Of a DNA stretch of 64,000 bases, positions 1-64,000 are shown piece after piece (the first letter of the stretch is position 1; every line of letters begins with the position of its first letter). The DNA is from an uncultured Acidimicrobiia bacterium (lineage in GTDB: Bacteria; Acidobacteriota; Terriglobia; Versatilivoradales; Versatilivoraceae). A program made the translations under genes and the position numbers. The notes beneath the pieces are model-generated. The model searched no databases. It was not told where the DNA came from and saw only the letters and a list, made by a program, of their open reading frames with translations. The DNA lies in assembly GCA_963786955.1 (NCBI GenBank), contig CAWBAT010000008.1:128001-192000 (forward strand), in the 5' to 3' direction.

Positions 1-25
1 ATGTTGGCGAACACGGTTTGTCCTC

Positions 26-2575
26 GTGCCATTACTTCTTGGTACGATGCAGGGTCTGCTGCGGGCTGAAGAAGCGAATCTGAAAAGTCTTCCTCCCGCG
101 GCAAACACCCAGGTGGATTTCTATCGAGACATTGAGCCCCTTTTCAAAGAGAAATGTCTGTCCTGTCATGGGTTTGTCCAACAGTTGGGGGGGCTTCGCC
201 TGGATGGCCGGGAAGCCAGCCTGGCTGGAGGGAACAGCGGCGTCGCGATAAAGCCCGGCAATAGTGCTGACAGCCGGCTAATTCAACTCGTGGCAGGTCT
301 CAACAAAGACTTGAGAATGCCGCTGACGGGGGATCCTCTGAGTTCTGAACAAGTCGGCTTACTGCGCGCCTGGATCGACCAAGGAGCCGTCTGGCCCGAT
401 CCGGCAGGGTCTGCCAAATCGGCCTCTCCAGTTGGAGCCCAGCGGCCGAAGATCAAACATTGGGCATTTATCCCGCCCCAACGTCCGAAGCTGCCCAGAG
501 TCAAGAACGCCAGCTGGATCCGAAACCCAATCGACCCATTTGTATTGGCCAGGCTGGAGAAAGAAAGCATCCAGCCTTCGGTTGAAGCGGACCGGGAAAC
601 CTTGATCCGTCGCCTGAGTCTGGATTTGATCGGGCTGCCTCCTACCCCCGAGGAAGTTGCTGAATTCCTGGCCGACAAGCAGCCCGACGCCTATGAACGG
701 CTGGTCGATCGCCTGCTGGCCTCTGAACATTATGGCGAAAAGTGGGCGCGCCATTGGCTCGACCTAGCTCGCTACGCAGACAGTGACGGCTATGAAGAGG
801 ACATGATCCGGCCGAATGCCTGGCGCTGGCGTCATTGGGTCATTGAGGCCATCAATCGAAACATGCCCTTCGACGAGTTCACGATCGAGCAGCTGGCCGG
901 GGATCTTTTGCCCAATGCCACTCTGGAACAGAAGGTTGCAACCGGCTTCAATCGGAATACCCTGACTAACCGTGAGGGTGGAGTCAACAGGGAAGAATTT
1001 CGGACTGAGCAAGTTGTCGATAGGACCGCAACGATCGGGACGGTCTGGCTGGGCCTGACCCTGGGTTGTGCGCGTTGCCATGATCATAAATACGATCCCA
1101 TTAGTCAGAAGGAGTTTTATCAGCTCTATGCCTTTTTCAATACGGCAACCGAGGTCAATTTTGATGCGCCGCTTCCGGTAGAACGCGGACCTTTTCTGCT
1201 GAAGCAACCGGAATATGAAAAAAAACGCGCGACCCTTCTGGAAGAATTCAAGGTTGCGGAATTACAAGTCGAATGGGAGAAGAAAGTGCGTGATGCGGCC
1301 GCACACCCGGGCGTTGATTTCGCTTCGGACTTTCAGTTGGAATTACTGAGGGTCAAGATGGATGGGGGTGAGGAGATTCTCATGCTGGCGCCAGAGAAAC
1401 GGACCCCCAAGCAAAAGAGAATCCTGACAGACCAATTTGTCAAGTTCTCTCGTTTTAACGAATTAAACACCCGTCTGAATGCGTTGGCGGAAGAATATCC
1501 GGCGTTGACTGAGGCCCTAGGGATTGCGGAAAACCCTCACCCTCCCAAGACGCATGTTTTGATCCGGGGAAACTTCCTCCAGCCCGGGATTGAAGTCCAG
1601 CCAGGGACTCCAGCGATTTTGCCTCCTCTTGCAACAGACTCAAAGCTTTCCCGACTCAGGCTGGCTCGTTGGCTGGTCTCCAGTGACAATCCGTTGACGG
1701 CACGAGTGACCATGAATCGCACCTGGCAGGAATTTTTCGGGCGGGGTTTGGTAGATCCCCCGCAGGACTTTGGTCTCAGGTCGAGTCCTCCCACGCATCC
1801 TGAATTGCTGGATTGGTTGGCGACCGAATTCGTCTCCAGCGGATGGAATGTCAAGAAGATGCATAAACTGCTGGTGATGTCCGCCACATACCGGCAGTCT
1901 TCCAATACGAGAAAAGATCTGGAAGCCCGGGACCCGGACAACAAATTGCTGGCGCGACAAACGCGTCTTCGTTTGCCTGCAGAACAGGTCCGGGACGTTG
2001 TACTCGCGGCAAGCGGGCTGTTGAATCCAAGCATTGGGGGGCGAAGCGTCCGGCCTCCCCAGCCAGCCGGTGGAGCGGGGATGAACTCCTTAACCAAATG
2101 GAAAGAGAGCGAAGGGGCGGACCGGTATCGCCGCGGACTCTATATTTTATTTCAGAGGCGTTACCCCTATCCGCAGCTCGTCACCTTTGATGCTCCGAAT
2201 TCCTTAAATTCCTGTCCCCGTCGGGAGCGATCGACGACGCCTCTGCAAGCGCTGACATTACTGAACGATCCTGTTTTTTTTGAGGCTGCCCAAGCTTTGG
2301 CCGTGCGCCTGCTACAGGAGAGGAAGGGAGATGCGGGAGAGCGGATTGATTATGCGTACCAATTGTGTCTGGCTCGCTCTCCTCGCCCTGACGAAAGAGA
2401 GCGGCTGATGGAGTATCTCCACGAACGGAAGAAAATGTTGGAACAGAAGCCTGAGTCCATCGAAAAAATCTTTCCGGCTAAAAGTTTAGAAGGAATCAAT
2501 CCGGCCGAAGGGGCTCTCTGGATCGGGATCAGCCGGGTCTTGCTGAATCTGGAAGAATTCATCACAAGAGGGTAA
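26..2575 (+). CDS. Planctomycete cytochrome c / DUF1549 (PSCyt2) / DUF1553 (PSD1) domain protein
   Basis: Two CxxCH motifs (CLSCH, CARCH) and family-typical segments (RRLSLDLIGLPP, YGEKWARHWLDLARYADSDG, HPELLDWLA, TTPLQALTLLND). The frame is open back to the window edge, so the true start may be upstream. Confidence 0.9.
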   Translation: MPLLLGTMQGLLRAEEANLKSLPPAANTQVDFYRDIEPLFKEKCLSCHGFVQQLGGLRLDGREASLAGGNSGVAIKPGNSADSRLIQLVAGLNKDLRMPLTGDPLSSEQVGLLRAWIDQGAVWPDPAGSAKSASPVGAQRPKIKHWAFIPPQRPKLPRVKNASWIRNPIDPFVLARLEKESIQPSVEADRETLIRRLSLDLIGLPPTPEEVAEFLADKQPDAYERLVDRLLASEHYGEKWARHWLDLARYADSDGYEEDMIRPNAWRWRHWVIEAINRNMPFDEFTIEQLAGDLLPNATLEQKVATGFNRNTLTNREGGVNREEFRTEQVVDRTATIGTVWLGLTLGCARCHDHKYDPISQKEFYQLYAFFNTATEVNFDAPLPVERGPFLLKQPEYEKKRATLLEEFKVAELQVEWEKKVRDAAAHPGVDFASDFQLELLRVKMDGGEEILMLAPEKRTPKQKRILTDQFVKFSRFNELNTRLNALAEEYPALTEALGIAENPHPPKTHVLIRGNFLQPGIEVQPGTPAILPPLATDSKLSRLRLARWLVSSDNPLTARVTMNRTWQEFFGRGLVDPPQDFGLRSSPPTHPELLDWLATEFVSSGWNVKKMHKLLVMSATYRQSSNTRKDLEARDPDNKLLARQTRLRLPAEQVRDVVLAASGLLNPSIGGRSVRPPQPAGGAGMNSLTKWKESEGADRYRRGLYILFQRRYPYPQLVTFDAPNSLNSCPRRERSTTPLQALTLLNDPVFFEAAQALAVRLLQERKGDAGERIDYAYQLCLARSPRPDERERLMEYLHERKKMLEQKPESIEKIFPAKSLEGINPAEGALWIGISRVLLNLEEFITRG

Positions 2576-2577
2576 CT

Positions 2578-4026
2578 ATGAACTTTTTAGAGTTCCAGCG
2601 CCTTCAAGCACGGCGCGGTTTCCTGCAGCAATGTGCCGGTGGGCTGGGAACCATTGCGCTCTGGCATCTGATGGCCGGTGAAGGGAGAACGGCCATTCCA
2701 GAAGGTTCTCTCCCAGACGTCAACCCGCTAAGGCCCAAGGCGGCTCATTTTGCAGGGAAGGCCAAGAACGTCATTTTTTTGTTCATGGAAGGTGGACCTA
2801 GCCAGCTCGATTTGTTTGATCCGAAGCCCGGGCTGAGCAAGTGGGATGGCCAGTCCTTGCCGCCATCCATGACCAAGGATCTGAAGCTGGCCTTTATCAA
2901 GCCCGATGCCAAGGTTTGGTCGAGCCCGCGCACGTTCACCCGATCCGGCCAATGCGGCATGGAATTTTCTGATTACCTGCCGTATACGGCGGCCTGCGCA
3001 GATGATATTTGCATGATTCGTTCCATGGTGACGGATCAGTTCAACCATCATCCAGGCCAACTCATGATCACTTCCGGCACAGGATTGCTCGGGCGTCCCA
3101 CAATGGGAGCCTGGGTGACCTATGGGTTAGGAAGCGAATCGCAAGACCTTCCGGGATTTGTTGCCTTGACTTCAGGGGGCGCTTCTCCGGGCGCCGGCAG
3201 CGGCAATTGGGGTAATGGCTTTCTACCTTCCGTCTATCAGGGAGTTCCGTTTCGAGGCACAGGGGATCCGGTTCTTAACTTGTCCAATATTCCGGGAGTC
3301 GACACGGAAGATCAGCGGATGACACTCGATGCCATTCGCGACTTGAACCAACAGAGTTTTCTGCGTGCGGGGGATATGGAGATTGCATCTCGCATTGCTT
3401 CCTATGAATTGGCATTCCGGATGCAGTCGGTCGGACCGGAACTGCTGGATTTTTCGAAGGAGACCCCCGCCACGTTGGAGATGTATGGCGTCAACAAAGA
3501 GCCGACCCGCCCTTTCGCCACCAATTGCCTATTGGCCAGGCGCATGATTGAGCGCGGAGTGAGATTCGTCCAAATAATGCATTCGACCTGGGATGATCAT
3601 TCCGACTTGAATAAGAAATTGAAGAAGAACTGCGAAATCACCGACCAGCCCACCGCCGCTTTACTCAAAGACTTGAGACAGCGCGGGCTGTTGGACAATA
3701 CGCTGGTCATCTGGGGAAGTGAATTCGGCCGCACCCCTATGGTTCAGAGTCTTGGGCTCGCCGGGGAGAGTTGGGGCCGGGATCATCATCCTTTGGCCTT
3801 CACCGTGTGGATGGCGGGTGGGGGTGTCAAACCCGGCCAGGTCATTGGCAAGACAGACGACCTCTGCTTCAACGTGGTCGAAGATAAGATCCACGTCCAC
3901 GACCTGCATGCCACCATTCTTTATTGCTTGGGTTTGGAACACAAACGGCTCACCTATCGCCACGAAGGAAGAGATTTTCGACTTACCGACGTATCCGGCG
4001 AGGTTGTGCAAAAGCTGCTCGCCTGA
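2578..4026 (+). CDS. DUF1501 domain (sulfatase-like) protein with Tat signal
   Basis: RRGFL Tat motif; KAKNVIFLFMEGGPSQLDLFDPKP, SEFGRTP and GRDHHP motifs; usual partner of the upstream PSD1 gene, 2 bp gap. Confidence 0.9.
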   Translation: MNFLEFQRLQARRGFLQQCAGGLGTIALWHLMAGEGRTAIPEGSLPDVNPLRPKAAHFAGKAKNVIFLFMEGGPSQLDLFDPKPGLSKWDGQSLPPSMTKDLKLAFIKPDAKVWSSPRTFTRSGQCGMEFSDYLPYTAACADDICMIRSMVTDQFNHHPGQLMITSGTGLLGRPTMGAWVTYGLGSESQDLPGFVALTSGGASPGAGSGNWGNGFLPSVYQGVPFRGTGDPVLNLSNIPGVDTEDQRMTLDAIRDLNQQSFLRAGDMEIASRIASYELAFRMQSVGPELLDFSKETPATLEMYGVNKEPTRPFATNCLLARRMIERGVRFVQIMHSTWDDHSDLNKKLKKNCEITDQPTAALLKDLRQRGLLDNTLVIWGSEFGRTPMVQSLGLAGESWGRDHHPLAFTVWMAGGGVKPGQVIGKTDDLCFNVVEDKIHVHDLHATILYCLGLEHKRLTYRHEGRDFRLTDVSGEVVQKLLA

Positions 4027-4031
4027 TCGGT

Positions 4032-4322
4032 ATGCCAGCGCTTGAGTTCACGGCTCCATGGGTCGGACTCTTCGAGATTGTTTGCGGCATTTTGATGATC
4101 GCCGACCTGCTGACCCGGTTGGCAGCTATTCCTTTGATCGTCATCATGCTCTCCGCCATCTGCACCACCAAGTCCCCCCTGTTAGTTCACAAAGGTTTCT
4201 GGGCCATGGCCCAAGACCCTCGCCCGGATTGGTCCATGCTTCTCGGTTCCATTGTTTTGCTCTTGATGGGTGCGGGACGATGGCTAATTGACGACTACTG
4301 GGAATCAAATCTGGCAGGTTGA
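4032..4322 (+). pseudogene. N-terminally truncated DoxX family membrane protein
   Basis: APWVGLFEIVCGILMI..LLTRLAAIPL..GFWAMA..DWSMLLGS..LLLMGAGRW matches the C-terminal two-thirds of ChrA-associated DoxX proteins. The first TM helix is missing and the fragment abuts the DUF1501 stop. Confidence 0.65.
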
Positions 4323-4323
4323 C

Positions 4324-5532
4324 ATGACTGAGCCTGAAGATGTCGGGTCCGAAACTCCGCTTCCATCCGCGCGAAACACATCCCTGAGAGAGATTGCTTT
4401 CCTCTTTCTCAAGTTGGGGAGCATCGCCTTTGGCGGCCCGGCGGCACACATCGCCATGATGGAGGCAGAGGTTGTTCGCCGCCGTCGCTGGTTGTCCCGG
4501 GAAGAGTTTCTGGATCTCTTGGGTGCCACGAACCTGATTCCCGGTCCCAACTCGACGGAGTTGGCGATCCATATTGGGCATCGCCAGGCTGGGTGGGCAG
4601 GATTGCTCGTAGCCGGAAGTTGTTTCATTCTCCCGGCAGTTTTCATCGTCTCTGCTTTTGCCTGGGCCTACGTCCGATACGGCTCACTACCGGAGATCGC
4701 CGGAATTTTGTACGGTGTGAAGCCGGTGATAATCGCGATAGTTCTGCAAGCCCTTTGGGGACTTGGGCGCTCCGCCCTTAAAACCAGGTTTCTGGGAATT
4801 GTGGCTGCAACGGGCGTGGCCCTTGGCTTTATTGGGATCCACGAGCTGGTCATCCTTCTGGGATGTGGAGTGGGAGTCGCCCTTCAAGTGGGGATCATCA
4901 GCCGGAAGCGCGGCCAAGGACTCGCTTCGTTTTTTGCTAGCGTGCCAGTCGCGCTGGCTTCAACAGGAGGAGTCTCCGGGAGCCTTATGACTGCTGCTTC
5001 TTTCTCACTGTGGTCGCTGTTTCTGTTTTTTCTGAAGGTCGGCTCGGTGCTGTTTGGAAGCGGTTATGTGCTCCTGGCGTTTCTGCACGCGGATCTGGTA
5101 GAGCGCTGGCACTGGCTGAGCGAATCACAATTGTTGGACGCCATCGCCATCGGCCAGGCGACGCCGGGCCCGGTCTTTACGACCGCCACGTTCATCGGGT
5201 ACGTTCTGGGAGGGGCTAAGGGGGCCGCTGTCGCAACCCTGGGAATCTTTCTTCCTGCGTTTATTTTTGTGGCCGTGAGTGGCCCAGTGGTTCCCCGAAT
5301 GCGGCGATCTGTGACCGCGGGAGCATTCCTCGACGGCGTCAACGCCGCCTGTCTCGCCTTGATGACGGTGGTGACTTGGCAGCTCGCCAAAGCTAGTTTG
5401 GTTGATTCGATGAGTGTTCTTTTGTTAGCGATGAGTCTGATTCTACTGGCGAGATTCCACTTCAATTCAATGTGGCTTGTTCTAGGAGGAGCCTTGGTGA
5501 GACTGCTGACTCACTGGTTTCGACTTCTCTAG
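4324..5532 (+). CDS. chrA: Chromate efflux transporter (long-chain CHR)
   Basis: Duplicated CHR motifs FLKLGSIAFGGPAAH..IPGPNSTE and FLKVGSVLFGSGY..TPGPVFTTATFIGY. Confidence 0.92.
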   Translation: MTEPEDVGSETPLPSARNTSLREIAFLFLKLGSIAFGGPAAHIAMMEAEVVRRRRWLSREEFLDLLGATNLIPGPNSTELAIHIGHRQAGWAGLLVAGSCFILPAVFIVSAFAWAYVRYGSLPEIAGILYGVKPVIIAIVLQALWGLGRSALKTRFLGIVAATGVALGFIGIHELVILLGCGVGVALQVGIISRKRGQGLASFFASVPVALASTGGVSGSLMTAASFSLWSLFLFFLKVGSVLFGSGYVLLAFLHADLVERWHWLSESQLLDAIAIGQATPGPVFTTATFIGYVLGGAKGAAVATLGIFLPAFIFVAVSGPVVPRMRRSVTAGAFLDGVNAACLALMTVVTWQLAKASLVDSMSVLLLAMSLILLARFHFNSMWLVLGGALVRLLTHWFRLL

Positions 5533-5594
5533 GCACTCGCTGGGACAGATCGATTTTCTTAGACATCAGAAGGGCGGGACACCTAAAGAAGACT

Positions 5595-5681
5595 CATTTG
5601 TCATTGTTGATTGTTCATTTCTCATTTTCCATTGAGAAGCTTAAATGAGAAATGGTAAATGGTAATTGACCAATGGCAAAT
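5595..5681. repeat. Heptamer-periodic inverted repeat (CATTTGT-type units facing AATGGTA-type units)
   Basis: CATTTGT CATTGTT GATTGTT CATTTCT CATTTTC CATT, a 10-nt loop, then AATGAGA AATGGTA AATGGTA ATTGACC AATGGCA AAT. Confidence 0.75.
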
Positions 5682-5768
5682 AAGATAGCTGGAAGAGGTC
5701 ATCAACCGCAGCTTTGCCGAACGGGATTTTTTCAATTCCCCAGCGTGGAAGAAACTAGATATCATCGG

Positions 5769-5810
5769 CTCTCCTCTCCCCAACGCGGAAGAGGGGCTGG
5801 GGGTGAGGGA
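5769..5810. repeat. REP-like palindrome family 1 (CCCTCTCCC-N5-7-GGGAGAGGG, often followed by GGGGTGAGGG)
   Basis: ctcctctccccaacgcggaagaggggctgggggtgaggga. Related copies near 10551-10595, 13014-13061, 17396-17416, 41377-41414, 49857-49880, 50806-50830, 54491-54528, 56725-56753 and 62365-62397. Confidence 0.75.
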
Positions 5811-5947
5811 GAACTTCACACGGGCTGAGGGCAAGATCCACCGCATGGCAGGCGACGCCGACGGAAAACGCGGCCTCGTGGCATTCGGCCCTCCAGTCCA
5901 GGTGAACATCCGAGCAGAACTAAAAGCGAGAAAATCTAAATCTTAAA

Positions 5948-6853
5948 TCATCGTTCCTTCAGGAATGTTCCATTATGGAGCTCGGCGTAGGCCTGCCGCA
6001 ATTCTTCCTCCGTATTCATCACGATGGGGCCGCGCCAGGCAACCGGCTCCTCGAGCGGCTTTCCAGAGACCAGCAAGAATCGGATCCCGGCGTCTCCCGC
6101 TTGCACGGTCACTTCATCCCCCGTGTCGAAAAGGACGAGGGAACGATTCCCAGTCTCATCGATCGTTGTCTTGTCTGCTGATCCCACCTTTTCCGTCTTG
6201 ACGGCAACCGGTTCGGAGGCGTCGCGAAATGTACCCGCCCCTTCAAACACATAAGCAAACGCATGCCGGTTCGTCTCGACGGGCAGTATCTTTCGCCTAC
6301 CGGGTGGCACCCACACGTCTAGATAGCGCGGATCGGCGGCGACCCCTTCTACTGGCCCCTTTTTCCCCCAGAAACTCCCGCAGACGATGCGGACAGTCGT
6401 TTCGTCATCGTCAACAACCACCGGGATATCACCGGACAAGACGTCCTGGTAGCGCGGAGCCGTCATCTTCAGCGAGGCGGGCAGATTTGCCCAGAGTTGG
6501 AAGCCGTGCATTCGACCCTTCCCATCGCCCTTAGGCATTTCTTGATGGAGAATCCCGCTGCCGGCGGTCATCCACTGCACATCGCCGGCTCCTAACGTCC
6601 CCTGATTTCCCAAACTATCACCGTGGCTCACGTTTCCCGCGAGGACGTAGGTGATGGTCTCGATGCCTCGATGCGGGTGCCACGGAAACCCGGCGAGATA
6701 GTCCTCGGGATTCTCGTTGCGAAAGTCGTCCAGCAACAGGAACGGATCAAAGTCGCTCGTTTTTCCAAAACCAAACGCGCGCCGCAATCGTACCCCCGCG
6801 CCTTCGACTGTGGGCTGGGATTGAGTGATTCGCTTAATCGGTCGTATCGACAT
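5948..6853 (-). CDS. Pirin family protein
   Basis: EGAGV, DPFLLLD, GFPWHPHRGIETITY, VQWMTAGSGILHQEMP, QLWANLP and GPIVMNT motifs. Confidence 0.95.
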   Translation of the reverse strand: MSIRPIKRITQSQPTVEGAGVRLRRAFGFGKTSDFDPFLLLDDFRNENPEDYLAGFPWHPHRGIETITYVLAGNVSHGDSLGNQGTLGAGDVQWMTAGSGILHQEMPKGDGKGRMHGFQLWANLPASLKMTAPRYQDVLSGDIPVVVDDDETTVRIVCGSFWGKKGPVEGVAADPRYLDVWVPPGRRKILPVETNRHAFAYVFEGAGTFRDASEPVAVKTEKVGSADKTTIDETGNRSLVLFDTGDEVTVQAGDAGIRFLLVSGKPLEEPVAWRGPIVMNTEEELRQAYAELHNGTFLKER

Positions 6854-7060
6854 GGCTCCTCCAGATATTGTTACTGCCTGACGTTGCCTCGTGAGTTGTG
6901 CCGTCGGCCAGCATGGCTAAGTGCTTCTTCTCATCGATTCTTCCACGCTAACATGAGTATAACATCGAGAAGACCAGTTGCTAAGCTCAGGCCCTACTCA
7001 TGTGCTCAAAACACACGAAGAGATAAAAATTTGTCAGCCGGGCAGACCCTGCTCACTCAT

Positions 7061-8929
7061 TCAGGAATTTGGCTCAATCTTGATGACACGGAGACCGCCT
7101 CCCGGGGTTTTATCGCGTTGAACCGTTATTGCAAACTCGCCCAAGTCCTTTTCCATATAGATTTTGCTTTTAGCTCCAGGCCAGAGTTCGGTGATGGTGT
7201 AGTTGGTGTGTCCCGTCATCCCGATTTCCTTAAGGGGGATTTGTAACCGGATGTGGGCATCTTGCGTCGTATTTCGATTCGCGACCAGCAGGATCGCCGC
7301 ACGCTCGTTCCATCGAATATAAGGAACCGGAACGGCAATTTCTGGCTCGCAAGGCACCGCGATCAGATGAGGTTCTTTATCAGCCGAGGAGAGGGCCAAG
7401 ACACGGGCTTCCTGCCTGCGGATGGCGATCATCGTTTTCACATCTTCAAACATGGAAGCGTGCTCTGGGCTTCTCAACTCGTTCCAGTCGAGCATGGTTC
7501 CGCAGAGCCAGCGACCCTTCCCAAGATCTTGGCCGCCAAATAAGTGAGCGGATAACCAGGGGATCGGCCGGTACGTCGCATCAAATTCTTCTCCAGCGAA
7601 GAAAATCGGGATCATGGGTGTGAAAAGGCAAGAGTAGCCGAACAACGCCCGGCTACCTTGAGCCACGTAAGGATTTTTGTCTGCCGGGAATCCTTCCCAA
7701 CCCTCGTCGTGGGAACTGAGTTGGATGCAAGGCCAGCCGTAGGCAAGCGTGGCTAAGTAGAGCTGGACGGAAGGCGGTTTCCCTTCGACGGCCAGAAGAC
7801 GTGCGTTTCTTTCCCAGCGGGTCTGCCATTGCCCGCCCATATCATCCTGGACGACGATTTCCTCGATGGGCTTCGAGGCCACATTCTCAACCGTAAGCTG
7901 GATATCCGGGATTCCATCGGCATGATCATCATTGATGCGCCGGCAAATCTTGTCAGCAATCAAGCCGTCCAGCCGGATGTGCAGCGCGCCTTGGCCGTTG
8001 GTGTCGCCGCTCGCCCTTGTTCCATCATCTGCATATTGGATCTCCACCCGGTAATATCCTTTTCTGCCGAAGATTCGAGCGTAAAATCCGGGGATGTCAT
8101 GGACCAGGTGAGGATTCAGATTGCCCGGTGGAGGGATCCGCAGCATCCGGTCATGTTGGGTGAAATCGGTGACTCCCGGGATCACGGCATCATCTTCTTC
8201 GAAGAGAACAATCTCATGCCCAGCACGAGCCGCGTTTTGTCGAATTCTCTCCCAAAGGTCCGGCCGGTAAATCCGGTGGTCCAAGCGGAACCCATCCGCT
8301 CCATACTGGGTCACATACTTGGTCCACACATTTACCCACCAGTCATCAAGATCCGTGTGTCCGCCCCGCCAGTCGTAGTCGGTCATCCGCCAACTGCCAC
8401 CGCGAAACCAGTGGGGGTGTTCTTTGATCAAAGGGCTGAAACTCAAAATGCCGTGTACATGGACGTCCAGAAACACCCGAATCCCGCGCTCGTGCGCGTT
8501 GGCGATAAGTGCCTTGAATTCCTCGGGAGTGCCCAGGGAAGGGTCAATAGTCTGCGGTTCGATGTTCGCGTATTGGGTCCAGATGTTATAGAAATGGTGA
8601 GCGTCGGCGAGCGAATGACCGCTGAGCCAGATGCCCGTGATCCCCAGTTCCTGAAGATAGGGTAACCTGGTTTGAAGACTTTTGAATGTGCCCGATTCGG
8701 GTCCGTTTGGCGAAGTAAATCCCTTGGTTGCGATCTCATAGATGATCAAGTCTCGGGCCCAATCGGGTGAGGGTGGCTGCATGGACGCTGTTCCTACGCC
8801 GGGTGTCGCCTCCGGATTGGCCGTAATCAACCCGGTGGAGCTTGCCAACAAGCCCGCCCCGACAGTGGAACTGGTCTTTAGGAAATTGCGTCGCGACGAG
8901 TTCATCGAATTACTGCGATTATTTTCCAC
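7061..8929 (-). CDS. Tat-exported alpha-amylase (GH13/clan GH-H)-like glycoside hydrolase with an inserted domain
   Basis: SRRNFLK Tat motif; IIYEI, LPYLQELGITGIWL, IDPSLGTPEEFKALIANAHERGIRVFLDV; candidate catalytic triad DGFRLD / FEE / SHD; IPIFFAGEE. Confidence 0.75.
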   Translation of the reverse strand: MENNRSNSMNSSRRNFLKTSSTVGAGLLASSTGLITANPEATPGVGTASMQPPSPDWARDLIIYEIATKGFTSPNGPESGTFKSLQTRLPYLQELGITGIWLSGHSLADAHHFYNIWTQYANIEPQTIDPSLGTPEEFKALIANAHERGIRVFLDVHVHGILSFSPLIKEHPHWFRGGSWRMTDYDWRGGHTDLDDWWVNVWTKYVTQYGADGFRLDHRIYRPDLWERIRQNAARAGHEIVLFEEDDAVIPGVTDFTQHDRMLRIPPPGNLNPHLVHDIPGFYARIFGRKGYYRVEIQYADDGTRASGDTNGQGALHIRLDGLIADKICRRINDDHADGIPDIQLTVENVASKPIEEIVVQDDMGGQWQTRWERNARLLAVEGKPPSVQLYLATLAYGWPCIQLSSHDEGWEGFPADKNPYVAQGSRALFGYSCLFTPMIPIFFAGEEFDATYRPIPWLSAHLFGGQDLGKGRWLCGTMLDWNELRSPEHASMFEDVKTMIAIRRQEARVLALSSADKEPHLIAVPCEPEIAVPVPYIRWNERAAILLVANRNTTQDAHIRLQIPLKEIGMTGHTNYTITELWPGAKSKIYMEKDLGEFAITVQRDKTPGGGLRVIKIEPNS

Positions 8930-10487
8930 GGTTGAGCTCCTTAATGACGATTTCCACTGAATACGTTCGCTTCGGCTCAGGGGTTAACGCGAGCCGATAA
9001 TAGCCATCCCGGCTCAGGGCAAGGGTCTTGCCATTCAAGCGCGCGCGCGGATTCCCTATTTTCCAAAGAACCTCGAAATCAGCGCCGCGATAATGAATAC
9101 GAGCTCTGGCGGGGGTGATTCGTTCGGGAATGGCCGCTCGAAACCGAAGTTCATCGCCCTCGACTTCGATTCCCAAGACAGCTTCAAAAAATCCCCAGAT
9201 GAAACCTCCGTTGTTCATCAGGAGGCCGCGGCAATTATTGGGCTCGCCTGTTTTTCCGTCATAAGCCTCAAAAAATCCTACATCGGTTACCTTGGGGCGG
9301 GTCGCCAAAAGATCGGCCACACGCAGGGCGCCTGAGACGTCTTTCAGAAGGGCTCGAGCCCGCATATCCGGCGCAGCGACCAGCGTCCAGATTCCACCAT
9401 TCCAATAATATTCCGCCCGGTTGCTGCACAACCCTTCTTTAAATAGACCAATCCGGACGCGGCAGGGGACAATTTCCTCGATTTCCGCTCGATGCACCTC
9501 GAGCTTTTTGAGAATTCGCACGCTTTGTTCGGGGTCGGCCAATCCGCAGGCAACGGCGTGCAGGTTATTTCCGGTGATCCAGTCGTCATGGGGGGTGCCG
9601 TTCCTTTCCACCCAGGCCAGAAACCCATCCGTTTTGGGGTTCCACAAAATTTTTTGGATGGCCTGGCGCACACGCCTGGCTTTTTCCAGGCGCCGTGTCG
9701 CCTCGGGATTCTTTCCCAGAATATTTTCAAGCAACCCGAGCCGTCGAAGTGCTTCGTAGTAAAACAGGGCGGCACCAAAATCTTTCCAAGCGTTGGCGGA
9801 CGTGTCTCCAATATAAGTCACGCTGGAACATGCGCAACCACCTGGGCCGATCGGCCCGGGAAATTCTTGCGTCCGTCCCTCCGGGAGAAGATCCCCATCC
9901 AAATCCCGCGCCGAAAGATAATCGACTACTTCCAAGCACTTCGGGTAGAGATCCGAGGCGAACTGCCGGTCTCCCGTGATTTCATAAGTCCTGACAACTT
10001 CCAGGATGAACTCTGCCGAGCGGTCCAAGTCGTAGCCGGGATCCGGATTAAACTTTGGAGTGCGGCCGTCGGCCGAAACCGCCCAGGGAACCGGAGGATG
10101 TCCCGGATCAGCCTTAACGTGTTGGGCAATTTTTTTCAACTCCCTGCGGAATATTTGGTGTTGATCCTCGCCACCGATGAAGAGCCCACCGTATAACCCA
10201 AAGTACAAATCATTCAAGACCGTGTCGGTTCCCCAACTTCGTCCCGCATCGGCGCAGTGGGTTTGATTATTGACCGTACAGTTCAGGATTCCTGCGCGAG
10301 ACTTGGCGAGTGCAGCTAAAAATTTCGAATCGACACATTCCAACAAACCATATTCTCTGGCGGCCGCCGGTTTTGGTTGCAGGTTGTCATTGCCCATTGA
10401 CACGAGAAAGGACTCGTATGGTGGGAAAGCCGCTCCGGCAGCAATTCCTGCTACTTTCAGGAAATCTCGTCGCCGCAATTCCTTCAT
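8919..10487 (-). CDS. Tat-exported (alpha/alpha)6-barrel glycoside hydrolase (GDE/amylo-alpha-1,6-glucosidase-like, family unassigned)
   Basis: RRRDFLK Tat motif after a GGAGG RBS; FILEVVRTYEITGDR..LYP, DLDGDLLPE, YWNGGIW and GFFEAYD segments typical of six-hairpin glycosidases. Confidence 0.65.
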   Translation of the reverse strand: MKELRRRDFLKVAGIAAGAAFPPYESFLVSMGNDNLQPKPAAAREYGLLECVDSKFLAALAKSRAGILNCTVNNQTHCADAGRSWGTDTVLNDLYFGLYGGLFIGGEDQHQIFRRELKKIAQHVKADPGHPPVPWAVSADGRTPKFNPDPGYDLDRSAEFILEVVRTYEITGDRQFASDLYPKCLEVVDYLSARDLDGDLLPEGRTQEFPGPIGPGGCACSSVTYIGDTSANAWKDFGAALFYYEALRRLGLLENILGKNPEATRRLEKARRVRQAIQKILWNPKTDGFLAWVERNGTPHDDWITGNNLHAVACGLADPEQSVRILKKLEVHRAEIEEIVPCRVRIGLFKEGLCSNRAEYYWNGGIWTLVAAPDMRARALLKDVSGALRVADLLATRPKVTDVGFFEAYDGKTGEPNNCRGLLMNNGGFIWGFFEAVLGIEVEGDELRFRAAIPERITPARARIHYRGADFEVLWKIGNPRARLNGKTLALSRDGYYRLALTPEPKRTYSVEIVIKELNRGK

Positions 10488-10737
10488 CGGTGCCTCCAAA
10501 CGATCTACACGGCTTGATGCTTTTGTCTTCAAGCCACAGATGAATGATCGGCTCCCCTCCCCCTATCGCGGGAGAGATGCCGGGGGTGAAGGGGACCGAA
10601 CTCAGCCCCTTCGGAATACCGAAGCAAAGTGAATGCAAATTGGTAGGATCCGCTGTCTGCAAATCGTAGCAATGCATATCTACTTTATTCTGCCAATCAC
10701 CTGATTAGTCGGTCCCTTTACCTCTCTCGAAATAATC

Positions 10738-12807
10738 TTATTTGAGTGTCAATTCTAATGTTGTCGCAGAATGGGCAGGTAATTGTTGAGTGAATCTATC
10801 GCTCAAACCAGTAAGCCGTTGGTGCTGAACTTTAACTGGAGCGACCCCGAAATTGTTCAAAGACAAAAAGCTTTCCGAGGCGATTTGCCACAGATCACCA
10901 CTGGGCTCTACGGAACGGCCAAGGAGGCGGATTTGAACGCTCAAGGGCTCGGCTTCTTTCAGGTTCAGAAGATGCAAGAAAAGTTTACGTCCATCCTCCG
11001 AAAGAGTTGCGGTAGCGTCAAGGTATGGAATATTTTTCCAGCCGGCCTCTGGAACATCGTACATGGGAGATTGCTGCTCCACCTTGAGAAGCTTGGAGCC
11101 TGAGTGCGGCCCATAGATCTGCAGGGCTGTTCCCGAAGCCGTAATATAGGCTTCCGTACTGCTGGTACGAATGGTGCCCGTACTGTTGACCAGGTGAGTC
11201 CTACAGGCCAGGGGCAGTCGATCTCCGAGGCGCATGAAAACATGAAACATTCGGGCTGCAAATAAAGCCTGTTCCTGAGGCTGGTTAAAATCCCCACCGT
11301 ATTTGATGATCATATCCACGAGTCGAGCAAAGGAGGAATCCTTAGGCAGGCCCGGCGGCTCAGGACCGAAATCCGCCTCATTCCATTCGTCCAAAGCAAT
11401 CTGAATTTTCTTGGATCCCGTATTCGCCGCGTCAATCTTCGCGATTCTCTCGCGCAGAGTTTGCTCGACAAAAATGGGAGCCGCCACCACCGACCGGTAG
11501 AATTCCACAGGATGATTGAGATAAAACGGCGACTGGAAACCGAGCGCATAATAATAATGGATGGAGAGTAGATCGGCATGCTGTCCGCTGATCCGGGCGA
11601 CCGTCTCATTCCAATTACTCGTGGAGTCCAGGGTGTCGCCGACGGCAACAATTTGTAGTCCGGAATCGGCTTTGCGCATCGCATCTGCAAACTGGTTGAA
11701 ATACATGGCGTAACCTTCCGGAGTGGAGTGTCCTGGCTGGATGCTCAACCAGCTTTCATTGCCGACCCCCCAACTCTTTACGTGATAGGGCTCCGGGTGG
11801 CCGTTAGAAGCGCGGCGTGCCCCCCATTCTGAATTTCCGGGTCCATTGCAATATTCCACCCACTGGCGAGCCAGTTCCGGGCTGCCCGAGCCGAAATTCA
11901 CCGTGATGTAGGGCTGGGCCCCGACTAATCTGCAAAAGTGAATGAACTCGTCGGTCCCAAAATCGCTGGGATCGACCCGGGAGTCATAGCTATCCTGATT
12001 GGCATAGACCCCGACGGTGTGGGGTGCTCGTCGGTCTCGTGGGCCGATCGCTACTCGCCAATCATAAGTATCCGCAAAACCGCCCCCCGGCCAACGCAGG
12101 AGCGGGGGAGACATGGTCTTGGCCAACTCCACAACTTCTCTCCTGAATCCATCGACATGATCGCCGGGCATCAAGGAAGCGCCGCCGATCCAGACGATTC
12201 CGGGATGATTGAAGCGTATGCTGAAAACTGCGGGGTGAAGCCCATTGACCGGTTCTAATTTGAAATCGTAGCGATGCCAATCGCCTTGCTGTAAGGAGGT
12301 TTCAGAGCGGGCCAGGATTGTTCCATCCCGCTTCTCCAGTACGAAAGAAACCGTCTGAACGGCCGGTTCAGCTTTAATCCAAGCGTACCCTACGTATTCC
12401 TTTCCTCCAATCACTTCAAACCCGCTTTGCCATACTCCTCGCCATTCATTGGATAAGCCGGACAGGACGATTCGCTGTGAGGAGACTCCATCGATCGAGA
12501 GGTTACGATCAATCGCATAGCTGACATTCCTCTCCTCCGGATCTCCTGCCCAAGGGGCAGCGATGTTCATCTGTCCGACAGCGTCGAAGGGGTAGAATTT
12601 TCTATTCTGCAGCAGTTCAGCCCAGATGCCATGCTCGACCACACGGCCGTAGTGCTCAATAAACTGCCCGTATATTCCCGGGTTGATGGTATGCAATGGA
12701 GCGTTTATGTTGACTTCAAGTTCGGCCTGAACTTGGGCCATTCCTTGGATCGGAAAGGTCACCAGGATCATTCCTAAGAAGAGCTTCGTTATATTGGGCC
12801 CGCGCAT
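10738..12807 (-). CDS. GH51 alpha-L-arabinofuranosidase-like protein with CBM4/9-like insert
   Basis: Signal peptide; IYGQFIEH, LRWPGGGFAD.YDW, FGTDEF, WVEYCN, GNE (acid/base) and DEWN (nucleophile). Confidence 0.88.
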   Translation of the reverse strand: MRGPNITKLFLGMILVTFPIQGMAQVQAELEVNINAPLHTINPGIYGQFIEHYGRVVEHGIWAELLQNRKFYPFDAVGQMNIAAPWAGDPEERNVSYAIDRNLSIDGVSSQRIVLSGLSNEWRGVWQSGFEVIGGKEYVGYAWIKAEPAVQTVSFVLEKRDGTILARSETSLQQGDWHRYDFKLEPVNGLHPAVFSIRFNHPGIVWIGGASLMPGDHVDGFRREVVELAKTMSPPLLRWPGGGFADTYDWRVAIGPRDRRAPHTVGVYANQDSYDSRVDPSDFGTDEFIHFCRLVGAQPYITVNFGSGSPELARQWVEYCNGPGNSEWGARRASNGHPEPYHVKSWGVGNESWLSIQPGHSTPEGYAMYFNQFADAMRKADSGLQIVAVGDTLDSTSNWNETVARISGQHADLLSIHYYYALGFQSPFYLNHPVEFYRSVVAAPIFVEQTLRERIAKIDAANTGSKKIQIALDEWNEADFGPEPPGLPKDSSFARLVDMIIKYGGDFNQPQEQALFAARMFHVFMRLGDRLPLACRTHLVNSTGTIRTSSTEAYITASGTALQIYGPHSGSKLLKVEQQSPMYDVPEAGWKNIPYLDATATLSEDGRKLFLHLLNLKEAEPLSVQIRLLGRSVEPSGDLWQIASESFLSLNNFGVAPVKVQHQRLTGLSDRFTQQLPAHSATTLELTLK

Positions 12808-13156
12808 TTTCAGCCTTCCTTTCCCTTATGATAGAAAAATAGATGAGTAGATGATTTTTCACAGATTCTGCCAATCCCTGTTCCCTTGTAGTAAACTCAT
12901 CTCGAATTGTAGGAGGGTTGCTGCCCCCAAGCAAGCTGTGCCTGAACGGGAGGCAAGGTACGGTGAAGACGGAGAAGTTTGTTGCTTTTGACGATACCTC
13001 TGCGCAGGTTTTCGCCCCCCCCTCACCCCCAACCCCTCTCCCGCGTTGGGGCGAGGGGAGCCGAAAATCTTCAGCGTTCTCGATACCTTGCTCACGCTTG
13101 GAGGAGAGGGCAACCGAAGATCTCTTGATTTGAATTCGAGAGGGAGGAAAACAATC

Positions 13157-15169
13157 ATGGATAGGCGAAAGTTCCTCAAAAACTCTCTGTTCGCATTGGG
13201 CGGCTCCGCTTTGACAGCAGGTTTGGAGTCCTGCAAACCCTCCAGTGTGGCAAAGTTGAACAAGAACACGAAACTCGTGATTGATTACCCACAAAAGAAC
13301 ATCCCGGTACTCGAACTCCCGCCTTGCCGCGGTGAGTGGTATGAAGACATCATCCCCGACACGCTCGACATTGCGAGCCGCTCCGAGTTGGCGATCAACG
13401 CACTAACCGGGATTACCGATCCCGATGCAGACTACGAGGTCTATTGGCAGGCCGAGCTTTTCCGTAATCCTCCGATCATGATGCATGACCATAATGACTG
13501 GGTGGCCAGCGTTGAGGGATTCATGGAAGCACTGCCGCTACTGCGGGCGGCCACGGGAAGCGATCTGAACACGCAGGTGGATTTGGCTTGGATGCAAGTG
13601 AACCTAAAGACCGTTGGGTCGGACGGCCTGGTCTACGAAATACTCAGCGGAACTCCGTGGAGCCGGCTCAATCCCTGGAGCTTCGCAACGGTTTGGAAAG
13701 CTGATGGAAGGAGCACCAGCGCCGCAGATGAGTCGGTGAAACTGGCCACCACTCCGGCGAAATGTGGGCGAGTCATCGGGGCCATGACGGTTTATTACCT
13801 TCGCGATAGAAACCCCGTCTGGATGCAAACGAGTGAGCGGATGATTCAGCGTTTGCTGGAATTGACGGTTGACCGGGGTGACTTTGCGTATGTTCCTTGG
13901 GGCGCCTACGAGCCTCACGCAAAATACGGTCCCCAAGCCAAGATGCCAACTGGGTTTGACTCCGTCGACTACGGAAACATCCGAATGATTCAGGGCCTGG
14001 CGCAATACTACCGGGTAACCGGGTACGAGCCTGCTCGTCAATTAGCCGCGAAACTAGTGGCCTACGGGATGGGGCCTGCGGAGTACTATGACGAACAAGG
14101 GCGCTTCCTTTTTTCACCACTGGAACGAGAAGCGCTGATGACCTCAACGCGGATGAAGAGGAATTACCCGGAGGCAAAGGATGCCAAGTTGGGCGGGCAT
14201 TTCCACGCCCATACCATCGGAATGATCAGCATCCTGGAGTATGCCGCGGCGGTGAAGGATCAAAAGGCGCTGCACTATATCAACTCGGGATTCCAGTGGG
14301 CCATGACCCAGGGCTCAACGCTCGTGGGATTCTTTCCCGAACTGGCCATCAATAATCGCTACCTTACCTGCGAGAGTTGCGAGGTGGCGGATATGATCGG
14401 GATGGGTGTGAAACTGTCCGACGCGGGTGTGGGAGATTATTGGGACGACATCGACCGCTGGGTGCGGAACCAATTCACGGAACAGCAGCTTACCGATGCG
14501 AAATGGTTTTACGAGCTGGCCCAGACTCAGCCTGTGAAGCCGGTGGCATTCAACGAAACAGCCGAGCGGTTGGCGGAGCGGAATATCGGCGCTTTTGCCG
14601 GCTGGGCGAGCGCCAATGAGTGGGCGACGTTGATCGGCATTCAACAATGCTGCCTGGGAAATTCCGCACGGGCACTCTATTATGTGATGGAAAGCATCGT
14701 GCAGACGCAAGGGAAGCAGTTGCGCGTGAATCTGCTGCTCAACCGGGCGACCCGGTGGGTTGACGTGTACAGCTACATCCCATACGAGGGCCGAGTGGAA
14801 CTGAAATTCAAGAAACCCTCTGAGAAAGTGTTGGTCCGTGCTCCTGAGTGGATCAAGAGCGGCAGCCATGAGATTGTGTGTCAAGTAAACGGCGCAAGGC
14901 GAAACTGTCATTGGCAAGGCCGCTATCTGGATGGGGGCCACGCCGTACCGGGCGATAAATTCGTCGTCACATTCCCGATCGCAGAACGGACGGTAAAGGA
15001 GACGATTGGAGATGTCCCCTATACGTTGACTATCAAGGGCAGTACCGTTACTTCGATCGATCCACCCGGTACCATCGGTCCACTTTACAATCGCGCTTAC
15101 TACCGCCAGGAGGAAGCACCCCTTCGGAAAGTAAAACGCTTCCTGCCTGAACAGACCATTGTTTGGTAA
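13157..15169 (+). CDS. Tat-exported (lipo)protein, GH127/GH146-like cysteine glycosidase (beta-L-arabinofuranosidase-like)
   Basis: RBS GGGAGG; DRRKFLK with an LESC lipobox; Zn/Cys motifs CESC and QQCCLGN; C-terminal beta-sandwich (PYEGRV, VRAPEW). Confidence 0.65.
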   Translation: MDRRKFLKNSLFALGGSALTAGLESCKPSSVAKLNKNTKLVIDYPQKNIPVLELPPCRGEWYEDIIPDTLDIASRSELAINALTGITDPDADYEVYWQAELFRNPPIMMHDHNDWVASVEGFMEALPLLRAATGSDLNTQVDLAWMQVNLKTVGSDGLVYEILSGTPWSRLNPWSFATVWKADGRSTSAADESVKLATTPAKCGRVIGAMTVYYLRDRNPVWMQTSERMIQRLLELTVDRGDFAYVPWGAYEPHAKYGPQAKMPTGFDSVDYGNIRMIQGLAQYYRVTGYEPARQLAAKLVAYGMGPAEYYDEQGRFLFSPLEREALMTSTRMKRNYPEAKDAKLGGHFHAHTIGMISILEYAAAVKDQKALHYINSGFQWAMTQGSTLVGFFPELAINNRYLTCESCEVADMIGMGVKLSDAGVGDYWDDIDRWVRNQFTEQQLTDAKWFYELAQTQPVKPVAFNETAERLAERNIGAFAGWASANEWATLIGIQQCCLGNSARALYYVMESIVQTQGKQLRVNLLLNRATRWVDVYSYIPYEGRVELKFKKPSEKVLVRAPEWIKSGSHEIVCQVNGARRNCHWQGRYLDGGHAVPGDKFVVTFPIAERTVKETIGDVPYTLTIKGSTVTSIDPPGTIGPLYNRAYYRQEEAPLRKVKRFLPEQTIVW

Positions 15170-15243
15170 TTTGTCTGTCAAGTGTTGGTCTTCTGGGGAG
15201 GGGAACAACCTTATCGAAGTAAACATTCATCATCGGAGGCTTA

Positions 15244-17349
15244 ATGAAAGTGTACAAAAACCGTTTTCAGATTCTTAGGCGTCATACAGGTTATCTTTTG
15301 CTTACAGCCTGCTTTTGTCTGGGGGCATCCGAGTCCGGATGGGCGCAAATTCGCGCAGAGTTGCGAGTCACTCCGAGTATTCCACTTCACAAAGTTGATC
15401 CTCACATTTACGGACAGTTCCTCGAACATTTCGGTCGGGTCATTAACGGTGGGTTGTGGGCCGAGTTATTACGCAATCGAAAGTTTTATCCGGTTGATCC
15501 CGACCGCATTCATGTCGCGGATCCCTGGAAACCCGAATCAGACCTCAGCGCCGTCAGCTACGTCATTGATCGGTCGATTACGCTGGATGGAATCTCTTCC
15601 CAGCGGATCTCCACTTTCGGAAAAGAGTCCAGCTGGAGGGGAATCCGCCAAACTGGATTCGATCTGCTGGGTGGGAAAGAATATGTGGCCTATGCCTGGA
15701 TCCGGACCGGATCGGGGAAGGGAAATGTTTCCTTCCGTTTGGAATCGGCTGAAGGTGTCGCCGCCGCCCATGCTGAGGTGCGGTTGGAACCGGGCGACTG
15801 GAAGAAATACGAAGTGCGCCTGACGCCAGATCGCGATTTGCGACCAGCCGTTTTCCGTCTGGCCTTCGATGCTACGGGTCAGAACTGGGTGGGTGAGGCC
15901 TCGCTCATGCCGGCCGACAACATCGGTGGCATGAGGCGTGACGTCATTGAGCTCACAAAGAATCTGGGACCAACCATTATGCGCTGGCCGGGGGGCGGCT
16001 ACAGTGATTCCTACGATTGGCGCAAGGCGATCGGCCCACGCGAACGGCGTCCGCCTCAAGACATCCTGCCTTACGGGCAGCCTTACGGTTATGACAACGG
16101 CATCGACTCCGATGATTTTGGGACCGACGAATACATGAACTTCTGTCGGTTAGTCGGCGCAGATCCTTACATCAGTGCGAATTTTGGTTCGGGAACTCCG
16201 GAAATGGCAGCCCAATGGGTGGAGTACTGTAACGGATCGGTTCAAACGACTATGGGTGCTCGCCGGGCGGCCAATGGTCATCCTGAACCCTACGGAATCA
16301 AATACTGGACGATCGGGAATGAGATTTGGGGATCGTTCGAACTCGGTTGGATGAATGCAGAAGGATACTCGACTTACTATGCCCCGTTTGCCAAAGCCAT
16401 GCGGGCTGTGGACCCGACGATCCAGATCGTTGCCGTGGGCATGTTCCACGACCCGAACGTCCGGACGTGGAATGAGACCGTCCTCCAGCAGGAGTGGCCG
16501 CAGATTGATTTACTTTCTCTCCATCATTATTTTACAGGGCTTTTTGCACTGCCGGAATGGCGGAATAATCCTCTCCAGGCTTACAACGCGATCGTCGCCG
16601 AGCCAACCATTGCGGAACAGCGTGCCCGTGAAATGATCTCTCTGATGGATCAGATCACGGCAGGCCGGAAGAAGATTCTCATTGCTTTCGACGAGTGGAA
16701 TCAATTGACCTTGGATTTCCCTCCGCCCGTCAACACTCCGGAGCGCTCTGAACAGAACCAATTCATTGACCTGTTGAACAAGACGGGTCTGGACATCAAC
16801 TTGACCCATCGGGACGGGATCTTTGGCGCTCGTATGTTGCAGCTCTTCATGCGGCTGGGTGACCGCATCCCGATCGCCATCCGGACTCACCTGATCAACA
16901 GCCTCGGCTCAATCCGCAGTGATAGCACGCGTTCGTACATCACCGCTTCGGGCAAGGTCATGCAGCTCTACCGCTGGCACTCTGGCAGTGAACTCGTCAA
17001 GGTTGAACAGCAGTCTCCCGAGTTTGATGTCCCCGAGCAAGGATGGAAGGGCATCTCTTACCTCGATGCGGCCGCTACACGCTCAGCGGATGGGGCGAAG
17101 CTCTATCTGCATTTGATCAATCTTCACCCGAGTGAATCGATGGGGCTAAAGGTGGCCATCGCCCAAAGCGAGGTGGACCCCAAGGGAGACCTCTGGCAGA
17201 TTGCGCCGCAGGACTTTATCACCAGAAACGACTTCGGTGTGACAAACGTAGAAATCACCCATGAACAAAAGACAGGGTTACGCCCGGAGTTTACTTTACT
17301 CCTCCCACCTCATTCAATTTCAGTACTTGAGCTTCAGCTTCGAAGATAG
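15244..17349 (+). CDS. GH51 alpha-L-arabinofuranosidase-like protein (paralog of 10738-12807)
   Basis: Signal peptide; IYGQFLEH, MRWPGGGYSD.YDW, FGTDEY, GNE and DEWN; colinear with the other GH51 over its whole length. Confidence 0.88.
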   Translation: MKVYKNRFQILRRHTGYLLLTACFCLGASESGWAQIRAELRVTPSIPLHKVDPHIYGQFLEHFGRVINGGLWAELLRNRKFYPVDPDRIHVADPWKPESDLSAVSYVIDRSITLDGISSQRISTFGKESSWRGIRQTGFDLLGGKEYVAYAWIRTGSGKGNVSFRLESAEGVAAAHAEVRLEPGDWKKYEVRLTPDRDLRPAVFRLAFDATGQNWVGEASLMPADNIGGMRRDVIELTKNLGPTIMRWPGGGYSDSYDWRKAIGPRERRPPQDILPYGQPYGYDNGIDSDDFGTDEYMNFCRLVGADPYISANFGSGTPEMAAQWVEYCNGSVQTTMGARRAANGHPEPYGIKYWTIGNEIWGSFELGWMNAEGYSTYYAPFAKAMRAVDPTIQIVAVGMFHDPNVRTWNETVLQQEWPQIDLLSLHHYFTGLFALPEWRNNPLQAYNAIVAEPTIAEQRAREMISLMDQITAGRKKILIAFDEWNQLTLDFPPPVNTPERSEQNQFIDLLNKTGLDINLTHRDGIFGARMLQLFMRLGDRIPIAIRTHLINSLGSIRSDSTRSYITASGKVMQLYRWHSGSELVKVEQQSPEFDVPEQGWKGISYLDAAATRSADGAKLYLHLINLHPSESMGLKVAIAQSEVDPKGDLWQIAPQDFITRNDFGVTNVEITHEQKTGLRPEFTLLLPPHSISVLELQLRR

Positions 17350-17432
17350 AGAAAGTCCGCATTGGGAGGGGAAAGAAGCCGCAGACCGCAGGAAATTCCC
17401 CCAACGTGGGAGAGGGTGTCCGCTAGGTTTTT

Positions 17433-17474
17433 CAACTCCCCTCCTTGTTTAAGGAGGGGATAAAGGGGTGGTGG
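17433..17474. repeat. REP-like palindrome family 2 (CCCCTCCTT-N3-5-AAGGAGGGG, often followed by AGGGGTGGT)
   Basis: caactcccctccttgtttaaggaggggataaaggggtggtgg. Related copies near 33831-33903, 41289-41311, 45204-45227, 47613-47646, 49587-49706, 50892-50973, 54356-54454 and 56687-56711. Confidence 0.75.
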
Positions 17475-17528
17475 TTTTCACCCTACTGCTCATCCTAAGA
17501 AGTCATCGAAATTTTTTTTGTTTCATCA

Positions 17529-18728
17529 CTACTCATACTTCGCTCGGCCAAACAGGGTGAGGCCTACGACGTAAATCATACACAAAGCCGGAACCAGCAT
17601 TGCGACGCGCATCCCGATGTGGTCTCCAATCCAACCTTGTAAGGGCGGGACGACCGCAGCGGCGATGTAGGCTGTGCATAAGAGCCCCGAAATAGTGCCG
17701 TGATAGCCTTCGAAGCTGTTGATCGTGCCACTGAAGAGGAGAGGATAGAGGACTGAGGTGAAAAGCCCACAGCCTGCAAAGCCGATGGCTGTGACCAGCG
17801 TTGATCCGAACATAGCCACGAACACACTGACCAGCGCCATCACCGAGCAGAAGCGCATGACTTGGACAGTTCCAAACCGTTTCATGACGGCGCCGCCGAG
17901 GAGGCGTCCCATGCCCTGCATCCCCAAAAACAGCGCGAAGACGAACGCCGGCAGGCTGGGAAACACTTTCCCCAGAAATGTGGCGGCATTTGGGTTTGAA
18001 ACAGCTGCGGGCACGCCGTGAACATCTTCGAAGAATTTCGGAATCCAGAAATACATTCCTATTTCCGCCGCAGTATAAAGATACACCCCCAGACCGTAGG
18101 TCAGCAGAATCGGGTTGCGCAGCAATTTCCCTATCGCATGGAGATGGATTCCTTCGGTGTCCTTGGCACGGGGTGGGAAAGTGGAAAAGGCCAGAAAGGC
18201 CAGCAACACCAGGCAGACGATGGCGAATAAAAGGTAGTAGGCCTGCCAAGGCCTGCCGGTTCCACGAATGTATGCCAGGAGAAAGATGGCGAGGAACCCT
18301 CCAAACGTGGCACACGCGATCGTGAACGTCAAGTTGCGATGATAGTTCTGCGGCGTATCGAGTTGCTGGATCATGGGGCTGCCACTGGTTTGGAGCATTG
18401 TGATCCCAACACCGATCGCAAAGATCAAGGAAAGCAGCAACAAGTAGCTGTGCGACTGGGAGATCCAATAGCAGCCCAATGCCATCAGCGATACGCCTGC
18501 CAGGATCACTCGTCGCGCGCCGAGGCGATCTGCCAGCAAGCCACTGGGTATCGCGAACAATGACATGGCCACGGAAGCTGCTGACGCCAGCAGGCCTGCT
18601 GCAAAACGACTGAGTTGAAAATCCCGGATGATGTCCGGAGTGAGAGCGCCTAAAACACCCATTAATCCAAAAGTGAAATAGGCAAAAAGCATGACCCAAA
18701 GTAGGGAGGCAGGACGTTGCTGAGGCAC
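17529..18728 (-). CDS. MFS sugar transporter, FucP/GluP-like
   Basis: About 12 hydrophobic helices; motif A GLLADRLGARR; GITMLQTSGSP, YLYTAAEIG, TSVLYPLLFS and PPLQGWIGD resemble the fucose permease family. Co-oriented downstream of the activase. Confidence 0.8.
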   Translation of the reverse strand: MPQQRPASLLWVMLFAYFTFGLMGVLGALTPDIIRDFQLSRFAAGLLASAASVAMSLFAIPSGLLADRLGARRVILAGVSLMALGCYWISQSHSYLLLLSLIFAIGVGITMLQTSGSPMIQQLDTPQNYHRNLTFTIACATFGGFLAIFLLAYIRGTGRPWQAYYLLFAIVCLVLLAFLAFSTFPPRAKDTEGIHLHAIGKLLRNPILLTYGLGVYLYTAAEIGMYFWIPKFFEDVHGVPAAVSNPNAATFLGKVFPSLPAFVFALFLGMQGMGRLLGGAVMKRFGTVQVMRFCSVMALVSVFVAMFGSTLVTAIGFAGCGLFTSVLYPLLFSGTINSFEGYHGTISGLLCTAYIAAAVVPPLQGWIGDHIGMRVAMLVPALCMIYVVGLTLFGRAKYE

Positions 18729-18907
18729 GAAAACCTTTCCTTGGTTGAGAGGTGTTTGGAATCTTTGAGGATTGAGGATTAGATCTTATCGACCCTTGAA
18801 ATCCTTGATACTTCTCACTTCAAATTGAATGTGCCTCCTGGAGGGTTGGACTCCACGAAACCGTCTTTTGGACGGGCGCCTGTCAAGCCAACAGCATAAG
18901 AATACGA

Positions 18908-19951
18908 TCATGCCGGCGCGGAGCCGTTCGGATTCAGTAAAGGCACTCCTTGTTCACGAAGCCAGTGGATCCAACCTTCGAGCTGATTAAGACGAAGCGG
19001 TTGATCGCTCACATGGACAGCGGGTTTCAATCCAAAACGTTCGAGTTTGCTCTTCCCTAGTGGATGATAGGGAAGCAGCTGAACCCCTGTGAGATTCGGC
19101 AACGAACGGGACAATGCGGCAATCGCCGCGAAGTGATCTTCCCGGTCGTTAAAGCCGGGAACGATGGGACACTGCAGTTGGATCCTGGCTCCTGCGTCGT
19201 GCAGGAAACGAAGATTTTGCAGGATGAGTTGGTTGGAGTGGCCTGTAAACTCAGCGTGGCGACCCGGATCGGTTTCCTTAAAGTCGTAAAGGAACAAATC
19301 GACCAAAGGTAAGACACGGAGGAATCGTTCCCGATTCGCAAAGCCAGCGGTTTCGAGACAACGATGAATCCCTTGTTCCTTAGTTGCGGACAGTAAGGCA
19401 ACAGCGAAATCGATCTGCGCCATGGGTTCTCCGCCGGACAGAGTTAAACCGCCGCCTGAGGTGACGTAGAAAGCTTTGTCCTGAACCACTTCCTTCATGA
19501 CCTCCTTCACGCTCATTGGGCGGCCCACGATTTCCACCGTACGCGTATCGCAAACCTCGGTGCAGTGGCCACAAGTAATGCAGTGCTCGCGGTCATACAC
19601 ATGGGTTATCGTCGAGTCGTCGGATTCTGAAGCGACAAGATGATGGGCGCCTTGGGGACACACTCGGACACACTCCCCGCAGCCCATACATTTCTCAGGA
19701 AGGAATGAAATGATCGGTGAAGGGCTCATCCCTTCGGGATTGTGGCACCACAGGCAGCGAAGGGGACAACCTTTGAGGAACACCGTTGTGCGGATTCCGG
19801 GTCCATCATGGATCGAGAAACGCTGGATATCAAAGACGCGTCCAAAAGGTTCGCCATTGATCCTTGCATTCTCAAACACAGTTTCAGCTTGCGGATTTTC
19901 TAGCATGCATTTCCAACCAGCGACGTCCTGAACGGTCGTCGCAAGTATCAA
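18908..19951 (-). CDS. Glycyl-radical enzyme activating enzyme (radical SAM with 2x[4Fe-4S] ferredoxin insert)
   Basis: IQRFSIHDGPGIRTTVFLKGCPLRCLWCHNPE; CMGCGECVRVC and CITCGHCTEVC; GGLTLSGGEP; LLPYH. The TTG start overlaps the GRE stop; an alternative ATG is at 19906. Confidence 0.95.
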   Translation of the reverse strand: MILATTVQDVAGWKCMLENPQAETVFENARINGEPFGRVFDIQRFSIHDGPGIRTTVFLKGCPLRCLWCHNPEGMSPSPIISFLPEKCMGCGECVRVCPQGAHHLVASESDDSTITHVYDREHCITCGHCTEVCDTRTVEIVGRPMSVKEVMKEVVQDKAFYVTSGGGLTLSGGEPMAQIDFAVALLSATKEQGIHRCLETAGFANRERFLRVLPLVDLFLYDFKETDPGRHAEFTGHSNQLILQNLRFLHDAGARIQLQCPIVPGFNDREDHFAAIAALSRSLPNLTGVQLLPYHPLGKSKLERFGLKPAVHVSDQPLRLNQLEGWIHWLREQGVPLLNPNGSAPA

Positions 19952-22174
19952 TGTTCACAGAGGATTCGATCCACAACGAACTGACGCATCTCGGGTGAAA
20001 GACTGGCAAAATAAGCACTGAATCCCGTTACGCGAACGATTAGATCCGGAAACTTCGAGGGGTCTTTATGCGCCTCGAGGATCTGTTGGTTGTTCAAGAT
20101 GTTGATATTCACCTGAGTGCCGCCTAACTCACAATGCCCGCGAATCAAGGCCGCGACTTTGTCAACATCGTCGGGAGTGTTCGTGAGGCTAGGATCGAGG
20201 TCGATCTGGAGTGGAGAGGCGTTTCCGTATCCGGACTGAACCGAAGCCACGGCCACGGCCAGTGCGGTCGGAGCGCCATCCTTGCGGAAGCCCGGGTCGG
20301 GATTGGCGCCATGAGAGATGGGGTCACCGGCATGGCGGCCATTGGGTGTGGCCCCGATTTTCCTTCCCATCGAAAGGTTAAGCACCCAGGAGAAAAGTCC
20401 GGGAATCATCATGAATCCCCGAGGCGTGGTTTTCTCTTTCACCGTTTCGGAGAAGGCCTGGGAGATGCGAACTGCCCACTCATCGCCTAAGGAGCCGCCG
20501 CTTCCGAAGCGTGGAGAGTTCTTCATCATGATGCGAGCCCGCTCACCCTCGGGGCCGGTCCAGTTTGATTCAAGGTGCGTGCGCAACTCCTCCCACGTGA
20601 GGCGGGGCTGTTTCTCGAGACGTTGTTCCAATGCGGCAAAGGAATCGGCCGCGGTGGCCAGTGCCGCGCCATCCACTCCGAAGGTATAGTACTCAACGCC
20701 GCCGTTGCTGGCGTCGAGGCCCTTTTCGATGGTTCCATGGCAAAGGAGATCGAGGACTAGTTCCGGGAATACCTTGTGAAAGTGTTCGTACTGGAAGTCG
20801 AACCCTTTGGCAACCGTGTCGACGGCAGCGTGAAGGTGCTGCCGGAATCGCTTCCAGAGGACAGCGACGCTGGGTTCGACCGCCGGGTGCGCCAGCACGT
20901 CTCGCCACGCGACTTCGAAGATGGCCGCAAAATTAACCTTGGCGATATCCATGAGCGCATACTCGCGCCCCGGAATGGCCAACCAATGGCAACCGGCATA
21001 GGCCCGCTCGCGGGCCAGCTCAAGGGGGAATCCATTGGCGGCGAAGCCCGCGACGGTGTTATCTACCCCCAGAAATTTGGGCACTCCGCAACGGTCTTCA
21101 AACAGGATTTCGACGCCGCGCCGGATCAACCGGGGGTCCACGTTCTTTCCGACGCAGACTCCAATGTTTGCCGGAATCCGCAACCGGTGAGCCGCTTCGA
21201 GGATTAGAAAAGATACGGGATTGGTGGCTTCCTGGCCGCGGGCATCCGGACCACCGAGTTGGATGTAAGCGGGATCGCGCACCAGATGGCACCCGATATG
21301 GAAGATGGCTTCTTCATCAGTCAGCCGACCGGCTTTGGTGTCGGCTAGATAGTAAGGCAGCAGGAGCACATCCAGGCGGCCGAGGGATCCGCTGGTGTTG
21401 TACATGCGGGCGATACTCTGGTACCAAAGAATCCACTGACAGGCTTCACGGAAGGTTCGCGGAGGGTTCGAAACCAAATACTCGTTCATCTCGGCAATCT
21501 CGAGCAGGTTTTGTCTCATCTCCTCGTTCTGGGCAGCCAGGCGGCGCGCAGCCTCGGCGTGACGCTGAATCCAGTCTTGTGCCCCCAGAACAACGTGCTC
21601 CAGCCCTGCATAGAAATCTTCACTCGCAGGATTGTTGACACGGTAACGATTAATTTTCTCAAGCAGCCCGCCCCAGCCGAGATTGAGCCCTATCTCCATG
21701 TCCTGGCACATGTGATTCACACCACCGATGGCCGGGATGGTTTGATACTTGGCATGTTCAGCAAGCAATTCGGAACAATCAATATCAGGATTCCAAACGA
21801 CTGTCCGGTAGGCCATGAAATTCACCATATAGGCCCCGGCAAGCGAGGACAGGGGATCGATGTAGACGGGATGAACTTCGAGAAGTCTGCGAAAGTTTTC
21901 CCCGGTGGAGCGAGGCCCGAAGAAACCACCACTGCGGATGATTCGGCGTGGGCCTGAACGTGTTCATGATGACATCAGTGAAATAGACTCCTGAACCGCC
22001 GAGAGTCTCGACGGTTTCGCGGATTTCCTTGGGCGGCAGGATGATCGCAAAATCATCGAAGTCCATGGCGCCGCGGACCTGCTGCTTTTCAAGCGTCTGC
22101 TGCTGTTTGCTCTCGCGAAGTGCCGCCAGGCGGTCATTAATGGAAAGTTGTTCGATGGTTCCTGTTGCTTTCAT
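19948..22174 (-). pseudogene. Glycyl-radical enzyme (PFL superfamily), copy B, with a single +1 frameshift near 21934
   Basis: Colinear with copy A. ORFs 21785-22174 and 19948-21828 join if one base is removed (CAT CCG C AGT vs CAT CCC AGT in copy A), restoring 741 aa. IVRVTGFS glycyl motif and GCHW Cys loop. The frameshift may be an assembly error. Confidence 0.85.
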
Positions 22175-22225
22175 AAGGAAGGTCTCCTGTACCGATTCTC
22201 AAGAATACGAAGGCCGCCGCAAGTA

Positions 22226-24451
22226 TCAATGTTCACAGAGGATTCGATCCACAACGAACTGACGCATCTCGGGTGAAAGACTGGCAAAATAAGCACTGAA
22301 TCCCGTTACGCGAACGATCAGATCCGGAAACTTCGAGGGGTCTTTATGCGCCTCGAGGACCTGCTGGTTGTTCAAGACATTGATATTCACTTGAGTGCCG
22401 CCTAACTCGCAATGCCCGCGAATCAAGGCCAAGACCTTGTCAACATCCTCGGATGTGTTCGTGAGGCTGGGATCGAGGTCAATCTGGAGCGGAGAGGCGT
22501 TCCCGTATCCCGGCTGAACCGAAGCCACGGCCACGGCCAGTGCGGTCGGAGCGCCATCCTTGCGGAAGCCCGGGTCGGGATTGGCGCCATGAGAGATGGG
22601 GTCGCCCGCATGCCGGCCATTGGGTGTAGCCCCGATTTTTCTTCCCATCGAAAGGTTGAGCACCCAGGAGAACAGGCCCGGAATCATCATGAAACCCCGG
22701 GGGGTGGGTTTTTCCTTCACGGTCTCGGTAAAAGCCTGGGAAATGCGAACTGCCCACTCGTCGCCTAAAGAACCGCCGCTTCCGAAGCGCGGGGAGTTCT
22801 TCATCATGATGCGAGCGCGCTCACCTTCGGGGCCCGCCCAGTCTGATTCCAGGTGCGCGCGCAACTCTTCCCACGTCAGGCGGGGCCTTTTCTCGAGACG
22901 TTGTTCCAATGCGGCAAAGGAATCGGCCGCGGTGGCCAGTGCCGCGCCATCCACTCCGAAGGTATAGTACTCAACGCCGCCGTTGCTGGCGTCGAGGCCC
23001 TTTTCGATGGTTCCATGGCAGAGGAGATCGAGGACAAGTTCCGGGAAAATCTTGTGAAAATGTTCGTACTGGAAATCGATACCCTTGGCCACTGTGTCCA
23101 TTGCAGAACGCAAGTGTTGCCGGAATCGCTCCCACAGCACGGCGACGCTGGGCTCGATCGTCTTGTCTGCCAACATCTCTCGGAGCGCCACTTCGAAAAT
23201 AGCGGCCAGATTCACTTTGACGATATCCATGAGCGCATACTCGCGCCCCGGAATGGCCAGCCAGTGGCAACCCGCGTAGACGCGATCGCGAGCTAGCTCC
23301 AGGGGAAATCCATTCGCGGCAAAGCCCGCGACGGTATTATCTACCCCCAGAAATTTGGGCACTCCGCAACGGTCTTCAATCAGAATTTCGACGCCACGCC
23401 GGATCAACCGGGGATCCACGTTCTTGCCGACGCACACTCCAATGTTTGCCGGAATCCGCAGCCGGTGAGCCGCTTCCAGGATCAGGAAAGAAACGGGATT
23501 AGTGGCGTCCTGACCGCTGGCATCCGGACCGCCGAGTTGGATGTAAGCGGTGTCGCGCACCAAGTGACATGCGATATGGAAGATGGCTTCTTCATCGGTC
23601 AGCCTTCCGGCCCGGGTGTCGGCTTCGTAGTAAGGGAGGAGGATTACATCGAGCCTACCGAGGGATCCGCTGCTGTTGTACATGCGGGCGATACTCTGGT
23701 ACCACAGAATCCACTGGCAGGCTTCGCGGAAAGTTCGCGGCGGATTCGAAACCAAATATTCGTTCATCTCGGCAATCTCGAGCAGATTCTGTTTCATCTC
23801 CACGTCCTCGGCAGCCATGCGGCGCGCAGCCTCGGCGTGACGCTGAATCCAGTCTTGTGTCCCCAGAACAACGTGCTCCAGTCCTGCATAGAAATCTTCA
23901 CTCGCGGGGTTGTTGGCCCGGAAACGATTGATTTTTTCGAGGATACCTCCCCAGCCCAGTTTCAGCCCCATCTCCATATCCTGGCACATGTGCTGCACGC
24001 CGCCGATGGCCGGAATAGTTTGATACTTGGCATGTTCAGCAAGCAGTTCGGAAGAATCAATATCCGGATTCCAGACGACCGTCCGGTAGGCCATGAAATT
24101 CACCATATAGGCTCCGGCAAGAGAGGATATGGGATCGATGTAGACTGGATGGGTTTCGAGAAGTCTGCGAAAATTTTCGCCATTGGAGCGAGGCCCGAAG
24201 AAACCACCACTGGGATGATTGGGCGTTGGACTGAACGTGTTCATGATCACGTCAGTGAAATAAACTCCCGAGCCACCAAGAGTCTGTATGGTTTGGCGAA
24301 TTTCCTTGGGCGGCAGGATGATTGCGTGATCATCAAAGTCCATGGCGCCGCGGATCTGCTGCTTTTCAAGCGTCTGGTGCTGTTTGCTCTCGCGCAGCGC
24401 CGCCAGGCGGTCAATAGTGGAAAGTCGTTCCATGGTTCCGGTTGGTTTCAT
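22226..24451 (-). CDS. Glycyl-radical enzyme (PFL superfamily), copy A, intact
   Basis: PPRTFREACQ, SLGRLD, IQLGG, AGCHW Cys loop, GATPNGRHAGDPISHG and C-terminal LIVRVTGFSAYF glycyl-radical motif; RBS AGGAG. Confidence 0.95.
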   Translation of the reverse strand: MKPTGTMERLSTIDRLAALRESKQHQTLEKQQIRGAMDFDDHAIILPPKEIRQTIQTLGGSGVYFTDVIMNTFSPTPNHPSGGFFGPRSNGENFRRLLETHPVYIDPISSLAGAYMVNFMAYRTVVWNPDIDSSELLAEHAKYQTIPAIGGVQHMCQDMEMGLKLGWGGILEKINRFRANNPASEDFYAGLEHVVLGTQDWIQRHAEAARRMAAEDVEMKQNLLEIAEMNEYLVSNPPRTFREACQWILWYQSIARMYNSSGSLGRLDVILLPYYEADTRAGRLTDEEAIFHIACHLVRDTAYIQLGGPDASGQDATNPVSFLILEAAHRLRIPANIGVCVGKNVDPRLIRRGVEILIEDRCGVPKFLGVDNTVAGFAANGFPLELARDRVYAGCHWLAIPGREYALMDIVKVNLAAIFEVALREMLADKTIEPSVAVLWERFRQHLRSAMDTVAKGIDFQYEHFHKIFPELVLDLLCHGTIEKGLDASNGGVEYYTFGVDGAALATAADSFAALEQRLEKRPRLTWEELRAHLESDWAGPEGERARIMMKNSPRFGSGGSLGDEWAVRISQAFTETVKEKPTPRGFMMIPGLFSWVLNLSMGRKIGATPNGRHAGDPISHGANPDPGFRKDGAPTALAVAVASVQPGYGNASPLQIDLDPSLTNTSEDVDKVLALIRGHCELGGTQVNINVLNNQQVLEAHKDPSKFPDLIVRVTGFSAYFASLSPEMRQFVVDRILCEH

Positions 24452-24614
24452 AAGGAAGGTCTCCTGTATCGTTTCTCAAGAATACGAAGGAAGCAAAATT
24501 CTACTAAGAAGACTCGAGGGGTGAATCAAACAAGATTCAAACTGACACTGCCGTGCGTGCGTTGGGAATGTTGCCCCCGGCACAGAGCAAACCCACGATT
24601 ATTATAGCGTCGTA

Positions 24615-24769
24615 CTTGTTCAAATGAATACAAGATTACTTTCATTATTTACCAAAATATGCTTTGGTATGTTGAAAAAATCATCAACCAAGCGACCGGT
24701 CAGCCGTACCGATAACATTAAATGTATAGCCGAAGTCTTATTGACAAAATAAAATTGCTTCGGCTTAAT
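24615..24769. promoter_or_regulatory. Divergent promoter region (GRE operon / GH3) with sigma70-like promoter and three palindromes
   Basis: TTGACA at 24741-24746 with a weak -10 region (CTTAAT 24764-24769); IRs AGCCGAAG/CTTCGGCT (24728-24765), TACCAAA/TTTGGTA (24650-24669) and CTTGT-N10-ACAAG (24615-24634). Confidence 0.5.
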
Positions 24770-24840
24770 GTCAGGCGCACGGGCACAGATAGCATTTCTG
24801 CATACTCAGGAGCTACTTACATATTCGCTAGGAGGGAATA

Positions 24841-27543
24841 GTGAATCGATCAAAGTACGGAATTATCGGGAAAGTTCTTCTCGGAAGTTTATGGGTCCTG
24901 ATGGTAGCGAGCCTGCTCCTGCAACCCGCGTATTCTCAAGAGGCAGGGGAGTCTGCGGGGCAAGCATTTCGCAATCCATCGTTACCTCTGGGGCAGCGCG
25001 TCGATGACTTGATTTCAAAAATGACCCTCGAGGAGAAAGTGCTTCAGATGCAGAATGCGGCTCCAGCGATTCCCAGGCTGAGGGTTCCAGCCTATGACTG
25101 GTGGAGTGAAGGACTGCATGGGGTAGCTCGTTCAGGGCATGCCACGGTATTTCCGCAAGCAATTGGAATGGCGGCCTCCTGGAATCCCGACCTCATTTTT
25201 CGCGAAGGCCGCGTCATCTCCACCGAAGCCCGAGCCAAATACAACCAGGCCCAGCGGGAAAATATCCACGGCACTTATTTTGGACTCACGTTTTGGTCAC
25301 CCAACATCAATATCTTTCGTGACCCTCGCTGGGGACGCGGTCAGGAGACCTACGGAGAAGATCCCTATCTGACCGGAAAGCTGGGAGTTGCCTTCGTCAA
25401 GGGAATGCAAGGGGATGATCCAAAATATCTGCAAACCGTAGCGACACCCAAGCATTATGCCGTTCATAGCGGTCCAGAGTCGAAGCGGCACGGGTTCAAC
25501 GTGAATATATCCACACATGATCTGGAGGATACGTACCTACCGGCTTTTCGTGCAACCGTCGTAGAAGGGAGCGCAGACTCGGTGATGTGCGCTTATAATT
25601 CCGTGGACGGTGAGCCGGCTTGTGCCAATCCATTCCTGCTTCAAAAGACGTTGCGGGATGCCTGGGGTTTTCAGGGTTATGTCACTTCCGACTGCTTCGC
25701 CATCACGGATTTCACCGCCGGGCACCACTTCACACCGGATGCCATGCACGCCTCGATCGCGGCGGTGCGCGCCGGGACAGATCTTACTTGCGGGGAAGAG
25801 TATGTGACACTGGCAAAAGCCGTCCAAGGGGGGTTGATCAAGGAAAGCGAGCTCGACACTTCACTGCGACGCTTATTTACGGCGCGGTTCCGGCTTGGCA
25901 TGTTCGATCCACCGGGTGCGGTTCCTTTTGATCAAATCCCCTTTACGAAGAATGACTCCCCCGAACATCGAAACCTTGCCTTGCAAGCTGCCCGTGAATC
26001 GATGGTGCTGCTTAAGAACAAAGATGGAGTGCTCCCCCTCAAGCCCAGCGTGAAGAAGATCGCGGTGGTGGGCCCGAATGCCGAAGCGTTGATTTCGCTG
26101 GAAGGGAACTACAATGGGGCCCCATCGAAACCCGTATTACCGCTGGAGGGCATGCGCAGACAGTTTGCAGGCAAGGCCGAAGTGCTCTACGCGCAGGGCT
26201 CTTCCTTTGTGGCGGAATTGCCCGTGCCAGTCCCTAGTACGGTGTTGCAATCCCGTGCACAATTGACGAACTCAGGACTCAAAGCCGAGTATTTCGCGAA
26301 TCTTGACTTCACAGGGAAGCCGGAGCTCGTGCGCCTCGATCCGCAGATTCAGTTTGACTGGAGTGGCGCGTCCCCCGCACCGGGAATTCCCATGCACGCC
26401 TTTGCCGTGCGCTGGAGCGGAACTCTGACTCCGCCAGCCCCCGGAGATTACACATTTGGGATTGAACAACCATTCTGCTGGCCTTGTGAAGACAAAGAGA
26501 CTTTCAGCCTCTATTTAGATGAAAAGCTCGTGTTGAGCAGCATCCAGGAAAATCGTAACCCGGCGGTACCGCAGTTTCAGACGCATTTCGCGGATGCGAA
26601 GCCACATAATTTTCGCCTGGAATATACCCACCGGGCGGAATTGTACGCTGCGGGCCTCACGCTTGTCTGGAAGGCACCAGCCGAAGTGTTGCGCGAAGAA
26701 GCCGTAAAGACAGCCCGACGCGCTGATGTGGTCGTTGCATTCATCGGGCTCTCACCGGGATTGGAAGGCGAGGAGATGGGTGTCCGCGTTGAAGGCTTCA
26801 ATGGGGGGGACCGCACAGACATCGGTTTGCCGCGTGCTCAGCAGGATCTAGTGGAGGCGTTGAAAGCCACCGGGAAACCTCTGATCGTGGTGCTCATGAA
26901 TGGCAGTGCGCTTGCCGTTAATTGGGCCGAGGAACATGCCGCGGCAATTCTGGAAGCTTGGTATCCGGGCGGGGAAGGCGGCACGGCGATTGCTGAAACG
27001 CTCGCCGGCCTGAACAATCCTGGCGGGAGGCTGCCCATCACCTTCTACGCCTCGCTCGACCAGTTTCCTTCGTTTGACGAATACTCCATGCAAAATCGAA
27101 CCTACCGGTATTTTCGGGGCAAACCGCTCTATGGATTTGGCTACGGCTTGAGTTATGCAAAGTTTGCTTATAGCAAACTCAAGCTCTCTTCGTCCCAGGT
27201 CAAGGCCGGCGATCCGCTTAAGCTCGAGGTCAATGTGCGCAACACCGCGAAGGTCGCGGGCGATGAAGTTGTGCAGCTCTATCTTTCGAAACATGAAAAC
27301 GCCCCAGCGCAGCTGGTCCGTGCGCTGCGGGGATTTGAGCGGATTCATCTGGCCCCGGGTGAAACGAAGCAAGTCACATTTGCGCTGAGTCCGCGTGAAT
27401 TGAGCCTGGTTACAGAACAAGGAGAACACGCGATTCTACCCGGCAAATATCAGTTATTTGTAGGAGGCAGCCAGCCCGGGCAGGGCTCATCGGGTGCCGA
27501 GGCAAGTTTTGAGACGATCGGCGAAGTGAAATTACCCAGGTAG
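24841..27543 (+). CDS. GH3 beta-glucosidase/beta-xylosidase with PA14 and Fn3-like domains
   Basis: Signal peptide; WWSEGLHG, WSPNINIFRDPRWGRGQETYGED, KHY, VTSDC nucleophile, PA14 insert (GLKAEYF..FAVRWSG), LEGEE and LRGFERIHL. Confidence 0.95.
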   Translation: MNRSKYGIIGKVLLGSLWVLMVASLLLQPAYSQEAGESAGQAFRNPSLPLGQRVDDLISKMTLEEKVLQMQNAAPAIPRLRVPAYDWWSEGLHGVARSGHATVFPQAIGMAASWNPDLIFREGRVISTEARAKYNQAQRENIHGTYFGLTFWSPNINIFRDPRWGRGQETYGEDPYLTGKLGVAFVKGMQGDDPKYLQTVATPKHYAVHSGPESKRHGFNVNISTHDLEDTYLPAFRATVVEGSADSVMCAYNSVDGEPACANPFLLQKTLRDAWGFQGYVTSDCFAITDFTAGHHFTPDAMHASIAAVRAGTDLTCGEEYVTLAKAVQGGLIKESELDTSLRRLFTARFRLGMFDPPGAVPFDQIPFTKNDSPEHRNLALQAARESMVLLKNKDGVLPLKPSVKKIAVVGPNAEALISLEGNYNGAPSKPVLPLEGMRRQFAGKAEVLYAQGSSFVAELPVPVPSTVLQSRAQLTNSGLKAEYFANLDFTGKPELVRLDPQIQFDWSGASPAPGIPMHAFAVRWSGTLTPPAPGDYTFGIEQPFCWPCEDKETFSLYLDEKLVLSSIQENRNPAVPQFQTHFADAKPHNFRLEYTHRAELYAAGLTLVWKAPAEVLREEAVKTARRADVVVAFIGLSPGLEGEEMGVRVEGFNGGDRTDIGLPRAQQDLVEALKATGKPLIVVLMNGSALAVNWAEEHAAAILEAWYPGGEGGTAIAETLAGLNNPGGRLPITFYASLDQFPSFDEYSMQNRTYRYFRGKPLYGFGYGLSYAKFAYSKLKLSSSQVKAGDPLKLEVNVRNTAKVAGDEVVQLYLSKHENAPAQLVRALRGFERIHLAPGETKQVTFALSPRELSLVTEQGEHAILPGKYQLFVGGSQPGQGSSGAEASFETIGEVKLPR

Positions 27544-27589
27544 GTGTAAAAACCGAATCAATCGCATGTATCAGTGATGGAATGGTTCC

Positions 27590-28228
27590 GTGTCCAACAT
27601 TCACCGACTCAAGACCACGGATAAGTTATTCTTCATTACAACCAATTTGAACATAGGTGATCGGCCGTTTAACGAACCGGAATACCAGATCGTTGCCGAA
27701 ACGATCAACAGCGAAAGGCGGCGGCTCGGTTTCTTACTCTTTGGCTATGTACTGATGCCCGATCACTGGCACGCGCTCATTTGGCCCCCGTTGCCGATCA
27801 GCATATCGGGCATTTTGCGGAATGTGAAACGGGTGTCGTCGTCCAAGATCAACCGTCTGCGGCAAACGAGCGGGTCACGGTGGCAGCATCAGTTCTGGGA
27901 TCGGTTTGTCCGCGATACCCAGGAATTTGGAGAACGGTTGAAGTACATGCACATGAACCCGGTCCGCAAGGGTTTGATCGAGAAGCCAGAACAGTGGCGT
28001 TGGTCCAATTACAATAATTTCTCCCTCGACAAATCCATCGTGGCCATCTGTCCAGTCCAAATCGACTATGTTCACCTACCAGACAATTACCGTGCGAAAC
28101 AATCGGTAGCCACAATTGAACGCTGTTCGTTCAATCGTGGATGGGGGCGTGTGAATTACGTGGTATTTAGCTTCGCACATCCAGCCGTTCATGCTGGCGG
28201 AGAGGAGAGACGAGGGCCCAGAGGATGA
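27590..28228 (+). mobile_element. REP-associated tyrosine transposase (RAYT / Y1 HUH, IS200-like)
   Basis: FFITT; HUH motif YVLMPDHWHALI; WQHQFWDRFVRD; catalytic Tyr in YMHMNPVRKGL; W.WS. The C-terminus runs on into the convergent MFS gene. Confidence 0.88.
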
Positions 28229-29390
28229 GCACGCAAATCATCGGCATGAGACCAAATCCGATGAACACAGGCACATAAGAATGGTGGTCAACCACCCAAC
28301 CGGTTAGCAGGGCGAATACCATCCCTCCAAATCCCGATCCCATGCTGGCGAGTCCCCAAATCGAACCCACGACGTTTTTTGGAAACAAGTCTGCCGGAAA
28401 AGCCAGCATATTGGCCACGCAACCGGTGTATCCGAGCATCGCCAGAGAAACGAGCGAAATCGAGATGGACGCGCTCTCCACCAACACGGCTGGAATCGTG
28501 GAGGCCATCAGACAGGCGAAGACCGTCACCGAAACTTTCCGGGCTACATTCAGCGAGACATTGCGCCGGATGAGAAATGCCGCTAACCAGCCTCCCATAA
28601 CATTACCGAGACAGGCGAAGGCAAATGGGATCCAGGCATACCGGCCAATTGCGTTCAAGTCAAAGTGACGGGCGCGCTTCAAATATTCCGGAAACCAGAA
28701 AATATAAAAGTACCAAACGGGATCCAGAAAAACTTTGGCTAGCGTGAAGCTCCAAACGAACCGCGTGCAGAAGAGCCGCCAGGTGGAAATCTTCAGGGGC
28801 TTTTCTTCCTGCTCGCTCTGGGGCGGGGTGTAGTACACGAGCAACCAAATGGCTACCCAGATCAGCCCCGTCGCTCCCAGGAAAACGAACGCCGCACGCC
28901 ATCCGAATTGCAGCACGATCCAGACCACTACAGGAGGTGCCAGGATCGCTCCTACCGATGAACCACTATTGAAAATTCCCGAGGCAAGTGCCCGTTCGGA
29001 AACAGGGAACCATTCGGCTACTACCTTGACGCCTCCTGGCCAGTTGCCGGCCTCACCCATTCCGAGCAAAAAACGATAAACACCAAGCGACCCTGAGCCA
29101 TTGGCTAATCCGTGCAACATGGCAGCCAGCGACCACCAGGCTGCGGTGAGTGCGTAGCCCATCCGCGTTCCAAGGCGATCAATCAGCGCACCGGAAACCC
29201 CGTTCATGATGGTGTAAGCGAGCATGAAGGCAAAGATGACTCTGGAGTACGTCACGTTGGTCATCTTGAATTGGTCAATCAAGAGAGGGGCGACAACGGA
29301 AAGTGTCTGGCGGTCCAGGTAATTGATGGCCGTGGCCCAAAACACCAGGGAAATCATCAACCACCGCGTTCGTGGGTTTTGTTTTTGCAC
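28167..29390 (-). CDS. MFS transporter, ExuT/hexuronate (ACS family)-like
   Basis: RW..ISLVF.ATAINYLDRQTLSV, RFLLGMGEAGNWPG, EWFP.SERALASGIFNSG and DPVWYFYIFWFP.YL. Confidence 0.9.
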   Translation of the reverse strand: MQKQNPRTRWLMISLVFWATAINYLDRQTLSVVAPLLIDQFKMTNVTYSRVIFAFMLAYTIMNGVSGALIDRLGTRMGYALTAAWWSLAAMLHGLANGSGSLGVYRFLLGMGEAGNWPGGVKVVAEWFPVSERALASGIFNSGSSVGAILAPPVVVWIVLQFGWRAAFVFLGATGLIWVAIWLLVYYTPPQSEQEEKPLKISTWRLFCTRFVWSFTLAKVFLDPVWYFYIFWFPEYLKRARHFDLNAIGRYAWIPFAFACLGNVMGGWLAAFLIRRNVSLNVARKVSVTVFACLMASTIPAVLVESASISISLVSLAMLGYTGCVANMLAFPADLFPKNVVGSIWGLASMGSGFGGMVFALLTGWVVDHHSYVPVFIGFGLMPMICVLILWALVSPLRQHERLDVRS

Positions 29391-29683
29391 AGAGGAATGT
29401 TTTCTCGAAGTGGACCAGAAAGCCGAATGAATCAGAGGAACCGAACAAGCAAAGATTGTCGCGGATCAATCGTGATTGTACAATGCCAAATGTGTTATTA
29501 CCGGTTGGAAACGGACAGGGAATCGCCAGTGGTCGAGGGATCCACACCAGACAAACGAAAACGGTGGGAGCAGACTTATGTCTGAATTCATCGTCTGGCA
29601 ACTCGACGCGCTCTGCTGCCCACGTTTGACAGATGTCGTTATTCGAATAGAAAGTAGGACTCATATGAAGGAGGGACATAAGA

Positions 29684-30955
29684 ATGAAGAATTACGAAAA
29701 TGGATCAGAAATCGCAGGGGAGCCTTCAGCGGGGTCGAGCTACAATTATGAACCGTATCCTCTCGAGGTCTCAGCCGCGCGCACGGCTCAGACTCAAATA
29801 AGAACCGGCGCGGGAGATCAAAGCGAAAATTCGACGACCCGGCGTGATTTTCTTCAAAAAGTGTCGCTCAACTCCGTGGGGTTTGCTCTGGCTTCCAAGT
29901 CCACGAACGCCTTCGGTGCGCAAGAGGCCAAGCCTGTCAGTTTGCCGGAAGGCAAGCCGCTTAAGGTGTTTTGTTATGACTTAAACTGGGTTCTATTGAA
30001 GAAGCCCATCGAGGAATTTGCGCCAGCGTCGGCAGAGGACTGGGCTTTCATTAGCCCTCAAGAGTACTTCGATTGGCATAAAGATCTGGGGGTCAACATT
30101 ATGTTTTGTCAGGCCTTCAATTTTGGCGGCTATGCCTACTACCCAACGAAATTTGGATCCATAGCCCCTGGGCCGGGACGGAACCTGTTGCCGGAACTGT
30201 TCAAGTTGTCGCGCAAAGCTCACATGCCTTTCCATTCGTATTTCTGTGTAGGAGCCGATTTGACGGTGAGTAATATGCGGGATTCTTGGGTCGTCCCGAC
30301 CAGCAAAAATGAATACGGCCATTGGGGATACCTTGGACCTGAAAGTCCCTGGACGGATCTGCTTTGTGCAAGGGTAGACGAATTTCTCCGCCAGTATCCC
30401 GTCGAATGGATTATGTTCGATTGGTTCTCGTATGGAAACATCGAGGCCCACGGTCTTCCGGTGCAGCCCGCCTGGTTTGTGAAAGCACCCTTCAAGGAGA
30501 TCATCGGCCGCGACATGCCGGATGAGGCCGCCAAGATAACGCCCGAAGAAAGCCTTAAATACAAGCGAGAAATTCTGGCCCGCCAGTTCTACCGTATCCG
30601 CGAGACAGTGCATAAGGCAAGCCGCGAGACAAAAATCTATTTCAATGTCCCATTCCGCATACCGGCTGCAGATGTTTGGGTGGATCACCCCATGCTCAAC
30701 GAGAGCGACTTACTTTTTGCTGAACTCGAATCCTGCGAAAAGGTGGAAGTTGTCGAATGGCTGCTGAAGATCCGCAAACCGGATCAGCGTGTGATGACTT
30801 CACTGAATTGTGATCCGGCTTCTTGGAAGAAGTGGCATGAGCGCGGTTGCGACTTTTTTGGAACGGTTGTGGGGACGCCACCCCAGTTCAAGCCCGATGC
30901 TTCCTATGCGGAGCGCCTGAAGATTGTCCGAGAGGCATTCAAGGAAATGTCATAG
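29684..30955 (+). CDS. Tat-exported uncharacterised TIM-barrel protein, GH29-like (paralog of 41459-42640)
   Basis: TRRDFLQ motif; GYAYYPTK, GRNLLPEL, YF..G and WIMFDW resemble the GH29/GH-R barrel core. Confidence 0.55.
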   Translation: MKNYENGSEIAGEPSAGSSYNYEPYPLEVSAARTAQTQIRTGAGDQSENSTTRRDFLQKVSLNSVGFALASKSTNAFGAQEAKPVSLPEGKPLKVFCYDLNWVLLKKPIEEFAPASAEDWAFISPQEYFDWHKDLGVNIMFCQAFNFGGYAYYPTKFGSIAPGPGRNLLPELFKLSRKAHMPFHSYFCVGADLTVSNMRDSWVVPTSKNEYGHWGYLGPESPWTDLLCARVDEFLRQYPVEWIMFDWFSYGNIEAHGLPVQPAWFVKAPFKEIIGRDMPDEAAKITPEESLKYKREILARQFYRIRETVHKASRETKIYFNVPFRIPAADVWVDHPMLNESDLLFAELESCEKVEVVEWLLKIRKPDQRVMTSLNCDPASWKKWHERGCDFFGTVVGTPPQFKPDASYAERLKIVREAFKEMS

Positions 30956-31082
30956 CACGAACTGCGGAGAGGGAAGATCGTCGGCCTCATCAACAACTCA
31001 CGCGTTGTGATTACGCGTGATTGGATTGTCAGGAAACCCCCGACAAAGCCTGGAGAATTATCGCCCGGATCCCCACGTCTGC

Positions 31083-33695
31083 TCAGGATTTCTTGGCTGC
31101 CTGGAGGATGCGATCGACGAACCCTCCCGGAGCGCAGAATGCGGCAAGGTCCTTTCCCTCCGCGGCGGCCGGCACAATCCATAACAACATGTTCTGGACC
31201 AGAAATGTTCCGAGCGTCTTCTGCCCTGAATCGCCGCGAATGACATTGGGCTGATCCCAGGTATATCCCCACTCGACGTTCAAAGCATATTGGCAGCGCC
31301 GAATCAGTTCCAATCCGAATTCCCTTTGCCCCTCGTACATGTAAGTGGCGCCCAGGATATCGATCTCGGGCACGAAAAACGTATTGATGCCATAGCCGAT
31401 CCCTTCCGCGAGATTTCCCTGTGGGGTGACGACGTCGGATGCACCATACTTTGTAATCGACGCATTGAGCCGTTTGATGGTTTCGAGCGCGGCCTTGACG
31501 CGGTCGGCACGGAAAATCCCCGGCAGTCCGTGGAATTTGACCATCCACTGCCCGTCGAGTTGATAGCCAAAGACGAGGTCAGATTTCTTTCCGGTCTTGG
31601 GCTCGTTATAGAGCAGGTAGTAACTGCCGGCCCACATTTTCTCTTCCATGGAGCGACTGCCTGCCTCGAGCCAGACCCGGCATTGGCGCTCAAACTCTGT
31701 GTCACCAATTTTTTTCGCCATGCGTTCGGCGATTGCAAGCTGAGCCAAATGGATCCCGCCCACATGAGTCACCATGCCGTACAACTGTACGGCCTCAAAC
31801 CACTCCAGGAGCACTCCGGGTTCCCGCTTCGGATTATAGGGATCGACGTTGCCGGTAGGGACACTGATGATTCCGTCATCTCCATCTTCGGGTCTGAGGC
31901 CCATGGTGAAAATCGTGTTCTTCTTAATCGAAGGATAGAACTCTTTGAGTAGCGGATCATCGCCGACTCGCGTCAGAATGCGATCCACCATATCCACGTA
32001 ACAGGCGCCATTGGTGGTAGTTTGAAAACCGGGCGAGGGAGTCACCATCTCGGTTCCGGCGGTTTCCAGGTACCCTCCCTTGGCCACCGCGGACACTCCT
32101 CCCCATAGCCAGGGCGCCGCCCCGTTCGGGAATTGATAAGCCTTGTAGCCCCGCATTTCCGAAACCGCCAATTCCGGGAAGAAGTAGACCAGTGGCAGAT
32201 GGGCGTAGAAAATATCCGGGATGACTTCCATGTCCGGCCAGTCGATGATGCCAGACATCAATCCGAACAGGCCGTCCTCTTTGCGGCACCAGTCTCCAAT
32301 GGGAGGCTGGGCCACCGCCCAGAAACTGCAAATCGGGAATAAGTGCAGGATATTGACCAGCGCTTCCCTTAACCACACGGGGTATTGGGTTTCGCCATAG
32401 ATCACTTGTTGCCAGGCGAGGACGCGGCCAAGCAGCGAAGTGTGCTCCCGGCTGACAAATTGGGCCACCTCCAAAGCGTTCTTGAATCGTGTCGTGTACA
32501 TGTGGGCAAAGTTATGATCGCCTTCTCCGATCCAGAGTGGAGCGTACCAGGCCAGCACAAACCGGATGACCTTCTTTTCGCCGGGCTGCAGTTGGTAATC
32601 CACCGCCATCGAACGGCTGAGATCCATCTCCTTTGCCCGAGGAAGTACAGAACCAATTTTGGACCAGGCGTCCCCGGAGTGGATGGCCGTCCCATCCCCT
32701 CCAAGCCCCGCGCCGTACCGCGCTTTCGCACTGCCAATCACCCCCAGGGCATAGCCCACGTTGTTTTCCAATTCCGAGCTTACCCACAAACCGGTGAAAT
32801 CCCCTTCCGATTCGACGACGCGAGCGCGTACTTCCCGTTCTGCCACGGGAAGCCAAGTGTGGGGATTCTTTCCGGGCATGCTTGTGCCGTGGAGCATTTT
32901 GCGAGGGCTGCCCGGTGCGATCTGGACTTCCTCTTGAGTGGGTCCCGGAAAACTGAAAGCAAGTACCCCCTGCTGCGGCAAATTCGTCTGATTGCGGAGA
33001 TGCACTTCAAATACGGCGGCGGGCGTGTTACTTGCGGCGGAATCTCCAGGAATGAATGGACTCCATGCGCGCAACCCCACGCGAACCGGGGAGCCAGCAG
33101 TTTCATATTCAAGATCGGCCACCGGGAAGTGGCCCCAGTAATGAATTTCACTGGGGCTTCCGCCGTCTGTGGAGTACCAGCTTTCATTGGAACTGAGCGA
33201 TGCCGTGGTGAGCAGCCACATCTGCTTGCCAACGGTAAAGCCCAGGAATGGGAGTTTCAGCGGTCCCCGCATCGGCACGAAGGAATTGAAGATGGAAGTC
33301 AAACCGAGCCTTCCATCCGTCTCGAGCATAAGACAACCGGTGTCGAGACTTCCCAAAGGCATGCCAAACGTTGCCGGATTCTTTCGCCCGCGGATGATTC
33401 CGCAAACCGGTTTGGAAAACCCCGCGGCAGGGAACTCGGACCATTCATTTGCCTTGAGGTTCGTGGGAAAGAGCGAATCGCCCAGTGCCGATTCTTCGAT
33501 TCGCGCTGAGGAAGGGTCGGCAGCCCCAGGAAGTGGAGCGGCAGCGCTTTGATCACCGCCGCCAAACAACTGATAGGCACCTGCTAGGGACGCCAGCGAA
33601 CCTCGCAAAAAGTTTCGTCTGTCCAATGAATTCCTCCATGAGGGAATCTCCGCGGACGGATGCTTCGCACTTAGGGTCTGTCCGGGGATATCCAT
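31083..33695 (-). CDS. Tat-exported GH116 family glycoside hydrolase
   Basis: DRRNFLR; GMPLGSLDTG, YWGHFPVADL, AWSPFIPGDSAASNTPAAVF, YFFPELA and YQLDGQW are typical of the GH116 N-terminal and catalytic domains. Confidence 0.8.
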   Translation of the reverse strand: MDIPGQTLSAKHPSAEIPSWRNSLDRRNFLRGSLASLAGAYQLFGGGDQSAAAPLPGAADPSSARIEESALGDSLFPTNLKANEWSEFPAAGFSKPVCGIIRGRKNPATFGMPLGSLDTGCLMLETDGRLGLTSIFNSFVPMRGPLKLPFLGFTVGKQMWLLTTASLSSNESWYSTDGGSPSEIHYWGHFPVADLEYETAGSPVRVGLRAWSPFIPGDSAASNTPAAVFEVHLRNQTNLPQQGVLAFSFPGPTQEEVQIAPGSPRKMLHGTSMPGKNPHTWLPVAEREVRARVVESEGDFTGLWVSSELENNVGYALGVIGSAKARYGAGLGGDGTAIHSGDAWSKIGSVLPRAKEMDLSRSMAVDYQLQPGEKKVIRFVLAWYAPLWIGEGDHNFAHMYTTRFKNALEVAQFVSREHTSLLGRVLAWQQVIYGETQYPVWLREALVNILHLFPICSFWAVAQPPIGDWCRKEDGLFGLMSGIIDWPDMEVIPDIFYAHLPLVYFFPELAVSEMRGYKAYQFPNGAAPWLWGGVSAVAKGGYLETAGTEMVTPSPGFQTTTNGACYVDMVDRILTRVGDDPLLKEFYPSIKKNTIFTMGLRPEDGDDGIISVPTGNVDPYNPKREPGVLLEWFEAVQLYGMVTHVGGIHLAQLAIAERMAKKIGDTEFERQCRVWLEAGSRSMEEKMWAGSYYLLYNEPKTGKKSDLVFGYQLDGQWMVKFHGLPGIFRADRVKAALETIKRLNASITKYGASDVVTPQGNLAEGIGYGINTFFVPEIDILGATYMYEGQREFGLELIRRCQYALNVEWGYTWDQPNVIRGDSGQKTLGTFLVQNMLLWIVPAAAEGKDLAAFCAPGGFVDRILQAAKKS

Positions 33696-34056
33696 TGTGG
33701 TTTCCGACTCGCGGCGACTATACACTTTGACAACTTTGTTCGCAATCCTCCCTCAAAAATGCCAACAGTTACTACTCTGTTTCGTGAAGGGTCTCTCCTG
33801 TAATGGTGCTCATAGAGTGTCGTAGAAACTCTCCCCTCCTTTTTTAAGGAGGGGATATAGGGGTGGTAGGTATTACCTTGTCCACTTCTTTCCAGAAGGA
33901 AGGCGTGAGGAGGAATGCAACTCAGTCGGGCTTCAAAATTGGAAATAATTCTCATTCCCCCTTTCACGGGTTTCAGAAATGTTGTGCTAAACTGGGGCAG
34001 TCGGTTTTATACTTTGTTCGAAACGCTGCCGCCAGGCCTAACCAGCATCGCCGTTG

Positions 34057-35901
34057 ATGCGCCAGCATTCAGATCCACCCAGGAAACCTCACGTGAAATC
34101 CTTTCGCCGCCATTTTCTTGGCTCTTTGTCTGTCCTACTGAGTTCCAAACTACTCGATGCGGTCACGACTCCCCTCTGGAAATGGAGTAGTATACCAACC
34201 CTTTCCGCTGCGCCGCTTCTTGTTCCTGACGAAACCTCACCAGTTACATTTGTAGATGTGGCTGAAGAAGCGGGGCTGGTCACCCCGAACGTCTGGGGAG
34301 GAGTGGAACGCAAGAAGTACATTATCGAAGCCAAAGGGAGTGGACTGGCGTTCTTCGATTACGACAATGACGGTTGGCTGGATATCTACCTGACGAACGG
34401 ACTCCGATTGGGAGAGACCTACGAGCCTGGAAAAGCTCCGATCCAACATCTCTTTAAGAACAACCGCGACGGGACATTTACTGATGTGACCGAAAAAGCT
34501 GGTTTGGCGCGGAGTGGCTGGGGCACGGGAATCTGCGTCGGTGATTACAACAATGATGGTTGGGACGACCTGTTCTGTTGCTATTGGGGTCACAACGTCC
34601 TTTGGCACAACAATGGAGACGGCACTTTCACGGATGTGACAAGGAAAGCGGGACTCTGGGAAGAACGCGTGAGATGGGGTTCAGGTTGTTCGTGGGTTGA
34701 TTATGATCGCGACGGCCTTCTTGACCTATTCGTTTGCAATTACCTTGAATTCGACATGAAGAATATCCCCTCCCCGGGTGAATCTCGCTATTGCCAGTGG
34801 AAAGGCCTGCCCGTGATGTGCGGGCCTCGTGGACTTCCCGGCGGGATGAATATTCTTTACCATAACCGCGGGGATGGAACGTTTGCCGATGTTTCGGAAA
34901 AGGCAGGCATTCTGAAACCTGGGCCGAGGTATTCCATTACTGCCGTTGCCTATGACTTTGACAATGACGGCTGGCCTGATATTTATGTGGCTGTAGACTC
35001 GGCTCCGAGTATGTTGTTTCATAATAACCGTGACGGATCATTTACAGAAACGGCTATGGTAGCGGGCTGCGCGTTTAGCGAGGATGGGCAGGAGCAGGCC
35101 GGCATGGGTGTGGGTGTGGGAGACTATGACTGTGACGGATGGTTTGACATCTTCAAAACCAATTTCGCCGATGATACCGCTGACCTATACCATAACTTTG
35201 GGGACGGGACTTTTGAAGTCGTCACATTCCCGGCAGGTGTTGGGGTTAACACCCAATACGTCTGCTGGGGAGCCGGGTTTATGGATTATGACAACGACGG
35301 CTGGGTGGATATTTTTCAGGTCAACGGTCACGTATACCCTGAAATTGAAAAGATGCTGACCGGCGTAAGCTTCAAGAACCCGCGTATTGTTTACAGGAAT
35401 CTCGGCAACGGAAAGTTCAAGGATGTCTCAGCCCAAATGGGTCCTGGGGTGAATGAGAGATTTTCCAGCCGCGGCTGTGCTTTTGGGGATTACGACAACG
35501 ATGGGGATATCGATGTCGTGGTCATGAACATGAATGACAGGCCCTCTCTCCTGCGCAATGACGGGGGAAATAAGAACAATTGGATCAAACTTAAATTGAT
35601 TGGCACACAGTGTAATCGCAGCGCAATTGGCGCGCGTGCTCGGGTGACAATAGGGAAACACTCTCAAATGGACGAGGTCCACACGGGCACTAGCGTCATG
35701 TCGCAAAGCGACTTGCGCCTTCACTTCGGCGTTGGCGATGCAAAGGTCATTGACCTCATCGAAATAAAGTGGCCCACAACGTGGAAAACGGAAGTGTTTA
35801 AATCGGTCAAAGTGAATCAGATTCTCACCATTAAGGAGGGGCGCGGAATAATCAAGGCCGAAGTGCTTCAAGCGCCAGGGAAACTCGTTGTCGTGAAGTA
35901 A
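34057..35901 (+). CDS. CRTAC1-family FG-GAP repeat / ASPIC-UnbV domain protein
   Basis: Multiple DYDNDGWLD repeats and NNRDGTFTDVT; C-terminal NRSAIGAR..SQSDLRLHFG. Confidence 0.92.
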   Translation: MRQHSDPPRKPHVKSFRRHFLGSLSVLLSSKLLDAVTTPLWKWSSIPTLSAAPLLVPDETSPVTFVDVAEEAGLVTPNVWGGVERKKYIIEAKGSGLAFFDYDNDGWLDIYLTNGLRLGETYEPGKAPIQHLFKNNRDGTFTDVTEKAGLARSGWGTGICVGDYNNDGWDDLFCCYWGHNVLWHNNGDGTFTDVTRKAGLWEERVRWGSGCSWVDYDRDGLLDLFVCNYLEFDMKNIPSPGESRYCQWKGLPVMCGPRGLPGGMNILYHNRGDGTFADVSEKAGILKPGPRYSITAVAYDFDNDGWPDIYVAVDSAPSMLFHNNRDGSFTETAMVAGCAFSEDGQEQAGMGVGVGDYDCDGWFDIFKTNFADDTADLYHNFGDGTFEVVTFPAGVGVNTQYVCWGAGFMDYDNDGWVDIFQVNGHVYPEIEKMLTGVSFKNPRIVYRNLGNGKFKDVSAQMGPGVNERFSSRGCAFGDYDNDGDIDVVVMNMNDRPSLLRNDGGNKNNWIKLKLIGTQCNRSAIGARARVTIGKHSQMDEVHTGTSVMSQSDLRLHFGVGDAKVIDLIEIKWPTTWKTEVFKSVKVNQILTIKEGRGIIKAEVLQAPGKLVVVK

Positions 35902-36018
35902 TTTCCTGGCCACCTTTCGCCCATGCGGAAAGGCGCTTCGGTTTTGACAGTTGATCCACTGTGAACATCGCGGCCGGGAACCCGGGCCGCGCAGCAGCCG
36001 GAAGGGAATAGCCTTATC

Positions 36019-38859
36019 GTGCGCCAACATGCTGTGCTGTTAATGAAGGGCTTATTTATTGCGATATTAACCCTGCTGGCCCATGGGGCCGGTGGGAGAG
36101 CCCAGTCCCCGCAACCAGCCAAAACCATCAACCCGCATTCCGTCCAACAATCTTCATCCCAAGAAAAGGTCTCATTTCCTCTTAGCGGAACCGCTCCGAT
36201 CACGCCTCCACTTTCCGGCGATATTCGTGAGGAACAACGCCAGCAGATTATCCGTTATTACCTGCAGCAAATCGCCGCCACCCCAGACAAACGGGATCGT
36301 CTCTGGCACCCTAACTTTTCCTCAACTGCTTTCTACCAGACATCTCTTCAAGAGCATCAGAACCGCCTGCGCGAGATGTTAGGGCTCATCCAGCCGGAGC
36401 TGGGACCGCCACAGGTTAAGCTCCTCGCGGAAAAGAAAAATCTGCGGATCGAGGAACTGACCCTTCCAATCGACCAGGAGTTGAGCGTGCGTGCCTTTAT
36501 TTTCTTGCCGCACTCCAGTGCGCCTACGGCCGCCGTCATTGTGATTCCCCCGGATAATCAAAGCCGCGAAGAATTCACCGGGGCTGCAACAGGGATGAAG
36601 CCTGCCAAATGGTTACGCGCGCTCCTTGAGCGAAACATCGCGGTTGCGGTTCCACTCATGGCGGAACGCCGCGATGATCATCCGATCTGCCGGCAGGCGG
36701 GCGGGAAGGATCGCCGGCGAGTGTTATGGCGGGCGGGCTTTATCGTCGGCCGTACCCTGGTCGGGTTGGAAGTGCAGCAAGTGCTGGCTCTCCGGGAATT
36801 CCTGGCTTCCCAGAAAGAGATCAATGGCAAACAAATTGCCGTGATGGGTGAAGGTCAGGGGGGGATGACCGCGTTGTATGCGGGGGCTGTGGAGGGGCGC
36901 TTCGCGGCAGTTGCAAGCCTTGACTACTTCCAGCAAAGGGAAAATTGCTGGGAAGAACCCGTAGACCGCGTCCTCTATGGACAACTGAACGAATTCGCCG
37001 ATGCGGAGGTGGCTGCGCTGATCGCTCCTCGACCTTTGTGGATTGTCACGAAGCCAGGAGTTGTGATTCCTCTGGCCAGTGTAACGGCCGAATTCAGCCG
37101 CGCACAGCGCTTTTACAAGGGGCTGAGGATACCGGGAAACCTGAAGATCATTGCTGCCTCTAATGCTGGACTCGAAGACGCGGCAATAAAGATCGCTTCG
37201 TTGTTTGGTGGTTTGCAGAAAGGCAAGACGGCTGAATTTACCCTGCGCATTTTGCCGGAGCAAATCGAGGGTGCTCGAAATCAGAATTTTGAAGCTCTCT
37301 TTGCATACCTCCGGCGCCTAGACACCGTGAGTGAACAAGTCCGGGCAGACTATTGGCAACTCAACTCGATACCGCCCCAGGAACGCCCGCTGAAGGCGCA
37401 GAAGCTCCGAACGGAATTAGCCGGCTTGATGGGTGAATTCACGTTTGAAGCGGTTCCACTGCGTCCTCGCACGGGTTTGATTGGAGAAACGGAGAAGTTT
37501 TTGGCTTATGAAGTTGTGCTGGACGTTGCGCCGGGCATCGAAGTGTATGGGCACCTTCTGGTTCCTCGAACTGTGGCGGGCCAGGTCAAGAAACGCCTTC
37601 CGGCAGTTGTCTGTCAGCACGGCTTCGACGGCGCTCCGAAGTATATCACCGGCATTGGGACCGAACTCGAGAACAACGATCATTTTTATCACCGGTTCGG
37701 AGAACGTCTGGTTGAGCGTGGCTACGTCGTCTTTGCCCCCTATATGACGGTTCCGGAAGACCACCGCCCCCCCAACATCGTGTACCGGGCAGATCTCATC
37801 AATCCGTTAGTGCGTCTGACCGCTTCACTGGGCTTGATGCGCACGAGCATTGAACTGACGAAGCTCCATCGGGTGGTTGATTTTCTGCAGTCATTGTCTT
37901 TTGTCGACCCGGACCGGATCGGTTATTACGGCTTGTCCTATGGCGGTTATTCGGCCATTTGGATGGCCCCTTTGGAACCACGTCTGAAGCTGGCTGTCAT
38001 TTCGGCCCACTTTAACGACTGGCAAACAATGCTCACTGATACAGAGCGTTACGGCGACTCCTATTGGACGCTTCCGGACGAGGACTTTTACAACTGGAAC
38101 GTCCTCAACCGATTCGTGCATACCCAACTGATCGCCGCAATGTGGCCGCGCCCGGTATGCATCGAATATGGTTCAGGGGATCCCGTGACGACTCCCGAGT
38201 GGCATGAGCGGGCCTGGAAAGAGGTGAAAGCGTTTGGCGACTCATGGGACATGCAAGACAAGCTGGTGGATGACCGTTTCAACGGAGGCCACACCATCCA
38301 CGGGATTGGGACATTTTTCTTTCTGGACCGATGGCTTCGACCGGAACGGTCGGCGGGACGTGACTATGGCTGCTGCGATGACGAATTCTGCGACAAGACC
38401 ATGGCGCCCGACTATCATGGATACATTCCGGCATCCAAAAACTCTGTGCCCTATGCCGCGCAACTTCTGAGCTCAGGTCCTAATTCAACGATGCGCGGCA
38501 GATTTTACGTTTCTGACGGCAAGACTGTGTTGACGGGCGTGGCCTTTAAATTTGCAAGCAACGGCAATCCCGGAGACCTTCTCGTGCGGTTCGGGTCTTC
38601 GGAAGGGTCGGATGATCTAGGAGAAGCAAGGATCTCCGGGAAGGACGTGTATCCTCAGGTAGATCTGTGGTACGAAGCCGCTCTCAGCAAGCCAATTCGG
38701 CTGGACCCCAAGAAATTGTACTTCTTTGAAATCACAGTGGCATCGGGACAGGTTCCCGGAGATGGCTACACCGTCTTCGGACCGAAACCTTTGGGCGGTG
38801 AGGATGATGCTTCCCATTTTGGATTGTCCTTTCGAACGCTGACGAGAAAGAATGAATAG
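36019..38859 (+). CDS. Secreted tandem alpha/beta-hydrolase (acetyl-xylan-esterase/dienelactone-hydrolase-like)
   Basis: Signal peptide; two hydrolase modules with elbows GEGQGG (degenerate) and GLSYGG; PAVVCQHG, GGH and a C-terminal beta-rich domain. Confidence 0.75.
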   Translation: MRQHAVLLMKGLFIAILTLLAHGAGGRAQSPQPAKTINPHSVQQSSSQEKVSFPLSGTAPITPPLSGDIREEQRQQIIRYYLQQIAATPDKRDRLWHPNFSSTAFYQTSLQEHQNRLREMLGLIQPELGPPQVKLLAEKKNLRIEELTLPIDQELSVRAFIFLPHSSAPTAAVIVIPPDNQSREEFTGAATGMKPAKWLRALLERNIAVAVPLMAERRDDHPICRQAGGKDRRRVLWRAGFIVGRTLVGLEVQQVLALREFLASQKEINGKQIAVMGEGQGGMTALYAGAVEGRFAAVASLDYFQQRENCWEEPVDRVLYGQLNEFADAEVAALIAPRPLWIVTKPGVVIPLASVTAEFSRAQRFYKGLRIPGNLKIIAASNAGLEDAAIKIASLFGGLQKGKTAEFTLRILPEQIEGARNQNFEALFAYLRRLDTVSEQVRADYWQLNSIPPQERPLKAQKLRTELAGLMGEFTFEAVPLRPRTGLIGETEKFLAYEVVLDVAPGIEVYGHLLVPRTVAGQVKKRLPAVVCQHGFDGAPKYITGIGTELENNDHFYHRFGERLVERGYVVFAPYMTVPEDHRPPNIVYRADLINPLVRLTASLGLMRTSIELTKLHRVVDFLQSLSFVDPDRIGYYGLSYGGYSAIWMAPLEPRLKLAVISAHFNDWQTMLTDTERYGDSYWTLPDEDFYNWNVLNRFVHTQLIAAMWPRPVCIEYGSGDPVTTPEWHERAWKEVKAFGDSWDMQDKLVDDRFNGGHTIHGIGTFFFLDRWLRPERSAGRDYGCCDDEFCDKTMAPDYHGYIPASKNSVPYAAQLLSSGPNSTMRGRFYVSDGKTVLTGVAFKFASNGNPGDLLVRFGSSEGSDDLGEARISGKDVYPQVDLWYEAALSKPIRLDPKKLYFFEITVASGQVPGDGYTVFGPKPLGGEDDASHFGLSFRTLTRKNE

Positions 38860-38978
38860 GCCCCTCTTACGAGAGGGGATCTTTTATTATTCCCCTCCTA
38901 TGCTGGAGGCGCTAGAGCTGGGTCTCTTTTTGGTAGCGATGGCTGGCAAATTTCATTTTTCACCGGAGGACTCTACCT

Positions 38979-41279
38979 GTGGATCGGAGAACATTTTTGC
39001 AAAGCGCCATGGGAGGACTGACTGTGCTGGCGGGATGGAGGGCATTCCTAGCGGAATCCCAAGCTGGAACTCTGCCAGCTATTGGAGCAGGGCAGACTGA
39101 CTTCCCGGAAGACAATTACCAGATGCCGGAATGGTTGCATTATGCACAGCCGGTCTATTTCGATGGCTACTCACCCCCGGTCTATCCGCATGTGGCCGAC
39201 TTTGACGCCAAACGCTTGGTGGACGTGGTTCTTGAGTTGGGTGGAAATCTCTTGAGATTTCAGCCGATCGGCTATTTTGCCTATTACCCGAGCAAAGCGT
39301 TCCGGGTTGATCCCGAACTGGGTGGCAGAGACTTGATCAACGAAGTCTCGCGGGAGTGCCGGCACCAGGGCGTCCACTGCTATTGTTACACGGGATATGG
39401 CCATCCCCACATGGAAGTCGGCTGGGCTGACCAACATCCGGAATATGCCGACTGGGTGATGCGCGATCCGGAAGGAAAGCCTTACGGAACTTATAATCAC
39501 ATCGGCTGGCCCATGCGGCAGAGGGTCTGTACGACGGGCGATGCTTACCGCGCCGGAATCCGCCAGGTGGTCAAAGAACTCTGTGAACATGACATTGACG
39601 GTGTGTACTTTGATGCTCCGAGCGGTTTCGGATATACGGGGGTTTGCTTTTGCGATTCCTGCAGGCAAAATGTCAAGAAATTCAGCGGTCTGGATCTGGA
39701 TCGCCTTCGCGGAATTGTAAAGTATCAAGGTCTTCCCTTTGAATGGGGTGATCTGCCAGCCGACACGGATATAGAGGCGCTCACGGCCTGGTATGTGTGG
39801 GCCAACCAACTGACCAAAGAAGATCTACTGGACTTTCGCAAGATCATCCACGGCAGCGGGAAGTTCATGATGTGTCATAACGGACAGGCGTGGATCGGGA
39901 CTTCGCTTTTCTTGCAATACCGGATTCCCGAGGGCTTCATGGTGGAAGCGAGTCGAGATGTGCATGAGCGGCTGATGCGGGGGATGAAGGGCGCATCGAT
40001 GGCGCGGCCGCACAATAAGGTGGCGCAAATGTACCTGGGCGGTTACATGACGTCGTGGTGGGAGGAACCACCTCACGAGCGGCCCTGGGTCGTGCACAAC
40101 ACCAACGTGGAAGATGGAGATGAAATCCGCATGGAGGGATTCACGAACCTGGCCTGTGGAAATACTCCGCTTTATGCGACGGCAAACCGGTTTTATTTCA
40201 AGGTTGGAAGCGGGAGCGCCAAACCCGCTCAGGAAGTCTATGCGTTCATGCGGCGTGTGGAAGGGATCCATAAAGGCAGTGTTCCGGTACCCTACGTTTC
40301 AATTGTTCCCACTTGGGAATCGCTACAGCTCTTTCGGACGAACCGGAAGAGCTGGAATTGGCCGATTATGACGAGCGCGTTGGGATTGACATTGCTCGAC
40401 GAACGTATCAGCGTGGATGTCCATGTGAGCACGGAGATGAGCGACGCCTGGTTCGAGCAGCAGCGCGTGATTGCGTTGTGCGGCGCCTCTGGAATATCGA
40501 CTCGGCAGGCGGAGAAGTTTGCCAAGTGGGTGGAAGACGGCGGTGGTCTGCTGGCCACCTACGATACGGGGCTGTACGACGAGCACGGCGACATGCGAAA
40601 GGATGGGGGAGCCCTGCGCGAGGTCTTGGGAGTGCGAATGATCGGCGAGCCGTCGAGAAGCCAGCCGGAATGTTTCTACCGGGTGAAGGAGGCTCATCCG
40701 GCGCTGGGAGAACTGGAGTTGGGAGCCGTGGTGCAGGGGGATGGGCGATTAGTGCCGACCGAGACATTGGCTGGAGCCAAATTGTTGGCGGAATGCTGGA
40801 ATCTGGGAACTGGCGAAGTCCGCGGCCCGGCGGTGGTTGTGAACAACTATGGGAAGGGGCGGGCGATTTACAGCAGTGGGAGCCTAGAGGCCAATTACCT
40901 CTATGACCGGGTGAAATCAACCAGGCAGATGTTGGCGGCAATGGTGCGATACCTTGGAGGAGGAGCCCCGCAGCCTTACACCTTGAAGGCGCCCACGGGC
41001 GTGTACGCGGTCTTGCGGCGTGCGCCGAATGGAGATTTGGCACTGTGGGTATTGGCCAATGTGGGCTTCAAAGACGCCGTGGTGGGAAGGATGCGGCAGG
41101 AATATTTGCCGTTATCGCTAATCGAAGTGGGGATCCGCATCCCGGAGGGGAAACAAGCGAAGTCGATGCGCTTGATGCGAGGTGAACAGTCTGTCCCGTA
41201 CAAAGTTGAGGGAGGGTATGCGATGGCAACCATCCCGACACTTCACATTGCTGAAGTGGTGCATCTGGCGCTGGTATGA
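38979..41279 (+). CDS. Tat-exported glycoside-hydrolase-like protein (GHL6/GH42-like barrel plus GH42 trimerisation-like domain)
   Basis: DRRTFLQ; AYYPSK..LGGRDL, HPEYADW, DGVYFD, CFCDSC Zn-like motif, WVEDGGGLLATYDTGLYDE.G and YGKGRAIY. Confidence 0.7.
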   Translation: MDRRTFLQSAMGGLTVLAGWRAFLAESQAGTLPAIGAGQTDFPEDNYQMPEWLHYAQPVYFDGYSPPVYPHVADFDAKRLVDVVLELGGNLLRFQPIGYFAYYPSKAFRVDPELGGRDLINEVSRECRHQGVHCYCYTGYGHPHMEVGWADQHPEYADWVMRDPEGKPYGTYNHIGWPMRQRVCTTGDAYRAGIRQVVKELCEHDIDGVYFDAPSGFGYTGVCFCDSCRQNVKKFSGLDLDRLRGIVKYQGLPFEWGDLPADTDIEALTAWYVWANQLTKEDLLDFRKIIHGSGKFMMCHNGQAWIGTSLFLQYRIPEGFMVEASRDVHERLMRGMKGASMARPHNKVAQMYLGGYMTSWWEEPPHERPWVVHNTNVEDGDEIRMEGFTNLACGNTPLYATANRFYFKVGSGSAKPAQEVYAFMRRVEGIHKGSVPVPYVSIVPTWESLQLFRTNRKSWNWPIMTSALGLTLLDERISVDVHVSTEMSDAWFEQQRVIALCGASGISTRQAEKFAKWVEDGGGLLATYDTGLYDEHGDMRKDGGALREVLGVRMIGEPSRSQPECFYRVKEAHPALGELELGAVVQGDGRLVPTETLAGAKLLAECWNLGTGEVRGPAVVVNNYGKGRAIYSSGSLEANYLYDRVKSTRQMLAAMVRYLGGGAPQPYTLKAPTGVYAVLRRAPNGDLALWVLANVGFKDAVVGRMRQEYLPLSLIEVGIRIPEGKQAKSMRLMRGEQSVPYKVEGGYAMATIPTLHIAEVVHLALV

Positions 41280-41458
41280 CGCAGCCCAACTCCCCTCCTT
41301 ATTTAGAGGAGGTGGAGCGGGCGCTCCCGCGCACGCTCAATGCTCGGAGGGAAAGCGGTCAATGACCGCTGTTCGTTCCCCCTTGTCCCCTCTCTCTCGT
41401 TGGGGCGAGGGGAGCCGTTAATTCATTATTGTGTTCATTTCCAACCTTGAAGATTCCT

Positions 41459-42640
41459 ATGAATGATGAAAACCAGACCCGCCGAAAGTTTCTGAAGAAA
41501 TCATCGTGGCTCGCTGTTGGCACGGCTGCAGCACTAAACTCTGTTTCGGGCGAATCTGCCGTGACCCCAACCAACAAAGAAACACCCGTACATCTACTGC
41601 CAAATGCCAAAGACTTGCCTAATGGCGGAAAACCGATCAAATTGTTTTGTTGCGACTTGAATTTTATCGCTCCCAAGGGAGAGCGAGTGGTGATGGCGCC
41701 AGCCCTGCCCCAGGACTGGGCCTTCATTAACCCCGAGGAATACTTTGCCTGGCATCGGGATTTCGGCGTGAACATCTTCTTCTTGCAGGGTTATTCCCAA
41801 TGGGGATACGCCTATTATCCGACGAAGCTCGGGCCCGTAGGACCTGGACCCGGCAGAGATTTGTTTCCCAGGCTTTTTAAAATGGCCCAGAAAGCGGGAC
41901 TTCCTTTTTGCGGCTATTTTTGCATTGCTATGGACCCTTACATCAGCAATAGCCGCCCGAACTGGCTCGTTCCCACCACTCGAAACCATAACGAGGTAGG
42001 ACTTTTGGCGCCCGAGAGTCCTTGGACAGATTTGCTCTGCGCCCGCATCACCGAGTTCTTGCGCCTCTATCCTGTCGACTGGATCAATTTTGACTGCTTT
42101 AATTATGGGAAATACGATTGCAATGATTTCCCGGTGCAGCCATCAGCTTTCGTCAAAAATCCGTTCCGGGAAATTATCGGGCGGGACATGCCGGAGAAAG
42201 CATCCGAGATCAGCCCGGAGGAAAGCCTGAAGTACAAGCGGGAAGTTATGGCCCGGCAATTCCATCGCATCCAGGAAGCCATGCACAAAGGCAACCCGGA
42301 AACCAAAGCGAACTTCAATGTGCCATTTTACAGACCGGCGGAACCGATGTGGGTGGACCATCCGATGGTCAACGAATGTGACCAACTCATCGCGGAATCA
42401 TCGGATGCTGTAGTGGATTGGCTTCTGAAGATCCGCAAACCGAATCAACGGGTCATGACTACCATCATCGGTCGTCCCGATGTCAAGGGGTTGTGCGATC
42501 CCAACACTTGGAAAAAATGGTACGAATCCGGATGCGACTTTTTCGGATATGCGCATGGAACTTCGCCTGATTTTCGTCCCCACCCCGCTCTTCGTGAACA
42601 AGTCGAAATTGTTCGACAAGCTTATCGGCAAATGCCGTAG
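41459..42640 (+). CDS. Tat-exported uncharacterised TIM-barrel protein, GH29-like (paralog of 29684-30955)
   Basis: TRRKFLK; shares KP.K.FC.DLN, DWAFI.P.EYF.WH, GYAYYPTK, PESPWTDLLCAR and EESLKYKRE with the paralog. Confidence 0.55.
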   Translation: MNDENQTRRKFLKKSSWLAVGTAAALNSVSGESAVTPTNKETPVHLLPNAKDLPNGGKPIKLFCCDLNFIAPKGERVVMAPALPQDWAFINPEEYFAWHRDFGVNIFFLQGYSQWGYAYYPTKLGPVGPGPGRDLFPRLFKMAQKAGLPFCGYFCIAMDPYISNSRPNWLVPTTRNHNEVGLLAPESPWTDLLCARITEFLRLYPVDWINFDCFNYGKYDCNDFPVQPSAFVKNPFREIIGRDMPEKASEISPEESLKYKREVMARQFHRIQEAMHKGNPETKANFNVPFYRPAEPMWVDHPMVNECDQLIAESSDAVVDWLLKIRKPNQRVMTTIIGRPDVKGLCDPNTWKKWYESGCDFFGYAHGTSPDFRPHPALREQVEIVRQAYRQMP

Positions 42641-42715
42641 TTGCGGCCACCCGGGCTGTCGATGCCAGCCGCAATTCATATTCCCACCTACCCCGCATCT
42701 TTTCCGGAGGAGAAA

Positions 42716-45190
42716 ATGCCATCTTCAACTTCAACCAGCCGTCTTGCATCTGCTTTTATGGTTATCCTCTGCTTGTCGCTAATCCCGTCGCTGCAATCGT
42801 CTCCCCCCGTAACTGGTCAAGCCTGGATCGCCAACAAGGGCCACGCTGAGGCGTTCATCGTCGTTGGCGAAAGCGCCAGTCCTTCGGATCGTTTTGTGGC
42901 TGGCGAACTCGTGAAGTACCTCGAAATCCTTTCGGGGGCCAAGCTCGAAATCGTCTCTCCGCGCCAATTAATCAGCCAGGAAAAGGGCAGAAGCCTGCTG
43001 CTGGTCGGAGGCCCTGGGACGAACGAACTAGTCGGTCAGGCTGCCAGTAGCCGGCAGGTAAATTTTGGAGGACTGAAGCCGGAAGGCTACATCCTGCGCC
43101 GCGTTAAGCTGGAGGGACGGTCCGCGCTGATCGTGGGCGGGAATGACGAAGCGGGCACACTGTATGCGGCCTATGACCTGCTGGAGCGGCTGGGTTTCGT
43201 CTTCCTTTTGACCAAGGATATTCTGCCGGAGAAGCGAGATGAAGTTGCCCTCCCCTCGCTTGACGATCGCGTGGAGCCGGCCTTTCGCCGCCGTGGCGTG
43301 CATATCGATAACGTCTATCCCAGCCAGACGCTGTGGTCACTGGACGACTATCGAAAGATCATCGACCAGATGGCCAAGATGCGGTTGAACTACTTGCAAG
43401 TGTTCTGGTTTCCGGATACCCCTTTCCTGACCTACGAGTACCGAGGCGAGAAGAACGGCTTGGGCGACGTCACGGCAAAGGAAAGCGGCTATCTCTTGTG
43501 GCGTCGCCAGCAGGGATCGTTTCTAGTAAAGGACATGACCGTTGGCCGGGAACTTTACAAGCACCCGCGAATTGCTCCGGCGGAATTGCAGGATGTGGAA
43601 ACACCGGAGCAGGCATTCCAGAAGGCTCAGGACTTGCTGCGGGCCGTTATCGCCTATGCCAGCCAGCGCCAGATTAAGACCTGGCTGGCCATTGATCCCG
43701 TGAGCGTACCGGTGAACCTGTCGCGATTCGCTTCCACCCGAACAGGCGATCTGCCGTTTCATGATGTCTTGGGAGGGGTTTATATGTGTCCGGGGGATCC
43801 TGTGGCACAAGAGATCAACGCGAATCGGATGAAGAGCCTGTTATCGACTTATCCGCAAGCGGAAGGCTATTTCCTCTGGTTTCCGGAATTGTACCCCGTT
43901 TGCGAAGACAGCCAGAGTCAGGCTTTCTACTGGCAGGAGCGTCCCAAATATTTGGCCGATGAACTAAGACGTTGGGCGGCTTATGGCAGTTACGAAAGGG
44001 ATAAAGACCGGGTAGTCAACTCGAACAATGGCGCGGTGGAATTGATGCGCGGGGCGCTGGCAGCGCGCGACCGCGTGAATCCTCAGGCACAGGTTGGCAT
44101 CGGGGCATTCGGGCGCGGCTTTTTCTATCCATCGCTTGACAAGATTTTTCCCAGGACGATGCCGTTCACCGACATGGTCTCCCGTGCGATCTGGACGCCT
44201 TTGGGTGTGCCCATGCAGGATTACGGAGGAATGGGCGAACGTGAGCGGACGCTGATTACGCGCTCCGACGACGATAGTGCCATGTTTGGGATGCAGTTCA
44301 ACGTGAACATGTTTTATAAAGACCGAATCTTTGAAGGCGCGTTGGAAAACGGTGTGACCGGACACGCTATGCAGCTGAATCGTGCGCGTGGCATGGAACA
44401 GAATGAGAAATTCTTGGCCGAGGGCGCCTGGAAACCGAGTCTGGATCCCCAGGAATTTTATCGGAGCTATGTGCGGCGCATTTTCGGGGAAGCCGCGGCG
44501 CCAGAAGCGCTGAAGGCCTATCAAACGCTCGAAGCGAATGAAGAATTCCTGGGCTGGACGGGAAACTATAATTTCCCTTGTTGCAGTGTGCCAGCGGAAA
44601 TCAGCATCCTTGAAACTTACTCAGAGCAGGTCAATCCCTATGACGGACCAACCTTCGAGAAGTGGGCCGCTTTTCTAGATCATGCGCGAGATGAATCCAT
44701 GTACTACACCCAGTCGGCGGGTCTGCTGCGCCAGGCGCTGGCGCATTTCGAACAGGCAGATAAGCAGGTTGCAGCCGGCGGCAAGAGCGAACTAGCCTAT
44801 CTGCGGAATAAAACAGAAGCCTATGCCAAGCATCTGGACACACTCGTGGAATTGGAAAATGCCTATCTGGAATTCGACGCGGCATTTCGTGCCAAGTCTG
44901 CGGGCAATCTTGAAGAATTCATGCGGCGGCTGGATCATAGCATGGAGAGGTTCCGCACGGCCCATCGCATGTCGATTGCGACGGCAACTAAGTTTGCGGA
45001 GATCATTGACGACCCTTCGGACCTGGGCGTACTTTATAAGTACAACGTCTACATGATTGACGGAACAGAAATCGTCGAGCAATTCATGCAGAATATGGTC
45101 AATTTCTATCACGGGAAGCCCTATTTGGATCCCGTTCCTCTGGACAAAGTCTTTAACCGCTGGCCGCGCTTCAAGCGCCCGCGAATCTAA
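42716..45190 (+). CDS. Secreted protein with GH20/GH67/GH115-type N-terminal domain and unassigned barrel
   Basis: RBS GGAGGAG and signal peptide; FVAGELVKYL, LKPEGYIL, IVGGNDEAGTLYAAYDLLERLG, PAFRRRG and IDQMAKMRLN. Confidence 0.6.
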   Translation: MPSSTSTSRLASAFMVILCLSLIPSLQSSPPVTGQAWIANKGHAEAFIVVGESASPSDRFVAGELVKYLEILSGAKLEIVSPRQLISQEKGRSLLLVGGPGTNELVGQAASSRQVNFGGLKPEGYILRRVKLEGRSALIVGGNDEAGTLYAAYDLLERLGFVFLLTKDILPEKRDEVALPSLDDRVEPAFRRRGVHIDNVYPSQTLWSLDDYRKIIDQMAKMRLNYLQVFWFPDTPFLTYEYRGEKNGLGDVTAKESGYLLWRRQQGSFLVKDMTVGRELYKHPRIAPAELQDVETPEQAFQKAQDLLRAVIAYASQRQIKTWLAIDPVSVPVNLSRFASTRTGDLPFHDVLGGVYMCPGDPVAQEINANRMKSLLSTYPQAEGYFLWFPELYPVCEDSQSQAFYWQERPKYLADELRRWAAYGSYERDKDRVVNSNNGAVELMRGALAARDRVNPQAQVGIGAFGRGFFYPSLDKIFPRTMPFTDMVSRAIWTPLGVPMQDYGGMGERERTLITRSDDDSAMFGMQFNVNMFYKDRIFEGALENGVTGHAMQLNRARGMEQNEKFLAEGAWKPSLDPQEFYRSYVRRIFGEAAAPEALKAYQTLEANEEFLGWTGNYNFPCCSVPAEISILETYSEQVNPYDGPTFEKWAAFLDHARDESMYYTQSAGLLRQALAHFEQADKQVAAGGKSELAYLRNKTEAYAKHLDTLVELENAYLEFDAAFRAKSAGNLEEFMRRLDHSMERFRTAHRMSIATATKFAEIIDDPSDLGVLYKYNVYMIDGTEIVEQFMQNMVNFYHGKPYLDPVPLDKVFNRWPRFKRPRI

Positions 45191-45262
45191 ACAGATGTCT
45201 TGCTCCCCTCCTCAAAAAGGAAGGGAGTTGTGAATTGAATTTTTCAGTAGCAAGACAAACCA

Positions 45263-46261
45263 CTAGACGATGTCACCGCTGCCGCCCCTGAATCCGCGGC
45301 GATGGGAAAGGCCAGACATCCGATCCCCAGTATTCTTCTCTTCCGACCTGAAAAAAGCCAGATGGATTACCTGGTCTTCAAAAAGCAGAGCAGATCCTAA
45401 GCTCTTCTTGTCTTCGAAGCGGTAATCCTCTCCGAGCCCGATCGAGGCAAACCGGCTTTCGCGACAACCCGTGATCTCTTTAAAGAAAGTCCTGGTTTCG
45501 GCCTCTTTGCCGCTAGAGCCGGACTTCTTATCGTCCAGGATCGCATCCATGGCATAACTCTTGATCAGCTTAAGATGAATCTTTTCAAACGCTGCCTTTT
45601 GAGACAGGACGTCCATACCCACAACTTTTCCGTCAATAAAAACGACGATCCCTTGCTGGTTCGGGACATAGGAGAAAGTTTGCGCGTACTGGTTGAGTTC
45701 ATTTTCCCTGGAGGTGTATACGTCTTTCATGGCGCCGGTTGAAGACGTGACGTTTGCCTTGGAGTGCATCTCGTGTATGTCCTGCCACACAGTCCCCTGA
45801 TCCGATCTGTAGCTTTGGTCTTGATGCAGCGAAGCGCTGACTGAGCGGACTTTATTTAACCGGACTTTACTTGCCAACATAGCGTCTGAGTCTGAAAAGG
45901 CCGCCGAGCGGTAAGACCATCGTCCTTGCTCCGTGCAACTGACTGGAATGATGGTCTCCGAATTCCCCTTGAGAAGCACCGAGGTGTTCAGAACCCGGTT
46001 TTGCTTGGCGCCTATCAATTCCTCGCCGTCCAGCAGCAAGACCAACTGGGTCGATTTGTTGATGACTTTGAGTTCAGGGACAGATCCGGATTGGCTTAGT
46101 TCGGTGATCGCGATGAAGTTCTTGTCCAGCGCTTCTTTTAAGGTGATGTACTCCGGACCGCCATTGTGGGTCGCAAAGATTGGAATGACATCCATATTCT
46201 GAAACGATTGCATTGATCCAAGATGAAGTTCTGACAAATAGGTTGTTATGGTTGGGTTCAT
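45263..46261 (-). CDS. ARPP-1 (DUF6569)-like domain protein
   Basis: Strong RBS AAGGAGG; motifs ITE..GSVPEL, LLLDGEELIGAKQNRVLNTSVL, IPVSCTEQGRW, SDQGTVW and KLIKSYAMDA recalled as diagnostic of this family. Needs HMM confirmation. Confidence 0.75.
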   Translation of the reverse strand: MNPTITTYLSELHLGSMQSFQNMDVIPIFATHNGGPEYITLKEALDKNFIAITELSQSGSVPELKVINKSTQLVLLLDGEELIGAKQNRVLNTSVLLKGNSETIIPVSCTEQGRWSYRSAAFSDSDAMLASKVRLNKVRSVSASLHQDQSYRSDQGTVWQDIHEMHSKANVTSSTGAMKDVYTSRENELNQYAQTFSYVPNQQGIVVFIDGKVVGMDVLSQKAAFEKIHLKLIKSYAMDAILDDKKSGSSGKEAETRTFFKEITGCRESRFASIGLGEDYRFEDKKSLGSALLFEDQVIHLAFFRSEEKNTGDRMSGLSHRRGFRGGSGDIV

Positions 46262-46290
46262 GGCGAACCTCCTTGATTAAGAGAACGGGG

Positions 46291-46374
46291 GTAAGGGCCG
46301 AATTCATGGGAACCATTTCTTTACTGGGCCCTTACTTTAGAGCTTATTCCTCTTGCATTCCAGAAGATGGAATA
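46291..46374. promoter_or_regulatory. Candidate WYL operator(s) in the divergent intergenic region
   Basis: 9-bp IR GTAAGGGCC (46291-99) / GGCCCTTAC (46327-35); 6-bp IR ATTCCA-N5-TGGAAT (46357-73). Confidence 0.4.
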
Positions 46375-46453
46375 GTGGACAGATTTTTTATCAATGATAG
46401 GTTATTCTCCGTCCGATGAGCAAGTTAGCCTTTGAAGCAAAGGAAATCGAATT

Positions 46454-47485
46454 ATGCCCGAAAAAAAAGACGCCTACTCCACGCCGGCGATGAAGGTATT
46501 GCGGCTTTATATCTTGTTGCTCTTTAGCGGCAGAGTGTTCTCTCTTTCGGAACTGGCTCGCAAACTCAAATGTTCCAAACAAACCGTGATGCGGATGATG
46601 GAGCAGATCAGCCGGAGCCGTCTCGAACACATCGAGAGTTGGATGGATGAAAGTGGTCGCCGGTTCTACCGCGCCAGGACTCCCGCGACCAAACCGCGGG
46701 TGGCCCTCGACGTGGAAGCCATCCAGCATCTGCTCCTTTGCCGTGACATTGTGTGGCATCTCTTGCCCCTGGCCTTCCGGGAGGAAATCAGTCAAACCAT
46801 CGCTCAAACCACAGTCCTTCTGCCGGAGTTCGAAAAGAGATCAGAAGCCAATACTCACTTTGCCAGAGCTCACTCGAAGGGAAGTATTGATTACTCCCCA
46901 TTTCAGCAAGTGCTGGAAACGGCTCTGGAAGCAATTGCAGGAAGGCGAATCTGCCAAATCAGTTATCGAGGGCAGCCAAAGCAAAAGGCCAAGGATCTTC
47001 TCGTGGCTCCGCTCAAACTCATTGCATACCGCGATGGACTCTATCTCCAATGCCGCCTGGAAAAGGCATTGGCGAATCCGGAGGAGTTTTACGATCCGGT
47101 ACTGGCCATTCATCGGATGGCAAGTCTGAGCCTGACGGACCGAGTCTTCGAAACGCCGAGAGAAAAAAAGAAGAATTTGCCCGCAATGTTTGGTTTCATT
47201 CCGGGTCAGCCGTTTCAGGCCGAAGTGGCCTTTCTTCCGCAAGCAGCCCGATATGTAGCCGAGCGCACTTGGAGTGATGACCAGAAGATCCTTCATCATC
47301 GCGCTGGAGGACTTACCTTGAAGTTCACCGCCAGCAGCCGTCAGGAAGTGATTTCCTGGGTTCTCGGTTTCGGGAAACAAGCTGAGTTGCTGGCTCCGGA
47401 GGATTTGCGCGTGGAGTTGTTGAGATCGCTTCAAGAAACGGCTGATATTTACGGGAGAGGAGGTTCTGGAAAAAAGGCCGAGTGA
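46454..47485 (+). CDS. WYL-domain transcriptional regulator (wHTH-WYL-WCX)
   Basis: N-terminal wHTH (SLSELARKLKCSKQTVMR); WYL core (ISY..VAPLKLIAYRDGLYL..LAIHRM); WCX tail (YVAERTW..Q..SWVLGFG..AELLAPEDLR). Confidence 0.9.
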   Translation: MPEKKDAYSTPAMKVLRLYILLLFSGRVFSLSELARKLKCSKQTVMRMMEQISRSRLEHIESWMDESGRRFYRARTPATKPRVALDVEAIQHLLLCRDIVWHLLPLAFREEISQTIAQTTVLLPEFEKRSEANTHFARAHSKGSIDYSPFQQVLETALEAIAGRRICQISYRGQPKQKAKDLLVAPLKLIAYRDGLYLQCRLEKALANPEEFYDPVLAIHRMASLSLTDRVFETPREKKKNLPAMFGFIPGQPFQAEVAFLPQAARYVAERTWSDDQKILHHRAGGLTLKFTASSRQEVISWVLGFGKQAELLAPEDLRVELLRSLQETADIYGRGGSGKKAE

Positions 47486-47652
47486 GTTAAACGGATGTGA
47501 TCTTCGAATATCTTAGCTTCCCCCGATGGGACTAAGAATGTGGAATGGGGGACGGCCGGCGGTCTTAGGGCGCCGATATGGGGGGTTGGGGAAGAACCGA
47601 TCAAAGTAATCGTCCCCCCTTAGACAAGGGGGGACTTCAGGGGGGTGGGTCC

Positions 47653-47770
47653 CGAGTAGGGAATGTGCAAAGGTTATGTCCGTGTTCTTGGGTGATTGTT
47701 CCCAGTCCCGTTAGGGACGACATCTTTATAGAACTCGTATCCCCAATTAAGCGCCAACCCCTTAGGGGCG
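47653..47770 (+). repeat. Composite REP repeat, block A (second copy 50586-50702)
   Basis: About 118 bp nearly identical to 50586-50702; contains hairpins GTCCC-GTTA-GGGAC..TTTATAG and CCCC-TTA-GGGG. Confidence 0.85.
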
Positions 47771-47933
47771 GTGCTCGGGTGAGGAATGCGAGAAATTGAT
47801 CAACTACCACAGCCGGGCCGGTTCAAGCAAAAACCCAAGGCCTAATATTAAGATATAATGATGTTCATGATTCTTTGCCACGTCACCCATCCCGACCACT
47901 GGAACAAACCACCTCAACCGAGCTAGGAGAGAG

Positions 47934-48497
47934 ATGTCTAAACATCACGTCTGTCCTTGGTGGCTCGGATACTTGCTCGCGAGTCCGATACGCCGCCTCT
48001 GGTATGATCCCCGCGAAGTCCTGAGTCCGCACGTTCGTGAAGGCATGACGGTCCTCGAGCCGGGGCCGGGTATGGGCTTCTTCACCCTGGAACTGCTTCG
48101 ATTAACAAGTCCCTCGGGTCGGGTGGTGGTCGTCGACATGCAGCCCAGGATGCTCGCAGCACTGAAACGCCGGGCGGCAAAGGCCGGACTTCTCGACCGG
48201 CTCGATGCCCGACTCGTTCAGCCGGATTCCATGGGACTTGTCGGTCTCGATGGCGGGGTGGATTTTGCCCTCGCCTTCGCGGTGGTCCACGAGCTTCCTG
48301 CCGCCGGTCCCTTCTTCGCCGAGGTTTCGCGAGCCCTGAAACCTCGCGCCCACTTGCTTCTGGCCGAACCCGTCGGACACGTTAAGCCGGCCGAGTTCGA
48401 GGCGCAGTTACAACATGCAGCCAGCGCCGGCCTGATTCCGGTGGACCGCCCGGCAATCCGGCGCAGCAAGACTGCGTTGCTCGAAAAGACCTCTTGA
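47934..48497 (+). CDS. Class I SAM-dependent methyltransferase
   Basis: HVCPWWLGY N-terminus; motif I VLEPGPGMG; VVVDMQ; FAVVHE; RALKP. Confidence 0.9.
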   Translation: MSKHHVCPWWLGYLLASPIRRLWYDPREVLSPHVREGMTVLEPGPGMGFFTLELLRLTSPSGRVVVVDMQPRMLAALKRRAAKAGLLDRLDARLVQPDSMGLVGLDGGVDFALAFAVVHELPAAGPFFAEVSRALKPRAHLLLAEPVGHVKPAEFEAQLQHAASAGLIPVDRPAIRRSKTALLEKTS

Positions 48498-48526
48498 CGA
48501 GGTTCACCGCCATGAGGAATGGACTG

Positions 48527-49358
48527 ATGAGAACATCCTTAAGAATAACCAGTTCATTGTGCGCATTCGCCGTCCTTTTGCTCGGGGGGGCTGCACCCGG
48601 ATGTCCCAATCTTTGTATCTGAGCGGCTACGACCGCGACATCAAGAACTCTACGCGGGCCATCGAGGCCGCCCGCGACGATGTCCAGCGCGCGGCGGGAT
48701 ACGCTCAGCGCGGCAGCGCCTATTCCGAGAAAGCCCGCTATTGCCGGGCCTTCAAGCTGATTCCTGCCGATGAATACGGCCGCTTGTTCAGTCTGGCCCT
48801 CAAGGACCATGACCAGGCCGTGGCGCTCGACCCCTAGCAGCGCGGAGGCGTATTTCAAGCCGGGGGCAGACCTATTACGACCGGGCCGCCTTAGAGGACC
48901 CCAAGGATGCCAAGCCGTGGTTCGACTCCGCGGCCGCGGATTTCACGAGCGCCGTCGAGAGAGACGGTCGGCATTACATGGCGTGGGACATGCTCGGCCT
49001 GGTCCATTCAAGTATCGGGGAATGGGACAATGCCATCAGTGATTTCACGCAAGAGATGGCGCTCAATGCGTTGGGCAAGACGAGGCTAGCCGACGCCTAC
49101 TGCGAGCGGGGACTTTCCCGCGAGAGAGAGAAGAGTTACGGTTCCGCCGTCGCAGATTTTGAGAAGGCGGTCGAGATTGGCACCACTGCCGATGGCTGCT
49201 CGTGCGATCCTTACAACCCGCTGGTCGCGAACTATGTCGGCGAAAGCCGGCAGTACGACAAGGCCTGGGAAGTCGTCCATAAGGCGAAGAAGTCCAAGAG
49301 ATGGATCGCGCCCGAATTGCTGGAGAGCTTGAAAAAAGGTTCCGGACGCAACGACTAG
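48527..49358 (+). pseudogene. TPR-repeat lipoprotein interrupted by three 1-bp indels
   Basis: Joining frames at the G7 run (48584-90), C4 run (48831-34) and AA (48857-58) gives a signal peptide with lipobox (LLLGG[G]C) followed by continuous TPRs (AYFSRGQTYY, AISDFTQEMAL, AYCERG). Confidence 0.7.
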
Positions 49359-49387
49359 CGGCGCTCTATGAGCGCCGACCAGCCCTC

Positions 49388-49667
49388 CCAGCCCCATCGG
49401 GGCAACATATTTATAGCTTTGCGTCCGCCAATAAGAATTCTCCCTCCCCCTGGTTGAAGGCCGGGTCCCCAGAACCGGCGTTGCAGTGGTTCTGTGATGG
49501 AGGTAATCTCCCTCTCCCCAACGCGGTGGTCCGTCGGGACCGGGTGATGGGGACCTCCACTCCAGAGCCTTGACACAGTATCTCAACTCCCCTCCTTTTT
49601 TAAGGAGGGGCCAGGGGGTGGTGGGTATCTCTTCAATCCCCTCCTTTTTAAGGAGGGGATACAGGGG
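49388..49667 (+). repeat. Composite REP repeat, block B (second copy 50686-50973)
   Basis: About 280 bp direct repeat sharing long identical tracts (gcgtccgccaataagaattc, ggttgaaggccgggtccccagaaccggcgttgcagtg, ccttgacacagtatctcaactcccctcc) with 50686-50973. Confidence 0.9.
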
Positions 49668-49710
49668 TGGTGATTTAACCTTGTCCCCCTCCTCTCATAA
49701 GGAGGGAAAA

Positions 49711-49820
49711 TGTGAAAAGATTCCGCCGGGTCGGGGGACCCAGCCTACAATATAATGGTAAGCCCGTTGAAATCATTGTAGGCCGCGTGACCTCACGCGG
49801 CGTTTTCCAATTCTTTCACA
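49711..49820. repeat. REPIN-like doublet of GTAG-footed REPs with short terminal inverted repeats
   Basis: TGTGAAAAGATT, then GCCGGGTC-GGGG-GACCCAGC-CTAC, a spacer, GTAG-GCCGCGTGA-CC-TCACGCGGC, then AATTCTTTCACA. Confidence 0.75.
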
Positions 49821-49942
49821 CTTTCAGGGGGTTCGGGGGAGGTGGTTGCTGTCTATTCCCTCTCCCTGGTGGGGAGAGGGAAACGAAGAAATCGGAACAC
49901 CGGCATGCTCGTCCATGGCGCAGTTCTGCCGTGCTCAAGTAT

Positions 49943-50236
49943 TTAGCCCCTTGCGATTCTAGCTAGTTGGGCTTTCATGTATGCCCTCAGAAGGGCATTA
50001 ATGCGTGTCTGGTACCCACGCCCCTGTGCCTTAAACCATTTGAGGACATCACTATCTACACGCAAAGTCAGTTGTTTTTTATTGGGAACGACCCTTAGAC
50101 CGTACCGGACAACTGCCTGGGCAAATTTGCTGGGAGAAATTTCTGGGATATCGGAAAAATCAATGTCCCCGTCTTCCATTGCAGTCAGGCGCTTAAAGTT
50201 AGTGCGCGATTTGTTCAAAGTAGGCTTTTCTTTCAT
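49943..50236 (-). CDS. brnA: BrnA antitoxin
   Basis: IDFSDIPE and KKQLTLRVDSDVLKWFK..G.GYQTRINALLRAY; overlaps the brnT 3' end. Confidence 0.92.
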   Translation of the reverse strand: MKEKPTLNKSRTNFKRLTAMEDGDIDFSDIPEISPSKFAQAVVRYGLRVVPNKKQLTLRVDSDVLKWFKAQGRGYQTRINALLRAYMKAQLARIARG

Positions 50237-50474
50237 TTCGTGTAGCCTTTCGAATTGAGATCAGTCTGATTCTATTTTGGCGTTCTGTGTGTAAGACGGC
50301 CACCACTCTACCTTTCAACATCCCGAATGTGATGAAACGGTTCTCGTCATATTGAAAACGATCATCTTGCAGGGTGACTGTGAACCCCGCAAAGATCTTG
50401 ACAGCGTCCACAAAATCGACGCCGTGCTTTTGCAGATTCGTGCGGCGTTTGTTTTCATCCCACTCGAATTGCAT
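50199..50474 (-). CDS. brnT: BrnT ribonuclease toxin
   Basis: FEWDENK..NLQKHGVDF, ENRFITFG and IRLISIRKATRNE. Confidence 0.93.
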   Translation of the reverse strand: MQFEWDENKRRTNLQKHGVDFVDAVKIFAGFTVTLQDDRFQYDENRFITFGMLKGRVVAVLHTERQNRIRLISIRKATRNERKAYFEQIAH

Positions 50475-50480
50475 GATTCA

Positions 50481-50509
50481 ATTGTAGTGCCATAATGTAA
50501 CTGCGTCAA
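50481..50509 (-). promoter_or_regulatory. sigma70 promoter of brnTA (probably leaderless)
   Basis: Minus strand TTGACG-17 nt-TACAAT, then 6 nt, then ATG; imperfect palindrome in the spacer. Confidence 0.7.
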
Positions 50510-50585
50510 GATTGTCATGCAGAATGAAGATAGAAGAACGAGGAAGGGCGTGATAGTTCGTAGGACCCCCTTGTTTATTCATTCT

Positions 50586-50973
50586 CGAGAAGGGAATGTA
50601 CTAGGGCTATGTCCGTGTTCTTGGGCGATTGTTCCAGTCCCGTTACGGACGACATCTTTATAGAACTCGTATCCCCAATTAAGCACCAGCCCCATAGGGG
50701 CGACCTATTTATAGGTCTGCGTCCGCCAATAAGAATTCCCGCTCCCCCTGGTTGAAGGCCGGGTCCCCAGAACCGGCGTTGCAGTGTTCTGTGATGGAGG
50801 TAATCTCCCTCTCCCCAACGCGGGAGAGGGAGGCCCGCTAGGACCGGGCGAGAGGGACCTCCACTCCAGAGCCTTGACACAGTATCTCAACTCCCCTCCT
50901 TTCTTAAGGAGGGGGTCAGGGGGTGGTGGGTATCTCTTCAATCCCCTCCTTTCTAAAGAAGGGGATTCAGGGG
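50586..50973 (+). repeat. Composite REP repeat, contiguous A+B copy
   Basis: 50586-50702 matches block A and 50686-50973 matches block B; they overlap in the 17-bp CCAGCCCCATAGGGGCG hairpin. Confidence 0.88.
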
Positions 50974-51045
50974 AGGTGCATCGTAGTATGCGGAGTCAAA
51001 GGGGCAAGGAAGGGGAAGTTGCCGGATGAGTTGGAACCCTCTCGA

Positions 51046-51426
51046 TTACGATTTCCATTTCCGGTCTTCTGCGACACATTCCCGAACACGAAACGCAGTA
51101 ATCTTGCGAATGAGAGACAACGGCAGGGGTTTTTCCAGCGGAAACTGAATTGAGCCCTTGGCAGTTTTGAATTTTGAAAGATCTTCTGCAAAGGCCTTCA
51201 CTGCTGACGGCGTGGGATAGAACCCAATATGGTGCTTGAACGCGGCGAAGGTGACCAATATTCTTTGATAAGAGAATGCGGGCATTCCCCACTTCAAGCT
51301 TTCCTTTGCTCCGGGCGCCGCCGCGCGAATGCAGGCGCGCATTTCACGCAGTTTCCCCCGAGCTTCCTTGGGAGCCGCTTGAATATATTCGGCAATATTT
51401 TTAGGTTTTTCCTTTTTTGAAAGCAT
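51046..51426 (-). CDS. DUF1801 (YdhG-like) protein
   Basis: IAEYI, AAPGAKESLKWGMPAF, FAAFKHHIGFYP and KGSIQFP..KPLP..LIRKI. Confidence 0.88.
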   Translation of the reverse strand: MLSKKEKPKNIAEYIQAAPKEARGKLREMRACIRAAAPGAKESLKWGMPAFSYQRILVTFAAFKHHIGFYPTPSAVKAFAEDLSKFKTAKGSIQFPLEKPLPLSLIRKITAFRVRECVAEDRKWKS

Positions 51427-51750
51427 AGCTTTAACCTGGATATTCTATCAAAGTTCACTCCTGAAAACGATGCTGACATGCATTATTTTTTTTCACGGAT
51501 TGGCAGAGAGTTTTCTTGAAGATGTCTAGTGAGTGGGAGTCTGAAGCTACATCCAGTTTATCATTCTGCAGCGGGCAAGAAAAAAGGTCGCAGGATGGGT
51601 TTTTGGGCGGCAGAATTCGAGTCATTTGATCGGGAGAATTCGGGTCCTGGGGACTCGAATTTTGCGTGAGGGTTGAGACGCGGATTTTGGCGGTGGGGGC
51701 TTGGTTTGTGCGGGTTTTGTTGGGGATTTGCTTCGATGTCACCAAGCGGG

Positions 51751-52956
51751 TTATTGAATGGTGTTGCGTTTTGATTTGGTTGCGGTGCGGTGAGCCAGGA
51801 GGCCGATTAGGGCAATCGTAGAAAAGACGGCTCCTGCCAGAAATGCAGCTGCGGGGCCGTACGCTGTCCAGAGGAAGCCGGCGAGCACACTTGCCAGCAA
51901 GAGGACTCCACCTGTAACAAGATTGAAGACGCCAAAAGCCGTGCCGCGAAGATCGGAGGGCGCCGCTGCGGCAACGAGCGTGGTTAAGAGGCCTTGGGTC
52001 GCGCCCATGTGCAGCCCCCAAAGCATGGAGCCCGCCAGCACCTTCCACACCGTATCGGCGCCTGCGAGGACCAGATCGGCGGCAACCAAAAACCCGATCC
52101 CGAACACAAGGAGGCTTCCTCGGTTTACGTGATCAGACAAGTGGCCGAACGGGTAGGCACTTGCAGCATAGACCACGTTCATGGCAATGAGTACAAGTGG
52201 AACAAGAGCGACTGCAAGGCCGACGTTTTGGGCACGCAACAAGAGGAAGGCCTCACTAAAGCGAGCTAGCGTAAGGATTCCCCCGAATACGACGATCAGC
52301 CAGAATGCGATACCGAGGCGGCCAATTTCCCGACGTTTGAGAGGGAAGCGTCGATGCTCACCATTACTTTTGGTTTCCGGCTCTTGGACTCCGAAGATGA
52401 CAAACGCCACGGCGACTGCCGCCGGCAAAACGGCGATCCATAATACAAAACGAAAATTGTCGGCAGAGTGCCACATCAAGGCCAACGCCAGCGCAGGTCC
52501 AACAAAGGCGCCGATGGTATCCATGGACTGGCGCAAGCCGTAGGCGGCACCGCGCATCGGTTCCGGGGTCAAATCCGCAACCAGCGCATCGCGGGGCGCG
52601 CCGCGTATCCCTTTACCAATGCGGTCGAGAAAGCGAGCGGTGAAGACCGGCACGGCACTGGAAGCGAGGGGAAACAAGGGCTTGGTTAGTGCTGCCAAGC
52701 CATAGCCCAGGAGCACTAAGGGCTTGCGCCTGCCAATCCAGTCGCTGATGACGCCCGCAAAGATTTTCACAACTGCAGCCGTGGATTCGGCGATGCCCTC
52801 GATAATGCCCACCGTCAAGATGTTCAATCCCAGCACGCTGACCATGAAGGCGGGCAGCAAGCTATGGATCATCTCCGAGGAGGTGTCCATGAATAAACTG
52901 ACGAACCCGAGCACGATAACGCCGCGGGGCAAGGTGAGCGTTACGGTGTTGCGCAT
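51751..52956 (-). CDS. MFS transporter
   Basis: LGFVSLFMDTSSEMIHSLLP, GIIEGIAE, SDWIGRRKPL and DRIGKGIRGAPRDAL; about 12 TM helices. Confidence 0.9.
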   Translation of the reverse strand: MRNTVTLTLPRGVIVLGFVSLFMDTSSEMIHSLLPAFMVSVLGLNILTVGIIEGIAESTAAVVKIFAGVISDWIGRRKPLVLLGYGLAALTKPLFPLASSAVPVFTARFLDRIGKGIRGAPRDALVADLTPEPMRGAAYGLRQSMDTIGAFVGPALALALMWHSADNFRFVLWIAVLPAAVAVAFVIFGVQEPETKSNGEHRRFPLKRREIGRLGIAFWLIVVFGGILTLARFSEAFLLLRAQNVGLAVALVPLVLIAMNVVYAASAYPFGHLSDHVNRGSLLVFGIGFLVAADLVLAGADTVWKVLAGSMLWGLHMGATQGLLTTLVAAAAPSDLRGTAFGVFNLVTGGVLLLASVLAGFLWTAYGPAAAFLAGAVFSTIALIGLLAHRTATKSKRNTIQ

Positions 52957-53586
52957 GGGGTAACTGTGAATCAATAGCGTTCCAGAAACAAGGGACAGTT
53001 CTTTCTGGAAGAAATGAAAGACCGTCCCGGCGGTCTTTAGTGGATGGGCTTCGTTGTTGCGGGGCACGGGTTTTTGGGTGAAGTGGGCGTGAGGAGTGGG
53101 GAGGGATCAGGATTCAGTCATGCTTTCCGAAGCGTGGCGATCTGTTATATCAGCATGGTACGGATGGTGTTTTCGTATTCCGGGAAGTAGCGCTGGATCA
53201 CCGGCAATTCGAAGGCGCGGAGGATGCTCGTGTTCTCTTCGCGTTCAAGCTGGAATTCGAACGACTTCTTAACTAGTTTCTCTTCCGAAAAAGTGCTGCC
53301 GGTCATCCTCTGCTAGTTTTCGGGAGCCACGGTCACGACGTGCGTGGTTGTAGTCCGGTAGGAGAGTGTGACCTTGAATATTGTCTCGTCCATCTTTTTT
53401 GATGGTGATGAGCATTGGCATCTAACCGGTTTGGGGCGCCAAGGCAGTGAGGAGCGGATACACGTATGAACGACTCGGACTTGCTTGAATCGCCGAGCGT
53501 CATTCACAGTAGTCGGCATGCGAGTATTGGTGGATAACTCGTACTTTGTAAGTCTCAGCTAAATTCTGATGCTCTCCTGACTCCAG

Positions 53587-53880
53587 CTACGCCATTTTGG
53601 CGAGGATTTTGCTGACCTCTTCGGCCGAGAAAGCTCGAAGTGTTTGCGTTTGAACATAACCCAACGAGGTTAGGCTTAATGCGAGCGCAGTTGCGGTCGC
53701 TTCGTCCGGAGCTTCAATGATCAATACCCCATCGTATTGGCCCAGAGTCCAATAAACCTCCTTTACCTTGCCACCGGCCTTGTTGGCTACGCTCTTGAAA
53801 GCCTCAGCCCTCTTGGTGGTGTCCTTTGCATTGCGGACTCCTTGATCCGTAAAGGTCAAAAGCAGGACATAAGTTGCCAT
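53587..53880 (-). CDS. GYD domain protein
   Basis: MATYVLLLTFTDQG..YWTLGQYD..EAPD..G.VQTQTLRAF; RBS AGGAG. The longer ORF call that runs into the tRNA is spurious. Confidence 0.88.
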   Translation of the reverse strand: MATYVLLLTFTDQGVRNAKDTTKRAEAFKSVANKAGGKVKEVYWTLGQYDGVLIIEAPDEATATALALSLTSLGYVQTQTLRAFSAEEVSKILAKMA

Positions 53881-54141
53881 GATCCATCTCCTTTCCCAAC
53901 CGATTGACTCCAATTCCAAAATCATAGCGCCGTCAGGCACATGAGTCGAATTTTTGTTGGCGGCAGCTTTGAAGTCGCGGTGGATTATTTGTTGTCTTGG
54001 TCGCGGAGCGACGTTTGAAAAGGCCGCTGGCGAGCGGCCTGGGGATGAATGCGCTACGGCGTTGCCGAGCGCGAGGATTTTGGGCAAATGGGGAGAAAAA
54101 GATTTTCTAAAACCACTGAATCTCTGCTTTGCAGAGGTTGC

Positions 54142-54231
54142 TGGCGGAGAGAGTGGGATTCGAACCCACGTTAGAGTTTCCCCTAAACACGCTTTCCAAG
54201 CGTGCGCCTTCAGCCACTCGGCCATCTCTCC
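54142..54231 (-). tRNA. tRNA-Ser (anticodon GGA)
   Basis: GGAGAGATGGCCGAGTGGCTGAAGGCGCACGCTTGGAAAGCGTG, long variable arm, GTGGGTTCGAATCCCAC, TCTCTCCGCCA; 90 nt with encoded CCA. Confidence 0.97.
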
Positions 54232-54255
54232 TGCGGTTCTGCAGAAAGCCCGTTG

Positions 54256-54284
54256 ATTGTATTGAAAACCGGGGTTGGAGTCCA
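54256..54284 (-). promoter_or_regulatory. sigma70-like promoter of tRNA-Ser
   Basis: Minus strand TGGACT-17 nt-TACAAT, 24 nt upstream of the tRNA 5' end. Confidence 0.6.
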
Positions 54285-54749
54285 GTTCCTTCGGGAAGGA
54301 TGGCGCACGGAGGCTAAGCTACAGGGAAGACGAAGAGGCCCCCACCTCCCCCTGGCCCCCTCCTTGTGCAAGGAGGGGGGAAAAGATGAAAGCTCCAAGC
54401 TAGGTCGTGGCATGGCTACCACGACCTTTCCCCTCCTCAAAATAAGGAAGGGGAAAAATGAAGTGGTGGGATGGGACTGTGGTGGAGGTTCCCCCCCAGC
54501 CCCTCTCCCGCGATGGGAGAGGGGGGGCCGATAATTCTGAGTTCCGAAGTTAGGCTGGCGTGATTGCTATCTAATTACTGATTTGTCAGAGACACGAAAA
54601 GAGCTCAGCAAAGGGGAAAAGTATACCCTTAACCTGCGAATTCAGGTGGAACGAGCGCTCCGCCGCGAGTTCATCCAGCGTGCGCAGGGGGACGGCGGTC
54701 CCACGCGCGCGCTTTACCTGGCGACACTCATACAACCTTGGGAATTGGG

Positions 54750-55073
54750 TTAGTGTTGTACTTGGTTGTCGTGCTTCTGGCGATAGATGTCACGACTGGA
54801 GTGATTTAACTCCCGTTGAATTTTTGCGCGCTCATGTGACGTGAAATTCCCGTCCGATTTGGCTGCCGCTTCATTCCGAGCAATCCGCTGTTGCTCCTTT
54901 TCCAGTCTCACGGTTTCATGCGGGGTGAGCTGGCCGCTCTGAACTCCCTGACCGATTCTCTGTTGCTGGTTCTTCTGGCACTGATTGATGTTCGGCTGGG
55001 CTAACACCACACTCCCGAAGACCAACACGGCTGAAAGGCTTCCTGCCAGGGTTTTCTTGAGTTGTCCGGTCAT
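54750..55073 (-). CDS. Small secreted helical hypothetical protein
   Basis: RBS AGGAG; signal peptide; QQQRIGQGVQSGQLT..E..RLEKEQ..DG.FT..ER..IYRQKH pattern seen in many conserved hypotheticals. Confidence 0.75.
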   Translation of the reverse strand: MTGQLKKTLAGSLSAVLVFGSVVLAQPNINQCQKNQQQRIGQGVQSGQLTPHETVRLEKEQQRIARNEAAAKSDGNFTSHERAKIQRELNHSSRDIYRQKHDNQVQH

Positions 55074-55254
55074 CGTGTACTCTCCTCTGAAGTCATTTTC
55101 AATTAATCACTCGGCTTCTTAAACACGATTGGCTGGGGAAAGTTGCGTGCAGGTAGAAATTCTTTGTGGGGGATTTTGAACTCGGTATCTGACAGGAGCC
55201 ATGAAACGACCCGCTTCACAGGTGGGAAGTCAACTGGCTTGAGGAAAGAAGCAG

Positions 55255-56361
55255 CTACTCATAGGCCAACGCCTCGAGCGGATCTTTCCTGGCGGCACGT
55301 ATGGCAGGGTAGATCGACCCGGAAATTCCGCTGAAGAGGACCAGCGCAGAAGCGATGAGGATCCAGCGGAAAGTGATGAGGACCATCTGCGTAGGAATAA
55401 ACTTTTCGATGATTATCTTTCCTGCAAACATCAGGACAACCCCTAGCACCATGCCGAAGATACTCAGTGCGACCGATTCTCTCAGGATGAGGCTGACAAT
55501 ATAGATCTTTGATGCCCCTAATGATTTTAGAATCCCTATTTCCCGGGTTCGTTCACTGATGGTGGTGTACATGGAAAGGAAAATCGCAAATGATCCGATG
55601 ATCACAGCAATGCCGACCACCACTTTGATGAATGCGTTCAGTCCAGTGGGAGAATTGTTGGTCAATAGCGAAATGAATTCCTGGCTGGAATTGACCAGGT
55701 ATTCCGGAAGAGTGGCTTGGACCTGAGCGATAGCAGAATCGATTTGACCCGGGTTGTTACATTTGATCAAAGCCATTGACGCTTGTCCGGTCCAGCCAGT
55801 TAAGGTCTGGAGGGTCTCGATGGGGATGAAGATTCGAGCCCCTTTGCCGTGCCGGACGATGCCGCAAACTTTAAAGTTCTTCCCCCTGAGTTCCTGCCCA
55901 TCTCCCACTTTGAGCCGCTTCGACTGCGCATAAAGATCGTCAATGATGATTTCATCGGTTAGAGGGCCACTGAACGCCCCCCCCGACAGGTACGTGAGGC
56001 CTTCGGACACCACAGCATAGCTTGGGTAATCGATTCCGTAGATGTTCACCCATCCTGCCGATGTGTCTAATTGCATGAGAACTGGAGTGACCGCTTTGAT
56101 CTGTTCGATGGACTTGAGTTTTTCAAGGACCGCGACGGGCATGCGAACGCTTCCGGCAGAAAGAATCAGAGAAGAATTGGGCGGGCGCAAGAAGATATCG
56201 GCGCCAATCCCTTTTTGGCGTTCGGCAGTCTCTACAATCATACCCTCGCAGATTCCGACGACCATCAGAATGAGCACCACTTCCAGGCTGATCGCCAAAA
56301 CGCTTACCAGCGTCCGGACAGGCCGATGAAGTACATTGGCCAAAACGTATCGATTCCTCAT
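55255..56361 (-). CDS. ABC transporter permease (MacB/FtsX-like)
   Basis: N-terminal TM, periplasmic domain, ISERTREIGILKSLGA and YPAIRAARKDPLEALAYE. Confidence 0.9.
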   Translation of the reverse strand: MRNRYVLANVLHRPVRTLVSVLAISLEVVLILMVVGICEGMIVETAERQKGIGADIFLRPPNSSLILSAGSVRMPVAVLEKLKSIEQIKAVTPVLMQLDTSAGWVNIYGIDYPSYAVVSEGLTYLSGGAFSGPLTDEIIIDDLYAQSKRLKVGDGQELRGKNFKVCGIVRHGKGARIFIPIETLQTLTGWTGQASMALIKCNNPGQIDSAIAQVQATLPEYLVNSSQEFISLLTNNSPTGLNAFIKVVVGIAVIIGSFAIFLSMYTTISERTREIGILKSLGASKIYIVSLILRESVALSIFGMVLGVVLMFAGKIIIEKFIPTQMVLITFRWILIASALVLFSGISGSIYPAIRAARKDPLEALAYE

Positions 56362-56817
56362 GAATCCCTTTTTCCCTTTAGTCTATGGCTCGGGCAGAGA
56401 GGTCTCAGGCATCCAAGCCATCTCCCGCTTCACTCGCGACGGTGATATTACCATGCCAGGCAGCATTTATCTTGTAAGAGATTGAAGTGCCGCTCAAGAC
56501 GCTTGCGGAGTCGTTTCTTTCGTGGCTTAATTCGATCGAGCGGAGGGAGGTTGTAGCCGCTGGGAGCGAGTGCATCTTGCCCGCTTTTCGTCACAAACGA
56601 ATCCACCGCGTCACTTCCTCATTGTGTAGGGAGGAGAGATTAGGCAAAAGCACCACCCCTGGTCGTGGCCATTCGGCCGCGACCTTTCCCCTCCTTAACG
56701 TAAGGAGGGAGGCTACAAGTCCCTTCCCCCCGGCCCCTCGTTGGGGGAGGGGAGAGTAAACCCTATTTTAACCCTCATCTCTTTAAGAGGGATCTTCCTC
56801 CAGAAACCTGAAGCCAA

Positions 56818-57558
56818 ATGATTAAGAGAGAATACATCATGACGATGACCCGCAGCACTCATTCACTTGCCAAAACTATTGACCATTCCTTGCTTCATCC
56901 GACTTTGACTGATCAGGGGATACGCGAAGGTTGCGAGTTAGCCAAGCAATACGACGTCGCAACCGTTTGTGTGAAGCCGTATTCGATCGCGCAAGCAAAG
57001 TCGTTTCTCGCCGGCACTCGAGTCGGGGTCTGTGCCGTTATTGCTTTTCCACACGGGAACGGCACGACTTCCAACAAAGTCAAAGAAGCCGAAGAGGCGG
57101 TTCAGTTGGGGGCAACTGAAATCGATATGGTGGTGAACGTGGGGAAAGTGCTGGGCGGGGATTGGGACTATGTTTCTACAGAAATCAAAGTCATTAATGA
57201 TTGTGTCGTCGGCAAAAACGCGCTCCTCAAGGTGATATTCGAAAACGACTTCCTTGAAGACGCACAGATCATTAAACTGTGCGAAATCTGTAGCAGCCAC
57301 CGGGCTGCCTTTGTGAAAACTTCAACGGGCTACGGGTTCGTCCGGCGAGACGACGGAACTTATTCCTACAATGGGGCAACCGACCACCATCTCAAATTGA
57401 TGCGCACGCATTGTCAGGAGTCGGTGCAAATTAAAGCAGCCGGAGGGATCCGAACTCTGGATGACCTGCTGCGAGTTCTGAAATTGGGAGCGACTCGGAT
57501 TGGGGCAAGCGCAACCCAAAGTATTCTCGAAGAAGCCAAACGGCGTGGGATACAGTGA
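56818..57558 (+). CDS. deoC: Deoxyribose-phosphate aldolase
   Basis: IDHSLLHP, VIAFPHG, GATEIDMV, LKVIFE, FVKTSTG (Schiff-base Lys), IKAAGGIR and RIGAS. The start may be 56839. Confidence 0.93.
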   Translation: MIKREYIMTMTRSTHSLAKTIDHSLLHPTLTDQGIREGCELAKQYDVATVCVKPYSIAQAKSFLAGTRVGVCAVIAFPHGNGTTSNKVKEAEEAVQLGATEIDMVVNVGKVLGGDWDYVSTEIKVINDCVVGKNALLKVIFENDFLEDAQIIKLCEICSSHRAAFVKTSTGYGFVRRDDGTYSYNGATDHHLKLMRTHCQESVQIKAAGGIRTLDDLLRVLKLGATRIGASATQSILEEAKRRGIQ

Positions 57559-57720
57559 GTGAGCCGATGGACAGGGTAAGAAAAGCTGCGGCAGAGTCGG
57601 ATATTGTTGTAGAGGTCCCAACCACTTTGCACGCCACGACCTTGATTGTGGAGGACACTTTCAGCGGTTGGTAGTTGGGTGGTATCATGACGCTGATCGC
57701 AATGTTCAGGAGGTGCGAGA

Positions 57721-58728
57721 ATGACGGGACGAGAACGCGTGATTGCGATGTTAGAGGGCAAGGCAGTGGATCATCTCCCCTTAATGCCGATTACCATGAT
57801 GTTTGCGGCGGATCAACTAGGGGTGAAGTATGGGAACTACGCCCGGGACCATCGGGTGATGGTTGATGCCCAGCTCAAAACGGCCGCAGAATTTGGTTTT
57901 GATTATGTTTCTACAATTTCCGATCCGGCTCGGGAGGCCGCCGATTATGGTGCAAACGTAGAATGGTACGAGGATCAACCGCCTGCCCTGATCGAAAGTG
58001 AAGCGCTTCTTTCTGAGAAAAGCCAATTAAGGCGTCTCCAACCACTCAATCCGCGGGGAGGCGGGCGAATGCATGATCGGATCCAAGGAATTGAGCTATT
58101 CCGGAAACGGATCGGGCTCGAAAAATTTGTGGAAGGCTGGGTGGAAGGTCCGTGTGCTGAGGCTTCCGATTTGCGGGGAATCAATCGCTTGATGGTCGAT
58201 TTCTACGACGATCCTTCTTTTGTTCGCGACCTCTTTGAATTCCTGGTGGAAAACGCAATCTCCTGCGCAAAAGAGCAGATTGAGGCAGGCGCTGACATCA
58301 TTGGTGTTGGTGACGCTGCCGCCTCTTTAGTGGGACCCAAAATCTATGAAAAGTTCGTATGGACCTTTGAAAAAAAACTAGTGGACGGTATCCATGCGGC
58401 TGGCGGGCGGGTCCGCCTGCACATCTGCGGAAATACTCGCAAAATTCTCGACGGGATTGGCAATCTGGGTTGCGACATCGTGGATCTGGATTTCCTTGTG
58501 CCTGTCCGGGAGGCCCGTGAACAGATGGGTCCACGACAAGTCTTGTTAGGGAACATCGATCCCGTCAGGGTGCTGCGAAACTGCGATCCCGAGAGTGTCA
58601 CGTCAGCGATTGCGGAATGCCATCAGCAAGCGGGTAGCCGTTATATCGTGAGTGCGGGATGTGAGGTTGTAAGAGACACACCTCATGAGAATGTTCGGGC
58701 GCTGGCGAATTATGCTGTTTCCCATTGA
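57721..58728 (+). CDS. Uroporphyrinogen decarboxylase family protein (MtaA/CmuA-like)
   Basis: MTGRERV, EGP..EA..LRG, IEAGADII, Zn-type LHICG, LLGNIDPV and SAGCEV..TP.EN. Confidence 0.85.
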   Translation: MTGRERVIAMLEGKAVDHLPLMPITMMFAADQLGVKYGNYARDHRVMVDAQLKTAAEFGFDYVSTISDPAREAADYGANVEWYEDQPPALIESEALLSEKSQLRRLQPLNPRGGGRMHDRIQGIELFRKRIGLEKFVEGWVEGPCAEASDLRGINRLMVDFYDDPSFVRDLFEFLVENAISCAKEQIEAGADIIGVGDAAASLVGPKIYEKFVWTFEKKLVDGIHAAGGRVRLHICGNTRKILDGIGNLGCDIVDLDFLVPVREAREQMGPRQVLLGNIDPVRVLRNCDPESVTSAIAECHQQAGSRYIVSAGCEVVRDTPHENVRALANYAVSH

Positions 58729-58765
58729 ATTTCCGCGGGTGTCCGGGACTGCTGCACGAATTCCG

Positions 58766-59107
58766 CTAGTTATCCTTTTTGACGGGTGCGTAAATTGGAG
58801 TCGGCATTGCAGTGATTTTCCCTCCCGTTTCCGGCATCGGGAGAATCTTGCTGGTTCCCCGTTTTTCTACCTCATCCACTCGGACCACGGCATGCATCGG
58901 AATGAAAGTCCGCTCCACGCCTGAAAACTCTCTCTGGAGGGCCTCTTCCGAAGGGTCCACCACGACGGACAGCTTTTCTCCAAAAAGAAGCCCTTCGACT
59001 TCAATGAAGCCGAATAATCCCCCCTGGGATACACTTCTGGCGTAGACCTCGTAGACCTTGCCCTGGTTATAGAAAATAACTTTGTAGATTTGTTTTTTTG
59101 GAGGCAT
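58766..59107 (-). CDS. DUF1820 family protein
   Basis: IYKVIFYNQGKVYEVYAR..LFGFIEVE..VVVDPSEEAL.REF.GV..IPMHAVVRVDEVEK.G. Confidence 0.88.
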   Translation of the reverse strand: MPPKKQIYKVIFYNQGKVYEVYARSVSQGGLFGFIEVEGLLFGEKLSVVVDPSEEALQREFSGVERTFIPMHAVVRVDEVEKRGTSKILPMPETGGKITAMPTPIYAPVKKDN

Positions 59108-59404
59108 TGATTCTATTCACTAAATTAAATGAAACCATTGAGAAAAAGTGCCACCGAAATCACCCGAGCGTGAATGTGGCCTGCTGGCGTGGGCAAAGCT
59201 AGAGCAAAGATATCCCGGAATCAGTCTTCCCTTGTTCATATGTTCATACATGAATTGCTCGACCGATTCGTGTCCCAGCAGGTTGGGTGGGTGGGATTCG
59301 ATCGGGCGGACCAGCCAACGATGAGATGACACAAATTGCAACCGTATATTAAACTGTTAGAATCAATCTGTCTTTTGAAATGTTTTTTCCAGGAAGGGTG
59401 AGCC

Positions 59405-60532
59405 ATGGCAGAAAATGTGTTTGAACGGCTTGAGAGTCTTTTGTCGAGGCGGAATCCTGAATCCGTCTTTGAATTCCTGGAAGGACAGTTTCGCGAGGAG
59501 AAGAGATATCCCCATTTATTCGAGACTTTGCTGATGCGAAAACGGTGCGAAATGGGATTGCCACTGATTCAAACGGGACCGCTGGATCTCCAGGATCCAC
59601 AGCGCAAGGACTATGAAGAGAGCTTCATCCGTGCCGCTCGAGAAGTTGGGGCACTGTATCTGGCTGACGGGAATGTACCCCGGGCCTGGCCGTATTTTCG
59701 GGCGATCGGGGAGACGGCTCCAGTGGCTGCCGCCATCGAGCGAATCGAGGAGATCGAAGATATTGGGCCGATCGTCGAAATTGCTTTTTACGAGAAGGTC
59801 CATCCCGTGAAGGGTTTCGAGCTTATTTTGAACCAGTACGGGAGTTGCCGGGCGATCAGTAGCCTGATGCAATACCCGGGCGTGGAGGGTCGTGAAGAGT
59901 GCCTGGTCATTCTGGTCCGCCGGTTGGAGTCCGAGTTGTTTGAAAATTTGAAACGCACCATCGAACAGGTGGAGGGGAAGACACCTGAAGCGCAGAGCGT
60001 GTCTCAACTCGTTGGCGGGCGTGAATGGCTGTTTGAGAATCATGCGTATTATATCGACACCTCCCATATCCAATCCGTTCTGCAAATGAGTATTGACTCC
60101 AAGAACGATGTCACTCACCGGCGGGCGCTTGAGCTGGCCGAATACGCAACGCATTTGTCGTCTATGTATCAATACGCGGGGCAGCCGCCATTTGAGGGTT
60201 TTGGGGATTATGCCGTCTATTTTCGCACTTTGCTGGGAATCTCGGCGGAAGAAGGCGTTCGGTACTTCAATAATAAATTGGAGGCGACCGATTTCGAACA
60301 GGTGGGGAGTGGTCCGGCTCAACTCGTGGTGAATCTGCTGGTCAGGCTCGGGCGTCAGCAGGAGGCCCTGGATGTATTTCTAAAATATCTGCGGAAGACC
60401 GATCCTACTCAGCTGAACTGTCCTAATGCCGTTCAATTGTGTCAGATGGCTAGCGCCTATGATCGGTTAAAGGAAGTCTCCTTGCAAGACAACGATTTGC
60501 TGAGCTTTGCGGCCGCTTCGTTGCAAGCCTGA
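59405..60532 (+). CDS. Conserved hypothetical helical protein
   Basis: 375-aa ORF with a purine-rich RBS and normal composition; no catalytic motif recognised. Confidence 0.75.
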   Translation: MAENVFERLESLLSRRNPESVFEFLEGQFREEKRYPHLFETLLMRKRCEMGLPLIQTGPLDLQDPQRKDYEESFIRAAREVGALYLADGNVPRAWPYFRAIGETAPVAAAIERIEEIEDIGPIVEIAFYEKVHPVKGFELILNQYGSCRAISSLMQYPGVEGREECLVILVRRLESELFENLKRTIEQVEGKTPEAQSVSQLVGGREWLFENHAYYIDTSHIQSVLQMSIDSKNDVTHRRALELAEYATHLSSMYQYAGQPPFEGFGDYAVYFRTLLGISAEEGVRYFNNKLEATDFEQVGSGPAQLVVNLLVRLGRQQEALDVFLKYLRKTDPTQLNCPNAVQLCQMASAYDRLKEVSLQDNDLLSFAAASLQA

Positions 60533-60578
60533 ACGGGCCGGCATCACCCTGATTCTTCTAATAAGCGGTAGAATAAGG

Positions 60579-60608
60579 TTGACAGACTTTGTACCGCCTC
60601 CCTATAAT
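60579..60608 (+). promoter_or_regulatory. Consensus sigma70 promoter of the rplU operon
   Basis: TTGACA (60579-84), 18 nt, TATAAT (60603-08). Confidence 0.85.
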
Positions 60609-60641
60609 TTCGGTTTCTTTGTGTTGGGAGGGAAAGTTCTT

Positions 60642-60956
60642 ATGCATGCAGTGATTAAGTCCGGCGGAAAACAATACAAGGTTTCACCTGGCGATGTAGT
60701 TCGTCTCGAACGGCTGGAAAAAGAGCTCGGAGCTGTTGTCGAATTTGATCAGGTTCTCTTGATCAGTGACGGGAGCAAAGCCACGGTAGGCAATCCTTTG
60801 ATTGCAAATGCTCAGGTCTTGGGCACCGTTGTGGAAGAAGCCAAGGCAAAGAAGGTCATTATCTTCAAATTCAAGCGCAAGAAACAGTATAAGGTGACAC
60901 GAGGTCATCGCCAACCGTACACCGCCGTACAAATTAATGATATCAAACTAAGTTAA
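60642..60956 (+). CDS. rplU: 50S ribosomal protein L21
   Basis: MHAVIKSGGKQYKV..KVIIFKFKRKK.Y..RGHRQPYT. Confidence 0.98.
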   Translation: MHAVIKSGGKQYKVSPGDVVRLERLEKELGAVVEFDQVLLISDGSKATVGNPLIANAQVLGTVVEEAKAKKVIIFKFKRKKQYKVTRGHRQPYTAVQINDIKLS

Positions 60957-60974
60957 TTTTGCTGGGAGATCGAG

Positions 60975-61235
60975 ATGGCACACAAGAAGGGTGTCGGTAG
61001 TTCCAGAAATGGTCGCGATTCTAACGCGCAGCGTCTTGGCGTGAAACGGTTCGGCGGCCAGTGGGTGTCTGGAGGGTCCATTTTGGTAAGGCAGCGCGGG
61101 ACCCGCTTTAAGCCGGGTCTCAATGTAGGAATCGGCAAAGATGATACGCTCTTTGCCAAGGTTTCTGGTGTCGTTCAGTTTCAGGATAAGGGCCTGAATG
61201 GGAGGTTTGTGAGCATCACGCCTTCCGTTAATTAA
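60975..61235 (+). CDS. rpmA: 50S ribosomal protein L27
   Basis: [40 protein letters not shown]. Confidence 0.98.
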
Positions 61236-61276
61236 TCTGTATTCCGATCCAACTCAATTGAGTCTTTGCTTCCAAG

Positions 61277-61326
61277 ATCCCCTGTTCTATTGGATAAGAT
61301 TCCTTAGGCAGGGGATTTGTTTTTTT
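61277..61326 (+). terminator. Possible partial terminator/attenuator between rpmA and obgE
   Basis: ATCCCCTG..CAGGGGAT stem followed by TTGTTTTTTT; the loop is unusually long. Confidence 0.35.
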
Positions 61327-61331
61327 GTCAC

Positions 61332-62336
61332 ATGTTTTTAGATCAAACAAAAATTAGCATCAAAGCCGGTGATGGTGGTTCCGGATGCATGGCCTTTCGC
61401 CGGGAAAAATATGTTCCCCGGGGAGGTCCCAGCGGTGGCGATGGGGGGAGAGGTGGACACGTGTACCTCGAATCGACCCTCCGGCATAATACACTCATCC
61501 AATTTCGATATAAGCACATTTTTGAGGCAGAGCGGGGCGAACATGGCATGGGGAGCAATTGCCACGGCCGCGACGGGGAGGATTTGATCCTCCAGGTTCC
61601 TGTCGGGACCATGGTCTTTGACCAGGATCGACAGGAAATGGTCCACGATTTTTCTCAACCCGATGAGCGTATCTTGTTCTGCGTGGGCGGTCGCGGAGGG
61701 AGAGGGAATGCCCAGTTTGCGACGTCCACGAATCGAGCGCCTCGACGCTGGGAAACGGGCTTCCCCGGAGAATCACTAAATCTCCGCCTCGAGTTGAAAC
61801 TTCTGGCGGATGTCGGCCTGGTCGGTTTCCCTAACGTCGGCAAATCAACCCTGATATCCCGAATCTCAGCGGCCCGGCCCAAAATTGGAGATTATCCCTT
61901 TACAACCTTACAGCCGAACCTGGGAGTTGTGGAGCTGGAAGATTTTAAGAGCTTTGTCGTTGCCGATATGCCCGGGTTAATTGAAGGCGCTCATCTGGGC
62001 CATGGCCTGGGGCTACAGTTTCTGAAACATATCGAAAGAACCAAGCTGCTGGTCCATCTGGTGGACCTCTCGGACCAGCACGGGCGGGATCCGGTGGATG
62101 ATTTTGAGACGGTAAACCGGGAGTTAAATGAATTTAATGACATGATGTTAAAGAAACCCATGCTGCTGGTTGGGTCCAAACTGGATGCCATGGATGATCC
62201 AAAGCGCCTGGAAAAGTTGAAACTGCTTGCAAAAAGCAAGGGGCTTGAATTTCAATCCATCTCAGCAGCTACTGGAGTGGGTATTCAGGATCTGAAAAAC
62301 AAAGTGGCGCAGTTATTGGAACGAATTGAGCATTAA
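61332..62336 (+). CDS. obgE: GTPase ObgE/CgtA
   Basis: Gly-rich Obg fold ([18 protein letters not shown]); G1 [18 protein letters not shown] and FLKHIER. Confidence 0.98.
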
Positions 62337-62400
62337 GGAACCAACATGAAAAGTTAGAATGATACCTCTCTCCCCAACGCGGGAGAGGGTTGGGGGAGGA

Positions 62401-62423
62401 CGGCGGTCATAGACCGCCGCTAC
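62401..62423 (-). repeat. GTAG-footed REP
   Basis: Minus strand GTAG-CGGCGGTC-TAT-GACCGCCG; relative at 49356-49377. Confidence 0.7.
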
Positions 62424-62437
62424 AGGAACACTTCAGG

Positions 62438-63103
62438 ATGGTGGAGCAGAACTTGCGGCTGGGAATTTTTGGAGGGACCTTCGATCCCGTTCATCGTGGG
62501 CATTTGCAAATTGCTAAGATTGCCCTGCAGTTGGCGACTCTGGACCAGGTGCATTTTGTCACCTCTGTTTATCCGCCGCACAAGTCTGAAAAAAACCACG
62601 CTAACTTCCTCGATCGCCATGCCATGGTGGCCTTGGCAGTGCAAGGACAGAAACACTTTGTCCCGTCCAGTATCGAAGCCAGTCGGCCCGGGAAATCATA
62701 CTCTATTGATACAATCCGCTATTTCAGGCGTTATGCGGGAGAAAAGGGGAAATTATTTTTCATCATCGGGTCGGATGCCTTCCTTGAAATCACGAGTTGG
62801 AAGGATTACGAGCAGTTCCCATCACTGTGCAACTTCCTGGTTTTTGCGCGTCCAGGCTTCACAACAAATGACCTGGGTCACCCGTTTTACAAAAACTTTT
62901 CGTGGAGGCCATTGACGAGAGGTCACGTCTCAGGCAAGAAGGGACCACTCGATCACGGCATGTACTTGGTTCGCTCCTATTCCAGTCCCATTTCGTCAAC
63001 AGGAATTCGGCAGAAGGTCCAGCGGGGACGTTCAATCATCCGCTTTGTCCCCAAGGGAGTCCAAGAGTATATTGAAAAGGTGGGACTCTACCGGAGTGCA
63101 TGA
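62438..63103 (+). CDS. nadD: Nicotinate-nucleotide adenylyltransferase
   Basis: GIFGGTFDPVHRGH, PPHK, SYSIDT, FIIGSD and ISSTGIR. Confidence 0.96.
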   Translation: MVEQNLRLGIFGGTFDPVHRGHLQIAKIALQLATLDQVHFVTSVYPPHKSEKNHANFLDRHAMVALAVQGQKHFVPSSIEASRPGKSYSIDTIRYFRRYAGEKGKLFFIIGSDAFLEITSWKDYEQFPSLCNFLVFARPGFTTNDLGHPFYKNFSWRPLTRGHVSGKKGPLDHGMYLVRSYSSPISSTGIRQKVQRGRSIIRFVPKGVQEYIEKVGLYRSA

Positions 63104-63482
63104 TTCTGAGAAGGTCGAGGAAAAAAACTTGCAAATAAACGATCCATTCATACAACGAGCGATTGCAGCCGCGCAGGATAAAAAGGCGCTAGATCTTGTG
63201 CTTCTAGATCTCAATAAAGTTGGGTCATTTACAGATTGCTTTATCATCTGTTCAGGAACATCCGCTCCGCAAAACCAGGCAATTGCAAACGAGATCGAGC
63301 TAAGCCTCAAGAAGATGCAACGACGCCCGAATCATATTGAAGGGTATGGTCAGGCGGAATGGATTCTGTTAGATTATTCCGATTTCATCGTCCATATCCT
63401 ATTGCCGAAGGCCAGGAGTTTTTACAATCTGGAACGGTTGTGGCGAGATGTCCCGAGAATGGATATTCCAGAGGCTGTGTAA
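63096..63482 (+). CDS. rsfS: Ribosome silencing factor
   Basis: DKKALD, FTDCFIICSG, EG..EWILLDY.D.IVHI and FYNLERLW; the start is approximate (GTG). Confidence 0.95.
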   Translation: MHDSEKVEEKNLQINDPFIQRAIAAAQDKKALDLVLLDLNKVGSFTDCFIICSGTSAPQNQAIANEIELSLKKMQRRPNHIEGYGQAEWILLDYSDFIVHILLPKARSFYNLERLWRDVPRMDIPEAV

Positions 63483-63628
63483 GCGAGCTTTTTTTTCTTC
63501 AGGTAGGATGTTCCCCGCAGGCTCTGGCATGAAGGCTATGGCCGTCATCCCGTTTCGAAGGGGGATTCTTTTCGAATCTGCTTTTGGAAATGGCGTTCTA
63601 CCAATCCGGCGGAGGAGTGGGCCCTACA

Positions 63629-64000
63629 GTGAAGATCACCTTGCTTTGGATTGGCAAGACCAAGAATAATTCTCTTCATAGCCTGATTGAAGACTACTGG
63701 AAAAGGCTCAGCCACTTCTGTGAATTGTCTTTGATTGAAATTCGAGCGATTCAAGAAGATGCCCCTAATCGTCTGGTCACCCGGGAAGGGGAAAAAATTC
63801 TCGCTAAAATCCAGCCGGAGGATTTTCTAGTTCTCCTGGATTCTCAAGGGAAGTCCTACACTTCAGAGGAATTCTCCCACCTCGTCTCAACTTACAGAGA
63901 TCGTTCGCTGGCGAAGATAGTGTTTGTCATCGGAGGGCCCAGCGGGGTTTCACCCGCAGTTCGGAAGCGAGCCAACCTTTCGTTCTCCCTGTCTCGTATG
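63629..64000 (+). CDS. rlmH: 23S rRNA m3Psi1915 methyltransferase (partial, runs off the window)
   Basis: GTG KITLLWIGKTK..Y.KRL..EGEKIL..LLDSQGK..SEEF..FVIGGPSG..LSRM; canonical position after rsfS; not in the ORF track. Confidence 0.93.
   Translation, partial: MKITLLWIGKTKNNSLHSLIEDYWKRLSHFCELSLIEIRAIQEDAPNRLVTREGEKILAKIQPEDFLVLLDSQGKSYTSEEFSHLVSTYRDRSLAKIVFVIGGPSGVSPAVRKRANLSFSLSRM

Follow-up and report, generated by a model that had tools for sequence, protein, structure and literature searches.

Glycyl radical enzymes (GREs) catalyse anaerobic reactions that are chemically difficult, and with each new GRE class a pathway came to light, such as those of choline, hydroxyproline, isethionate and the anhydro-sugars. 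Among the solved structures, the closest relatives of the enzyme analysed here are PflD and the glycerol and 1,2-propanediol dehydratases. PflD and YbiW are the GRE isomerases of 'anhydroglycolysis', which convert 1,5-anhydromannitol-6-phosphate and 1,5-anhydroglucitol-6-phosphate to 1-deoxyfructose-6-phosphate (PDB 8yjo, 8id0 and 8id7); both use substrates derived from sugars, and a sugar transporter is encoded beside each, much as a FucP-like one is at the locus described below. They also resemble our enzyme in being single-subunit proteins with an eliminase-type activase, although their loci carry PTS components and handle phosphorylated sugars, whereas the locus studied here has a major facilitator superfamily (MFS) transporter and no kinase. 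The B12-independent glycerol dehydratase (1r8w) and 1,2-propanediol dehydratase (5i2g and 9rco) are C-O eliminases; microcompartment and aldehyde-processing genes are absent here. A review of June 2026 states that the CXE motif is kept by all characterised eliminases and isomerases; its Glu stands two residues after the catalytic Cys and forms a hydrogen bond with a hydroxyl of the substrate.

The locus lies in a 64,000-nucleotide stretch of DNA (the window) from a soil or sediment bacterium. The ORF list and profile matches bear out the proposed co-orientation of four genes, all on the minus strand: GRE1 (22226-24451), its tandem paralogue GRE2 (19948-22174, read as two ORFs), a gene for a GRE-activating enzyme (18908-19951), whose ORF overlaps the GRE2 stop codon by 4 nt, and one for a transporter of the MFS (17529-18728). 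GRE1 and a divergently oriented GH3 gene are separated by a 390-nt intergenic region (24452-24840, no strand), which presumably serves as the promoter region. Consensus scans of positions 17200-25000 yielded 5 promoters against 4.1 expected, which is chance level, and 15 terminators against 8.7 expected, likewise graded as chance level, so that these counts do not inform the operon structure. A gene for an IS200-like transposase is found 3 kb away. We consider that the four genes probably form a functional catabolic module comprising a GRE in two paralogues, a dedicated activase and a fucose/glucose-type MFS importer, and presumably acting on a sugar or sugar derivative.

The 741-residue product of the intact GRE1 matches the Pfam domains PF02901 (PFL-like, 302.9 bits) and PF01228 (Gly_radical, 51.7 bits, residues 620-722), which places it in the PFL-like superfamily. 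Its AF2 model (pLDDT 93.4, pTM 0.92) is predicted to have the ten-stranded barrel fold, with Foldseek TM scores of 0.75-0.82 against ~30 solved GREs, 0.78-0.82 against eliminases and isomerases, and 0.80-0.82 against the glycerol and propanediol dehydratases, to which sequence identity is 21-23%. PflD provides both the best sequence match (2.6e-66) and the best fold match (8yjo, TM 0.81), yet its 24% identity is the highest for any solved structure. GRE1 scores far under the cut-offs of all NCBIfam equivalogs and is thereby distinct from the anhydrohexitol-6-phosphate isomerases, scoring 249.1 bits with the PflD-type model NF007437, whose cut-off is 1109.

In phmmer alignments of GRE1 with solved GREs, Cys395 falls on the catalytic Cys, including those of PflD, HpsG and CutC, and Trp397 falls on the Glu of the CXE motif. 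The Cys loop of GRE1, YAGCHWLAIPGR, aligns with VVGCVELSIPGR of PflD, and C395 and W397 correspond to C433 and E435 of glycerol dehydratase, whose loop reads C433-V-E435. The reading of GCHW as the thiyl loop (G394-C395-H396-W397) is thus upheld, and translation of both copies places it exactly at 23261-23272 in GRE1 and 20983-20994 in GRE2. No further Cys adjoins Cys395 in GRE1, and in the alignments to PflD and glycerol dehydratase Trp397 replaces the Glu two residues after the Cys, which sets the protein apart from the 1,2-eliminases and isomerases with their CXE motif. The glycyl radical motif of GRE1, RVTGFS, is normal and includes Gly717 (22295-22312). The protein is indeed short, as had been remarked: 741 residues compared with 765-850 in solved relatives. 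It lacks ~12-15 residues that PflD and glycerol dehydratase have directly before the IQLGG strand (~12 for the latter). In addition to the catalytic Cys, GRE1 keeps His164 and Asp447 of glycerol dehydratase, as H154 and D409. In a 59-row alignment of the clade, C395, W397, D409, D487 and G717 are invariant, and conservation of H154 and E404 is 90% or higher.

Analysis of homologues showed that GC[H/Q]W is present in all 121 near homologues (111 with His and 10 with Gln) and that Trp is found in each of 26 clade representatives. The GCxW pattern extends down to ~26% identity, and CxE families appear from ~30%. In the near subclade the Cys is followed by His, Gln or Asn, and in the far one by Phe, Tyr, Gln, Gly or Pro; the residue at this position is therefore not a universal base. 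The His stressed in the earlier note is present in both copies but is not constant across the family, and a new base at this position would not be a feature of the whole clade. All 26 CxW rows stand on one side of a branch that has SH-like support of 98 in a 94-row tree (aligned in fast MAFFT mode) and SH-aLRT support of 99 in a 55-row tree, and all CxE rows, PflD and YbiW included, stand on the other; the named references in these trees are E. coli PflD, YbiW and PflB only. Together with the low equivalog scores and the distance from PflD, this supports the earlier claim of a distinct GRE branch without a characterised member, separate from the characterised eliminases and isomerases. A literature survey of main texts outside the subscription journals, which took in the June 2026 review and a 2024 paper on aminoacyl radical enzymes, found no characterised Cys-x-Trp GRE. 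The best 150 representatives include at least 26 CxW clusters at 50% identity, and homologues occur in metagenome-assembled genomes of at least 12 phyla, Bathyarchaeia included. Alignments and trees thus indicate that the Cys-x-Trp clade is a large, old branch with Trp as its hallmark. The module itself was found in both same-genus genomes, whereas 28 further genomes from the family and 30 from the class were without it. It is a GRE-activase-FucP-like MFS module of the Acidobacteriota type, and the tandem GRE duplication is absent from 62 other loci.

It remains unlikely, in our estimate, that GRE1 catalyses a known GRE reaction, be it diol or polyol dehydration (e.g. of 1,2-propanediol derived from rhamnose or fucose) or anhydro-sugar ring opening of the PflD/YbiW type, with the base moved to Asp409, Asp487, Glu404 or His396. 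The closest solved relatives, by both sequence and fold, do perform such reactions, the His/Asp pair of glycerol dehydratase is kept, the clade has acidic residues of its own (E404, D409 and D487) that might serve, and a FucP-like transporter adjoins. However, the clade stands apart from all CxE rows and reaches at most ~30% identity (24-30% between GRE1 and PflD or YbiW, which have Glu where GRE1 has Trp), the equivalog scores are far too low, the loop before IQLGG is deleted, and genes for a microcompartment, an aldehyde dehydrogenase, a PTS, a kinase or an aldolase are lacking from the operon.

The module in which we place the new-branch enzyme includes a predicted dedicated radical-SAM activase, which scores 339.9 bits with TIGR02494 (cut-off 174) and matches Pfam Radical_SAM, Fer4_12 and Fer4 (residues 81-140); it carries a ferredoxin-like insert with two extra Cys clusters. 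An activase gene lies within five ORFs of the GRE in 29 of the 62 related loci and is not nearby in the other 33. The transporter matches PF07690 (MFS_1) with 111 bits, and its PDB sequence matches are only two entries, both of the L-fucose:H+ symporter FucP (best 3o7p, 2.8e-15). Its scores are under the cut-offs for gluP (TIGR01272, 78.6 against 202.6) and fucP (TIGR00885, 61.7 against 280.4), which suggests a relative of the FucP/GluP family outside these equivalogs. Only in eight near relatives, making nine loci with the window, does an MFS gene of the same cluster accompany the GRE; it lies 3' of the activase gene.

GRE2 had been taken for an intact second copy, but in the assembly its frame is broken: one extra base at 21935 (minus strand, column 296 of the DNA alignment with GRE1) splits it into ORFs at 21785-22174 (129 aa) and 19948-21828 (626 aa). 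The two copies differ at 243 of 2223 nucleotides and at 65 of 741 residues, with dN/dS of 0.116 at dS 0.41, which indicates purifying selection, and no other stop appears in GRE2 when position 21935 is skipped. Five contigs, all from relatives, cover the site in three sediment metagenome runs, and none has the extra base. No sequencing run shared half or more of the words sampled from the stretch, the best share being 0.38. The single lesion, in a gene under purifying selection, is therefore likely to stem from the assembly or else to be very recent. The GRE of a syntenic relative (L065) also has frameshifts, which, we infer, would fit indel errors of long-read assembly. All this makes it rather improbable that the module is decaying or non-functional, with GRE2 a true pseudogene and GRE1 perhaps left over from a cassette gained by horizontal transfer; GRE1, the activase gene and the MFS gene are all intact. 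What speaks for decay, besides the frameshift itself, is the patchy distribution, the nearby transposase gene and a canonical PFL gene on another contig that is likewise split into two ORFs.

GRE1 and its partners sit in an island of GH3, GH116, GH51, GH63-like, amylase-like, GHL6 and GH67N-like genes. The glycosidases of this island are mixed, and the suggestion of arabinose or other pentoses as substrates is weak, GH51-like neighbours being confined to the window and three near relatives (a cluster of four loci). The GH51 pair on which that suggestion drew stands in part: 15244-17349 has a PDB match to GH51 (1e-70), but Pfam support is weak for both genes of the pair. The supposed GH127-like gene at 13046-15169 has neither a Pfam match (E<=0.01) nor a PDB sequence match (E<=1). 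The operon itself lacks any kinase, aldolase or dehydrogenase gene that would point to a product.

Across the related loci, 38 of 62 have a recurrent transporter, glycoside hydrolase, Gfo/Idh/MocA or Zn-ADH, URO-D or MR/MLE gene within five ORFs of the GRE, and 24 are without any recurrent sugar-type cluster. The expectation in the earlier note of a GCHW cluster without a characterised member held in the wider form of CxW, but the sugar-transporter neighbourhood is not a conserved operon. Similarly, its link to an imported sugar is favoured by the FucP-only PDB matches and the 38 loci and is tempered by the other 24. Gfo/Idh/MocA genes, the commonest neighbour family, account for 15 of 225 near genes and 3 of 106 far genes of the same loci, a difference that is not significant (Fisher p = 0.20), and we therefore claim no specific partner enzyme. 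The link to carbohydrate genes is thus real but loose, and plausible for imported sugars. That the substrate is not a carbohydrate, and the sugar genes are incidental in glycosidase-rich organisms, appears very improbable. The 24 loci and the non-significant enrichment would fit such a view, as would the URO-D-fold proteins found near the GRE in 10-13 of the 62 loci, a family that includes methyltransferases and decarboxylases. Nevertheless, the transporters adjoining the GREs are of sugar types (FucP-like, LacY/nucleoside-like MFS and SBP_bac_1 ABC), the recurring neighbours are glycoside hydrolases, Gfo/Idh/MocA and MR/MLE proteins, FGGY kinases and xylose-isomerase-like barrels, and no aromatic, amine or sulfonate pathway genes are prominent among the top 25 families of the two neighbour sets.

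A pyruvate or ketoacid formate-lyase, as the homologue names 'formate C-acetyltransferase' and 'pyruvate formate lyase family protein' and the PFL-like domain would have it, is effectively refuted: GRE1 shares the superfamily and the Gly radical domain with PflB but has G394-C395 in place of its Cys-Cys pair, aligns with PFL structures only over the C-terminal 190 residues (553-738, E 1.8e-26) and scores 97.3 bits with TIGR01255 (cut-off 994.2), and a separate canonical PFL-like gene (541 bits to PF02901) is found on another contig. Decarboxylases and X-succinate synthases were also considered and rejected; small-subunit genes are lacking, the similarity is weaker (BSS 2.3e-22, HPAD 5.4e-20) and there is no Cys-Cys pair.

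Under the reading of the four genes as a functional catabolic module, the lineage would have gained them at about the genus level, with the GRE duplication following. The imported compound would be a neutral, unphosphorylated sugar or sugar derivative freed by the surrounding glycosidases. The activase, whose family installs the glycyl radical, would be expected to act on Gly717, and the thiyl radical of Cys395 would then take a hydrogen atom from the imported compound. For every chemical step beyond this abstraction we infer the course of the reaction. Trp397 might stack on the sugar ring, in place of hydroxyl deprotonation, while His154 and Asp409, and perhaps also Glu404 or Asp487, would lend acid/base help. 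The substrate radical could undergo C-O cleavage, either by dehydration or by ring-opening isomerization, and would then retake the hydrogen. It is quite possible, if short of probable, that the Cys-x-Trp clade as a whole represents a new GRE reaction class acting on free sugars or their derivatives, with a ring-stacking Trp and an Asp/His pair instead of the Cys-loop Glu.

The Cys-x-Trp clade is a deep branch without the base residue used by every characterised eliminase and isomerase. The locus offers a compact test set, in which a GRE comes with its own activase and with a candidate importer. Assignment of the reaction would mend a large misannotation, that of 'formate C-acetyltransferase', and would probably supply a further step in the anaerobic breakdown of carbohydrates in soils and sediments. 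If the clade is indeed a new class, it would point to an unrecognized anaerobic carbohydrate pathway that is widespread among Bathyarchaeia and the bacteria of soil, sediment and gut.

Four co-oriented genes were found on the minus strand of the window, in the order GRE–GRE–activase–MFS that the earlier note had described. GRE1 (22226–24451), the first of two tandem glycyl radical enzyme (GRE) copies, is a single open frame of 741 aa, whereas GRE2 (19948–22174) falls into two ORFs (129 and 626 aa). The radical-SAM activase gene (18908–19951) has a 4-nt ORF overlap with the GRE2 stop, and the last gene (17529–18728) encodes a FucP-like MFS transporter. A 390-nt gap upstream of GRE1 is followed by a divergent GH3 gene. 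GRE1 matches the Pfam PFL-like (303 bits) and Gly_radical (52 bits) profiles, and the activase, in which the Pfam/NCBIfam profile search shows a ferredoxin-like insert, scores 340 bits against NCBIfam TIGR02494 (cut-off 174). The translations place the GCHW motif at 23261–23272 in GRE1 and at 20983–20994 in GRE2, exactly where it had been reported, and RVTGFS of GRE1 at 22295–22312 (all on the minus strand).

In phmmer alignments to solved GREs, YAGCHWLAIPGR of GRE1 pairs with VVGCVELSIPGR of the Escherichia coli isomerase PflD, and the alignment to glycerol dehydratase pairs Cys395, Trp397, His154 and Asp409 of GRE1 with Cys433, Glu435, His164 and Asp447, respectively. The reading of GCHW as the thiyl loop is confirmed by both alignments, Cys395 falling on the catalytic Cys and Trp397 on the Glu of the CXE motif. 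The 'short segment' proposed before the IQLGG strand is equally real, as ∼12–15 residues just before this strand are missing relative to PflD and glycerol dehydratase. According to a recent review, the CXE motif is kept by all six C–O eliminases, CutC, the C–S lyases and the three isomerases, with its Glu hydrogen-bonding the substrate; Cys–Cys is found only in PFL and TdcE; and the leaving hydroxyl is protonated by His164 of glycerol dehydratase (PMC13450708). GRE1 differs from the eliminases and isomerases in the absence of their defining CXE feature and from pyruvate formate-lyase (PFL) in the absence of Cys–Cys. It retains the equivalents of His164 and of Asp447, which we take to line the pocket of glycerol dehydratase, and combines them with an invariant Trp in place of the Glu and a deleted pre-IQLGG loop. 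In a 59-row alignment of the clade, the invariant residues are G166, D278, A327, C395, W397, D409, D487, P610, G612, R613, P625, A701, G717 and F722, and H154 and E404 follow with at least 90% conservation.

Searching 5.8 billion proteins (7999 candidates scored) yielded at least 2160 matches at E ≤ 1e-20. The best 120 of these are 64–97% identical and nearly all ∼740 aa long, and GC[H/Q]W is present in 121/121 sequences when the best homologues are taken with the two window copies (111 His, 10 Gln). A second search, against 1.84 billion representatives at 50% identity, recovered GC[H/N/Q]W down to ∼33% identity and GC[F/Y/Q/G/P]W at 26–30%; CXE families begin at ∼30% identity to the query. 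The His that the earlier note had pointed out after the Cys of both copies is thus not constant across the clade, and this residue is not a general base.

Phylogenetic trees were built from the query, three E. coli references (PflD, YbiW and PflB) and those of the best 150 representatives that reach 600 aa; they cover the best matches of the query and only these three named references, not the whole superfamily. In the 94-row FastTree tree, 26 Cys-x-Trp sequences, which have Trp at the position of the catalytic Glu, form one side of a branch (SH-like support 98). The same 26 stand apart in a short IQ-TREE search (SH-aLRT 99) on 55 rows, comprising all 26, the three references and a random draw of 26 from the other 65 rows. 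PflD and YbiW were placed among the CXE rows. Thus, within this sample, the GCHW enzyme belongs to a Cys-x-Trp group apart from the CXE rows, as expected in the earlier note. An AlphaFold2 model from the 59-row alignment (pLDDT 93.4, pTM 0.92) matches solved GREs at TM 0.75–0.82, with PflD (8yjo; 24% identity) ranking first; none is closer, so the Cys-x-Trp clade is unrepresented among them. Every NCBIfam GRE equivalog scores far under its own cut-off for the query. We found no characterised Cys-x-Trp GRE in the literature searched (supplements and subscription journals lay outside the search), nor in a 2026 review (PMC13450708) or, by term search, in a 2024 paper on aminoacyl-radical enzymes. 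GRE1 combines the fold of a GRE with both the Gly and the Cys loop and is accompanied by a cognate activase; judged by its sequence, it is a member of the superfamily predicted to work like a GRE. It is real and intact, and represents a GRE class that is uncharacterised.

DNA alignment identifies GRE2 as a tandem duplicate, the copied unit taking in ∼42 nt of upstream sequence; the two copies are separated by 243 nucleotide differences over 2223 positions and by 65 amino-acid differences over 741. Both had been recognized from the sequence, but it had gone unnoticed that one extra base at 21935 breaks the GRE2 frame. Once this base is skipped there is no further stop, and this, together with a dN/dS of 0.116 relative to GRE1 (dS 0.41), indicates that GRE2 has long been kept under purifying selection, which acted on both copies. 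Among contigs of four sediment metagenome runs aligned to 21500–22400, the extra base is missing in all five that cover it (from three of the runs), and loose contig ends at 22212/22213 represent relatives with one GRE gene and activase sequence directly after it. A syntenic relative, L065, has a single GRE copy, which shares 89.6% identity with GRE1 and 87.5% with GRE2, and a tandem pair was found in none of the 62 other loci. The extra base is possibly a very recent real lesion. We lean towards an assembly indel, because the canonical PFL-like gene of the same genome (contig C6, 1062280–1064038; 541 bits to PF02901) is split into two ORFs (499 and 269 aa; 1426–2925 and 2876–3685 of locus L079) that overlap, and the GRE of L065 is also fragmented. 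With this split gene the assembly has two frameshifted members of the GRE family, which hints at indel errors.

ORFs of related loci were predicted with a simple in-house caller and clustered by BLAST, which gave a GRE ORF in 62 of 71 loci. Within five ORFs of the GRE, an activase is present in 29 of the 62, a recurrent transporter cluster in 20, Gfo/Idh/MocA or Zn-ADH proteins in 14, a recurrent glycoside hydrolase cluster in 12, a URO-D-fold protein in 10 and an MR/MLE enolase-superfamily protein in 6; these are lower bounds, since singleton genes were left unclassified. The sugar-gene neighbourhood proposed earlier is supported by the presence of at least one of these clusters, activase aside, in 38/62 loci, but not by Gfo/Idh/MocA enrichment: 15/225 of the nearest two genes on each side versus 3/106 control genes at least six genes away in the same loci (Fisher p 0.20). 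The counts and the control thus make a link between Cys-x-Trp GREs and carbohydrate genes consistent but loose. The FucP-like MFS follows the activase (cluster c4) only in the window and eight near relatives. The arabinose or pentose suggestion is weak, as it reflects local neighbours only: GH51-like genes (cluster c18) adjoin the GRE only in the window and three near relatives.

A URO-D-fold protein encoded in the window 33 kb from the GRE (cluster c3) has homologues no more than 10 kb from the Cys-x-Trp GRE of 11 other loci; in one from Bathyarchaeia (L028), the homologue is immediately next to the activase. Another layout recurs in Anaerolineae MAGs (L064, 3507–13222; L063, L036, L019 and L022), where an MR/MLE gene, ABC permeases, a GH5-like gene, a 130-aa unknown and another MR/MLE gene precede the GRE, and a GH20-like gene of opposite orientation lies downstream. 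This arrangement is unlike the acidobacterial GRE–activase–FucP-like MFS layout, and a sugar-acid link is suggested for this subgroup.

The window is a glycosidase island, with amylase-like, GH63/MGH1-like, GHL6-like and GH67N-like genes, a GH3 gene with a PA14 domain, GH116, an esterase and two GH51 genes, one with a PDB match (1e-70) to arabinofuranosidases. The 'GH127-like' call is unsupported: the GH51 genes flank a 707-aa ORF (13046–15169, plus strand) that encodes an unassigned protein, lacking both a Pfam match (E ≤ 0.01) and a PDB sequence match (E ≤ 1). The window also contains a DeoC/LacD-family aldolase gene followed by a URO-D-fold gene (56818–58728, 33 kb from the GRE), a Planctomycete-type cytochrome-domain pair (26–4026, plus strand; a PSCyt1/PSCyt2/PSD1 (DUF1549/DUF1553) protein, then a DUF1501 protein) and a divergent pair (45263–47485) of an ARPP-1 domain protein (348 bits) and a WYL/WCX-domain HTH regulator. 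Its highest G+C (0.596) is at 48001–50000, and between 48497 and 51455 no listed ORF reaches 180 aa.

At E ≤ 1e-100, the family is present in both genomes of the same genus and in none of 28 others of the same family or 30 of the same class. Across GTDB species genomes it occurs in 71 loci, all in MAGs and mostly of Chloroflexota/Anaerolineae and Acidobacteriota, with further representatives in Lentisphaerae, Planctomycetota, Poribacteria, Armatimonadota, KSB1, Spirochaetales, Bacteroidota, Clostridia, Limnochordia and Bathyarchaeia. This pattern fits horizontal spread. The G+C of the GRE genes (0.57–0.58) is slightly above that of most of the window. An IS200/Y1-transposase-like ORF (27590–28228, plus strand; PF01797, 9.9e-09) lies 3 kb from the GRE cluster and runs into the end of another MFS gene (28167–29390). 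The nearest loci are labelled Acidobacteriota/Terriglobia and one, at 92% identity, Acidimicrobiia. Synteny between L065 and the window extends beyond 20 kb, at 85–89% nucleotide identity; the 'uncultured Acidimicrobiia' label of L065 looks doubtful, as every other near relative is labelled Acidobacteriota or Terriglobia.

Because the importer is an MFS protein and neither a kinase nor a PTS is encoded in the operon, the substrate would be a free sugar or sugar derivative. Trp397 may stack on the ring of this sugar, acid/base help would be provided by His154 and Asp409 and perhaps also by Glu404 or Asp487, and hydrogen abstraction would be followed by C–O bond cleavage. What is new at this locus is the tandem duplication with one frameshifted copy, and the acidobacterial GRE–activase–FucP-like MFS module with its genus-level patchiness.
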